From Centroscyllium fabricii (Eukaryota): a stretch of 64,000 nucleotides of DNA. The notes beneath the pieces were generated by a model that saw only the letters and a program-made list of their open reading frames with translations, did no database searches and was not told the DNA's origin. How positions within the stretch are numbered: the stretch's first letter is position 1; every line of letters begins with the position of its first letter. The stretch covers positions 44,082,001 through 44,146,000 of the forward strand of contig JBNRSN020000028.1 of assembly GCA_051313645.2 (NCBI GenBank), given 5' to 3'. Position numbers and translations under genes: made by a program. This document shows, in pieces, positions 1 to 64,000 of the stretch.

Positions 1-624
1 GGATGTGGTTTATTTGGACTTCCAAAAGGGATTTGACAAGGTGCCACTCAAATGATTACTGCACAAGATAGAAAATCACAGGATTGGAGGTAATGTACTG
101 GCATGGGTGGAAGGCTGTCTATCTAATAGAAAACAGAGAGTTGGGATAAATGGTTCATTCTCAGATTGGCAATCAGTGACCTGTGGTGTTCCACAGGGGT
201 CAGTGCTGAGACCACAACTTTGTACAATCTATATTAACGATTTGGAGGAAGTGACCGAGTACAACTTATCCAAATTTGCCGACGATACTAATTTGGGAGG
301 GAAAGCAGTGAGTGAAGAGGACATAAAAATCCTGCAAAGGGACATAGTCAGGCTAGGTGAGGGGGGAAAAGATTTGGCTGATGGAATATAATGTTGGAAA
401 GTGTGAGGTTATGCACTGTGGCAAGACAAATCAGAGAGCAAATTATTATCTGAATGTGGAGAAATCTCAAAGTGCTAAAGGACAAAGGGATCTGGGTGTC
501 CTGATGCATGAAACACAGAAGCTCAGTGTACAGGTGTAGCAGGTGATCCGGAGGCCAATATAATCTTGTCTTTTATTGCAAGGGTGTGAATTATAAAAAC
601 CGGGAAGTCCTGCTTCAGTTATAC
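1..624 (+). mobile_element. CR1-clade LINE fragment (RT region), frameshifted
   Basis: Motifs DVVYLDFQKGFDKVP, GVPQGSVL, SKFADDT and GKCEVMH are spread over shifting frames. The CR1 frame breaks after REVLLQLY at ~624. Confidence 0.9.
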
Positions 625-963
625 TCGGACGTCTCGGACCGTGTTTCCAGTATCCTTAAAGGGGAGGGTAAACAGGTACAAGTCGTGGTACATATTGGTA
701 CCAATGCCATAGGTAAGGAAAGGGATGCGGATTTAAAGCAGTGGTTTAGGGAGCTAGGGTGGAAGCTGAGAGCCAGCACAGACCATGTAGCAATCTCTGG
801 TTTGCTGCCGGTGCCACGTGATAGCGAGTTGAGAGATAGGGAGAGAGTGCAGATAAACACGTGGCTGCAGGGATGGTGCAGGAGGGAGTGTTTCAGTTAC
901 GTGGATAATTGGGGCTTTTTCTGGGGAAGGTGGACCTGCACAAACAGGACGGTTTGCACCTGA
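625..963 (+). pseudogene. CR1 ORF1 C-terminal SGNH esterase-like domain remnant
   Basis: QVQVVVHIGTNAIGK...VAISGLLPVPR...QINTWLQGWCRRECFSYVDNW, typical of the CR1 ORF1p esterase domain. Confidence 0.8.
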
Positions 964-1334
964 ACCAGAGGAGCACCAATAGCCTGGGAGGGAAACTTGC
1001 TGTGACTCTGCGGGGGGTTTAAACTAATTGGCCAGAGGGTTGTAAAACAGGCAGTAATACAGAAGGGAGTTTGGACGGTAGGGAGGTACTGAGGAGAGTA
1101 TTAAGGACGCATGAGTGTAGGCAAGAAGGTGGATTGAAGTGTGCCTACTTGAATGCGAGGAGCATCCGAAATAAGGTAGGAGAATTGGGGCGTGGATTGG
1201 TACATGGGACTACGATGTGGTGGCCATTATGGAGACATGGTTGGAACAGGGTCAGGAATGGTTAGTGGGGGTTCCGGAGCATAGATGTTTCTGCAAGAGC
1301 AGGGAGGGAGGAAAGCGTGGTGGAGGAGTGGCAC

Positions 1335-1573
1335 TGTGGCGGCACACCAAGACTGGCGAATCCGCCTCGGAAGTTGCGGGGCATAGCCCCGCCCATCAGG
1401 TGACGTGATGACGTCACCACATCTCTCGGCATGATGAGGTCACTAAAGCGGGCCGTTTTGAATAAGCCTGCTCCTCGTGTTTCAGTCTCTTCCTTCCTTA
1501 CTGTAATGTAATAAACTAGTGTTTTTCTGTCTCTCTGGCTCCCGCGTGGTTCTTGGGTCCTGCAAGCGCTACA
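1335..1573 (+). repeat. Gypsy 5' LTR (239 bp)
   Basis: Direct repeat of 5523-5760 with about 6-7 differences by eye; TGTGG...CTACA termini. Confidence 0.95.
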
Positions 1574-1574
1574 G

Positions 1575-1587
1575 TGGTGACCCCGAC
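1575..1587 (+). promoter_or_regulatory. Primer-binding site complementary to the tRNA-Trp 3' end
   Basis: TGGTGACCCCGAC one base after the 5' LTR; reverse complement of the vertebrate tRNA-Trp end GUCGGGGUCACCA. Confidence 0.9.
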
Positions 1588-1664
1588 TTGGAACGACTTC
1601 CAAGGAGAAAAAGCAGCTACAGAATCAAAGATCAAGCAGCCTCAAGACACTTTAAAAGAAAAAC

Positions 1665-4600
1665 ATGTCTTCAAGGAACCAAGCTTCTCGAACACAAGGA
1701 CTTGGCCAGAACTTCGGCCACAGACTTACCCTACCGGAGTTCTGGGAGCAACGCCCAGCGGCCTGGTTTATGTGCATAGAAACCAGCTGCTGCACACATG
1801 GCATCCAGCGGGATGACCGCTACGACCTGGGCTTTTCGGCCCTACCACAATCGACGATCGATCAGATGTGGTCGAAGATACAGCGTGTGCCCACAGCAGG
1901 CAGGTATTAGTTCCTCAAGGCCGCGCTTCTAAAATGTTTTACCCCTTCCCAATTCGAGTTCGACTGCCAGCTCCTTAACCTCCCCGAACTCGGGGACGCA
2001 GACCCAGCGGACCTTTGGGGTCAAATGCAAGCGCTCACCACCGATCCCGCCTCCCTGTTCTGCACCATATTCCTCCTTAAACTACCCCGCTCCATCAGAC
2101 CGGCCCTGGCGGCCCTCTGCCACTGGAGCGGGGATGAGCTAGCCGAGGAAACCGACAGGCTCATGGCGGCCGAGCGCACCCGCTCCACCACGTGCGACCC
2201 CAATGCCGCATCCATCGAGCACAACCACTGGCCACCCAGGTCCAACCCAACGCCTGAACCCAGGGCCCCGCGCCCACCCAGGCAACCGCATCCATCAAGC
2301 ACTGGCTGGTGCTACTAGCACACGCGGTTCGAAAATAAAGCGCACCGCTGCGTACAGCCCTGCACTTTTAAGCCACGGCACGGCCCAGCCCCCACTATGT
2401 CTGTAGGACACACAGGAGCACTGCTCTATGTCACAGACAGCGGCACAGGCCTCCGGTTCCTCTGCGATACAGGCGCGCAACACAGCATCGTGCCAACCTC
2501 CCCAGCAGAAGCCAAACAAGGCACCAGGGCCCCGCCACTCGCAGCGGCCAACGGCTCTGATATAAAGACGTACGGCACCCGCAAGCCCACTATCAAGCGC
2601 ACCGGCCACACATATCACTGGGACTTTGTAACGGCCCAGGTCACTTCACCCCTCATCGGGGCAGATTTCCTCTGCGCCCACGGCCTCCTGGTCGACATGA
2701 CCCGGCGCCGCCTGGTCGACATCCACAACATGTCGACCATGCTCCACAGGGCCCGCACTCCTGGCCCACGCGGCAGCACAATGCTGCTGCCGGAACTCTG
2801 ACGCATACGGCACGCTCCTCGCAGAGTTCCCCACCCTCACCAACCCCACGTTCACTGCCTGCACGACCAAACACGGGGTGGAACATTTTATTACCACCTC
2901 TGGCCCTCCCGTTCATGCCTCCACCCGCAGGCTGGACCTGGCCAAACTGGAGATCGCGCGCACCGAGTTCAGCACCATGGAACAACTCGGCATAATCCGC
3001 CGCTCCAACAGCCCCTGGGCCTCTCCCCTCCACATCGCCCCCAAGCCGGGCGGCGGTTGGCGCCCCTGCAGCGACTACCGCTGCATAAACAACGCCACCA
3101 CCCCGAATAGGTACCCCGTACCCCACATCCAGGATTGCTCCGCCAGACTAGCAGGCTGCACGATCTTCTCTAAGATCGACCTGGTGCGTGGCTAACACCA
3201 GGTGCCGGTGCACCCGGCGGACATCACCAAAACAGCCGTAATTACCCCCTTCGGACTCTTCGAGTTCCTTAGGATGCCTTTCGGACTCAAAAACGCGGCC
3301 CAGGCCTTTCAGCGCCGAATGGGCTCGGTCCTACGGGACTTGAAGTTCATTTTCGTCTACTTGGACGACATCCTCGTGGCCAGCACCTCCCCCCAGGAGC
3401 ACCTCCTGCACCTCAGGACCCTGTTCCAACGCCTGGTCGAACACGGCCTCATATTAAGCCCCTCAAAATGCAAATTCGGCATCGAGACCATAGATTTCCT
3501 CTGCCACCGCATTTCCAAAGCCGGGGCCATACCCCTGCCCTCCAAGGTGCAGCAAGTTCAGGAATTCCCCCGCCCGCACTCCATTAAGGGGCTGCAGGAA
3601 TTCCTCGGGATGGTTAATTTTTATAACCGCTTCATCCCAGGAGCAGCCGCTCTCATGGCCCCCCTATACAAGGACACACGCGGGCAGTCCGGCAAAACTG
3701 TGGTCGTGTGGACGGCCGACGCCAGCACCACCTTCACCGCAACCAAAACAGCCCTGGCCAACGCCACCCTCTTAGCCCACCCCAGGCCCAACGCCAGAGT
3801 GGCCCTCACCACTGACGCCTCCGACCACGCTGTCGGGGCCGTTTTTGAACAGTGGACCGGCAACTCTTGGCAGCCCCTGGCCTTCTTCAGCCGGCAACTT
3901 CGGCCCCCAGAGGTTAAGTACAGCACCTTCGACAGGGAGCTCCTTGCTCTCTACCTCGCAGTGCGCCATTTTCGCTTCCTCTTGGAGGGCCGTCCCTTCA
4001 GAGCTTTCGTCGATCACAAGCCACTCATTTTCGCTATGGCTAAGATTGCCGAACCCTGGTCGGCCAGGCAGCAGTGCCAACTCGCGGCCGTGTCGGAGTT
4101 CACTACCGACATTCAGCATATCTCCGGCCGCGACAACGTGGTTGCTGACTGCCTGTCACATCCTGCAATTAACGCAGCCCAAATGGTGGTCGATTACGCC
4201 AAGCTGGCAGCAGACCAGCTGGCCGACCCAGACCTGCTCAACCCAGCAGGAAACCTCGCTGGCCTACTCTTGGCCAAAATCGCGCATGGCCCCGCGGCCA
4301 CTGTAGTCTGCTGCGACGTTTCCCTACCACAGCCCAGACCCGTCGTCCCCCACGCATGGAGGCGACACATTTTCGAGACCCTCCATGGCCTGTCCCACCC
4401 TGGCACCAGCGCTTCCATCAAACTAATTTCGGCCCGTTTCGTGTGGCACGGCCTGCGCAAAGACGTCCGTGCCTGGACCAACTCCTGCATTGCCTGCCAG
4501 CGCACCAAGGTGCACAAGCACATCAGGGAACCCCTGGAAATCTTCACCGTGCCGGCCAGACACTTCGACCACGTCCATGTCGATCTCGTCGGGCCACTAC

Positions 4601-5300
4601 CGCCATCCCGTGGCCACACACACGTCATGACCATGGTCGACCGCAAAACTCGCTGGCCAGAAGCAGTCCCCCTCGTTGCTGCCAGCACCACTGACTTGGC
4701 AAGGGCGTTCATCGCCACCTGGGTCGCCCGTTTCGGCGTGCCCATCGACATCACGTCGGACAGAGGACCCCAGTTTACGTCAGCACTATGGGCGGCCATC
4801 GCCCGCGACCTCGGGGTAACCCTACATTGAATCACCGCATACCACCCACAATCTAACGGGCTCTGCGAACGGTTCCACCGCTCCATGAAAGCATCCCTGC
4901 GGGCCAGCCTCAAAGACGCGTCATGGACCGACCGTCTCCCGTGGGTACTGCTCGGGCTGCGCTCGGCAGTCAAAGAAGACCTACACGCCTCAGCAGCAGA
5001 ACTCGTCTACGGCCAAACTTTAACAGTGCCGGGCGAATTCCTCGCTGAGCCAAACGCTCCCTGGTCGGCCGACCAGTTCCTAAAGTACATCGCCAACCCA
5101 GCACGAGCGTTCAAACCCGTACCGGTGGCCTGGCACGGAGAGCCGGCAGCACGTGTACTGGACGGCATCAAAAACGCCAAGTACGTGTTCGTCCGGCACG
5201 ATGCCCATCGCTCGCCACTGCAACCAACCTATGGCGGTCCCTACAGAGTGCTTCGGGCGGGAAATAAAGCTTTTTAATTACAGCTGGGCAACAGAACAGA
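1665..5300 (+). pseudogene. Gypsy gag-pol (Gag with CHCC knuckle, protease, RT, RNase H, integrase) with premature stops
   Basis: LTLPEFWEQRPAAWF; C-x2-H-x9-C-x3-C at 2310-2363; FLCDTGAQHS; FSKIDLVRG; YLDDIL; TDASDHAVGAV; H-x3-HPG...C-x2-C; ITSDRGPQFTS. Stops at 1908, 2316, 3193, 4828 and 5275. Confidence 0.92.
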
Positions 5301-5522
5301 AACTGTCTCTATAGACCGGCTAAAACCGGCACACGTGATAGCGGGTGACGCAACAGTCCCCGCCCAACCACCTCAACGCGGACGCCCTCCCGGAGCAACA
5401 CCCGCCACACTCCAACGCAGAACAAGGAGCAACGCACGACATGTGCCGGCCGCATCTTGCGGCCACCACAACGCTACACATAGACTCTTTTATCCTCTCG
5501 GATGGATTCTGCGGGGGAGCTT

Positions 5523-5760
5523 TGTGGCGGCACACCAAGACTGGCGAATCCGCCTCAGGAGTTGCGGGGTATAGCCCCGCCCATCGGGTGACGTGATGAC
5601 GTCACCACATCTCTCGGCGTGATGAGGTCACTAAAGCGGGCCGTTTAAATAAGCCTGCTCCTCGTGTTTCAGTCTCTTCCTTCCTTACTGTAATGTAATA
5701 AACTAGTGTTTTTCTGTCTCTCTGGCTCCCGCGTGGTTCTTGGGTCCTGCAAGCGCTACA
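5523..5760 (+). repeat. Gypsy 3' LTR (238 bp)
   Basis: Copy of 1335-1573, preceded by the purine tract GCGGGGGAG. Confidence 0.95.
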
Positions 5761-8430
5761 GCACTGTTAATCAAATACAACGTAACAGCTGCAGAAAGGC
5801 AGTTCGAGGGGGACATGCGTACTGAGGTAATATGGGCTGAGGTAAGGAATAATAAAGGGGCGGTCACGTTGTTGTGAGTTTTCTATAGGGCCCCAAATAG
5901 AAATAGAGATGTGGTGGAGGAAATTGCAAAGCAGATTATGGATAGGTGTGGGGGGTATAGGGTAGTTGTCATGGGGGACTTTAACTTTCCTGATATTGAC
6001 TTGAATCTTTATAGGTCAAATAGTTGGATGGGCAAGTTTTTGTACAGTGCGTGCAGGAGGGTTTCCTGATGCAATATGTGGATGGACGAACAAGTGGTGG
6101 GGCAACTTTGGATTTGGTATTGCGTAATGGACCGGGCCAAGTGTTGGATTTGATTGTGGGAGAACACTTTGGTGATAGTGACCACAATTCAGTTACTTTC
6201 ACTATAGCAATGGAGAGGGATAGGAACGTATGGCAGGGCAAGGTTTATAATTGGGGAAGGGGTAATTATGATACAATTAGGCAAGAATTAGGGAGCATTG
6301 GATGGGAAGAGGAACTTGCTGGGAAAGGCACGGACAAAACATGGAGCTTGTTCAAGGAACAAATACTGTGTGTCCTAGATACGCATGTCCCTGTCAGGCT
6401 GGGAGGAAATGGTACAGCGAGGGAACCTTGGTACACAAAGGAGGTCGAAAGACTAATAAAAAGGAAAAAGGAAGCATATGTAAAGACGAGGAAACAAGGT
6501 TCAGCAGGGGCACGCGAGGACTACAAGGTAGCAAGGACTGAGCTAAAAAATGGGCTGAGGAGAGCTAGGAGGGTGCATGAGAAGTCCATAGCGGGACGGA
6601 TCAAGGAGAACCCTAAGGCTTTTTATTCTTACGTAAGGAATAAAAGAATGACCAGGGTAAGGGTAAGGTCGGTTAAGGACAGTAGGGGTAATTTGTGCAT
6701 GGAATCAGAAGAGATAGCAGAGGCTTTCAATCAGTACATTTCGTCAGTTTTTACCAGGGAGAGGGGCAGTTGATTGGAGGATGAGTGTGGGATACAGGTG
6801 GATATGATGAATTAGGTAAATATTCAAAGGGAAGAGGTACTGGCAATCTTGAATAAGCGGAAAGTCGATAAGTCCCCTGGGCCAGATGGGATATACCCTA
6901 GGATTCTTTGGAGGCAAGGGATGAGATTGCAGAGCCCTTGGCATTGATCTTTGGATCCTCGCTATCCAGGGGATAGTGCCTGAGAACTGGAGAGTGGCGA
7001 ATGTGGTTTCTCTGTTCAAGAAGGGTAATAGAAATGACGCTGGTAACTATAGACCGGTTAGTCTTACTTCGGTGGTCGGTAAGTTAATGAAAAAGGTCCT
7101 GAGGAATACGATTTATGACCATTTGGAAGCAACGTAATCCGGAATAGTCAACATGGATTCGTGAAGGGTAAATCGTGCCTAACAAATTTGCTTGAATTCT
7201 TTGAGGAGGTAACTAAGTGTGTAGATGAAGATAAGGCAGTTGATGTTGTGTACATGGATTTTAGTAAGGCGTTTGATAAGGTTCCCCATGGATGGCTCAT
7301 GATGAGAGTAAGCAGTTGTGGGATAGGGGGAAATTTAGCCGAGTGGATAAGTAACTGGCTATCTCATAGAAGGCAGAGGGTGGTGGTGGATGGAAAATAG
7401 TCGGGCTGGAGGCCAGTCACCAGCGGTGTGCCGCAGGGGTCGGTGCTGGGTCCTCTGCTATTTGTGATCTTTATCAATGACTTGGAGGAGGGGGATGAAG
7501 TGTGGGTCAGTACATTTGCGGATAACACCAAGATAGGTGGAGTAGTGGTTGGGGTGGAGAGAAGTAATAGGCTGCAGAGAGACATTGACAGGATGCAGAG
7601 CTGGGCCAAAAAGTGGCCGATGGAGTTTAATTCTGACAAGTGCGAGGTGATTCATTTTGGTATGACAAATACGAATATGGAGTACAGGGTCAGTGGCAAG
7701 TTTCTGAAGAATGTGGAGGAACAAAGGGATCTGGGGGTTCATATCCATAAATCACTGAAGGCTGCCACTCAAGTGGATAAAGCTGTAAGGAAGGCCTATA
7801 TTGTGTTGGCATTTGTTAACAAGGGATTTGATTTTAAGAACCGTGGGGTTATGCTGCAACTGTACAGGTCCCTGATGAGACCACACTTGGAATATTGTGC
7901 GCAGTTCTGGGCACCTCACTATAGGAAGGACGTGGAGGCATTTGAAGGAGTGCAGAGGAGATTTACCAGGATGAAACCAGGTTTGGTGGGCAGGTCTTAT
8001 GAAGAGAGGTTGAGGGAGCTGGGGCTCTACTCTTTGGAGCGACGGAGGTTGAGAGGCGACTAAATAGAGGTTTATAAGATGATGAAGGAGATGGGTAGAG
8101 TGGACGTTCAGAGGCGATTTCCTCGGGTTGGTGTAACTGTTACAAGTGAGCATAAATACAGGATGCATGGTGGAATATTTAGGAAGGATGTCAGAGGCAG
8201 ATTCTTTACCCCGAGAGTGGTCGGGGTGTGGAATGGACTGCCTGCTGAAAAAGTGGAGTCTGAACATTTGGGAGCCTTCAAAAGGTTATTGGATAAGCAG
8301 ACGGAGCGCAATGAAGGTTAGTGGGGGAGATAGCAGCATTTGATATCCGACCATGCGCGGCACTACATTGAGGGCCGAAGGGCCTGCACTGTGCTGTATT
8401 GTTCTAAGCTCTATGTTCTATGTTCTCAAA

Positions 8431-8503
8431 GCCATGATAGCACAGTCGGTAAAGCATCAGACTATTAATCTGAGAATCCAGGGTTCAAGTCTCTATTCGG
8501 GCG
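8431..8503 (+). pseudogene. tRNA-Lys(TTT)-derived pseudogene (anticodon now ATT)
   Basis: GCCATGATAGCACAGTCGGTAAAGCATCAGACTATTAATCTGAGAATCCAGGGTTCAAGTCTCTATTCGGGCG has many stem mismatches against the intact copy at 16812. Confidence 0.85.
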
Positions 8504-8639
8504 CTGCTTTTAAATCACAATGCTGATCTCACAATTCGTTCACTGATCACAATAAAACGAACAGGCCCTTTAAACCCACGATCCTCACTTCCATTGCATT
8601 CAATCTGTGAACCAGTTCCGATTGCAGCCCTTTGTCCCT

Positions 8640-10150
8640 GACCCTTTAATATATTTTGGTTAACAAACACTTATTAATCTCAAGTTGAAAATTGGCAAAC
8701 TGCTGTGTTCAGAGGTGTGTTACAAATACTTGCCACATTCACTTTCATTTCTCACCTGAAGGGCTTGGATCTAATGTTCATTCTATGTCCCTTAGTCCTT
8801 GACGGTTCAATCATCAGAATACCTTCTCGCTGTCGACAGTATCAGTTCCACGTAATAACGTGAATACTTCAATCAAATCAACACATAATCTTGCACATTC
8901 AATTCAATATAACCCTAGTTTGTGCAATCTCCCGTTGGAATTAGTCCCTTTGTTTTGCTGGTTAACTTCGTCTGTGTCAATTTACAATGGGAGATTGCAC
9001 ACAATAGGTTATACTCCATGGAATGTACAAGCTTATGTGGAGATTTGATTGAATCATTCTGTTAAATCTACGCTTCACTTTTTATGCCTACTACTACTTT
9101 CCTCAGGTCAAATACCCAGAACTGTACACAGTACTGCAGGTGTGGTCTAATCCTGCTTTGTTTAGCTGTGGCATAAATACTCCCTCTAATAATGTAATCC
9201 TGCAGATAACGGTATCACCTTTCAGTTAGCATTTGTGAATCATTTCTGTACCTGTCCATGACCATTTCATGATATATGTACATGGCCCTTAAGTCTATTT
9301 GGATCTCAGCTCTTTCCAGCTAAACAGTATAAGGACTGTATTCTAGTCGCCCCTTCTAGATCCGAAATGGATGACGTCACACTTGCCAATATTTAAATAA
9401 ATTTGTCAAAGTATTGCCCAAATCTAAATCTATCCATATCTGGTCAAATTTTAAACTTCCACTTAATCTGCTTTTAATAACGCCTGTGTTTTCTGTCATC
9501 GTCAAACTGGCATGTGTGCCACTCAGCCATATAGAGTAATTCGGATGTAAAATCGAGGAATATTTGAGGCGCCTGCAGTGATCACTCAGAGACACCGCTT
9601 CTTCTATCCTGCCAATTAATGTTTCTGATCATTTCCCGTAAGATTTGTTTCCTGTCGTGCAAACAATTTCCTAACCAGGACAATAATTTGACTTCACTTC
9701 CACGAGCTTCCACTTCAGTGAGATGTCACTTCTGCGGGACATTATGGAATGTCATTTGCTCCATGTCTACTAGTTAATAATCATTTGTGAACTGGGACTC
9801 ATAATCCTCTTTGGTTCTCTACAGTGATTAGCTTCCAATTATTTTGAAATTAATCCAAATTATCTTAATTTGTTCCAAAGTGGATGGAACCAAACTTGCG
9901 CACAGTGAACTCGATTTGCCTTTGTTTTGCTGGCTCACTTTGTCTGTCTCTGTCCCTTTGGTTACCACCATTTCCCATTTGCACTAATAACGGACCTTCA
10001 AACTTATTGGGTTCTTCAAACTACGACCTACAGAGTTCTACTGCTCCATCCAAGTCAATCATAAATAAGGTGAAAAATTGAAGATCAAATTCAATTATCT
10101 GGGGGACGGCATTTGTCACATCTCACTCCGCTGCTAAGCAACATGTCGTT
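8640..10150 (-). mobile_element. Ancient decayed CR1 RT/3' region forming the array spacer (representative monomer)
   Basis: Minus-strand remnants seen across monomers: GDLIEVFTLL, IRPHLQYCVQFW, GKCDVIHFG, QFDDDK (FADDTK-like) and GKSSSLC (KGKSCLTN-like), in CR1 order. Boundaries approximate. Confidence 0.75.
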
Positions 10151-10321
10151 CGTGGGAGGGAGAATATTTCTGAAGTGATGCCGGTTTCAGGCAGTCAGTC
10201 TGCATTTGTGGAAGAAAGGCGCTGTAGAGACTGGAATATGGACAAGAAATTTGAAGTTGCAGAAGGTGCAAGGATGCACTGCAACCCATAAAAGGGCTTG
10301 TGTGAAAGGCGGTTACCAAAA

Positions 10322-10394
10322 GCACGGATAGCTCAGTCGGTAGAGCATCAGACTTTTAATCTGAGGGCGCAGGGTTCAAGTCCCTGTTCGGGCG
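10322..10394 (+). tRNA. tRNA-Lys(TTT) variant (acceptor-stem mismatch, variable-loop changes)
   Basis: GCACGGATAGCTCAGTCGGTAGAGCATCAGACTTTTAATCTGAGGGCGCAGGGTTCAAGTCCCTGTTCGGGCG, followed by TTTT. Confidence 0.85.
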
Positions 10395-12141
10395 CTGCTT
10401 TTAGATCACAATACTGATCTCAAAATTCGTACAGTGATCACAAGAGAAATAGAAGGCCGTTTAAACCCACGAGCCATACTGCCATTCGATTCAATCTATG
10501 AACCTGTTCCGACTGCCGCACTTGACTCCTGACCCGACATTTGGACAACAAACACTGATTAATCTCAAGTTGACAATTGGCACAGCTTTAACTGCTGTTT
10601 TCGGAAGAGTGTTACAAATACTTACCACATTCACTTTCACTTCTCTCATGAAGAACTTGGATCTAATTTCGATTTTATATCTTTTACTCCTTGACGGTTT
10701 AATCATCAGGAATAGCTGCTCGAGTACGACAGTATCATTTCCACATAATAGCGTGAATACTTCAATCAAATCAACACATAAGCTTGTACATTCCCTGGAA
10801 TATAACCCTAGTTTGAGCAATTTCCCATTGTAAATTGTCCCTTTGTTTTGCTGGCGAACTTCGTCTGGGTCAATTTACAATGGGAGTTTGCTCAAAATAC
10901 GATTATACTCCATGAAATGTACAAGATTACGTGGTGATTTTATTGTATCATTCTGTAAATCTACGCATCACATTTTATGCCTAATACGACTTTCCTCAGG
11001 TCAAATACCCAGAACTGTACACAGTACTGCAGGTGTGGTCTAATCTTGCTTTGTTTAGCTGTGGCATAAATTCTCCCTCCAATAATGTAATCCTGCAGAT
11101 AACGGTATCACCTTTCAGTTAGCATTAGTGAATCATTTATGTACCTGTCCATGACCATTTAATGATATGTGTACATGGCCCTTAAGTGTATTTGGATCTC
11201 AGCTCTTTCCAGCTTAACAGTATAACGACTGTATTCTAGTCGCCCCTTTTAGATCCGAAATGGATGACGACACACTTGCCCATATTTAAATCAATTTGTC
11301 AAAGAATTGCTCAAATCTTAATCTGTGAATATCTCACAAATTTTAAACTTCCACCTAATCTGCTTTTAATGCCGCCTGTCTTTTTTCTCCTCGTCAAACT
11401 GGCTTGTCTGCCGCTCAGCCGTATCAAGTTATTCGGTTGTCAAATCGACGAATATTTGTGTTTCCTAGCGAGATAACTCAGAAACAGCGCTTCTTATATC
11501 CTGCCAATTAATGTTTCTGATCATTTCCCGTAAGCTTTGTCTCCTATCGTGCAAACAATTTCCTAACCAGGACAATAATTTGACTTCACTTCCACGAGCT
11601 TCCACTTCAGTAAGATGTCACCTATGCGGGACATTTTGATATCTCATTTGCTCCATGTCTACTAGTTAATAATAATTTGTGAACTGGGGCTCAAAATCCT
11701 CTTTGGCTCTCTGCTTCCAATTACTTAGACATTCATCCAAACTATCTTAATTTTATTCCAAAGTCGATGGAACCAAACTTGCGCACTGTGAACTCGATTT
11801 GCCTTTGTTTTGCTGGCTTACTTCGTCTGTCTCTGTCTCTTTGGTTACCACCATTTCCCATTTGCACTAATAACGGACCTTCAAACTTATTGCGTTCTTC
11901 AAACTACGATCTACAGTGTTCTACTGCTCCATCCAAGTCAATCATAAATACGGTGAAAAATTGAAGATCAAATTCAATAATCTGGGGGACGGCATTTGTC
12001 ACATCTCACTCCTCTGCTAAGCAACATGTCGTTTGTGGGAGAGAGAATATTTCTGAAGTGATGCCGGTTTCAGGCAGTCAGTCTACATTTGTGGAAGAAA
12101 TGCGCTGTCGAAGCTGGACAATGGAAAATAAATTTGATGAT

Positions 12142-12978
12142 GGGCCAGAATTTCGTGTGGCGCAGAGGAGCTGCACACGCACGGAGGGGGTCCAAAATGC
12201 CCCGGGCGATTAACGCACGGGACATACGCACGGAATGGATATTTCGGAGGCTGAGGGAGATGGGCCCTCAGCATCAAACGCAGGAGTGAGTTGCACACAG
12301 AAATTGGGATCCAAAAGGGTGATGATTGGTGCGTGATTCTGTGGGCAACGGGCCCACAAGCTGCACGGCTGAAAATCAGTAGTAACTCGTGCATGAGGGA
12401 GAGCAGTGCGTTCTTAAACAAGATAAGTTACTTTTTTTACCTTTAATTTTAAGTTTTAACAATTTTTGGGAGTAATGTGGCCAGATCGGTATCATTAAAT
12501 TTGGATGTTAAAGTTTTTTTTTTTAAATTACAAATCCGATTTTCAATTGCTATACCTATTCCAAATCGTTAATTTTTAAAGTTAAAGTTCTGAAATTTTT
12601 AACTAATTTAGTAAAGTTAAAAAACTAAGAAAAAATCGCTGACTTACCTTCGCTGAAAAGCTGGTCTGGCCGCGCTGCTCACTGCCGAATCTGTGAGTGG
12701 AGCGCCTCACGTCCCTGCTCTCCAAAAGGTCCGACTCGGGATCTGTGGGCGTTTTTTAATTTAATTTGTTGATCTATGGGCGAGGCATCACTGCTGCCCA
12801 CGCACGACGGCAGCACATCAACTGCGCTCCTAGCGTGGCTGGACTGCCACACAGCGCAGGAACAGGGCGGAGCCGAGCCGAATGTCTGAGAGCAAAAACT
12901 GTGCGAGGTTGGTGCAGTTCATTAGGGATCCGCATGGTCCTAGCACGCGCACAAATGGCAGAGCATACATTCTGGCCC
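12142..12978. mobile_element. Non-autonomous PIF/Harbinger-like MITE (~837 bp)
   Basis: 10-bp perfect TIR GGGCCAGAAT...ATTCTGGCCC with GAT on both flanks. It interrupts the spacer sequence TTTGATGTTGCAG. GC-rich arms surround an AT-rich core. Confidence 0.75.
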
Positions 12979-13715
12979 GATGTTGCAGAAGGTCAGAATA
13001 TCCTGACAATTAATGTTTCTGATCATTTTCCGTAAGATTTGTCTCCTGCCGTGCAAACGATTTCCTAACCAGGACAATAATTTGACTTCACTTCCACGAG
13101 CTTCCACTTCAGTAAGATGTCACTTCTGCGGGACATTATGAAATGTCATTTGCTCCATGTCTACTAGCTAATAATCATTTGTGAACTGGGACTCATAATC
13201 CTCTTTGGTTCTCTACAGTGATTAGCTTCCAAATATTTTGAAATTAATCCAAACTATCTTAATTTGTTCCAAAGTGGATGGAACCAAACTTGCGCACAGT
13301 AAACTCGATTTGCCTTTGTTTTGCCGGCTTACTTGGTCTGTCTCTGTCTCTTTGGTTACCATCATTTCCCATTTGCACTAATAACGGACCTTCAAACTTA
13401 TTGCGTTCTTAAAACTACGATCTACAGAGTTCTACAGCTCCATCCAAGTCAATCATACATACGGTAAAAAATTGAAGATCAAATTCAATTATCTGGGGAA
13501 CGCCATTTGTCACATCTGACTCCGCTGCTAAGCAACATGTCGTTTGTGGGAGAGAGAATATTTCTGAAGTGATGCCGGTTTCAGGCAGTCAGTCTACATT
13601 TGTGGAAGAAATGCGCTGTCGAAGCTGGACAATGGAAAATAAATTTGATGTTGCAGAAGGTGCAATGATGCACTGCAAACAATTAAAGGGCTTTTGTGAA
13701 ATGTGGTTAGCAGGA

Positions 13716-13788
13716 GCCCGGATAGCTCAGTCGGTAGAGCATCAGACTTTTAATCTGAGGGCCCAGGGTACAAGTCCCTGTTCGGGCG
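13716..13788 (+). tRNA. tRNA-Lys(TTT) variant with B-box/T-loop mutation (GTACAA), probably impaired
   Basis: Matches the intact copy except GGGCCC in the variable region and GGTACAAG for GGTTCAAG. Confidence 0.8.
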
Positions 13789-15600
13789 CTACTTTTAAAT
13801 CACAAAACTGATCTCACAATTCGTGCCCTGATCACAATAAAAAGAGAAGGCCGTTTAAACCCAAGAGTCTTACTGGCACTCGATTCAATCTGCGAACCAG
13901 TTCCGATTGCAACCCTTTGCTCCTGACCCGACATTTGGTCAACAAACACTGATTAATCTCAAGTTGACAATTGGCACAGCTTTAACTGCTGTTTTCAGAA
14001 GAGTGTTACAAATACTTGCCACATTCACTTTCACTTCTCTCCTGAAGTTCTTGGATCTAATTTCGATTTTATATTGCTTACTCCTTGACGGTTTAATCAT
14101 CAGGAATTGCTGCTCGATTTCGACAGTATCATTTCCACATAATAGCGTGAATACTTCAATCAAATCACCACATAAGCTTGTACATTCCCTGGAATATAAC
14201 CCTAGTTTGAGCAATTTCCCATTGGAAATTGTCCCTTTGTTTTGCTGGCTAACTTCGTCTGGGTCAATTTACAATGGGAGATTGCTCAAAATAAGGTTAT
14301 GTTCCAGGGAATGTACAAGATTACGTGGTGATTTGATTGTATCATTCTGTTAAATCTACGCTTCACGGTTTATTCCTAATACTACATTCCTCAGGTCAAA
14401 TACCCAGAACTGTACACAGTACTGCAGGTGTGGTCTAATCCTGCTTTGTTTAGCTGTGGCATATATTCACCCTCTAATAATATAATGCTGCAGATAACGG
14501 TATCACCTTTCAGTTAGCATTAGTGAATCATTTCTGTACCTGTCCATGACCATTTAATGATATATGTACATGGCCCTTAAGTCTATTTGGATCTCAGCTC
14601 TTTCCAGTTTAACAGTATAACGACTGTATTCTAGTCGCCCCTTTTCGATCCGAAATGGATGATGTCACACTTGCCAATATCTAAATACATTTGTCAGAGG
14701 ATTGCCCGAATCTTAACCTATCATTATCTGGTCACATTTTTAAATTTCAACTAATCTGGTTTTAATGCCGCCTTGCCTTTTTTGTCATCGTCAAACTGGC
14801 ATGTGTGCAGCTCAGCCGTATCAGGTAATTCGGTTTTAAATTCGAGGAATATTTGAGGTCCCTAGCGAGATAACTCAGATATACCGCTTCTTATATCCTG
14901 CCAATTAATGTTTCTGATCATTATCCGTAAGATTTGTCTCCTGTCGTGCAAACAATTTCCTAACCAGGACAATAATTTGACATCACTTCCACGAGCTTCC
15001 ACTTCAGTAAGATGTCACTTCTGCGGGACATTATGAAATTTAATTTGCTTCATGTCTACTCGCTAATAATCATTTGTGAGCTGGGGTTCATAATCCTCTT
15101 TGGTTCCCAACAGTGATTAGCTTCCAATTATTTAGAAATTAATCCAAACTATCTAATATGTTCCAAAGTGGATGGAACCAAACTTGCGCACAGTGAACTC
15201 GATTTCCCTTGGTTTTGCTGGCTTACTCCGTCTGTCTCTGTCTCTTTGGTTACCACCATTTCCCAATTGCACCAATAACGGAACTTCAAACTTATTGCGT
15301 TCTTCAAACTACGATCTACAGAGTTCTGCTGCTCCATCCAAGTCAATCATACATACGGTGAAAAATTGAAGATCATGTTCAATTATCTGGGGGACGGCAT
15401 TTGTCACAGCTGACTCCGCTGCTAAGCAACATTTCGTTTATGGGAGGGAGAATTTTTCTGAAGTGATGGCGGTTTCAGGCAGCCAGTCTGCATTTGTGGA
15501 AGAAAGGCGCTGTCGAGGCTGGATTATGGACAATAAATTTGATGTTGCAATGACGCACTGCAACCAGTAAAAGGGCTTTGGTGAACTTTGTTGAGCATTT

Positions 15601-15673
15601 GCCCGGATAGCTCAGTCGGTAGAACATCAGACTTTTAATCTGAGGGTCCAGGGTTCAAGACTCTGTTCGGGCG
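15601..15673 (+). tRNA. tRNA-Lys(TTT) variant (D-stem G>A, T-arm changes)
   Basis: ...GGTAGAACATCAGACTTTTAATCTG...GGTTCAAGACTCTGTTCGGGCG, followed by TTTT. Confidence 0.8.
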
Positions 15674-15899
15674 CTGCTTTTAAATCACAATACTGATCTC
15701 ACAATTCGTACACTGATCACAATAAAAAGCGAAGGCCGTTAAAAACCACGAGCCTCACTGCCAATCGCTTCAATCTGTGAACCAGTTCCGATTGCAGCCC
15801 TTTGCTCCTGACCTTCGATTTGGTCAACAAACACTTATTAATCTCAAGTTGCCAATTGGCACAGCTTTAAGTGCTGCTTTGATAAGTGTGTTTCAAATA

Positions 15900-16152
15900 C
15901 ATAGAATCATAGAAAAATAGAAGATAGGAGCAGGAGTAGGCCAGTCGACCCTTCGAGTCTGCTCCGCCATTCAATGAGATCATGGCTGATCACCCAAACC
16001 CAGTACCATATCGTTGCCATATCCCCTGATCCCTATCGAACCTGCATCAACACATATCCCACCCTGTCCTCGTAACCCCACATATTCAATCCCCCTAACA
16101 TTAAGGGTCAATTTATTATGGCAAATCAACCTAACGCGCACATCTTTGGACT
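15900..16152 (-). mobile_element. 5'-truncated HE1-type SINE
   Basis: Reverse complement of the 3' half and CR1-like tail of the SINE at 41908; inserted into the spacer sequence AAATAC|TTGCCAC. Confidence 0.85.
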
Positions 16153-16811
16153 TGCCACATTAAATTCCACTTCTCTGCTGTAGTGTTTGGATCTAATGTT
16201 GATTCGCTATCCCTTACACGTTTTGCGGGACTTTATGAAATGTAATTTGCTCCATGTCTACTAGTTAATAATTATTTGTGAACTGGGACTCATAACCTTC
16301 TTTGGGTCTCTACAGTGTATAGCTTCCAATTATTCTGAAAATAATCCAAACTATCTTAATTTGTTCCAAAGTGGATGGAGCCACACTTGCGCACAGTGAA
16401 ATTGATTTGCCTTTGTTCTGCTGGCTTACTTCGTCTGTCTCTGTCGCTTTGGTTACCATCATATCCCATTTGCACCAATAACGGACCGTCAGACTTATTG
16501 CGATCTTCACACTCTGATCTACCGAGTTCTATTGCTCCATCAAAATCAATCATAAATACGGTGAAAAATAAAAGATCAAGTTAAATTATCTGGGGGACGG
16601 CATTTCTCACATCGGACTCCGCCGCTAAACAGCATGACATTTGTGGGAGAGAGAATATTTCTGAAGTGATGGCGGTTCAAGTAGTCAATCTGCAATTGTG
16701 GAAGAAATGCGCTGTAGAGGCTGGATTATGGACAGGAAATGTGAAATTGCAGAACGTGCAATGAGGCACTGCAAGCAATAAAAGGGCTTTTGTGAACCTG
16801 GTTTAGCAAGG

Positions 16812-16884
16812 GCCCGGATAGCTCAGTCGGTAGAGCATCAGACTTTTAATCTGAGGGTCCAGGGTTCAAGTCCCTGTTCGGGCG
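16812..16884 (+). tRNA. TRK-TTT: tRNA-Lys(TTT), intact canonical vertebrate sequence
   Basis: GCCCGGATAGCTCAGTCGGTAGAGCATCAGACTTTTAATCTGAGGGTCCAGGGTTCAAGTCCCTGTTCGGGCG: full cloverleaf with intact A and B boxes. Confidence 0.97.
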
Positions 16885-16888
16885 CTGA

Positions 16889-16892
16889 TTTT
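16889..16892 (+). terminator. Pol III terminator (TTTT), representative of array copies
   Basis: T4 run 4 nt after the tRNA 3' end; the same position is conserved in most copies. Confidence 0.75.
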
Positions 16893-18738
16893 AAATCACA
16901 ATACTGACCTCACAGTTCGGACACAGGTCGCAATAACAAGAGTCGGCCGTTTGAACCCACGAGCCTTACTGCCATTCAATTCAATCTATGAACCAGTTCC
17001 GTTTGCAGCTCTTTGCTCCTGACCCTACGTTTGGTTAACAAACACTTATTAATCGCAAGATGGCAATTGGCACAGCTTTAACTGCTGTTTTGAGAAGTGT
17101 GTTACAAATACTTGCCACATTCACTTTCACTTCTCTCCTTAAGGTCTTGGATCTAATGTTGATTCGATGTCCCTTACTCCTTGACGGTTCAATCATCAGG
17201 AATAACTTCTCGCTATCGACAGTATCAGTTCCACATAATAGCGTGAACACTTCAATCAATTCACCACATAAGCTTGTACATTCCATGGAATATAAACCTA
17301 TTTTGTGTAATCTCCCATTGTAAATTGCCCCTTTGGAATCTATGTTAAATCTACGCTTCAATTTTTATGCCTCATACTACTTTCTTCAGGTCAAATGCCC
17401 AGAACTGTACACAGTACGGCAGGTGTGGTCTAATCCGAGCTTTGTTTAGCTGTGGCATAAATTGTCCCTCTAATAATGTAATCCTGCAGATAACGGTATC
17501 ACCTTTCAGTTTGCATCTGTGGATCATTTCTGTACCTGTCCATGACCACTTCATGATATATATCCATGGCCCTTAAGTCTGTTTCGATCTCAGCTCTTTC
17601 CATCTTAACAGTATAACGAGTGTATTCTAGACGCCCCTTTTAGATCCGAAATGAATGAAGGCAAAATTGTCAATATTTTTAAGAAATCTGTCAAATAATT
17701 GACCAAATCTTAAAATATGAATATCTGGTCAAATTTTTAACTTCCACCTAATCTGCTTTTAATGCCGCCTGTCATTTTTGTCATCGTTAAACTGGCATAT
17801 GTGCCACTCAGCCGTATCAAGTAATTCGGTAGTAAAATCGAAGAATATTTGAGGTCCCTAGCGAGATAAATCAGAGAAACCGCTTCTTCTATTCTGCCAA
17901 TTTGTCACAGATGGCATTCCCCTTTAAGGAATCCATTTTGGAATTCTAGGTTTTGTTTCTCTGTTTTGATTCATTGTATCTCAATTAACTGTTTCACATA
18001 CCTGTGTGTTCCTGGTTCTCAATACCTGCAGCTTATTGGCTAGCACTAAATAATCTGGTTTGCCTGTTTGGCTTATAAGCTGGGTGCTTTGACCAGGCAG
18101 GTGCCGGATCATTAGATTTTACTTACTACTCATTACTACGAACTACTGGAAGGAGTGGTTGCTGTCTGAGCTTCTGGAGAGGCAATGGGTTTGGGCGTTC
18201 CCCTGCCTTGTAGATGATGTATTCTCTTCTGGAATCTCGATTAGAGTAAGTCTTAGCTGTGGAGCGGACTTCGGAGAACTACGGTTGTCTACATTCTGGA
18301 CATTGCACTTTACCTCCTGAACTCAGGATTGGACTTTCCATTAGTTAAGTAAGGGCGTTCCCCTGCTAAGTGGATCATGGATTCTCGTTCTGTGAACTCC
18401 GTTGGGTTAAGTCCCCGCGGTGGAGCGGATTTTGAAGAGATCCTTGTTCTACTTCCTGGACATTGGTCGTGATCACCCGAACTGAGGTTTGGACGTTTCA
18501 GTAGGGTATGTGGGGAGTTTCCTTGTTTGTGAAGATGGATTCTCTCTCAGAAGACTCCGTTGGAGTGAGTTTCTGCTGTAGGGCGAACTCGGGAGTATTC
18601 CTAAATTCAACATCCTGGACATTGCTCGCACCCACCTGAACTCAGCGCTGGACATGTATTTCACAACACTATGATGCACTTGGCTGCGTACCATTCCATG
18701 CACCAAGGGAAGTCTTGTACCAGTTGGGAAGAGAACTT

Positions 18739-20357
18739 CATAGAATCATAGAAATTTTACAGTGCGGATAAGGGCCATTCGGCCCATCCAGTCCGCACCG
18801 GCCCAGAAAAACTCCTCACTGTACTAACCCCAATTGCCCGCACCTGGCCCATAACCCTGTATGTTATGGTCCTTCATGTGCTGGTCCAAGTATTTTTTAA
18901 ATGTTGTGATGGTTCCTGCCTCCACCACCCTCACAGGCAGGGAGTTCCAGACTTCCACCACCCTCTGGGTAAAGAAATTTCTCCTTACCTCCCCCCTAAA
19001 CCTCCCCCCCCTGATCTTGAATCTATGTCCCCTAGTACTTGACTCTCCCACTAGGGGAAACAATGCCCCTTTGTCTACCCTATCGTGTCCCCTCATGATC
19101 TTGTACACCTCAATCATGTCACCCCTCCACCTTCTCTTCTCCAAGGCAAACAACCCCAGCCTGTCCAGCCTTTCTTCGTAGCATAAGTCCCCCAGACCAG
19201 GTATCATCCTGGTAAACCTTCTCTGCACCCTTTCCAGGGCAACCACATCCTTCCTGAAGTGCGGTGACCAGAACTGCACACAGTACTCCAGCTGAGGTCT
19301 CACCAGTGTGTTATACAAGTTTAACATTACCTCCCTACTTTTGTATACTATGCCCTGGTTAATAAAGGCGAGAATTCCGTATGCCTTCTTAACCACCTTG
19401 TTAACGTGTCCAGCAACCTTCAGGGAGCTGTGCACCTGTACCACCAGGTCCCTCTGTTCCTCGGTCCTATTTAACGTTTTGTTGTTCATGGTATTTTCCC
19501 TTACCCCATTTGGTCTACCGAATTGAATGACCTCGCATTTCTCTGGGTTGAACTCCATTTGCCATTTTTCTGCCCAATTAACCATTATATCTATATCCTC
19601 CTGAAGCCCCTTACTATCCTCATCGTTGTTTACCACCCTTCCGATTTTCGTATCATCAGCGAATTTGCTGATCATACCCCCTACTCCCATATCCAAATCG
19701 TTGATGTATACTAGAAACAGTAAGGGTCCCAAAACCGATCCTTGGGGGACGCCACTGGTTACTGGTTTCCAGTCACAGAAGCAGCCCTCTACCATTACCC
19801 TTTGTCTCCTATCCCCCAGCCAATTTTCGATCCACTGTGCCAAGTTGCCCTGTATCCCGTGCGCTCTAACTTTTGTTATTAGTCTCCTATGTGGGACTTT
19901 ATCAAAAGCTTTGCTAAAGTCCATATACACTACGTCCACAGTACTCCTTTCATCCACCCTCTTTGTTACCTCCTCAAAGAATTCCAACAGATTGGTCAGG
20001 CACGACTTACCTTTGACGAAGCCATGCTGACTGTCTCTTATTAGACCTTGTTTGTCCAAATGCGAACTGATTTTGTCCCTCAGAATTTTTTCCATTACTT
20101 TCCCTACTACAGATGTAAGACTAATTGGCCTATCGTTACCCGGTTTGTCCCTACTACCCTTTTTAAACAGGGGTACTACATTAGCCGTTCTCCAGTCCTC
20201 AGGAACATCCCCTGAAGCGAGAGAGGTCCTGAAGATTTGAGACAGGGGGCCCGCAAGCTCCTCCCTGGCCTCGAACAGCAGCCTGGGGAACATTGCGTCC
20301 GGCCCTGGTGATTTGTCCACCTTTAAGCCTCCCAAGATTTCTAGAACTTCTTCCCTT
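18739..20357 (-). mobile_element. Young 5'-truncated CR1 LINE insertion
   Basis: (TTCTATGA)-type tail at 18739, flanked by GAGAACTT/GAAAACTT (probable TSD). Absent from the other five LTR copies. Confidence 0.93.
18824..20335 (-). CDS. CR1 ORF2 reverse transcriptase, uninterrupted 503-aa C-terminal part (5'-truncated, not a complete gene)
   Basis: KSPGPD, QHGFVKGKSCLTNL, YMDFSKAFDKVPH, GVPQGSVLGP, KFADDTK and RGHRFK in one open frame. Confidence 0.9.
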   Translation of the reverse strand: MGGLKVDKSPGPDAMFPRLLFEAREELAGPLSQIFRTSLASGDVPEDWRTANVVPLFKKGSRDKPGNDRPISLTSVVGKVMEKILRDKISSHLDKQGLIRDSQHGFVKGKSCLTNLLEFFEEVTKRVDERSTVDVVYMDFSKAFDKVPHRRLITKVRAHGIQGNLAQWIENWLGDRRQRVMVEGCFCDWKPVTSGVPQGSVLGPLLFLVYINDLDMGVGGMISKFADDTKIGRVVNNDEDSKGLQEDIDIMVNWAEKWQMEFNPEKCEVIQFGRPNGVRENTMNNKTLNRTEEQRDLVVQVHSSLKVAGHVNKVVKKAYGILAFINQGIVYKSREVMLNLYNTLVRPQLEYCVQFWSPHFRKDVVALERVQRRFTRMIPGLGDLCYEERLDRLGLFALEKRRWRGDMIEVYKIMRGHDRVDKGALFPLVGESSTRGHRFKIRGGRFRGEVRRNFFTQRVVEVWNSLPVRVVEAGTITTFKKYLDQHMKDHNIQGYGPGAGNWG

Positions 20358-22591
20358 GAAAACTTGTTTTCTGTTATGATGCGCTTGGTTGCGTATCATT
20401 CCACGCACTATGGAAAGTTTTGTACCAGTTCGGAAAAGAACTTGTTTTCTGTTTCTAACTTTGTATGCCATTATATTGTTTTAAACTTTTTGAATGTATG
20501 CATGTATGTTATTTCATTACTGTTTGGTATATAAAGGATTTAAGACCTAGACAGTTTTATCAGTGTCTTTGCATTTGGGCCCCACACCCCACCGTTACAG
20601 AATGATCCGGCCAACATGGGGGCCCAGCAGACACTGAAGCGTCTAGCGCTCCTCGGATTCTTTTATACCTGGAGGACGGTTGGTCCCTCCTCTCCACCCC
20701 TCCACCCACATTCTTTCGGTATTTCGGTACTTGGGACGTCAGCAGTCGTCCTTTGAGGGGGGGGGGGTTCTGTCACAGATGGCATTCCCCTTTAAGGAAT
20801 CCATTTTGGAATTCTAGGTTTTGTATCTCTGTTTTGATTCATTGTATCTCAATTAACTGTTTCACATACCTGTGTGTTCCTGGTTCTCAATACCTGCAGC
20901 TTATTGGCTAGCACTAAATAATCTGGTTTGCCTGTTTGGCTTATAAGCTGGGTGCTTTGACCAGGCAGGTGCCGGATCATTAGATTCTACTTACTACTCA
21001 TTACTACGAACTACTGGAAGGAGTGGTTGCTGTCTGAGCTTCTGGAGAGGCAATGGGTTTGGGCGTTCCCCTGCCTTGTAGATGATGTATTCTCTTCTGG
21101 AATCTCGATTAGAGTAAGTCTTAGCTGTGGAGCGGACTTCGGAGAACTACGGTTGTCTACATTCTGGACATTGCACTTTACCTCCTGAACTCAGGTTTGG
21201 ACTTTCCATTAGTTAAGTAAGGGCGTTCCCCTGCTAAGTGGATCATGGATTCTCGTTCTGTGAACTCCGTTGGGTTAAGTCCCCGCGGTGGAGCGGACTT
21301 TGAAGAGATCCTTGTTCTACTTCCAGGACATTGGTCGTGATCACCCGAACTGAGGTTTGGACGTTTCAGTAGGGTATGTGGGGAGTTTCCTTGTTTGTGA
21401 AGATGGATTCTCTCTCAGAAGACTCCGTTGGAGTGAGTTTCTGCTGTAGGGCGAACTCGGGAGTATTCCTAAATTCAACATCCTGGACATTGCTCGCACC
21501 CACCTGAACTCAGGGTTGGACATGTATTTCACAACACTATGATGCGCTTGGCTGCGTACCATTCCATGCACCAAGGGAAGTCTTGTACCAGTTCGGAAGA
21601 GAACTTGTTTTCTGTTATGATGCGCTTGGTTGCGTATCATTCCACGCACTATGGAAATTTTTGTACCAGTTCGGGAAAGAACTTGTTTTCTGTTTCTAAC
21701 TTTGTATGCCATTTAATATTGTTTTGTAACTTTTTGAATGTATGCATGTATGTTTTTTCATTACTGTTTGGTATATAAAGGATTTAAGACCTAGACAGTT
21801 TGATCAGTGTCTTTGCATTTGGGACCCACACCCCACCGTTACACAATTAAAGTTACTGATTATTATCCGTAAGCTTTGTCTCCTGTCGTGCAAAGGATTT
21901 CCTAACCAGGACAATAATTTGACTTCACTTCCACGAATTTCAACTTCAGTTAGATGTCACCTATGCGGGAGATTGTGAAATTTCATTTGCTCCATGTCTA
22001 CTAGCTAATAATGATTTGTGAACTGGGACTCATAATCCTCTTTGGTTCGGAACAGTGAATAGCTTCCAATTATTTAGAATATAATTCACTGTTTAAATTG
22101 TGTTTTAAATATGTGACTATAAAATTTAACTTTAACTTTAATGTATCTTAATATGTTCGAAAGTCGATGGGGCCGCACTTGCGCACAGTGAACTCGATTT
22201 GCCTTTGTTTTGCTGGCTTACTTCGTCTGTGTCTGTCTCTTTGGTTACCTACATTTCCCATTTGCCGTAATAACGGACCTTCAAACATATTGCGATCCTC
22301 AAACTACGATCTACAGCCTTCAAGTCAATCATAAATACGGTGAAAAATTGAAGATCACATTCAATTATCTGGGGGACGGCATTTCTCACATCTGACTCCG
22401 CTGCTAAGCAGCATGTCGTTTGTGGGAGGGAGGGTATTTCTGAAATGATGGCGGTTTCAGGCAATCAGTCTGCATTTGTGGAAGAAATGCGCTGTCGAAG
22501 CTGGACAATGGAAAATAAATTTGATGTTGCAGAAGGTGCAATGATGCACTGCAAACAAATAAAGGGCTTTTGTGAAATGTGATTAGCAAGA

Positions 22592-22664
22592 GCCTGGATA
22601 GCTCAGTCGGTAGAACATCAAACTTTTAATCTGAGGGCCCAGGGTTCAAGTCCCTGCTCGGGCG
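22592..22664 (+). pseudogene. tRNA-Lys(TTT) degenerate copy
   Basis: GCCTGGATAG...GGTAGAACATCAAACTTTTAATCTG...CCCTGCTCGGGCG has D-, anticodon- and acceptor-stem mismatches. Confidence 0.8.
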
Positions 22665-24475
22665 CTGCTTTTAAATCACAAAACTGATCTCACAATTCGC
22701 ACACTGATCACAATAAAAAGAGAAAGCCGTTTAAACCCACGAGCCTTACTGGCACTCGATTCAATCTGCGAACCAGTTCCGTTTGCAACCCTTTGCTCCT
22801 GACCCAACATTTGGTCAACAAACACTGATTAATCTCAAGTTGACAATTGGCACAGCTTTAACTGCTGTTTTCAGAAGAGTGTTCAAATACTTGCCACATT
22901 CACTTTCACTTCTCTCCGGAAGGTCTTGGATCTCATTTCGATTTTATATCGCTTACTCCTTGACGGTTTAATCATCAGGAATAGCTGCTCGATTTCGACA
23001 GTATCATTTCCACATAATAGCGTGAATACTTCAATCAAATCACCACATAAGCTTGTACATTCCCTGGAATATAACCCTAGTTTGAGCAATTTCCCATTGG
23101 AAATTGTCCCTTTGTTTTGCTGGCTAACTTCGTCTGGGTCAATTTACAATGGGAGATTGCTCAAAATAGGGTTATACTCCATGGAATGTACAAGATTACG
23201 TGGTGATTTGATTGTATCATTCTGTTAAATCTACGCTTCACGGTTTATTCCTAATACTACATTCCTCAGGTCAAATACCCAGAACTGTACAGAGTACTGC
23301 AGGTGTGGTCTAATCCTGCTTTGTTTAGCTGTGGCATATATTCACCCTCTAATAATATAATGCTGCAGATAACGGTATCACCTTTCAGTTAGCATTAGTG
23401 AATCATTTCTGTACCTGTCCATGACCATTTAATGATATATGTACATGGCCCTTAAGTCTATTTGGATCTCAGCTCTTTCCAGTTTAACAGTATAACGACT
23501 GTATTCTAGTCGCCCCTTTTCGATCCGAAATGGATGATGTCACACTTGCCAATATCTAAATACATTTGTCAGAGAATTGCCCGAATCTTAATCTATCATT
23601 ATCTGGTCACATTTTTAAATTTCACCTAATCTGGTTTTAATGCCGCCTTGCCTTTTTTGTCATCGTCAAACTGGCATGTGTGCAGCTCAGCCGTATCAGG
23701 TAATTCGGTTGTAAATTCGAGGAATATTTGAGGTCCCTAGCGAGATAACTCAGATATACCGCTTCTTATATCCTGCCAATTAATGTTTCTGATCATTATC
23801 CGTAAGATTTGTCTCCTGTCGTGCAAACAATTTCCTAACCAGGACAATAATTTGACATCACTTCCACGAGCTTCCACTTCAGTAAGATGTCACTTCTGCG
23901 GGACATTATGAAATTTCATTTGCTTCATGTCTACTCGCTAATAATCATTTGTGAGCTGGGGTTCATAATCCTCTTTGGTTCCCAACAGTGATTAGCTTCC
24001 AATTATTTAGAAATTATTCCAAACTATCTAATTTGTTCCAAAGTGGATGGAACCAAACTTGCGCACAGTGAACTCGATTTCCCTTGGTTTTGCTGGCTTA
24101 CTCCGTCTGTCTCTGTCTCTTTGGTTGCCACCATTTCCCAATTGCACCAATAACGGACCTTCAAACTTATTGCGTTCTTCAAACTACGATCTACAGAGTT
24201 CAGCTGCTCCATCCAAGTCAATCATACATACGGAGAAAAATTGAAGATCATGTTCAATTATCTGGGGGACGGCATTTGTCACAGCTGACTCCGCTGCTAA
24301 GCAACATTTCCTTTATGGGAGGGAGAATTTTTCTGAAGTGATGGCGGTTTCAGGCAGCCAGTCTGCATTTGTGGAAGAAAGGCGCTGTCGAGGCTGGATT
24401 ATGGACAATAAATTTGATGTTGCAATGACGCACTGCAACCAGTAAAAGGGCTTTGGCGAACTTTGTTGAGCATTT

Positions 24476-24548
24476 GCCCGGATAGCTCAGTCGGTAGAAC
24501 ATCAGACTTTTAATCTGAGGGTCCAGGGTTCAAGACTCTGTTCGGGCG
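24476..24548 (+). tRNA. tRNA-Lys(TTT) variant, same allele as 15601
   Basis: Same sequence and flanks as the 15601 copy. Confidence 0.8.
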
Positions 24549-24774
24549 CTGCTTTTAAATCACAATACTGATCTCACAATTCGTACACTGATCACAATAA
24601 AAAGCGAAGGCCGTTAAAAACCACGAGCCTCACTGCCAATCGCTTCAATCTGTGAACCAGTTCCGATTGCAGCCCTTTGCTCCTGACCTTCGATTTGGTC
24701 AACAAACACTTATTAATCTCAAGTTGCCAATTGGCACAGCTTTAAGTGCTGCTTTGATAAGTGTGTTTCAAATA

Positions 24775-25027
24775 CATAGAATCATAGAAAAATAGAAGAT
24801 AGGAGCAGGAGTAGGCCAGTCGACCCTTCGAGTCTGCTCCGCCATTCAATGAGATCATGGCTGATCATCCAAACCCAGTACCATATCGTTGCCATATCCC
24901 CTGATCCCTATCGAACCTGCATCAACACATATCCCACCCTGTCCTCGTAACCCCACATATTCAATCCCCCTAACATTAAGGGTCAATTTATTATGGCAAA
25001 TCAACCTAACGCGCACATCTTTGGACT
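24775..25027 (-). mobile_element. 5'-truncated HE1-type SINE (duplicate of 15900)
   Basis: Same insertion point and sequence as 15900-16152. Confidence 0.85.
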
Positions 25028-25686
25028 TGCCACATTAAATTCCACTTCTCTGCTGTAGTGTTTGGATCTAATGTTGATTCGATATCCCTTACACCTTTTG
25101 CGGGGCTTTATGAAATGTAATTTGCTCCATGTCTACTAGTTAATAATTATTTGTGAACTGGGACTCATAACCTTCTTTGGGTCTCTACAGTGTATAGCTT
25201 CCAATTATTCTGAAAACAATCCAAACTATCTTAATTTGTTCCAAAGTGGATGGAGCCACACTTGCGCACAGTGAACTTGATTTGCCTTTGTTCTGCTGGC
25301 TTACTTCGTCTGTCTCTGTCGCTTTGGTTACCATCATATCCCATTTGCACCAATAACGGACCGTCAGACTTATTGCGATCTTCAAACTCTGATCTACCGA
25401 GTTCTATTGCTCCATCAAAATCAATCATAAATACGGTGAAAAATAAAAGATCAAGTTAAATTATCTGGGGGACGGCATTTCTCACATCGGACTCCGCTGC
25501 TAAACAGCATGACATTTGTGGGAGAGAGAATATTTCTGAAGTGATGGCGGTTCAAGTAGTCAATCTGCAATTGTGGAAGAAATGCGCTGTAGAGGCTGGA
25601 TTATGGACAGGAAATGTGAAATTGCAGAACGTGCAATGAGGCACTGCAAGCAATAAAAGGGCTTTTGTGAACCTGGTTTAGCAAGG

Positions 25687-25772
25687 GCCCGGATAGCTCA
25701 GTTGGTAGAGCATCAGACTTTTAATCTGAGGGTCCAGGGTTCGGGTCCAGGGTTCAAGTCCCTGTTCGGGCG
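25687..25772 (+). tRNA. tRNA-Lys(TTT) with a 13-nt internal tandem duplication (86 nt)
   Basis: ...TCTGA GGGTCCAGGGTTC GGGTCCAGGGTTC AAGTCCCTGTTCGGGCG. Confidence 0.85.
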
Positions 25773-26790
25773 CTGATTTTAAATCACAATACTGACCTCA
25801 CAGTTCGGACACAGGTCGCAATAACAAGAGTCGGCCGTTTGAACCCACGAGCCTTACTGCCACTCAATTCAATCTATGAACCAGTTCCGTTTGCAGCTAT
25901 TTGCTCCTGACCCTACGTTTGGTTAACAAACACTTATTAATCGCAAGATGGCAATTGGCACAGCTTTAACTGCTGTTTTGAGAAGTGTGTTACAAATACT
26001 TGCCACATTCACTTTCACTTCTCTCCTGAAGGTCTTGGATCTAATGTTGATTCGATGTCCCTTACTCCTTGACGGTTCAATCATCAGGAATACCTTCTCG
26101 CTATCGACAGTATCAGTTCCACATTATAGCGTGAACACTTCAATCAATTCACCACATAAGCTTGTACATTCCATGGAATATAAACCTATTTTGTGCAATC
26201 TCCCATTGTAAATTGCCCCTTTGGAATCTATGTTAAATCTACGCTTCAATTTTTATGCCTCATACTACTTTCTTCAGGTCAAATGCCCAGAACTGTACAC
26301 AGTACGGCAGGTGTGGTCTAATCCGAGCTTTGTTTAGCTGTGGCATAAATTGTCCCTCTAATAATGTAATCCTGCAGATAACGGTATCACCTTTCAGTTT
26401 GCATCTGTGGATCATTTCTGTACCTGTCCATGACCACTTCATGATATATGTCCATGGCCCTTAAGTCTGTTTCGATCTCAGCTCTTTCCATCTTAACAGT
26501 ATAACGAGTGTATTCTAGACGCCCCTTTTAGGTCCGAAATGGATGAAGGCAAAATTGTCAATATTTTTAAGAAATCTGTCAAATAATTGACCAAATCTTA
26601 AAATATGAATATCTGGTCAAATTTTTAACTTCCACCTAATCTGCTTTTAATGCCGCCTGTCATTTTTGTCATCGTCAAACTGGCATATGTGCCACTCAGC
26701 CGTATCAAGTAATTCGGTAGTAAAATCGAGGAATATTTGAGGTCCCTAGCGAGATAACTCAGAGAAACCGCTTCTTCTATTCTGCCAATT

Positions 26791-29106
26791 TGTCACAGAT
26801 GGCATTCCCCTTTAAGGAATCCATTTTGGAATTCTAGGTTTTGTTTCTCTGTTTTGATTCATTGTATCTCAATTAACTGTTTCACATACCTGTGTGTTCC
26901 TGGTTCTCAATACCTGCAGCTTATTGGCTAGCACTAAATAATCTGGTTTGCCTGTTTGGCTTATAAGCTGGGTGCTTTGACCAGGCAGGTGCCGGATCAT
27001 TAGATTCTACTTACTACTCATTACTACGAAATACTGGAAGGAGTGGTTGCTGTCTGAGCTTCTGGAGAGGCAATGGGTTTGGGCGTTCCCCTGCCTTGTA
27101 GATGATGTATTCTCTTCTGGAATCTCGATTAGAGTAAGTCTTAGCTGTGGAGCGGACTTCGGAGAACTACGGTTGTCTACATTCTGGACATTGCACTTTA
27201 CCTCCGGAACTCAGGATTGTACTTTCCATTAGTTAAGTAAGGGCGTTCCTCTGCTAAGTGGATCATAGATTCTCGTTCTGTGAACTCCGTTGAGTTAAGT
27301 CCCCGCGGTGGAGCGGACTTTGAAGAGATCCTTGTTCTACTTCCTGGACATTGGTCGTGATCACCCGAACTGAGGTTTGGACGTTTCAGTAGGGTATGTG
27401 GGGAGTTTCCTTGTTTGTGAAGATGGATTCTCTCTCAGAAGACTCCGTTGGAGTGAGTTTCTGCTGTAGGGCGAACTCGGGAGTATTCCTAAATTCAACA
27501 TCCTGGACATTGCTCGCACCCTCCTGAACTCAGGGTTGGACATGTATTTCACAACACTATGATGCGCTTGGCTGCGTACCATTCCATGCACCAAGGGAAG
27601 TCTTGTACCAGTTCGGAAGAGAACTTGTTTTCTGTTATGATGCGCTTGGTTGCGTATCATTCCACGCACTATGGAAAGTTTTGTACCAGTTCGGAAAAGA
27701 ACTTGTTTTCTGTTTCTAACTTTGTATGCCATTTAATATTGTTTTATAACTTTTTGAATGTATGCATGTATGTTTTTTCATTACTGTTTCGTATATAAAG
27801 GATTTAAGACCTAGACAGTTTTATCAGTGTCTTTGCATTTGGGCCCCACACCCCACCGTTACAGAATGATCCGGCCAACATGGGGGCCCAGCAGACACTG
27901 AAGCGTCTAGCGCTCCTCGGATTCTTTTATACCTGGAGGACGGTTGGTCCCTCCTCCCCACCCCTCCACCCACCTTCTTTCGGTATTTCGGTACTTGGGA
28001 CGTCAGCAGTCGTCCTTTGAGGGGGGGGGGTTCTGTCACAGATGGAATTCCCCTTTAAGGAATCCATTTTGGAATTTTAGGTTTTGTATCTCTGTTTTGA
28101 TTCATTGTATCTCAATTAACTGTTTCACATACCTGTGTGTTCCTGGTTCTCAATACCTGCAGCTTATTGGCTAGCACTAAATAATCTGGTTTGCCTGTTT
28201 GGCTTATAAGCTGGGTGCTTTGACCAGGCAGGTGCCGGATCATTAGATTCTACTTACTACTCATTACTACGAACTACTGGAAGGAGTGGTTGCTGTCTGA
28301 GCTTCTGGAGAGGCAATGGGTTTGGGCGTTCCCCTGCCTTGTAGATGATGTATTTTCTTCTGGAATCTCGATTAGAGTAAGTCTTAGCTGTGGAGCAGAC
28401 TTCGGAGAACTACGGTTGTCTACATTCTGGACATTGCTCTTTACCTCCTGAACTCAGGTTTGGACTTTCCATTAGTTAAGTAAGGGCGTTCCCCTGCTAA
28501 GTGGATCATGAATTCTCGTTCTGTGAACTCCGTTGGGTTAAGTCCCCGCGGTGGAGCGGACTTTGAAGAGATCCTTGTTCTACTTCCAGGACATTGGTCG
28601 TGATCACCCGAACTGAGGTTTGGACGTTTCAGTAGGGTATGTGGGGAGTTTCCTTGTTTGTGAAGATGGATTCTCTCTCAGAAGACTCCGTTGGAGTGAG
28701 TTTCTGCTGTAGGGCGAACTCGGGAATATTCCTAAATTCAACATCCTGGACATTGCTCGCACCCACCTGAACTCAGGGTTGGACATGTATTTCACAACAC
28801 TATGATGCGCTTGGCTGCGTACCATTCCATGCACCAAGGGAAGTCTTGTACCAGTTCGGAAGAGAACTTGTTTTCTGTTATGATGCGCTTGGTTGCGTAT
28901 CATTCCACGCACTATGGACATTTTTGTACCAGTTCGGGAAAGAACTTGTTTTCTGTTTCTAACTTTGTATGCCATTTAATATTGTTTTGTAACTTTTTGA
29001 ATGTATGCATGTATGTTTTTTCATTACTGTTTGGTATATAAATGATTTAAGACCTAGACAGTTTGATCAGTGTCTTTGCATTTGGGACCCACACCCCACC
29101 GTTACA
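26791..29106 (+). mobile_element. Non-autonomous two-LTR element (Tf1/sushi-like), copy 2, structurally complete
   Basis: LTRs at 26791-27863 and 28034-29106 (1073 bp each), 170-bp interior, TSD CAATT. Confidence 0.92.
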
Positions 29107-29854
29107 CAATTAAAGTTACTGATTATTATCCGTAAGCTTTGTCTCCTGTTGTGCAAAGGATTTCCTAACCAGGACAATAATTTGACTTCACTTCCACGAA
29201 TTTCAACTTCAGTTAGATGTCACCTATGCGGGAGATTGTGAAATTTCATTTGCTCCATGTCTACTAGCTAATAATGATTTGTGAACTGGGACTCATAATC
29301 CTCTTTGGTTCGGAACAGTGAATAGCTTCCAATTATTTAGAATATAATTCACTGTTTAAATTGTGTTTTAAATATGTGACAATAAAATTTAACTTTAACT
29401 TTAAAGTATCTTAATATGTTCGAAAGTCGATGGGGCCGCACTTGCGCACAGTGAACTCGATTTGCCTTTGTTTTGCCTGCTTACTTCGTCTGTGTCTGTC
29501 TCTTTGGTTACCTACATTTCCCATTTGCCGTAATAACGGACCTTCAAACGTATTGCGATCCTCAAACTACGATCTACAGCCTTCAAGTCAATCATAAATA
29601 CGGTGAAAAATTGAAGATCACATTCAATTATCTGGGGGACGGCATTTCTCACATCTGACTCCGCTGCTAAGCAGCATGTCGTTTGTGGGAGGGAGGGTAT
29701 TTCTGAAATGATGGCGGTTTCAGGCAATCAGTCTGCATTTGTGGAAGAAATGCGCTGTCGAAGCTGGACAATGGAAAATAAATTTGATGTTGCAGAAGGT
29801 GCAATGATGCACTGCAAACAAATAAAGGGCTTTTGTGAAATGTGATTAGCAAGA

Positions 29855-29927
29855 GCCCGGATAGCTCAGTCGGTAGAACATCAAACTTTTAATCTGAGGG
29901 CCTAGGGTTCAGGTCCCTGCTCGGGCG
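29855..29927 (+). pseudogene. tRNA-Lys(TTT) degenerate copy
   Basis: Same lineage as 22592, with extra T-arm changes (CCTAGGGTTCAGGTCCCTG). Confidence 0.8.
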
Positions 29928-31738
29928 CTGCTTTTAAATCACAAAACTGATCTCACAATTCGCACACTGATCACAATAAAAAGAGAAAGCCGTTTAAACC
30001 CACGAGCCTTACTGGCACTCGATTCAATCTGCGAACCAGTTCCGTTTGCAACCCTTTGCTCCTGACCCAACATTTGGTCAACAAACACTGATTAATCTCA
30101 AGTTGACAATTGGCACAGCTTTAACTGCTGTTTTCAGAAGAGTGTTCAAATACTTGCCACATTCACTTTCACTTTTCTCCGGAAGGTCTTGGATCTCATT
30201 TCGATTTTATATCGCTTACTCCTTGACGGTTTAATCATCAGGAATAGCTGCTCGATTTCGACAGTATCATTTCCACATAATAGCGTGAATACTTCAATCA
30301 AATCACCACATAAGCTTGTACATTCCCTGGAATATAACCCTAGTTTGAGCAATTTCCCATTGGAAATTGTCCCTTTGTTTTGCTGGCTAACTTCGTCTGG
30401 GTCAATTTACAATGGGAGATTACACAAAATAGGATTATACTCCATGGAATGTACAAGATTACGTGGTGATTTGATTGTATCATTCTGTTAAATCTACGCT
30501 TCACGGTTTATTCCTAATACTACATTCCTCAGGTCAAATTCCCAGAACTGTACAGAGTACTGCAGGTGTGGTCTAATCCTGCTTTGTTTAGCTGTGGCAT
30601 ATATTCACCCTCTAATAATATAATGCTGCAGATAACGGTATCACCTTTCAGTTAGCATTAGTGAATCATTTCTGTACCTGTCCATGACCATTTAATGATA
30701 TATGTACATGGCCCTTAAGTCTATTTGGATCTCAGCTCTTTCCAGTTTAACAGTATAACGACTGTATTCTAGTCGCCCCTTTTCGATCCGAAATGGATGA
30801 TGTCACACTTGCCAATATCTAAATACATTTGTCAGAGAATTGCCCGAATCTTAACCTATCATTATCTGGTCACATTTTTAAATTTCAACTAATCTGGTTT
30901 TAATGCCGCCTTGCCTTTTTTGTCATCGTCAAACTGGCATGTGTGCAGCTCAGCCGTATCAGGTAATTCGGTTTTAAATTCGAGGAATATTTGAGGTCCC
31001 TAGCGAGATAACTCAGATATACCGCTTCTTATATCCTGCCAATTAATGTTTCTGATCATTATCCGTAAGATTTGTCTCCTGTCGTGCAAACAATTTCCTA
31101 ACCAGGACAATAATTTGACATCACTTCCACGAGCTTCCACTTCAGTAAGATGTCACTTCTGCGGGACATTATGAAATTTAATTTGCTTCATGTCTACTCG
31201 CTAATAATCATTTGTGAGCTGGGGTTCATAATCCTCTTTGGTTCCCAACAGTGATTAGCTTCCAATTATTTAGAAATTAATCCAAACTATCTAATATGTT
31301 CCAAAGTGGATGGAACCAAACTTGCGCACAGTGAACTCGATTTCCCTTGGTTTTGCTGGCTTACTCCGTCTGTCTCTGTCTCTTTGGTTACCACCATTTC
31401 CCAATTGCACCAATAACGGAACTTCAAACTTATTGCGTTCTTCAAACTACGATCTACAGAGTTCTGCTGCTCCATCCAAGTCAATCATACATACGGTGAA
31501 AAATTGAAGATCATGTTCAATTATCTGGGGGACGGCATTTGTCACAGCTGACTCCGCTGCTAAGCAACATTTCCTTTATGGGAGGGAGAATTTTTCTGAA
31601 GTGATGGCGGTTTCAGGCAGCCAGTCTGCATTTGTGGAAGAAAGGCGCTGTCGAGGCTGGATTATGGACAATAAATTTGATGTTGCAATGACGCACTGCA
31701 ACCAGTAAAAGGGCTTTGGTGAACTTTGTTGAGCATTT

Positions 31739-31811
31739 GCCCGGATAGCTCAGTCGGTAGAACATCAGACTTTTAATCTGAGGGTCCAGGGTTCAAGACT
31801 CTGTTCGGGCG
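31739..31811 (+). tRNA. tRNA-Lys(TTT) variant, same allele as 15601
   Basis: Same sequence and flanks as the 15601 copy. Confidence 0.8.
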
Positions 31812-32037
31812 CTGCTTTTAAATCACAATACTGATCTCACAATTCGTACACTGATCACAATAAAAAGCGAAGGCCGTTAAAAACCACGAGCCTCACTGCC
31901 AATCGCTTCAATCTGTGAACCAGTTCCGATTGCAGCCCTTTGCTCCTGACCTTCGATTTGGTCAACAAACACTTATTAATCTCAAGTTGCCAATTGGCAC
32001 AGCTTTAAGTGCTGCTTTGATAAGTGTGTTTCAAATA

Positions 32038-32290
32038 CATAGAATCATAGAAAAATAGAAGATAGGAGCAGGAGTAGGCCAGTCGACCCTTCGAGTCTGC
32101 TCCGCCATTCAATGAGATCATGGCTGATCACCCAAACCCAGTACCATATCGTTGCCATATCCCCTGATCCCTATCGAACCTGCATCAACACATATCCCAC
32201 CCTGTCCTCGTAACCCCACATATTCAATCCCCCTAACATTAAGGGTCAATTTATTATGGCAAATCAACCTAACGCGCACATCTTTGGACT
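32038..32290 (-). mobile_element. 5'-truncated HE1-type SINE (duplicate of 15900)
   Basis: Same insertion point and sequence as 15900-16152. Confidence 0.85.
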
Positions 32291-32949
32291 TGCCACATTA
32301 AATTCCACTTCTCTGCTGTAGTGTTTGGATCTAATGTTGATTCGATATCCCTTACACCTTTTGCGGGACTTTATGAAATGTAATTTGCTCCATGTCTACT
32401 AGTTAATAATTATTTGTGAACTGGGACTCATAACCTTCTTTGGGTCTCTACAGTGTATAGCTTCCAATTATTCTGAAAATAATCCAAACTATCTTAATTT
32501 GTTCCAAAGTGGATGGAGCCACACTTGCGCACAGTGAAATTGATTTGCCTTTGTTCTGCTGGCTTACATCGTCTGTCTCTGTCGCTTTGGTTACCATCAT
32601 ATCCCATTTGCACCAATAACGGACCGTCAATCTTATTGCGAACTTCACACTCTGATCTACCGAGTTCTATTGCTCCATCAAAATCAATCATAAATACGGT
32701 GAAAAATAAAAGATCAAGTTAAATTATCTGGGGGACGGCATTTCTCACATCGGACTCCGCCGCTAAACAGCATGACATTTGTGGGAGAGAGAATATTTCT
32801 GAAGTGATGGCGGTTCAAGTAGTCAATCTGCAATTGTGGAAGAAATGCGCTGTAGAGGCTGGATTATGGACAGGAAATGTGAAATTGCAGAACGTGCAAT
32901 GAGGCACTGCAAGCAATAAAAGGGCTTTTGTGAACCTAGTTTAGCAAGG

Positions 32950-33022
32950 GCCCGGATAGCTCAGTCGGTAGAGCATCAGACTTTTAATCTGAGGGTCCAG
33001 GGTTCAAGTCCCTGTTTGGGCG
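32950..33022 (+). tRNA. TRK-TTT: tRNA-Lys(TTT), near-intact (one G:U wobble in acceptor stem)
   Basis: Identical to 16812 except TTTGGGCG for TTCGGGCG; TTTT terminator present. Confidence 0.93.
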
Positions 33023-34040
33023 CTGATTTTAAATCACAATACTGACCTCACAGTTCGGACACAGGTCGCAATAACAAGAGTCGGCCGTTTGAACCCACGA
33101 GCCTTACTGCCATTCAATTCAATCTATGAACCAGTTCCGTTTGCAGCTCTTTGCTCCTGACCCTACGTTTGGTTAACAAACACTTATTAATCGCAAGATG
33201 GCAATTGGCACAGCTTTAACTGCTGTTTTGAGAAGTGTGTTACAAATACTTGCCACATTCACTTTCACTTCTCTCCTGAAGGTCTTGGATCTAATGTTGA
33301 TTCGATGTCCCTTACTCCTTGACGGTTCAATCATCAGGAATACCTTCTCGCTATCGACAGTATCAGTTCCACATTATAGCGTGAACACTTCAATCAATTC
33401 ACCACATAAGCTTATACATTCCATGGAATATAAACCTATTTTGTGTAATCTCCCATTGTAAATTGCCCCTTTGGAATCTATGTTAAATCTACGCTTCAAT
33501 TTTTATGCCTCATACTACTTTCTTCAGGTCAAATGCCCAGAACTGTACACAGTACGGCAGGTGTGGTCTAATCCGAGCTTTGTTTATCTGTGGCCTAAAT
33601 TGTCCCTCTAATAATGTAATCCTGCAGATAACGGTATCACCTTTCAGTTTGCATCTGCGGATCATTTCTGTACCTGTCCATGACCACTTCATGATATATG
33701 TCCATGGCCCTTAAGTCTGTTTCGATCTCAGCTCTTTCCATCTTAACAGTATAACGAGTGTATTCTAGACGCCCCTTTTAGATCCGAAATGGATGAAGGC
33801 AAAATTGTCAATATTTTTAAGAAATCTGTCAAATAATTGACCAAATCTTAAAATATGAATATCTGGTCAAATTTTTAACTTCCACCTAATCTGCTTTTAA
33901 TGCCGCCTGTCATTTTTGTCATCGTCAAACTGGCATATGTGCCACTCAGCCGTATCAAGTAATTCGGTAGTAAAATCGAGGAATATTTGAGGTCCCTAGC
34001 GAGATAACTCAGAGAAACCGCTTCTTCTATTCTGCCAATT

Positions 34041-36357
34041 TGTCACAGATGGCATTCCCCTTTAAGGAATCCATTTTGGAATTCTAGGTTTTGTTTCTCT
34101 GTTTTGATTCATTGTATCTCAATTAACTGTTTCACATACCTGTGTGTTCCTGGTTCTCAATACCTGCAGCTTATTGGCTAGCACTAAATAATCTGGTTTG
34201 CCTGTTTGGCTTATAAGCTGGGTGCTTTGACCAGGCAGGTGCCGGATCATTAGATTCTACTTACTACTCATTACTACGAACTACTGGAAGGAGTGGTTGC
34301 TGTCTGAGCTTCTGGAGAGGCAATGGGTTTGGGCGTTCCCCTGCCTTGTAGATGATGTATTCTCTTCTGGAATCTCGATTAGAGTAAGTCTTAGCTGTGG
34401 AGCGGACTTCGGAGAACTACGGTTGTCTACATTCTGGACATTGCACTTTACCTCCTGAACTCAGGTTTGGACTTTCCATTAGTTAAGTAAGGGCGTTCCC
34501 CTGCTAAGTGGATCATGGATTCTCGTTCTGTGAACTCCGTTGGGTTAAGTCCCCGCGGTGGAGCGGACTTTGAAGAGATCCTTGTTCTACTTCCAGGACA
34601 TTGGTCGTGATCACCCGAACTGAGGTTTGGACGTTTCAGTAGGGTATGTGGGGAGTTTCCTTGTTTGTGAAGATGGATTCTCTCTCAGAAGACTCCGTTG
34701 GAGTGAGTTTCTGCTGTAGGGCGAACTCGGGAGTATTCCTAAATTCAACATCTTGGACATTGCTCGCACCCACCTGAACTCAGGGTTGGACATGTATTTC
34801 ACAACACTATGATGCGCTTGGCTGCGTACCATTCCATGCACCAAGGGAAGTCTTGTACCAGTTCGGATGAGAACTTGTTTTCTGTTATGATGCGCTTGGT
34901 TGTGTATCATTCCACGCACTATGGAAAGTTTTATACCAGTTCGGAAAAGAACTTGTTTTCTGTTTCTAACTTTGTATGCCATTTAATATTGTTTTATAAC
35001 TTTTTGAATGTATGCATGTATGTTTTTTCATTACTGTTTGGTATATAAAGGATTTAAGACCTAGACAGTTTTATCAGTGTATTTGCATTTGGGCCCCACA
35101 CCCCGCCGTTACAGAATGATCCGGCCAACATGGGGGCCCAGCAGACACTGAAGCGTCTAGCGCTCCTCGGATTCTTTTATACCTGGAGGATGGTTGGTCC
35201 CTCCTCCCCACTCCTCCACCCACCTTCTTTCGGTATTTCGGTACTTGGGACGTCAGCAGTCGTCCCTTGAGGGGGGGGGGGTTCTGTCACATATAGCATT
35301 CCCCTTTAAGGAATCCATTTTGGAATTCTAGGTTTTGTTTCTCTGTTTTGATTCATTGTATCTCAATTAATTGTTTCGCATACCTGTGTGTTCCTGGTTC
35401 TCAATACCTGCAGCTTATTGGCTAGCACTAAATAATCTGGTTTGCCTGTTTGGCTTATAAGCTGGGTGCTTTGACCAGGCAGGTGCCGGATCATTAGATT
35501 CTACTTACTACTCATTACTACGAACTACTGGAAGGAGTGGTTGCTGTCTGAGCTTCTGGAGAGGCAATGGGTTTGGGCGTTCCCCTGCCTTGTAGATGAT
35601 GTATTCTCTTCTGGAATCTCGATTAGAGTAAGTCTTAGCTGTGGAGCGGACTTCGGAGAACTACGGTTGTCTACACTCTGGACATTGCACTTTACCTCCT
35701 GAACTCAGGTTTGGACTTTCCATTAGTTAAGTAAGGGCGTTCCCCTGCTAAGTGGATCATGGATTCTCGTTCTGTGAACTCCGTTGGGTTAAGTCCCCGC
35801 GGTGGAGCGGACTTTGAAGAGATCCTTGTTCTACTTCCAGGACATTGGTCATGATCACCCGAACTGAGGTTTGGACGTTTCAGTAGGGTATGTGGGGAGT
35901 TTCCTTGTTTGTGAAGATGGATTTTCTCTCAGAAGACTCCGTTGGAGTGAGTTTCTGCTGTAGGGCGAACTCGGGAGTATTCCTAAATTCAACATCCTGG
36001 ACATTGCTCGCACCCACCTGAACTCAGGGTTGGACATGTATTTCACAACACTATGATGCGCTTGGCTGCGTACCATTCCATGCACCAAGGGAAGTCTTGT
36101 ACCAGTTCGGAAGAGAACTTGTGTTCTGTTATGATGCGCTTGGTTGCGTATCATTCCACGCACTATGGAAAGTTTTATACCAGTTCGGAAAATAACTTGT
36201 TTTCTGTTTCTAACTTTGTATGCCATTTAATATTGTTTTATAACTTTTTGAATGTATGCATGTATGTTTTTTCATTACTGTTTGGTATATAAAGGATTTA
36301 AGACCTAGACAGTTTTATCAGTGTCTTTGCATTTGGGCCCCACACCCCACCGTTACA
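34041..36357 (+). mobile_element. Non-autonomous two-LTR element (Tf1/sushi-like), copy 3
   Basis: LTRs at 34041-35113 and 35285-36357; TSD CAATT. Confidence 0.92.
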
Positions 36358-37105
36358 CAATTAAAGTTACTGATTATTATCCGTAAGCTTTGTCTCCTGT
36401 CGTGCAAAGGATTTCCTAACCAGGACAATAATTTGACTTCACTTCCACGAATTTCAACTTCAGTTAGATGTCACCTATGCGGGAGATTGTGAAATTTCAT
36501 TTGCTCCATGTCTACTAGCTAATAATGATTTGTGAACTGGGACTCATAATCCTCTTTGGTTCGGAACAGTGAATAGCTTCCAATTATTTAGAATATAATT
36601 CACTGTTTAAATTGTGTTTTAAATATGTGACAATAAAATTTAACTTTAACTTTAATGTATCTTAATATGTTCGAAACTCGATGGGGCCGCACTTGCGCAC
36701 AGTGAACTCGATTTGCCTTTGTTTTGCTGGCTTACTTCGTCTGTGTCTGTCTCTTTGGTTACCTACATTTCCCATTTGCCGTAATAACGGACCTTCAAAC
36801 TTATTGCGATCCTCAAACTACGATCTACAGCCTTCAAGTCAATCATAAATACGGTGAAAAATTGAAGATCACATTCAATTATCTGGGTGACGGCATTTCT
36901 CACATCTGACTCCGCTGCTAAGCAGCATGTCGTTTGTGGGAGGGAGGGTATTTCTGAAATGATGGCGGTTTCAGGCAATCAGTCTGCATTTGTGGAATAA
37001 ATGCGCTGTCGAGGCTGGATTATGGACAAGAAATTTGAAGTTCCAGAAGGTGCAAGGATGCACTGCAACCAATGAAAGGGCTTTTGTGAACTATGTTTAG
37101 TAAGA

Positions 37106-37178
37106 GCCCGGTTAGCTCGGTTGGTAGATAATCAGACTTTTAATCTGAGGGTCCAGGATTCGTGTCCCTGTTCGAGAA
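37106..37178 (+). pseudogene. tRNA-Lys(TTT) pseudogene
   Basis: GCCCGGTTAGCTCGGTTGGTAGATAATCAGACTTTTAATCTGAGGGTCCAGGATTCGTGTCCCTGTTCGAGAA; A box, B box and acceptor stem are degraded. Confidence 0.85.
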
Positions 37179-38359
37179 ATCTTTTAAATCACAATACTGA
37201 TCTCACAATTACTACACTGATCACAATAAAAAGAGTAGGCCGTTTAAACCCACGGGCCTTACAACCATTCGGTTCAATCTGTGAATCAGTTCCGTTTGTA
37301 GCCCTTTGCTCCTGACCCCTTAATATATTTGGTTAACAAACACTTGTTAATCTCAAGTTGATAATTGGCACAGCTTTAACTGCTGTTTTCAGAAGTGTGT
37401 TACAAATACTTGCCACATTCACTTTCACTTCTCTCCTGAAGGACCTGGATCGATAGCGTGAATACTTCATTAGAATCACATTATAAGCTTCTACATTCCA
37501 TGGAATATAACCCTGGGTTGTGCAATTTCTCATTGTAAATGGTCCCTTTGGAATTGTAAGTTGAGTCATTCTGTAAAATCTACACTTCAATTTTAACGCC
37601 AAATACTACTTTCCTGAGGTCAAATGCCCAGAACTGTGCACAGTTCTGCAGGTGTGGTCTAATCCGAGCTTTGTTTAACTGTGGCGTAACTTCTCTCTCT
37701 AATATTGTAATCCTGCAGATAACCGTATCACCTTTCAGTTAGCATTTGTGAATCATTTCGGTACCTGTCCATGACCATTTCATGATATATGTACATGGCC
37801 CTTAAGTCTATTTGGATCTCAGCTCTTCCCAGCTTAACAGTATAACGACTGTATTCTAGACGCCCCTTTTAGATCCGAAATGGATGACGTCACACTTGCC
37901 AATATTTAAATCAATTTGTCAAAGAATTGCCCAAATCTTAATCTGTGAATATCTGGTCAAATTTTAAACTTCCACCTAATCTGCTTTTACTGCCGCCTGT
38001 CTGTTTCGTCATCGTCCATCTGGCATGTGTGGCACTCAGTCGTATCAAGTAATTCGGTAGTAAAATCGAGGAATATTTGAAGTCTCCTAAACAGGTCATT
38101 CAGAGACATCGCTTCTTATATTTTGCAAATTAAAGTTCCAGTTCATTATCCGTAATCTCTTTCTACTGTCCTGCAAACAATTTCCTAACCCGGAGAATAA
38201 TGTGACTTTACTTCCACGAGGTTCCACTTCAGTAAGATGTCACTTATGTGAGTCATTATGAAATGTCATTTGCTCAATGTCTACTTGCTAATAATCATTT
38301 GTGAGCTAGGGTTCATGATCCTCGTTGGTTCTCAACAGTAAATAGCTTGCAATTATTGC

Positions 38360-38580
38360 ACGGAGGATCTGCAACAAAGTACGTCACTGTCTGGCGTAAA
38401 AATAAAAAAATGGAAGGTGTCTCAACCATGGCTAACAAGGGAAATCAGGGATAGTATTAACGCCAAGGAAGTGGCATACAAATTGGCCAGAAGTAGCAGC
38501 AAACCCGGGGTCTGGGAGAAATTTAAAACTCAGCAGAGGAGGACGCAGGTTTTGATTAAAGCAGGGAAAATAGAATATGA
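38360..38580 (+). mobile_element. Short CR1 ORF2 fragment replacing part of the spacer
   Basis: QPWLTREIRDSINAKEVAYKLARSSSKPGVWEKFK, typical of the CR1 endonuclease-RT linker. Confidence 0.75.
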
Positions 38581-38627
38581 TGGCCTGCAACCAATAAAAG
38601 GGCTTTTATGAACATTGTTTAGCAACT

Positions 38628-38700
38628 GCCCGACTAGCTCAGTCGGTAGAGCATCAGACTTTTAATCTGAAGGTCCTGGGTTCAAGTACCTGTTCAGGTG
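38628..38700 (+). pseudogene. tRNA-Lys(TTT) degenerate copy, terminator lost
   Basis: GCCCGACTAGCTCAGTCGGTAGAGCATCAGACTTTTAATCTGAAGGTCCTGGGTTCAAGTACCTGTTCAGGTG, followed directly by transposon sequence. Confidence 0.8.
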
Positions 38701-39432
38701 GACTGGTTGAAATTTCCCCTCCGATCGCAACCGGTACTCCCGCAGCTAGCGACCGGAAGTAGCGGTTTCCCGCTTGCAGAGAAAATCGGCATTTACGAGA
38801 CTCTGCCATTCGAAGCCAGAGTCCTGATTGCGTGGAGCGGAAATCAAGTCCCCCCGCAATTCACTTCGGACGACAGGTTGATTGATTCCCTGTGTGAAAA
38901 TCTGTGTAGGTGCTTTTCCATTTGCACTTGTAAAAAGGAGGAGTAAAGCATCCATAACTTGAATCAGAGCAGAGGGTAAGTGATTGTTTTGACTTACAAA
39001 TTAACTTATCCAAGTTGGACTTTTGGGTTATAGTGTTGTTTGGCCAGTAGGGAAGGGATTGTTTTGCCCTGGTAGTTATTTTAAACAAATTAAAAATCGG
39101 GTTTTCAGTGTGGTTTGTCCAGTAGGGTAGCGATTGCTTTGCCTGAAAAGTAATTTTACAAAAGTTATAAATGTGGTTTTCAGTCGTCTTAAATGTGCAA
39201 ATGACTGTGTCATGCAGGCAGATTACATTCCTTTCAGGTCTGTATGTATGAATTTCAAAAAATGATTTGGGAAATCATTTCGTGCCATGCTAATATACAG
39301 GTGTGTAACCACACCTTGCCCGCCACCATAGCACGAGCTGATTTTCTACCCACTCACTTTACTACATTAACACATTTTTCCACTTTTTACTTACAGGTAA
39401 TTCAATTTAAAGAGGAAGCCTGGGAGGGAGAA

Positions 39433-40560
39433 ATGATTAATGTGCTGAAGTTCTGGGCGTTTCAGCGGCGGAGAGAACTAATTATGAGGGTATTAATGAA
39501 AAGAAGAAAACGGAGGGAACAGGAAATAAAAATACGGAGGGAACAGGAAATAAGACATAAGGAACAGGAAATAAGACAGAGGGAACAGGAAAGAACAATG
39601 AGCAACCATCAGTGTCTCCTGATGAGGAGGAAGAGCTAGCCAGCCTACAGAGTGTACAGCAAGAGAAGGACATTTGAGATGCTGTCGGAGGAGTTGTGTG
39701 TGAAGAGGCTGCGCTTCACTAAAGAGGTAATTGTTTGACTGTGTGAGATGTTGAAAGATGACCTTCAATCACGCTCGAAAACCCGCACTGCGTTGTCAGT
39801 GAACTAGAAGTTGACCACAGCACTGAAGTTCTTCACAAGTGGGTCGTTTCAGGCAATCACTGGTTGCATAAGCAACATCTCCAAGAATGCTGCGAGGGCT
39901 GCATTCACCAGGTCACATATGCCATTTACCATACGTCTTCAGAGTTTATTAAGTTTGATTGGTGAAGTCGCTGTCGGAAGGAGAGGAGGCTTGAAATTTA
40001 TCGAATTGCTTGATTCCCCAAAGTGATTGGGGCCATCGAAGGAACCCACATTGCATTGAAGACACCAGACAATGCACCTGTGACATACATTAACAGGAAG
40101 GGTTATCATTCATTGAATGTAATGATAATCTGTGATGCTCGCCTCATGATCCTGTGCGTGAATGCAGTGAACCGCGGAAGTAATCATGACTCATCTGTCC
40201 TCCGTAACTCGAACGCATATGCTGACATAAACGCATTGGCTCCACGACCTGGATGGTTATTGGGTGATACATGCTGCACGCTAAGACCATGCCTGATGAC
40301 TCCCTAGGCAACACCAGCAATGAGGCTCAGGAGAGATATAACCAGGCACATGTGTCCACAGGGCAAGTGGTGGAGAGGACACTTGTGGTTCTTAAATAAT
40401 GCTTCCGGTGCTTGGACCGGTCAGGCGGGACCTTGCAGTATTCTCACCAGAAAGTGGGAAGGATTGTGATAGCCTGTTGTGTTTTGCATAACTTTGCCCT
40501 GCGAGAATGACTGATCCTAAACCGTGAAGAGGAGCTCCCCGCTGAAATGGATGACATGGA
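39433..40560 (+). pseudogene. HARBI1-like DDE transposase, frameshifted
   Basis: LTTALKFFTSGSFQ; VIGAIEGTHIAL; YINRKGYHSLNVMIICDA; GSNHDSSVLRNS; WLLGD...LMTP, over several frames. Confidence 0.88.
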
Positions 40561-41399
40561 AATGAACATGGACGATGAAAATGCGCCTTTTGCAAGGGCT
40601 GACGGGGCACAGGCAACAGCTGCCGAAAGTAAGGAAGTTCTAGCAGTTTCACCAGATGACGATATCTGTCGCCTTGTAGCTCCCCTTCCCCCAGCAAGAA
40701 AAAGAAAGGAACAGACACAATATATAGTGGAACATTGTAATTTTATTGCATCATCAAACAGTTTTGAGCAACTTTGTTGCTGAATGTAGTTCGTTACTTA
40801 TAAATGTTAACTAGTTTAAATGTGTAAACAGTTTAAACTGATTTTTCAATTTTCTTAGTGCAATAAGGAGTAGATGGAAAATACCTATTTTATACATTGC
40901 ATTTATTTATAAAATGATCTATTAACAAAAACTTTAGATGAACATAGTTTGAAAATTTCAAATGTTAACATACATGTCAAAGATTTATAGAATATTTCTT
41001 ACCAGAAACCTTAGATTGCAACGTTCAAATGTTAACTGGCTAAAATTATTTATGAAAAAAATATGCAAACAGTTTAAAGTGAATTTAAAGTTTTCTTCGA
41101 AAAGTAGTTGTTACAATTTTTTTTTTCAAAAATAAGGTTTTACATATTTAAAAAATCATTTCTACTTCTTGATCGTTATAAATAGCGAAACCCAACATTT
41201 AACATAACGAAAAATTGAAAAATTGAAACATTTGCCCCCCCCCCCCCCGTAAAATGTGTGCATGAGGGTCAAAGAGGTGCTTATTTGACACACTAATGTT
41301 TCCTTTGCTTTTCCCGTCCCCGTGACTGGAGTGCTGTTCTGCCACTGGATCGGCTCATGTTTGCCATCTGCTGCCCTTCAGCAATTGACTCCAGGCAGT

Positions 41400-43267
41400 C
41401 CTGCAGCATCTGTACTTAAGGAGCAGCTGTCTCCCGGGCATGCACTGCCTCTGAGCTGGGAGCAGGAAAGGGCGGGGCTGCGTGAGACAAAGATAGGTTC
41501 GTAGAAACTGTTTGCAGCAACTGAACCAGTCGACCAACAGAGTCATTAATTAGATTAAGTGATGTTGTTATATTTACATCCAGCTTATCTAAATGAGATA
41601 ATTGCTTCTCCATATGTAATTACATTTTATCAATTGAACGTCATACTTTGTCAAATTTCTGGCCAAGGCTGACAATCCTTTCTACAAATTTATCACCCAC
41701 CAAACACATCGCTTGGCTTAACCCATCAATGTTCACCATGTCAGAGTGCAAGCCCTTCTCTGTTACAATTTCTTCCGATCCTCCTGCCTGCACTGCAGTA
41801 TCTGGCTGGTGTGTCTGTGTGGAACTGACAAGTGGTGTGCCTGGCACAGGACAAGATGGGCCAGCAGATGCTGTGCTACTGCCTAACATCTCATTGTCTA
41901 TGCCCTCGGGCGGCACGGTGGCATAGTGGTTAGCACTGTTGCCTCACAGCACTGGAGACCCGGGTTCAAATCCAGCCTCGGGTACTATCTGTGTGGAGTT
42001 TGCACATTCTCCCCGTGTTTGCGTGGGTTTCCTCCGGGTGCTCCGGTTTCCTCCCACAGTCCAAAGATGTGCGGGTTAGGTTGATTGTCCATGATAAATT
42101 GACCCTTAGTGTTAGGGGTATTGAATATGTGGGGTTACGGGGATAGGGTGGGATATGTGTCGGTGCAGGTTCGATAGGGATCGAGGGATATGGGGAGAGG
42201 GCAGGGGCGGGGTGCTGGGTTTGGATGATCAGTCATGATCTCATTGAATGGCAGAGCAGGCTCGAACGGCCGAATGGCCTACTCCTGCTCCTATCTTCTA
42301 TGTTTCTATGTTTCTATCACCACTAGCTGCAAGGCCACAATTTCCTCCACCTCCTCCTCCTCTGGCAGCACCAAACTCACTGCATCAGCTGCACCTATCG
42401 CAATGCCCTCCGTGCCCGTAGACTCAATGCTCCGCTCAGCTTCTATGTTGGAGGAATGATGTCCATCTTTGGAAAGGAAACAGTAAGGATTAGTAAAGGT
42501 GAAGCAGGATCTGCCACATCACAAAGGCTGATATTCACCTTAAAACCCAAAGATGTAGCTGGCCACAGCAACTCACGTTCAGCTGCTGATGCTGAGCCTT
42601 TGTTTAAGCCTTCGGGGGGAGAAACTTCAGCAAATTGATACAGCTGATGCACCCTTTCCTCATGCTCGGTCAACTCCTTTAGCAAGGCTGGGCCACTACG
42701 TGTCTTTGAGCGTTCTCCAGCATAGTGACTGTTTTTACTCTGAAATGCAAACATAAAGCAGTTCATCAGGAAGATTCAGCTCAGTCTGCAAGAAAATATA
42801 CATTTCAAACAGTATCTGCAGTATTTTATTATAGGATCAAAGTGTTATTTAAATCCTTGTGTAGCTCTAGCTTTGACATCCAGATAAGAGAAAAATAGAT
42901 GGCCCTGTCTAGCCTGTAAGCCCTAAACTTTTATTGCATCTTTGTTGCCTCAACAGATAGCAGTTGTCCAACTAACTTTTAAAATACAGTTAAGTACTCT
43001 AATACTGCACAAACCTTAACAGATCTCAACAAATCACTAAATTTCTTGCGGCATTGTTCCATTGTACGTGTCGTGCAGGAGTTTGCACTGACAGACTGGG
43101 CAACCACCGACCAGGCGATAGTTTGTCCTTTTTGTGGCGCACTTGACTTTCCAGTACTGATGATCCGTAATCTCTTCGCCTCAACCTCGGTGAGGAGATT
43201 GGTTTAGGTCATCGTCAGAGAAATTAAGACTTCTTTTAATGAAGTTCACAGAGCTACTTTCTGCCAT
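41400..43267 (-). pseudogene. Harbinger Myb/SANT-like DNA-binding gene, spliced, disrupted
   Basis: ATG at 43267: MAESSSVNFIKRSLNFSDDDL-(frameshift)-LLTEVEAKR...AWSVVAQSVSA...RTMEQCRKKFSDLLRSVK, then a GT intron. AG at 42740-42741 precedes SKNSHYAGERSKTRSGP. A SINE sits in the 3' part; the 3' limit is approximate. Confidence 0.8.
41908..42317 (+). mobile_element. HE1-type V-SINE, full length
   Basis: tRNA-like head (TGGCATAGTGG, GGTTCAAATCC), V-domain GTGTGGAGTTTGCACATTCTCCCCGTG...CCTCCCACAGTCCAAAGA, and a CR1-like tail (TTCTATGT)n. Confidence 0.92.
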
Positions 43268-45398
43268 TTCACCTTCACATTTAAACAAAATTATGATAGA
43301 ACAATTTCAGGGCTTTTAAAAGTATTTAAATGTCATCAAATCTCTTTAAAACTATGTTAAATAATTAAAATAACTGTAAAAGTCTTAAAACGTTTGTTAA
43401 ACTTAGCTAACCATTGTTAAAAATACAAATACAACACTTAACTTTTGGCCGAAATGATGAGCTGTGCTGCTGCTGGCTTCTGCTGTCTGTTCCACCTGAA
43501 AGGAGCGTGTCCATTTAAATGCGACCTTCGTGGGCGGGGCCTAGCACTTGCATCACGCACGAAGGTTCGCACACGCTGAACGCCTGGGCAGCGTGACGTC
43601 AGACGCTGCCCAGGACTCCATGGGAAAAATACAAAAGACTTCCCCGAGAAAACCGCAAAAGTCAAGTGCGCTGGCTAAGTGCAGATCAGAGCCTTGCACC
43701 CGCAACAAGCACCAGACTCTAATTTTTGGGCCAACACTGATCTCAATTCGCACGCTGATCACAATAAAAAAGAGCAGGACGTTTAAACCCACGAGCCTTA
43801 CTACCATTAGATCCAATCTGTGAACCAGTTCCGTTTGCAGCCCCTTGCTCCTGACCACTTAATACGTGTGGTTAACAAACACTTATTAATCTCAAGTTGA
43901 CAATTGGCACAGCTTTAACTGCTGTTTTTAGAAGTGTGTTATAAATACTTGCCACATTCACTTTCACTTCTCTCCTGAAGGACTTGGATCTAATATTGTT
44001 TCTATGTCCCTTACTCCTTGACGGTTCAATGGCCAGGAATACCTTCTCGCTGTCGACAGTATCAGTTCCACATAATAGCCTGAATACTTCAATCAAATCA
44101 CCAAATAATCTTGTACATTCCATGGAATATAATCCTAGTTTGTGCAATCTCCCATTGTAAATTTTCTCTTTGAACTCTATGTATCATTCTGTTAAATCTA
44201 CCTTTCAATTTTTATTCCTAATAATACGTTCCTCAGGCAAATGCCCAGAACTGTACACAGCACTGCAGGTGTGGTCTAATCCGAGCTTTGGTGTGCTGTG
44301 GAATAAATTCTCCCTCTGATATTGTAATCCTGCAGATAACGGTATCACCTTTCAGTTAGCATTTGTGAATCATTTCTGTACCTGTTCATGACCATTAAAT
44401 GATATATGTACATGGCCCTTCAGTCTATTTGAATCTCAGCTTTTTCCAGTTTAACAGAATAACGAGTGTATTCTAGGCGCACCTTTTACATCCGAAATGA
44501 ATGACGTCACACTTGCCAATATTTAAATAAATTTGTCAAACAATTGCCCAAATCTGAATCTATGAATATCTGGTCAAATTTTAAACATCCACCTAGTCTC
44601 CTTTTAATGCCGCCTGTCTTTTTTGTCACCGTCAAACTGGGATGTGTGCCACTCAGCCGTACCAAGTAATTCGGTGATAAAATCGAGGAATATTTGAGGT
44701 CCCTAGCGAAGTAACTCAGAGAAACCGCTTCTTCTATCCTGCCAATTAAATTTGCTGATCATTATCCGTAAGCTTTGTCTCCTGTCGTGCAAAGAATTTC
44801 CTAACCAGGACAATAATTTGACTTCACTTCCACGAGCTTCCACTTTAGTGAGATGTCAATTATGCGGGACATGATAAAATGTAATTTGCTCCATGTCTAC
44901 TCGCTAATAATCATGTGTTAACTGGGACTCATAATCCTCTTTGGTTCACAACAGTGAATAGCTTCCAATTATTTAGAAAATAACCCAAACTATCTTAATT
45001 TGTTCCAAAGTGGATGGTGTCACACATGCCCAGTGTGAACACCATTTGCCTTTATTTTGCTGGCTTACTCCGTCTGTCTCTGTCTCTTTTTTTACCTCAA
45101 TTTCCGATTAGGACTAATAACGGACCTTCAAACTGAGTGCGATCTTCAAACTAGCATCTACAGCAACCTTTTGCTCCATCCAAGTCAATCACACGTGTAA
45201 CATCTTATTCCGTTGCTAAACAGCATGTAGTTTGTGGGACGGAGAATATTTCTGAAATGATGGCGGTTTAAGGCAGTCAGACTGCATTTCTGGTAGAAAT
45301 CCGCTGTACAGGCTGGATTATAGACGAGAAAATTGATTTTGTAGGAGGTGCAATGATGCACTGCAGCCAATAAAAGTCTTGAGTTTTGTTCGCCAAGA

Positions 45399-45471
45399 CC
45401 CCGGATAGCTCAGTCGGTAGAGCATCAGACTTTTAATATGAGTGTCCAAAGTTCAAGTCGCTGTTCAGGCG
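45399..45471 (+). pseudogene. tRNA-Lys(TTT) pseudogene
   Basis: CCCCGGATAGCTCAGTCGGTAGAGCATCAGACTTTTAATATGAGTGTCCAAAGTTCAAGTCGCTGTTCAGGCG; anticodon and T stems are broken. Confidence 0.85.
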
Positions 45472-45814
45472 TTGATTTTAAATCACGGCACTCATCTCAT
45501 AATTCGTACTCTGATCATTTAACAATGAGAATGAGAGCAGAAGGAGACCATTTAAACCCTCGAGCCTTTCTACCATTCAATTAAATCTGTGATGACAGCT
45601 CTTCCCTCCTGATCGCTTCATAATCAAGGTTAACGATCAATCTCAATTTTAATATTGACCTTTGACACAGCTTTAACTGCTTTTTGCGGAAGTGTCTTAC
45701 AAATACTTCTCACATATATTTCTCTCCTGAAGTGCTTGGTCCTAATGTTGAGGCTACGTCCCTTACTCCGAGACGGTTCAATCATCAGGAATACCTTCAC
45801 GCTGTCGACACTAT

Positions 45815-46570
45815 GGAGGCGAATTTGGTCAGCCCATGTCTTGTGGCGCTGACCTCGGTGCTGCGATATTGTTTGTGCCAGCTCATTGGCGCTGTTCGGT
45901 CCGAAATTCCCCTGCATCACCCATAATGGGAGGGCGGGCAATGAAGCATGCGGCCCCCTCACTCTTGGTGCGAAGCATCCGAATGTCCGGTCGCTGGCGC
46001 CTCGCTAGACCGGGAGCGCATAGCGGCGACCCACGGTACTGCAGGCATTCCTCCCCATTAAAGGGGAGGGGCCCAGCGCGGCTGCGACCGGGGGCCCGTG
46101 GGGCGGCCCTGGAACCAGAATTGCCAGAAGGAGCCCGGCACGGAAATGAATTTGCCGGGCTCTGACGCCGGAGACCTGACCCGGCCGTCGGAATAGCGGG
46201 GGAGGCTGGGGTAGGCCGAGGGAGATGGAGCTTGCAGCTGGCCAGCGATATAAATGGCCGACAGCCACACGTCCCTTTAAGCAGTGCTCCCCCGCTGCTT
46301 TTGCCGCCCCAAAAAGCTGGCGCAGGCAGCGCCCAGCGAGAAATCAACAGGCTCTGTCCAATTTAGGTCGCGGGAGCCTCCCAGGCACTGTGCGGGCTGA
46401 TAACGTCATTCCCGACGTCCAGCTGGGCACTAAATTCGTTGGGGCGCTACCAGTTAGCCCGCAACTTAGCGATCACCTGAATTTCACGCTGAGCGCGAGC
46501 GCTGACGCTGCTTCTTTAGCTCCCGAATTAAGCTCGAACTGGCCGGCGCTAGACCGCCAATTTCGCGCCC
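45815..46570. mobile_element. GC-rich PIF/Harbinger-like MITE (~756 bp)
   Basis: Imperfect TIR GGAGGCGAATTTGG versus GGGCGCGAAATTGG (reverse complement of the right end), with TAT on both flanks. It interrupts the spacer sequence GTCGACAGTATCAGTTCC. Confidence 0.7.
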
Positions 46571-46764
46571 TATCAGTTCCACTTAATATCGTCAATACTT
46601 CAATCAAATCACCACTTAAGCTTCTACATTTCGGTGATATAACCCAAGTTTCTGCAGTGTCCCATGGTAAATTGTCCCTTTCAACTCCATGTATCATTCT
46701 GTTAAATCTGCGCTTAAACTGGTTTCCTAAGTTGAAATGTCCAGAATATAAAGTAGTCAAATCT

Positions 46765-48075
46765 AATGGGAGGATCTAAGATTTGGAAGCATTTAAAAGC
46801 CAGCAAAGTATAACTTAAATATTAATTAAGAAATTGAAGATAGATTATGAAAGTAAACTCGCAAAAAATATAAGCACAGATAGCAGGGATTTCTACAGTT
46901 ACATAAAAATAAAAAGTTTGGCTGAAGTGAATGTTGGTCCCAGAGAGGACGAGGACGAGCTCGGGAATTTAGTGGTGGGGAACATGGAGATGGCAGAAAC
47001 GCTGACCAAATATTTTATATCAATCTTTACAGTCGAGGACACTAAAAATATCGCAACACTGGACACACAGGGGTATGGGGGAGGGGGGGGGGTCGAGCTA
47101 AAGACCCTTACAATCACTAAGCAGGTGGTACTCGGTTAAATAATGGGACTAAAGGCGGATCAATCCCCTGGACCTGATGGCTTACATTCTAAGATATTGA
47201 GTGAGGTAGCGGAAGGGATTGTGGTTGCATTGGAGGTAATTTCCCAAAATGCCCTGGATTCAGAAAAGTTCCCAACAGATTGGGAAACTGCTAATGTTTA
47301 AAAAGGGAGGCAGACAAAAAGCTGGAAACTATAGACCAGTTAGCCTACCATCTGTGTTTGGTAAAATGTTGCAGTCCATTAATAAGGAAGCAGCAACAGG
47401 ACGTTTGGATAATTCAGCAGGGTTTTACGGAGGGGAAGTAGTGTTTCACACATTTTATCGAATTATTTGAGGACGTAACAAACAGGGTGGATAAAGGGTA
47501 ACCAATTGATCTGATTTATTTGGACATCCATAAGGCATTTGACAAGGTGCCACACAAATGATTACTGCACAAGATAAAGCAATCACGGGATTGGGTGCAA
47601 TGTACTGGCATGTGTGGACGATTGGCTATCTAACAGTAAACGGAGGTTTGAGAAAAATGGTCCATTCTCTGGTTGGTAATCAGTAACTAGTGGTGTTCCG
47701 CAGGGTTCGTTGCTGGGACCCCACATCTATATAATCTATGTTAACGATTTGGAGGAAGGGACTGACTGCAACGTATCCAAGTTTGCCGACGATGCAAAGA
47801 TAGGAGGGGATGCAGTGAATGAGGAGCACATAAAACATGCAAAGTGACATAGACTGGCTAAGTGAGTTTGTAAACAATTGGCAGAACGAATATAATGTTG
47901 GAAAGTGTGAGGTTATGCACTTTGGCAGAGAAAATCAAGTGCAAGTTATTTTCCAAATATCGAAGAACTACGAAGTGCTACAGTACAAAGGGAGCTGGGG
48001 ATCCTGGTGCATGGACACAGAAGGTAAGTCTGCAGGTACAGCCGGTGATCAGGAAGGCCAATGGAATCTTGGGCG
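46765..48075 (+). mobile_element. Degraded CR1 ORF2 fragment
   Basis: KIDYESKLAKNI, SPGPDG, GNYRPVSL, AFDKVPH, SKFADDAK and GKCEVMHFG, with many frameshifts. Confidence 0.88.
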
Positions 48076-49368
48076 GGCCTCCGATGACACCACACCTGTT
48101 TACACCTACCGCAAGTGTTACGTTCCGCCCACTATGTGACTCCAGTATCTCTTGTTTCCCAGTTGCAAGTCCTGACTTGCTTTTACACCAAGAGACTGAT
48201 CAGGATCTGGTCATTGTATCTGAAAATATAATTGTTAACAGAGAGTAAAATTATTTAGAGCAGCGCGATATTCCCTATTCACGACCACCCACTGGAAAAA
48301 CACTGCTTTCAGCATTTTCTGATTCTGCCTTTCAGGGGCAGCGAGAGACTTCCGGTGGGGACTGCAGCATCTCAGCAATGGTGAACATCAGAACATTTGC
48401 AGGTCTCCCAGGCACAAGGCGCACCCCCTCAACAAGAGGCCCAGTGCCCGGCATCGCGATTGTCAATTAACATGTCAACATTTCAATATTATCCCGGGAG
48501 AACTTGTGTTTGTAAATAGCCATATAGAGAAATGTGTTCTAACGGAGAGGGGCATCCTTCCTCATGTTGTTTAGTTTATTTCCAATGTAATTTAATCGAT
48601 CCTGGTCTTGGATGAATCGCTGCTTCTGCACAGCCCGTGTGCGAGTTGTAAATCTGCCGAATTTAACAGAATTCTAACGATTCATTAATCACGACTATGG
48701 GGGATGCGGCACGATTTCGAAAATAATCCTGAATAAACTGGACTTTCACACTGCGAAACTCCTACATGGTTGCTTGTTCGACCGAACAAACTGATCATTG
48801 ATATTTACCGAGGCGGTGTCACCTGACCACCAGGACACTGTGATTAATAAACGTTGCAGAACTGAGTCTGTATGTTCAGCTAACCGGACACGGGTTTAGG
48901 AAGATGCAAATATGTGAAAAGGTTAAAAGCGACGGTGGGCTCGAAAACAGCCTTGATCCACCCAAACCCCACCCGAACATCTTCACCTTGAGCCGGCTGT
49001 GCGGAAACTGCACATGCCCCCGTCCAGAGTCAGAAACAACGCGGAGTTGCTGCCCCATTGATCATGTGTCACGCCTCCTGACTTCACCAATGGTAAAATA
49101 TTATTACTGTGAACGTAACGTCCTCGCCACCATGTGGGTGTTCAACCCTTTCATCTATATCATCCCTTCTCTCTGCTCAAAGCCCGGACTTGTCGGTCAT
49201 TCCTGCTTTCCAACCGGTTAAGTGATGTTCGGTGTCAAGGTTCTGCTTCATTGACTGTGATCCGTTACTCCAGGAAAGAGACTGCCGCGCCCTCCATCTT
49301 TCCCAGTCACTCTTCTTTCATGATGAGACTCATAGAACCTTCAGACCTGTTTCCGGGCCCGTTCGCTA

Positions 49369-50163
49369 CTATATCAGGGTGAAGTCCATGAGCTCTCGCC
49401 CCCAGAACTCTGTGCGGGCCCGCTGGCTCCTATATCAGAGTGAGAGCATAGAGCCCCCATCCCCAGCTCTCCGGCCTGTCCTACTCGCTCCTTTATCAGA
49501 GTGAGCACCATGAGGCCTCGCTCCCAGCACTCCGGCCTGGCCCAGTCTCTCCTATGTCAGAGTGAGCACATTGAACCCTAGCCCCCAGTTCTCATGCTTA
49601 TCCTACTTTCTCCTATTCCAGGGTGAGCAACATGATCCCTCGCACCTAATTCTGCAGACTGGCCCATTTGTTCCTATATCAGAGGGAGTAACATGAGCCC
49701 TCGCACCTAGGTTTCCAGACTGGCCCATTTGTTCCTTTAGCAGAGGGAGCCACATGAGCGCTCGCTCACAGCTCTCCGTTCGGGCCCAACCACTCCGACA
49801 TCAGAGAGTGTACATTGAGCCATCGCCCCCAGCAATCCGAAATGGCCCAGTCGCTCCTATATCAGAGTGAACAACATGAACCCTCGCCTCCAGCACACCG
49901 GCCTGTCTCACTTGCGTTTATTTTAGAGTGAAAACCATGAACCCACGACCTCTGACCTACAGCCTGGCATATTGGATCTTCTATCAGTCTCAGCACCATG
50001 AACCCTCGCCCCCAGTTATTCGGCCTAGTCCACTCGCTCCTATACCAGTGCGAGCACCATGAGCCCTCGCCCTCAGCTATTAGGCCTCGCCAAATCACAC
50101 CTATATCAGAGTAAACACAATGACCTCACGCCCCCAGCCCTCCTTCATGGCCCAGTCGCTCCT
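49369..50163 (+). repeat. 61-bp minisatellite, about 13 diverged copies
   Basis: Consensus ~CTATATCAGAGTGAGCACCATGAGCCCTCGCCCCCAGCTCTCCGGCCTGGCCCAGTCGCTC. Units start at 49369, 49430, 49491, 49552 and continue to 50101. Confidence 0.9.
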
Positions 50164-50567
50164 GGGCGGCACGGTGGCATAGTGGTTAGCACTGTTGCCT
50201 TACAGCATCAGAGCCACTGGTTCAAATCCAGCCTCGGGTACTATCTCTGTGGAGTGTGCACATACTCCCCATGTCTGCGTGGGTTTCCTCCGGGTGCTCC
50301 GGTTTCCACCCACAGTCCAAAGATGTGCGGGTTAGGTTGATTGGCCATGATAAGTTGACCCGTATTTTTAGGGGGATTAAATATGTGGGGTTACGAGGAT
50401 AGGGTGGGATTTGTGTCGGTGCAGGCTCGATAGGGATCGAGGGATATGGGGAGAAAGCAGGAACAGGGTACTGGGTTTGGATGATCAGCCATGATCTCAT
50501 TGAATGGCGGAGCAGGCTCGAAGGGCCGAATGGCCTGCTCCTATCTTCTATGTTTCTATGTTTCTAT
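50164..50567 (+). mobile_element. HE1-type V-SINE, full length
   Basis: Same family as 41908; GGGCGGCACGGTGGC head and (TTCTATGT)n tail. Confidence 0.92.
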
Positions 50568-51601
50568 AATGGTGCTATACACGTGAATGCCCGCTGGCTT
50601 CCCCACCCGACATTTTGCCAAATGTGCGTTGCATAAAATAACAAACTCGAGAATTTGTCATTCTTTTAGGGCATACGTAAAATTTCAAGCTATGATGTAG
50701 GCATGATGCCGCATACACAATTTGGCCTGTCCATAATGCACCACACTTCTCTGAAGGTCCTATCATCTTGCTATCTGATGCAGCATGGGCCTGTAGTTCA
50801 CGACGGATATTCAGCTGTTGCTGCAGGGAAATGTCTTTAGTTCATCAGAGGAAGCCTCAGATTGTTGTTCACAGGCACGTGCTCATTTGGCGATCAGCAG
50901 CAGGTCTGATTAGCTGGCCCAACATCTAATGGATAAGTAACACTCAGGACATTTTTCAGCGTCTGTTTTATCAACCAGAGAAGATTAAAATGTAAATCTC
51001 TTCATTACCCTCGCCAAGTGCTACCTTCCTAACAGTTCGAAATGCGTATGAGTAATTTCTCCCTGCCATTACATGCAATATGGCTTTGAAATACATCACT
51101 GGGAGGTAGGAATTCAGGGGTTGAAACTGGTCATTGTTGCGCCAATTTTACCTGCAGAAAATGGGGACAGAAAGGACAAGTTTCGAGAAGCAGAAACCAG
51201 CGCCAAAGTTTCATATGCGTTACCGGCACCGCCATTTTATTATTAGCAGTATTTCCTAAGAAGGGATGTTTTCAAACTTCCATCAACAGTCAGAGTTTTG
51301 GGACAATCATTAACTATCTCTAATCTCCTCAAATGAATAACTTCAATAAATGAAGGTTGTGCGTTTTATAATCGTCCTTTCTCCTCACCCACTCCTCCCC
51401 CCTGTTGGTCTCGTGAATGGAGCCGGAGATGACTGCCTGGGTGCCAAACACAACTGATAAAAAATAGTTAAACTCATCCACTAATTGTTCAGCCTCGGAC
51501 CGCCAGTAATGAGCTGAATTCGGCGGTAGTACTCACGACACATGCAGCCGGTCTGTATTGTATTTAATCCGATTATAACGGCGTGCTCCTTTCGAACGCA
51601 G

Positions 51602-51897
51602 ATCAACCGAAAGCCAATCTATCAGTTGGTTCTGATTTGCAGTGAATGGTGGAAACGTGACTTCTAAGTGGACAAGCAGCCGGGAACTTCCTCGCTTCAC
51701 ATTTTACTTATACAGACAGGCAGAAGCGAATTACTCGGATGCCCAACCTGCTGCTGCTGGGAATAATTGTGTCACCTTCACCATCAGGAATGTAGATCCC
51801 ACGGAAAAATGGAATGACACCTGTCGGTATGAAGCGGGAGTGAGGTGAAAGCTGTTACCGTCGGCTCCGAGTGACCCTCTACATGTAACAGTAAGAG
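51602..51897 (+). pseudogene. Degraded C2-type Ig-domain exon resembling leukocyte receptor complex proteins (LILR/KIR/IGSF1/A1BG-like)
   Basis: AG...GT phase-1 exon: DQPKANLSV-(frameshift)-GGNVTSKW...FTFYLYRQ...VTFTIRNV...NDTCRYE...*...SAPSDPLHVTVR. The first Cys is replaced by Trp and there is an in-frame TGA. Confidence 0.7.
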
Positions 51898-51949
51898 GTG
51901 ATTGAAATTCACACAGTCACTGTCTTCAATTCCCTGCCCATGACATGAA

Positions 51950-52871
51950 TACAGGATTATGATTAAGAAGTTTGCAGATGATACTGAAATCGTCTGTGTG
52001 GTTGATATTGATACAGAAAGCTGTGGAATGCAGGAAAATATCAATAAATTCCTCAGGTGGGCAGAACAGTGACCAATGGAATTCTATCCGGAGAAGTGTG
52101 AAGTAATGCATTTGAGGAGGGCTATCAAGGAAATGGAATCCACATTAACTGGTTGAACACTGAGTACTGTTGGGGAAAAAAGAGACATTGGAGTTCATGA
52201 CCACAGATCCCTGAACGTAGCAGGCCAAGGAGACAACGTTGTTAAGAAGGCATAGGGGATGCTTGACTTTATTAGCCGTGGCATAGAATACAAGAGCAGG
52301 GAGGTTCTGATTCAACTGCGTAAACCACTGGCTGGGCCTCAGCGAGAGTACTGCGTGCAGTTCTGGAAACAACATTGCAGGAAAATGTGTTTGCACTAGA
52401 GTGGGTACAGAGCAGATTTACAAGGACATATAATCTTAGCTATGAAAAAAGACTGGACAGGCTGGTTCCCTTTTCCTTTGAGCAGAAGAGGCTGAGGGGA
52501 GACCGTATTCAGGTGTATAAGATTATGAGGGCATACATAAAGTTGATTGAAATGATTTATTTTCCTTAGCAGAGGGGCCAGAATCCAGGTGTTATAGATT
52601 TCCTGTATTTGGGGGAAGTATTTTGAGCGGAAACTTCTACACCTAGGTTATTGTGGGGCACTGGAACTCTCTGCCTGAAAGGGTGGTAGAGGCCGGAACC
52701 CTATCCACATTTAAAAAGTACTTAGAAGCGCACTTGCGATGCTCTAAGCTGCAGGGCTACGGACCAAGAACTGGGAAGTGGGATCAAACTGGATAGTTCT
52801 TTGTTAGCTGGAGCGGTCACGATGGGCTGAAATGGCCTCTTTCTTTGCTGTATCTTTCAATGATTCTATGA
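51950..52871 (+). mobile_element. Degraded CR1 3' fragment
   Basis: KFADDTEI, EKCEVMH, YCVQFW and RLRGDRIQVYKIMR remnants; tail TGATTCTATGA at ~52870. Confidence 0.85.
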
Positions 52872-55800
52872 CACTCAGACAGACAGAGACAGAGAAACAT
52901 CGAGACAGAGACAGAGACCTAGAGAGACAGACACATACAGAGAGGGATTTAAAGGCATGCAGAGACCCAAAGACAGAGACAGAGAGAAGGAGACAGAGAA
53001 ACAGAGAGAAAGAGATAGACTGACGCTGACAGAAACAGACAGGCAGACAGACGGAGACAGAAATAGAGAGAGAGAGAGCGACAGGGACAGAGGTAGAGAG
53101 AGACACATTTAGAGACAGATAGAAACATGTGAAATTGGCAGCCAGAGAGACAGAGGCAGACATACAGAGATGGACAGACAGAGACAGCTAGACAATCATA
53201 GACCAATAAATAGAGAGACAGACAGAGACAGGCAAGCTGAGACATAAAGACAGAGACAGAGGGAAGGAGACAGAGACAGATAGTCAGAGCAAAACAGACA
53301 GACAGAAATACATAGCAACACAGAAGATAGGAGCATGAGTAAGCCATTTGGCCCTTCGAACCTGCTCCGCCATTTTGGTGAGATGATGGCTGATTATCCA
53401 AACCCAGCTCCCCCCTCTCACCCTCACTACCTATAACCAGAAAACCACAACTCAAAGAAACATATCTCGCACACACATACTCATGGGCAATTTTTATTAT
53501 TTCCAATTCTGCTAAACTGCATGTCTTTGGGTGGTGGGAGAAAATGGAGTACCCGGAAGAAACCCACATGAACACCGGTAAAACATGCAAGCTCCATGCA
53601 GAAAAGTCCCGTGCCAAGCACAATTCGAACTCAGGAGTTCCTTATTGCGATGCAGCATTGCTAACCACTGCGCCACCCTGTCGGACACTCTGGCGCAGAG
53701 CGGCAGAGAGCGAGACAGAGAGAGACAGATACAGAGAGACAGTGAGAGAGACAGAGAGAGACAGAAAGAGAGAGAGAGAAAGACTGAGAGAGAAAAAAAT
53801 AGCGAGAGGCCTAGAGAGCCAAATGAGAGACAGAAAGAGAGTAATAGAGAGACAGAATTATGTTCATACAGAGTCAGAGAGAGATAAAGAGAGTCAGAGA
53901 GTGGCAGAAAATGGTCAGAGAGAGACAGAGACAGAGAGAGTCAGGGAGAGACAGAAAGTGAGTCAGAGAGAGACAGAGAGACATTCAGAGACAGAGAAAT
54001 AGAGAGAAAGACAGAGACAGGCATGCAGAGATACAAAGCCACAGACAGAGAGAAAGAGACAGATAGAGAGAAAACAGATAGACAGACTGTACGTTAGAGC
54101 CAGAGAGAGAAGGAGAGAGACAGGGACAAACAGGTAAAGAGAGACAGAGAATCAGATAGAGAGACAGAGACGGACACAATGTGAGTCATGCAGGCATTCA
54201 GACAGAGACAGATATAAACTTAGTGACAGAAGCAAACAAAGTGGAAGAGGCAGACATACAGTGACAGACGTACATGCTGCCAGACAGAGAGAGACAGTCA
54301 CATACATGCAGAGACACAGAGAAAGATAGACAGACAGACATAATGACAGAGAGAGGGAGACAGAGCAACAGAGAGAGAGCGGCAGACAGAGAAACAAGCA
54401 GACTGTTGGACAGATAGTTCAGATGGAGAAATGCAGGGACAGAGAGGCAGAGAGATAAATAGGCAGAGAGACATAGATATACAGACCGTCAGGCAGAGAG
54501 AGTTAGAGAGGGAAACCGATACAAGCAGGCAGTAAGAGAGACAGAGATAAACTTATTGACAGATGCAAACAAAGTGAAAGAGGCAGACATACAGTGACAG
54601 ACGAACACGGAGACAGACAGAGAGAACCATTCACAGAGTCACAGAAATGCAGAGACACAGAGAAAGATAGACAGACAAACATACAGACAGACATGGTGAA
54701 AGAGAGAGGGAGACAGAGCAACAGGGAGAGAGCTGCAGACAGAGAAACAAGCAGACTGTTAGACAGATAGTTCAGATGGAGAAATGGGGGGACAGAGAGG
54801 CAGAGAGAGACATAGGCAGAGAGACAGAGATATACAGACCGTCAGGCAGAGAGAGGCAGATAGGGAAACCGATACAAGCAGGCAGTAAGTGAGACAGAGA
54901 CATGGAGACATAGAGACAGGCAGACTGAGATGCAGACAGAGTGACAGGCAGGCATAGAGACAGGCAGACAGAGGGACAGGCAAATGGAGACATTAAAAAG
55001 ACAGGGTGATTGAGAGACAGACACATAGAGCCAGGCACAGAGATATAGAGAGACAGGCAGATAGAGACACAGACATACAGAGACAGACAGAAAGAGATAG
55101 ACACATAGAGCCAGGCACAGAGATATAGATAGACAGGCAGATAGAGACACAGAGATACAGAGACAGACAGAAACAGATAGACAGAGAGACACGTAGACAT
55201 ATATACCGGCAGACAGATAGACAGGCAGACGGAGATATGAGAAAGGTTAGAGATGGAGAGGCAGACAGATAGAGCCAGGCAAAGAGACATAGAGTGACAG
55301 GCAGATAGAGACACACAGAGACAGGGACATAAAGAAAGAGATAGAGAGGGAGACAGGCAGACAGGCAGACAGAGAGACAAGCAGACGGAGAAATGAGAAA
55401 TTCAGAGAGACTTCAGAAATAGACAGGCTCAGGGACACAGGTAGACGGAATTCAGAGACAGTGAGATAGACAGAGAGAGAGAGACAGACAGAGAGAGGCA
55501 GACCGAGACAGAGAGAGACAGAGACACAGTAACACACAGAGACACAGAGACATGGATATAGAGAGACAGACACACAGAGAGAAACAGACAGACAGAGAGA
55601 GAGGCAGGAATTCATACAGAATCAGGCAGACAGATGGAAACAGACACAGAGAGAAACATATAGATTGTCAGCCAGATACACAGACAGATAAAAACAAAGT
55701 GAAATAAGAACCAGAGAGACAGAGACAAACAGACACAGGCACAAAAATGGAAGTCAGACACATAAAGAGAGGAAGACAGACCGAGAGGCAAATAGCGATA

Positions 55801-57725
55801 TACAGGGACAGACAGAGACACAGAAAAGCAGACTGTTACAGACTGAGAAACGGTCAGAGGCGCATATTGAGATGGAGATCAGAAAGGGATATACAGAGAG
55901 ATAGAGCCAGTCCGGGAGATGGTGACAGAGGCATACACACATACTAAGACAGACAATGACAGAAAGTACAGTGTGTGACAGAGAGAAAAGGACCTACAGA
56001 GACGGAAATATTGAGTCAGACTCAGACAGACAGAAAATGACAGAAACAGACTCACAGAGCCAGAGACAGCAGATAAAGAGACCGAGTCAGTCAGACAGAC
56101 AGACAGAGATAGACAGGCATAGAGAGAGTGAGAGATGCAGGCAGAGGGACAGACAATCATATCAGATATGCAGAGATACAGAGATAATAATCCTCAGACT
56201 GACAGTCACCAGAGGTAGACAGAGAGACAGAGACTGTCAGGCAAATGCATACCAACAAGACAATGAGGAAGACAGACCGAGGCACAGTCAGCAACAGAAA
56301 GTGAGAGTCAGAGAGAGTCAGAGAGAGTCAGAGAGGGTCATAGAGGGCGAACAGACAGGCATAAGACGGACAGGAGACAGAGACAGACAACGAGCCTAGG
56401 TCAGAAAAACAGAGACTGGCATACAAAAAATAGACAGATGTACACAGGAATAAAGACAGACAGAGACAAACTGTGATAATGACAGAGAGACAGATTCAGA
56501 GAGACAGAGAGACAGAGATACAGAGATACAGATAGAATCAGACTGACAGATAGAGACGGACTGACAGAAAGGGACAAATACAGACAGCGACAGGCAGGTA
56601 GACGCAGATAAACAGAGACAGAAAGAAGAAACAGACAGTCTATATCAAGGCAGACAGAGAGAGACAGACACAGCCAGACACAATCAGACTGTGACACAAA
56701 TACAGAGAATGACAGAGCCAGACAGAGAAAAGCATAGAGGCAGACAGAGAGTTAAGGACAGTCAGACAGAAACTAACAAGCACAGAGACAGTCAGAGAGT
56801 TAGTGGCAAATGGATAAAAACAAAAAAGGACGGAGACCGACAGAGAGCGGCAGTCAAACACAGAGACAGACAGAGATATAGACATACAGAGGCAAACAGT
56901 AAGACAGACAGTGACAGACAAACAGAGACAGACAGAGAGGGTTTACCAAGCTGAAAGAGAATGAGACCGACATGCGGAGACAGACGTTCAGTGACACAGT
57001 CAGAAAGAGAGAGGTGGACTGAGACAGATATGGAAATATGGAGACAGACATAAATACAGACAAGCAGAGGGTGCTAGACTGACAACAACTAGCAGACTAT
57101 GACAGACAGAGAAAGAGAAACAAAGACACAGATGGACACAGATGTGTAAACTGAGACAGGCAGAGAGACAGAGCTGCTAGACATGGACAGACACACAATG
57201 ACATAAAAACAGAGAGAGAGAGACAGAGAGAGAGAGAGACAGAAAGCGAGATTGAAAGACAGATAGAATGAAACAGAGACATACAGACAGACAGACCCGA
57301 CCGAGATAGACAGACAAAATCAGACAGACGGAGACAGATGGACAGAGACAGACAGACTGTGCTAGAGAGACAGATGCAAACATACAAACACGACTGACAA
57401 AGACAGACATAGAGTTTCAGACAGAATGAGACAGAGACACGGAGACAGGAATCCAGAGACAGCCAGACAGAGGCAGGCATCCGGAGACAGAGACAGTCAA
57501 AGAGCGAGACAAAGACAGATGTACAGAGCGAGTGAGTGGGGACAGAGAGATGGATAGTGTGACAAAGATAGAGACAGTGTGAGTCAGACAAGGACACAGA
57601 CAGAGAAACTAACAGAGAGACAGTCAGAAATAGAGTGAAAGAGACAGACAGAAACAGAGAAACAAACCTCGATGGAGCCTGAGACAGATAGACAGAGACA
57701 CCCTCAGACAGAGAGGAACAGGCAG
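52872..57725 (+). repeat. ~4.9 kb GA/GACA-rich degenerate simple repeat
   Basis: (GAGA/GACA)n low complexity with very few T on the + strand; internal ~0.34 kb duplication at ~54200-54900. Confidence 0.95.
53311..53683 (-). mobile_element. Older diverged HE1/V-SINE
   Basis: Reverse-complement tail CATAG...GAAGATAGGAGC, V-domain ACCCGGAAGAAACCCAC and head GCTAACCACTGCGCCACC. Confidence 0.8.
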
Positions 57726-57789
57726 GTAAATCTGGTGTCATCAACATATATCAAAGAGCTGATCCCATATCTGTCGCTGGAAGCTTCAA

Positions 57790-58850
57790 CGGGAGGCATG
57801 TAGAAGAGGAATAAATGAGAGCTAGGATAGATAATTTGGAGTCATCAATGTGAACGGTGCTGTGGAGGGTGGTGGAGGGTGAGATAAGCCGTTGCTGGAG
57901 ATTATCTGGCTCTGATCAGACTCTAACCGTAGAAGCAAGCACATAGAGGTCCCACCGAGAGGGCAATGTCAGAGGAATGAGGAGGCGGCGGATTGGAGGA
58001 GAGGACTGAGGGTCTGAAGCTGGTAAATGCCGGATGGAGGGTTAAAGAGGCAGATGGGCTGAGGCAGGGGCAGAGACTGGCGATGTTATGGGGTCGGAAG
58101 AAGAGCCAGCTATGATGGAGAGGGTATGAGGGAGGATTGTCATGTCTGGTACGAATAGGGATCAGAGGCCTCAAACATCATAAGCAACCTGAGATAACAG
58201 CGAGGAAGGGGGATGGAGTCGGAGCCCATGGTATTGAGTTTGTGTTTGGGGCCTAAAGTAATGGCTTTGGTCTGTCCAATGTTTATTTGGAGCAAATCGA
58301 AGCTCATGTAGACCTGTTGCAGTCTGATAACATTTAGTTAGTGGAGTGTGGAGAGATGGCGGAGCGCTGGAGCTGGGTGTTGTCAGCAGACATGTGGAAT
58401 CTGACCCCAGGTCTGCAGATAATGTCAGAAAGGGCAGCATTTAAATGAGGAAGAGGAAGGTGCAAGAATGGAAAGTTCAGAGATTCGAGAGTGAACGGTG
58501 CTGGTGCGGGGAGAGAAACCATTGCTGGAGATTCTCTGGTTTCCATCAGATTGGTAAGATTGGGACCAAGAGAAGACAGTCCCAGCGAAAGAGGCCTGTG
58601 GCAGAGGTGTGGACACAGAATGGGTGGGTTTACTGCAGGGTTGGAGGAGAAGGTGGAGAGTGCGAGGGCTGCGGGACATTAAACCCATGGATAGGAAATT
58701 TAAATATAATAATTTGGCAGATTGGGAGACACTGTGGCTCAGTGAGGGCGCGTGTGATGGGTGAGCGGGTCTTGGGGAGGGCTGGACATTGGCTGCAGAG
58801 TGTTGGATCGGTTGACATTGTTGGAAGGTCCTGTATGAGCCCATCTGTCA
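57790..58850 (-). mobile_element. Ancient L2-clade LINE RT remnant
   Basis: GTVFSWSQSYQSDGNQRISSNGFS and GVRFHMSADNTQL (compare L2 FHMYADDTQL) on the minus strand. Confidence 0.7.
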
Positions 58851-59112
58851 GCCTCATTCCGAAGTGCGGTCAAATGAAGATAATGAGATGTTTGTGCTTT
58901 ATTCAACACATCATTTACATCGGCGTCAAAGATCCTGATGTAATGTGTTTGTTTAGGTGACTGGAACTAACAGCAATGCTCAGAGCTATAACCTCTCAGC
59001 GTCAGTGGAGATGATCCCCTGTATAAATCAAGGCCCAGTGGAATGGATCAGCTCAGACAGCCTGCCGGAGCTGTGGGTTCCTCTCCAACAGAAGTCACTG
59101 TTCATCACAGAA

Positions 59113-59182
59113 ATGGGTTATCCAGTAATGTGGAAGATAGAAGACATTTACTATCCTGTTATTGCAGCCGTTGGCGTTACCG
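59113..59182 (+). CDS. First coding exon of a GPR139/GPR142-like class A GPCR (rest not found in window)
   Basis: ATG...MGYPVMWKIEDIYYPVIAAVGVT plus G, then a strong donor GTAAGC (phase 1). IYYP-x-x-AA-x-GV resembles the start of TM1 in chondrichthyan GPR139-like genes. Confidence 0.72.
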
Positions 59183-60169
59183 GTAAGCGGGGATCTCAGC
59201 TGTCAATGGTGTAAATCGGTGTTGAGTGTGCTGCAGTGCTTGGTATTGTTTAACTCGGTGAATGTTTTCCACAGCAGCTTGTTCCGTTCCAGCAGCTGAA
59301 TGATGGGATGTCCTCAGTCTCTGCTCGTGTGGTCTTCTATGAGTATTGCTTTATCTGTAATGATCTGTGTGGATTCAACCCTGGCATTGTTACTTGATCA
59401 TTCCCTTTACTGAAACTATTGGAATCAGGTTAATCAGGAATCTTGGCTCAGAGCAGGTATCAGACCATCTGGAGCTGTTGCCAGATTTATGTTCTGGAAA
59501 TCAGCTGTCCTCTAATCTTTATTCATAATTGTGCTTTCAATGATTCATATCGAGACAGCTCAGCGTCTGGGTGTCCTCCCTCCCCAGCAACATGTTGCAG
59601 TTTATGTTAGATTTAATTGTGTGATTGATTCTCACTGTTGTGAAATATTTTTTTGCTGTGTGTGTATGTGACTCCGCTTCAGAGGGCTGGCGACTGAACT
59701 GCGTTTGTTTCTGACACCATCAATCTCCTTCTCTGATTCAGTTAAGGTGGATTCACTTGCTGACACTGGACTTCATTGTAAAATGAAGTGTTTTGAGGTT
59801 ATGCTGTAATAGTTTGCACTGTATCTGTTGCAATCAGGAGCCGTTCTGTTGCTGTGAAGATTATAATTAGCAGCGGTGATTGTGGTTTGAAGTTAATTGA
59901 ACAACTGCGCCATCTAATGCTGGACTTTATAATTACAGTAGAAGTAAATTCAATTATTGTCATCTCTTTCTGGTAGAGATATTCGGTTCTGTTGATTGTA
60001 TGCACTGCAGATCATTTTATGTGTTCAGATGAAGACTTGGTTGACTAATGGAACACACACCTAATCAGGATAGAGTCTTGAGAAGGAGTTGGGAGACGAT
60101 GTGGAGAGATAGAGCGCAGCAATAGAGACATGCAAAGTGAAGGAGAACGAGAGGGAGGGTTTAATAGAG

Positions 60170-60680
60170 GTAGAAACATAGAAAAAGATAGATCGTTAGG
60201 ATTACATATGATACACGGCACAGAAACAGGACATTCTCCACAACCAGTCCATGCCAGCATTTATTCTCCACTCGAGCCCCCTCCCATCCTTCCTCCTCTA
60301 ACTCTACTAACATATCTCTCGGGTTCCTTCTCGCTCATGTGCTTATCTAGCCTCCATTTAAAAACATGGCTGCAAGTCACATCAACCACTCCCTGTTGTA
60401 GCGATTACCACATTCTCACCAAACTCTGGGTAAAGAAGTTTCTACACAATTTCCTGCCTGCTTTCTTGTTGAATATCTTATATTGATGTGGTCTCGATAT
60501 AAGCTCCTCCCACCATTATATACACTCTCTCTGTTTCGACGCTGTCTAAATCGGTCATCATTTTAAAGCCCTCTTGTAGGTCACACATCAAACATATCTT
60601 TTCAAGAAAATAGACCCAGACTGGTCATCCTGATAGTTATCCCCTCGCTTTGCTGCTATAGTCCTTGTAAACCTCAGCTA
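60170..60680 (-). mobile_element. Degraded CR1 3' end
   Basis: TAGAAACATAGAA tail and reverse-complement 3' UTR/ORF2 end (CTCTGGGTAAAGAAGTTT). Confidence 0.6.
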
Positions 60681-60879
60681 GACAGTGAGAGAGGCAGAGA
60701 TGTGACTAATACATCCGAATGATCTGCTGAAACTTCCAGTCCAGTTATGATGAAGAAATTAGCTTTGAAGTTGATATTAGCATTTTGGCAGATTGTGAGA
60801 ACATATCACTATGAGTTCCCCAGCCTGATTTGATGAATGTTAATTTTTCTGATTCAATGATTGTACAAATGTAGCCATA

Positions 60880-61080
60880 ATGTGGAGGTGCCGGTGTTGG
60901 ACTGGGGTGAATTCACACAATACCAGATTATAGTCCAACGGTTTTATTTTAATTCACAAGCTTTCGGAGCTTCTGCCCCTTCGTCAGAGTCTCTTTCACC
61001 TGACGAAGGGGCAGAAGCTCCGAAAGCTTGTGAATTAAAATAAAACCGTTGGACTATAATCTGGTGTTGTGTGACTTCTT
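60880..61080. mobile_element. Penelope-like element terminal-repeat relic forming a 75-bp inverted repeat
   Basis: Arms at 60913-60987 and 61000-61074 match at 74/75 positions, with a 12-nt spacer. The repeat contains a hammerhead core. Confidence 0.7.
60995..61034 (+). ncRNA. Minimal type I hammerhead ribozyme motif
   Basis: TTCAC-CTGACGA-A-GGGGC(AGAA)GCTCC-GAAA-GC-TT-GTGAA: helix I, CUGANGA box, helix II, GAAA box, palindromic AGCU helix III and UH site. Confidence 0.7.
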
Positions 61081-63180
61081 GCATTTGCACAAATGTATTT
61101 ATAGAACAGAATAAGTGATTTATTCATTGTAATGGATTATTAGAATATTGTATTTTAAGCACACTGGGTCAGCGGAAATCAGTAATGAACGTGGTTGATT
61201 TAATTAATTGATTTTTTAAAATTGAATGTGTTGAGTAAATTAATAGAAGATATTTTGTACACAGTCTGCTGTACACTGGCACGAAAAGTCACACAAATTA
61301 ATGGTTGGATGTATTGTTTGAGTTGTGCTGCTGGGATCATGAATCAGATTTCCTCACACACTCTGCTGCAGTCTCTCCCTGTGAAGCCCTGTCTCTCCTC
61401 CCCCTGCATTGAATCCTTTGTCTCCTCATCCGCTGGTTCAGTTTGTCCGCTTTCCCAAACCCTCAGCTCCTGACCCTCCTCCATCTCCCACGTGTCCTTT
61501 TCCATCTCTTCCTCCCAATCTCACTCACTGACCCGCCCTCAAGTTACTTCTTCCGTTTACTGACAGCCTCTGCCGGCTCCCTTAACACAGAGCAAAAAAA
61601 GAGATTCATCTAATCCTGTCCCCAAAACTACCCCGCCTTCAATATTGTAAGTTTAAAAAGCTCATATAATAATGTCAGTGACTACACGAATCACTCTGGG
61701 TACAGGTATATTGTGTATATGTAAAACAGGTTTATGAAGCATTAAACTTCCAGAACAGAGAAGTAATAATTAACAAGGGGATAGTCACAGTCTTGTTCTT
61801 TTGAGCTTTGGCATTCCTTCCGATTGAAGTAGGCGCGGTCTCTTTATCCTCTTGCTGCTATCACTAAACTGAATTTCCTTTAACTCTGATTCAAGGTTCC
61901 TGCTGCCTTCAGTGTTCAATATCTGTAACTTTATACACGTTTTCCCTTGTGCCTTACTGACTGAAAAAAGCTATCCGGAACCTGGTACATGATTAATGAC
62001 CTTGTTGAGTCCACTCGGCTTCACTTTGTTCATATCAAAGTGCCTGGTATCTTTAGATATTCTCTTTCCAAAGATAAATTCCAAAGATGTTGTCCAACCA
62101 ATCTGTCCATTTTGTAATGTTATCACTGAGAGGTGCTTATTTTATCAATTTTCTATCACATTACTGAATAGCACGTTCCTGATAATCTCAAGAAACTTAG
62201 CATTTCATTCCATTCCTTCAGTAACTGAAAACAAAGCGAGTTTCAGCAGTCAGTTTGGCTTATTTTCCCATCCTGATTTCTCTCAGTCATTCTCTATTTT
62301 ATTCAGGCTTTGAAGCTTTCGGCATACACTTTCACATCTTAAATATATACAAAAATATTTTACTAAATCATACAATAATCTTATTCTCCAATCACTATAT
62401 TAAGTGTGAGGCGTGTGCCGACCCCTCAAAACTAAACTCTTACATATGGTTTGGTTCCCTCTCATGTGTGGAACTCTGAGTTTTTTTGGGTTGTGATCAT
62501 ATGTAAACGTGATTGTGGATTAGGCATCAGGTGTTTCCGTTAGCAGGTCTATAGTAATAAGCATATTAGTACTTTGAGTTGGGCTATGGCCAGCACAGGT
62601 GACATTATTCTAATCAAAGGAGAAATGTCCATATTTGTTCCTATATCCCACCATTGGGTCTGAATCTAGATGTCTGGAATTCCCTCAGCCGTGTATTTCT
62701 GTCCTTGCACCAATTTATAATAATGTTGTTGAGAGGTGCACCCTTGACCTGTTAGCTCGGTGAATGCTTCAGGTAATTCAGGGATGTCATATCAGTATAT
62801 ATAAACATAATCTTGTAGATTTATTCTAAAATCATCTTCTACCTGTGGTAATTTTTGGCCATGCGAGGCTATTACAAGGACAATTCTTCCTCCTATTACG
62901 GTAGTCTTTGCAGTGGTCACACAGTGGGTCCATGGGCTATTGAACATAAAGTGTTCCATGATTATAGGAATTTTCTAAAGTGGTGAAACAATTCCTCCCT
63001 TCTCATATGAAGGCTGTTCTAGTTCTTACATCTGAGGGGCCTGTCATGTCCATAGTACAATTTAACCTTTCCTCACTGAAACCAGATCCACAGCTATCAT
63101 TTGTGTTTTCAAATAAACTGTATCGACAGAGAAAGGCACCCTCGGCTCTATTGCATCCATGGAGGTTTGGTTCAATCCAT

Positions 63181-63575
63181 GGGCGGCACGGTGACATAGC
63201 GGTTAGCACTGTTCCATTACAGCTCTGGAGACCTAGGTTCAAATCCAGCCTCGGGTACTATCTGTGTGGAGTTTGCACATTCTCCCCGTGTCTGCGTGGG
63301 TTTCCTCCGGGTGCTCCGGTTTCATCCCACAGTCCAAATATGTGCGGGTTAGATTGATTGGCCAGGATAAATTGACCCTTAGTGTTAGGCAGATTGATTG
63401 TGTGGGGTCACGGGGTTAGGGTGGGGCGTGTGTCGGTGCAGGCTCGATAGGGATATGGGTACAGGGCAGGGACTGGATACTGGGTTTGGATGATCAGCCA
63501 TGATCTCATTGAATGGCGGAGCAGGCTCGAAGGGCAAAATTGCCTACTCCTGCTCCTATCTTCTATGTTTCTATG
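63181..63575 (+). mobile_element. HE1-type V-SINE, full length
   Basis: Same family as 41908 and 50164. Confidence 0.92.
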
Positions 63576-64000
63576 ATAGTGTTCCTAATTAGACTCGCCA
63601 TTGTGGTGCCGTGAGAAATTGGTAATAGTATTCTCTTGTGCTGCTCCTATATTCTCAATCCTAAAAAAAGGTTTAGGGCCAGTTGGATTCATCAGGCTAG
63701 GAATGTGTAGTATTGGTCCCATCAACCTTTGACTCCCTACCTTGTGGTATTCATGTTTGACAGGGTGGGACCAAATCAAACTCCGGATCTTACATAATTC
63801 TGCATCATTATAGTAACTGGATAGCCCTGTTAAGTGGATCTTAGTGTCCCAAGTGGAGAGACGTCCCTGATTGATGGTCTGAAGGTTTTCCCTTGTTTGT
63901 TCAATCAGTCAATTTCCGTACCTAACGCCTACGTCATTATGGTCTGCTTGATCAGAGGCATGTCTCTTTTCTCTATATTTATAGATAACGTGTAGGGTAG

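What the first reader, a model, noticed from the sequence alone, without database searches (positions are those of the whole stretch)
26791..29106. Non-coding two-LTR element with an intact self-priming (tRNA-independent) signal
Seen: two 1073-bp LTRs, a 170-bp interior and a CAATT TSD. The PBS position holds AATGATCCGGC (27865-27875), which lacks the TGG of tRNA primers. It is the exact reverse complement of GCCGGATCATT (26991-27001), located 29 nt after the start of the LTR TATAA, where transcription should begin. The pairing is intact in all three copies (18103/20601, 34241/35115). The interior keeps only the PBS, an ATG stub and a G-run PPT. Established: Tf1/sushi-group elements self-prime by pairing the first ~11 nt of the transcript with the PBS. 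Inference: a TRIM-like non-autonomous self-priming family with unusually long LTRs, possibly uncatalogued.
Basis: partly seen in the sequence, partly recalled or inferred. Interest (0 to 1): 0.7.

Follow-up and report, generated by a model that had tools for sequence, protein, structure and literature searches.

The report
Self-priming gene-less LTR retrotransposon family
This is one copy of a young, gene-less jumping element present at about a thousand or more places in this genome, cut down step by step from a gene-carrying relative; its primer site pairs exactly with its own repeat, so it likely starts copying itself with the front end of its own RNA instead of a tRNA, a known trick in a new package.

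Summary
Observation confirmed: LTRs 26791-27863 and 28034-29106, 170-bp interior, CAATT TSD, PBS the exact complement of an 11-mer 29 nt after TATAA. Correction: the three window copies are one insertion duplicated with a tRNA-Lys gene array, so they are not independent. The genome supplies the evidence: 1,476 exact LTR-PBS junctions, 979 with the short interior at both strict ends, many different TSDs, LTR pairs mostly about 99% alike. The 11-mer and PBS change together within the family (45 of 45; 16 of 17) and give eight different perfect pairs across related families; the TATA spacing is 29 in 116 of 116. The interior is the end of a deletion series from a gag-pol chromodomain element (5,295, 1,973, 712, 368, 170 bp). 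The 'ATG stub' is not a conserved start; it is predicted to be the leader arm of a U5-leader stem, which may also hide the 5' LTR poly(A) signal. No RNA data. The scan noted similar self-priming non-coding elements on other DNA (fungi, a ray). A new variant of known biology.

The parts
26786..26790 (+). 5' target-site duplication CAATT
   Evidence: empty paralogous site with one CAATT at 44743-44747
26791..27863 (+). 5' LTR, 1073 bp, TGTCA...TTACA; predicted U3 about 200 bp, long R, short U5
   Evidence: U3/R border inferred from TATA and the 11-mer
26962..26966 (+). TATA-like box (TATAA)
   Evidence: column conservation 1.00 at most of its positions in 39 distinct non-coding contexts
26991..27001 (+). 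Predicted self-primer GCCGGATCATT (first 11 nt of the RNA if transcription starts here)
   Evidence: 29 nt after the TATA start in 116 of 116 loci where it was found; mean conservation 0.95 against 0.76 upstream and 0.54 downstream
27081..27541 (+). Three diverged ~160-bp tandem units in R (about 69% alike); one cause of the long LTR
   Evidence: self-match of LTR positions 291-751; the unit matches a single stretch of the 540-bp LTR of coding relatives at 60-70%
27558..27714 (+). Two ~78-bp tandem units (90% alike)
27791..27847 (+). U5 arm of the predicted U5-leader stem; includes the poly(A)-signal-like TATAAA at 27794-27799 (AATAAA in sister subfamilies)
27864..27875 (+). G spacer plus 11-nt PBS AATGATCCGGC, in the apical loop of the predicted stem
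   Evidence: same G+11-mer layout in coding families
27880..27932 (+). Gag-derived stub and deletion junction; predicted leader arm pairing with U5 (pair probabilities mostly above 0.9). The ATG at 27880 is not conserved in the family
27936..28018 (+). 3' untranslated remnant of the coding ancestor (84% identical to the last ~95 nt of the coding interiors)
28019..28030 (+). Polypurine tract GAG11, followed by TTC and the 3' LTR
   Evidence: same layout in coding relatives
28034..29106 (+). 3' LTR, 1073 bp; 11-mer copy at 28234
29107..29111 (+). 3' target-site duplication CAATT
17903..21843 (+). Duplicate of the same insertion; its 5' LTR is interrupted at about 18739-20357 by a minus-strand LINE fragment (RT domain; CR1-like by recalled motifs)
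34041..36357 (+). Third duplicate of the same insertion
8431..38701 (+). Host context: tandem array with 11 tRNA-Lys(UUU) gene calls and one Asn(AUU) call; the element lies about 1.0 kb downstream of one gene and 0.75 kb upstream of the next

Best explanation
This is one insertion of a young, high-copy, non-coding LTR retrotransposon family derived by serial internal deletion from a chromodomain-bearing gag-pol element of the same genome, and it likely primes its reverse transcription with the first 11 bases of its own RNA, as Tf1 does, using proteins that would be borrowed from coding relatives. Shown: dispersed copies with separate 5-bp TSDs; the deletion series; exact primer/PBS complementarity that changes on both sides together; fixed TATA spacing. 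Inferred: transcription starts at 26991; U5 (27791-27847) pairs with the leader (27883-27932) and holds the PBS in a loop; the 5' 11-mer pairs with the PBS across that stem (a pseudoknot); a helper's RNase H cuts after base 11; the PPT primes the plus strand; a helper integrase recognises the conserved ends and makes the 5-bp TSD. After insertion, this copy was multiplied passively with the tRNA-Lys gene array.
For: Family: 1,476 exact LTR-end/PBS junctions, 0 in the reversed-pattern control; 979 matches of PBS plus PPT/LTR start within about 170 bp; 8,735 promoters with TATA plus this 11-mer. Of 19 loci outside the tRNA array, 16 had two complete LTRs; 15 of these have their own 5-6-bp TSD and one is a tandem. 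Of 60 loci taken in genome order, 47 were scored as short-interior: 20 exact 5-bp TSDs, 13 tandem members, 10 with an LTR not delimited, 4 unscored (two are tandem ends, one a 6-bp TSD, one a TSD with one mismatch). Covariation (127 loci, 116 with a leader found): in non-coding copies PBS position 3 T goes with primer A in 45 of 45, and C goes with G in 16 of 17; in the other tiers PBS position 8 T goes with primer A in 27 of 27 and C with G in 24 of 27. Of 30 gag (DUF4939) loci, 19 show a perfect 11-nt pair in the same G+11-mer layout, in six different sequences; with the two family variants that makes eight. Ancestry: interiors of 5,295 (gag, PR, RT, RH, IN, SH3, chromodomain), 1,973, 712, 368 and 169-170 bp are nested deletions, one at a 7-nt microhomology; 7,092 junctions carry the related PBS plus gag start. 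Structure: U5-leader stem z -4.4 to -6.6 in four non-coding copies, 97.5% of cells paired in 62 distinct rows; across 16 sequences of several families the proximal helix has 5 pairs with changes on both sides. Literature: Tf1 mechanism (PMC7175516, passages), the three-duplex structure and the Tf1/sushi group (PMC10085805, passages).
Against: No transcript evidence: start site, cleavage and expression are untested. Loci were picked by exact PBS patterns, so PBS conservation itself was not measured, and related or tandem copies are not independent. 12 of 62 non-coding copies have a mismatch in the leader 11-mer. Most gag-type copies with the T variant of the PBS keep the G leader (a G-U pair), which fits CpG decay after insertion. 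The 24 inner stem pairs show 0 changes on both sides within the non-coding family. In one search the one-column slide scores almost as high on covariation (0.212 against 0.239), though only 42% of its cells pair against 89%. A third duplex of the Tf1 structure was not found above shuffles in 11 of 11 copies. The nested fold prefers a weak local 5' hairpin (-3.6 kcal/mol against -19.0 for primer-PBS) because it cannot show pseudoknots. No full-length element with exactly the family's PBS and a pol gene was found among the 25 extended loci; the pol-bearing relatives differ at one or two PBS positions, and the closest ones examined have stops or frame breaks in pol. The scan also gave two chance hits at wrong places.
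Confidence: 0.85

Rival explanations
1. The family is real but spread by DNA-level duplication and recombination; the self-priming signal is an inherited relic that the short element no longer uses.
For: The three window copies and a second block on the same contig are duplicates of one insertion; tandem LTR-interior-LTR arrays are common; some hits on C1 recur at about 49-kb spacing.
Against: 35 singly inserted copies with their own exact TSDs (15, 20), six tandem arrays with matching outer TSDs, LTR pairs about 99% alike while subfamilies differ by 5-15%, and a primer/PBS variant fixed on both sides within the non-coding family.
Confidence: 0.04
2. Priming is done in trans by a host RNA (an internal tRNA segment, a tRNA half or another small RNA), and the match to the LTR is secondary.
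For: Half-tRNA priming is known in Ty1/copia lineages (PMC6317226, passages). No complete tRNA set of this genome was compared with the PBS. From recall, not tested: part of the 11-mer resembles the 3' end of 18S rRNA.
Against: Eight different PBS sequences each match their own LTR at the same spacing from TATA; a host primer would not follow each family's changes. No Rfam match at E up to 1 in the element.
Confidence: 0.05
3. The element self-primes, but it is mobilised by a more distant self-priming family, or needs two helpers (the 3-kb Gag-protease-chromodomain tier for particles, a full-length element for RT and integrase), rather than by its direct ancestor alone.
For: Gag-type copies with the family's own PBS core were nearly all of the 1,970-bp tier without RT; LTR bodies are only 60-70% alike to coding LTRs; several other full-length families with intact single ORFs exist.
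Against: LTR ends, U5, gag stub and PPT region are closest to the 5.3-kb family with about 7,000 junctions. This rival concerns the helper, not the priming mode.
Confidence: 0.3

Closest known systems
Tf1/sushi group of Ty3/gypsy chromoviruses (Tf1, Tf2, Tj1, Tosmo1-3; vertebrate sushi-ichi and Amn elements)
   Same: No tRNA PBS; 11-nt PBS next to the 5' LTR complementary to the predicted RNA 5' end; U5-leader duplex; coding relatives with gag, PR, RT, RH, IN and chromodomain; ends fit the Sushi motifs TGTYANR...CNTNACA closely (PMC3601003, passages; here TGTCACA...CGTTACA).
   Different: No coding capacity; primer-to-PBS loop of about 870 nt against 160-430 nt in most coding families here; the third duplex was not found; the stem extends over the poly(A) signal.
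TRIMs (plants; bivalve biv-TRIM)
   Same: Non-coding, short interior reduced to PBS and PPT regions, 5-bp TSDs, tandem arrays and many solo-like LTRs.
   Different: Classical TRIMs are under 1 kb with 100-250-bp repeats and a tRNA-type PBS (PMC6934838, passages); this is 2.3 kb with about 1-kb LTRs and a self-complementary PBS. It fits the unnamed 1.5-4 kb class and the size-free use of 'TRIM' in PMC13570524 (passages), where all PBS types reported were tRNA-derived.
TR-GAG and other gag-retaining non-autonomous elements
   Same: The 3-kb sister tier keeps one ~623-aa ORF with gag and lacks RT/RH/IN core, with young LTRs and TSDs.
   Different: That tier also keeps protease and the chromodomain fused in frame; the window element keeps no ORF.
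LARDs
   Same: Long LTRs, non-coding, predicted structured interior.
   Different: LARDs are over 4 kb (PMC13570524, passages); the interior here is 170 bp.

Membership tests
Tf1/sushi self-priming group (as a non-autonomous derivative) | PBS next to the 5' LTR complementary to an LTR 11-mer, no tRNA-type TGG start | tested here: met
Tf1/sushi self-priming group (as a non-autonomous derivative) | The 11-mer is the 5' end of the transcript | not testable with these tools
   Only contig sets of unknown kind were listed; indirect support is the fixed 29-nt TATA spacing
Tf1/sushi self-priming group (as a non-autonomous derivative) | Duplex between the sequence 3' of the PBS and U5 | tested here: met
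   Predicted only:
Tf1/sushi self-priming group (as a non-autonomous derivative) | Third duplex between the sequence 5' of the PBS and the LTR | tested here: inconclusive
   No long-range partner better than shuffles in 11 of 11 copies, coding relatives included; the original papers defining it were not held
Tf1/sushi self-priming group (as a non-autonomous derivative) | Coding ancestor is a chromovirus (gag-PR-RT-RH-IN order, chromodomain) | tested here: met
   Pfam on L108: DUF4939, Ty3_capsid, zf-CCHC, RVT_1, RNase H, integrase, SH3_Tf2-1, Chromo; best solved-structure match Ty3 Gag-Pol; link to the element
Tf1/sushi self-priming group (as a non-autonomous derivative) | RT/IN phylogeny groups the ancestor with sushi-ichi/Tf1 | not tested
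   No reference sequences were fetched; no tree built
Tf1/sushi self-priming group (as a non-autonomous derivative) | RNase H cleavage after base 11 | not testable with these tools
   needs biochemistry
Classical TRIM | Under 1 kb (or 1.5 kb), repeats of 100-250 bp | tested here: not met
   2,316 bp; LTRs mostly 890-1100 bp
Classical TRIM | PBS complementary to a tRNA | tested here: not met
   PBS matches the LTR and covaries with it; a full tRNA comparison was not run
Non-autonomous non-coding LTR retrotransposon (broad sense) | Paired LTRs, PBS, PPT, no coding domains, dispersed copies with separate TSDs | tested here: met
LARD | Over 4 kb with a long non-coding interior | tested here: not met
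   170-bp interior

The most novel reading that the evidence does not exclude
A three-tier parasite system in a vertebrate genome in which shrinking created a new control: the deletion that joined the gag start to a stretch behind the protease placed a sequence complementary to the LTR's poly(A) signal in the leader, so the non-coding RNA hides the 5' LTR signal in the same stem that presents the self-priming site, while the 3' LTR signal stays free. Predicted unpaired probability of the signal is 0.00-0.35 with the interior against 0.51-0.64 without it in 5 of 5 non-coding copies, with no such drop in 4 of 4 gag-bearing copies or in the one 640-bp-tier copy; cognate U5/leader pairs are more stable than swapped ones (21 of 5000 permutations, related sequences).
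Probability: 0.3. Interest if true: 0.65.

Novelty: new variant of a known kind. Interest (0 to 1): 0.45.

Why it matters
It gives a natural minimal set of cis signals for tRNA-independent LTR retrotransposition in a vertebrate, where self-priming has been inferred from sequence rather than shown. The deletion series with surviving intermediates shows how a non-coding LTR element arises, which is usually obscure because the partner is lost. The short non-coding RNA is a convenient substrate for testing vertebrate self-priming. LTR annotation tools that require a tRNA PBS would miss this family of at least a thousand interiors and several thousand LTRs. It is not a new mechanism.

Tried and rejected
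RNA evidence: no RNA holder was listed; four contig sets of one study cover the whole LTR and cannot show a start. No verdict drawn. Rfam: 0 matches at E up to 1 in 26700-29200, so no 5S or tRNA-derived module as in Cassandra. 'Three intact copies' as support: rejected, one insertion. Translated ATG stub: rejected, ATG is replaced in several subfamilies and frames end after 16-60 codons. tRNA-gene targeting like Tj1 (within 12 bp; PMC4600332, passages): not supported, the site is 0.75-1.0 kb from the genes. The gypsy pol fragment at window 3196-4830 as partner: no chromodomain hit in the fragment and no LTR or interior match nearby; not pursued. First pattern for a partner gave only two non-coding variants. 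Third duplex: not found. One search's stricter regular expression found the pair in 22 of 30 gag loci (15 exact, 7 with one mismatch) and missed four that one search found; one search's count is used. PMC10468316 (passages): hits were read trimming, nothing on such elements. Levin 1995, Lin and Levin 1997 and 1998, Esnault and Levin 2015 were not held; Butler et al. 2001 was seen only as a citation.

Full report
Observation. The element is as described: 5' LTR 26791-27863, interior 27864-28033, 3' LTR 28034-29106, 97.7% LTR identity, CAATT on both sides. The PBS slot reads G then AATGATCCGGC; its exact complement occurs once in each LTR, 29 nt after the start of TATAA. The geometry is the right one for priming: the 3' end of the 11-mer would pair next to the LTR end and be extended into U5. 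Four of 5000 shuffled LTRs contain such a complement. An empty paralogous site with one CAATT lies at 44718-44747.

The three window copies are one event. They share flanks and TSD and lie in a tandem duplication of about 7.3-kb period. The array is a tRNA-Lys(UUU) gene cluster. Nine further hits at C800:43.62-43.68 Mb belong to a second block; the two of them whose ends were delimited carry the same TSD. One duplicate carries a LINE fragment in an LTR.

It is a dispersed young family. In the 7.2-Gb genome the interior gave 1,764 candidates, 40 scored. Exact patterns gave 1,476 LTR-end/PBS junctions, 512 for the C variant of the PBS, 979 for PBS plus PPT and LTR start within about 170 bp and 8,735 TATA-plus-11-mer promoters; reversed-pattern controls were 0. 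These are match counts and include duplicated and tandem copies. Of 19 loci outside the tRNA array, 16 had two complete LTRs, 15 with their own 5-6-bp TSD and one tandem; LTR identity was 91.9-99.6%. Of 60 loci in genome order, 47 were scored as short-interior: 20 with exact 5-bp TSDs, 13 tandem members, 10 not delimited and 4 unscored. Six tandem arrays have matching outer TSDs. Tandems sharing an LTR are known for Tf1/Tf2 (PMC11042837, passages) and plant TRIMs (PMC13570524, passages).

Primer and PBS change together. Among 127 loci, 116 had a leader 11-mer and all 116 lie 29 nt after the TATA start; the spacing was not imposed. In the 62 non-coding copies with a leader, PBS position 3 T goes with A in 45 of 45 and C goes with G in 16 of 17; 50 of 62 are perfect pairs. 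The 11-mer is more conserved (0.95) than the 20 nt before (0.76) and 15 nt after (0.54) in 39 distinct contexts. Independently, 19 of 30 loci found by the gag family DUF4939 show a perfect 11-nt pair in the same layout, in six different sequences. Limits: loci were chosen on exact PBS patterns, copies are related, and the variable positions are CpG sites. By recalled mechanism the primer is copied into the new PBS, so covariation may reflect templating as well as selection; either way it points to the LTR, not a tRNA, as the primer source.

Ancestry. A pattern for the related PBS plus gag start gave 7,092 junctions. Extended loci show a nested series: a 5,295-bp interior with gag, PR, RT, RNase H, integrase, SH3 and chromodomain (L108; LTRs 541 bp, 100% alike; pol interrupted); a 1,973-bp interior with one ~623-aa Gag-protease-chromodomain ORF and no RT (L117 and at least ten others); 712 bp, from a deletion joining position 57 to 1312 at a 7-nt microhomology (L189, L163); 368 bp (L137); and 169-170 bp. 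The window interior matches the first 66 nt of the 712-bp tier, junction included, and the last ~95 nt of all tiers at about 84%. The long LTR comes from tandem expansion in R: three ~160-bp and two ~78-bp units, the former 60-70% alike to one stretch of the 540-bp coding LTR. No pol-bearing element with exactly the family's PBS was found among the 25 loci extended, so the helper is not pinned down.

The 'ATG stub' is predicted to be structural. Folding the predicted RNA gives a stem of about 45 pairs between 27791-27847 and 27883-27932 with the PBS in the loop; the primer-PBS pairing crosses it, so the program cannot show both. This matches two of the three duplexes described for Tf1 (PMC10085805, passages); the third was not found. 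The stem scores z -4.4 to -6.6 in four non-coding copies, -3.2 in the 640-bp copy and from +1.8 to -3.0 in seven coding copies. Within the non-coding family the three inner helices are 97.5% paired but show no change on both sides; across families the proximal helix has five such pairs. The ATG itself is lost in several subfamilies. The outer helix covers the poly(A)-signal-like hexamer, using sequence brought in by the deletion junction; predicted accessibility drops with the interior in 5 of 5 non-coding copies and not in the coding ones, and cognate arms beat swapped arms weakly. This is prediction only.

Mechanism. Likely: transcription from the TATA box starts at 26991; the 5' 11 nt pair with the PBS; a helper RT/RNase H releases the 11-mer as primer, as shown for Tf1 (PMC7175516, passages); the G-run primes the plus strand; a helper integrase inserts the DNA with a 5-bp TSD. 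Shown are the sequence signals, their covariation, the ancestry and the products. Start site, cut and helper are inferred.

Comparison and novelty. It works like a Tf1/sushi element and descends from a chromovirus; the tree test was not run. It fails the classical TRIM definition on size and PBS type (PMC6934838, passages) but fits the broad class of non-coding non-autonomous LTR elements (PMC13570524). Ten literature searches (listings and the passages named) showed no description of a self-priming non-coding LTR family in a vertebrate; the bivalve TRIM paper mentions self-priming only as a comparison. Subscription papers, Butler et al. 2001, Repbase and Dfam were not seen, and no supplements were read, so absence from print is not established. 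The scan's own notes list 15 findings with these words in at least 7 genomes, mostly fungi, and one non-coding case in a ray; no look-alike sequence was noted. Earlier notes call this genome a shark or ray; I did not test that. Verdict: real, well supported, new variant of a known kind; interest 0.45.

Noticed in passing
window 8431-38701: Tandem array of tRNA-Lys(UUU) genes (11 calls plus one Asn-AUU call at 8431) in 1.2-1.9-kb units, with a higher-order unit of about 7.3 kb that carries the LTR element; a second block lies at G000:C800:43.62-43.68 Mb.
   Followed up: partly
L116, L117, L119, L120, L154, L156-L158, L160, L162 (for example G000:C667:97523407-97526458): Young 3-kb element with a single ~623-aa ORF: Gag, protease and chromodomain fused in frame, RT/RNase H/integrase core deleted; LTRs 98-99.8% alike where measured, with TSDs. 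The frame is open in most copies seen, which suggests selection on the protein.
   Followed up: partly
window 18739-20357 (minus strand): LINE fragment with a 523-aa RT frame inside an LTR; the same insertion sits in the middle LTR of three-LTR tandems in the second block (L007/L011, L004/L012).
   Followed up: partly
G000:C1:111.73-112.04 Mb, 226.5-227.1 Mb, 297.2-297.3 Mb: Copies of the element recur at about 45-50-kb spacing, suggesting large tandem or segmental repeats that carry it.
   Followed up: no
L040, L057, L058; L033 and relatives; L041, L043; L050: At least five other gag-bearing families in this genome have their own perfect primer/PBS pairs with loops of 160-790 nt.
   Followed up: partly
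window 3196-4830: Ty3/gypsy pol fragment (RT, RNase H, integrase) with no match to the element's LTR or interior nearby.
   Followed up: no
window 52860-58000: About 5 kb of GA-rich degenerate simple repeat with strong A/T skew.
   Followed up: no
window 60909-61078: 79-bp inverted repeat, 97% complementary, 12-nt spacer.
   Followed up: no
L173 (G000:C1:2196383-2199416): Another deletion type: gag stub joined to a piece of the RT region of the full-length family.
   Followed up: no
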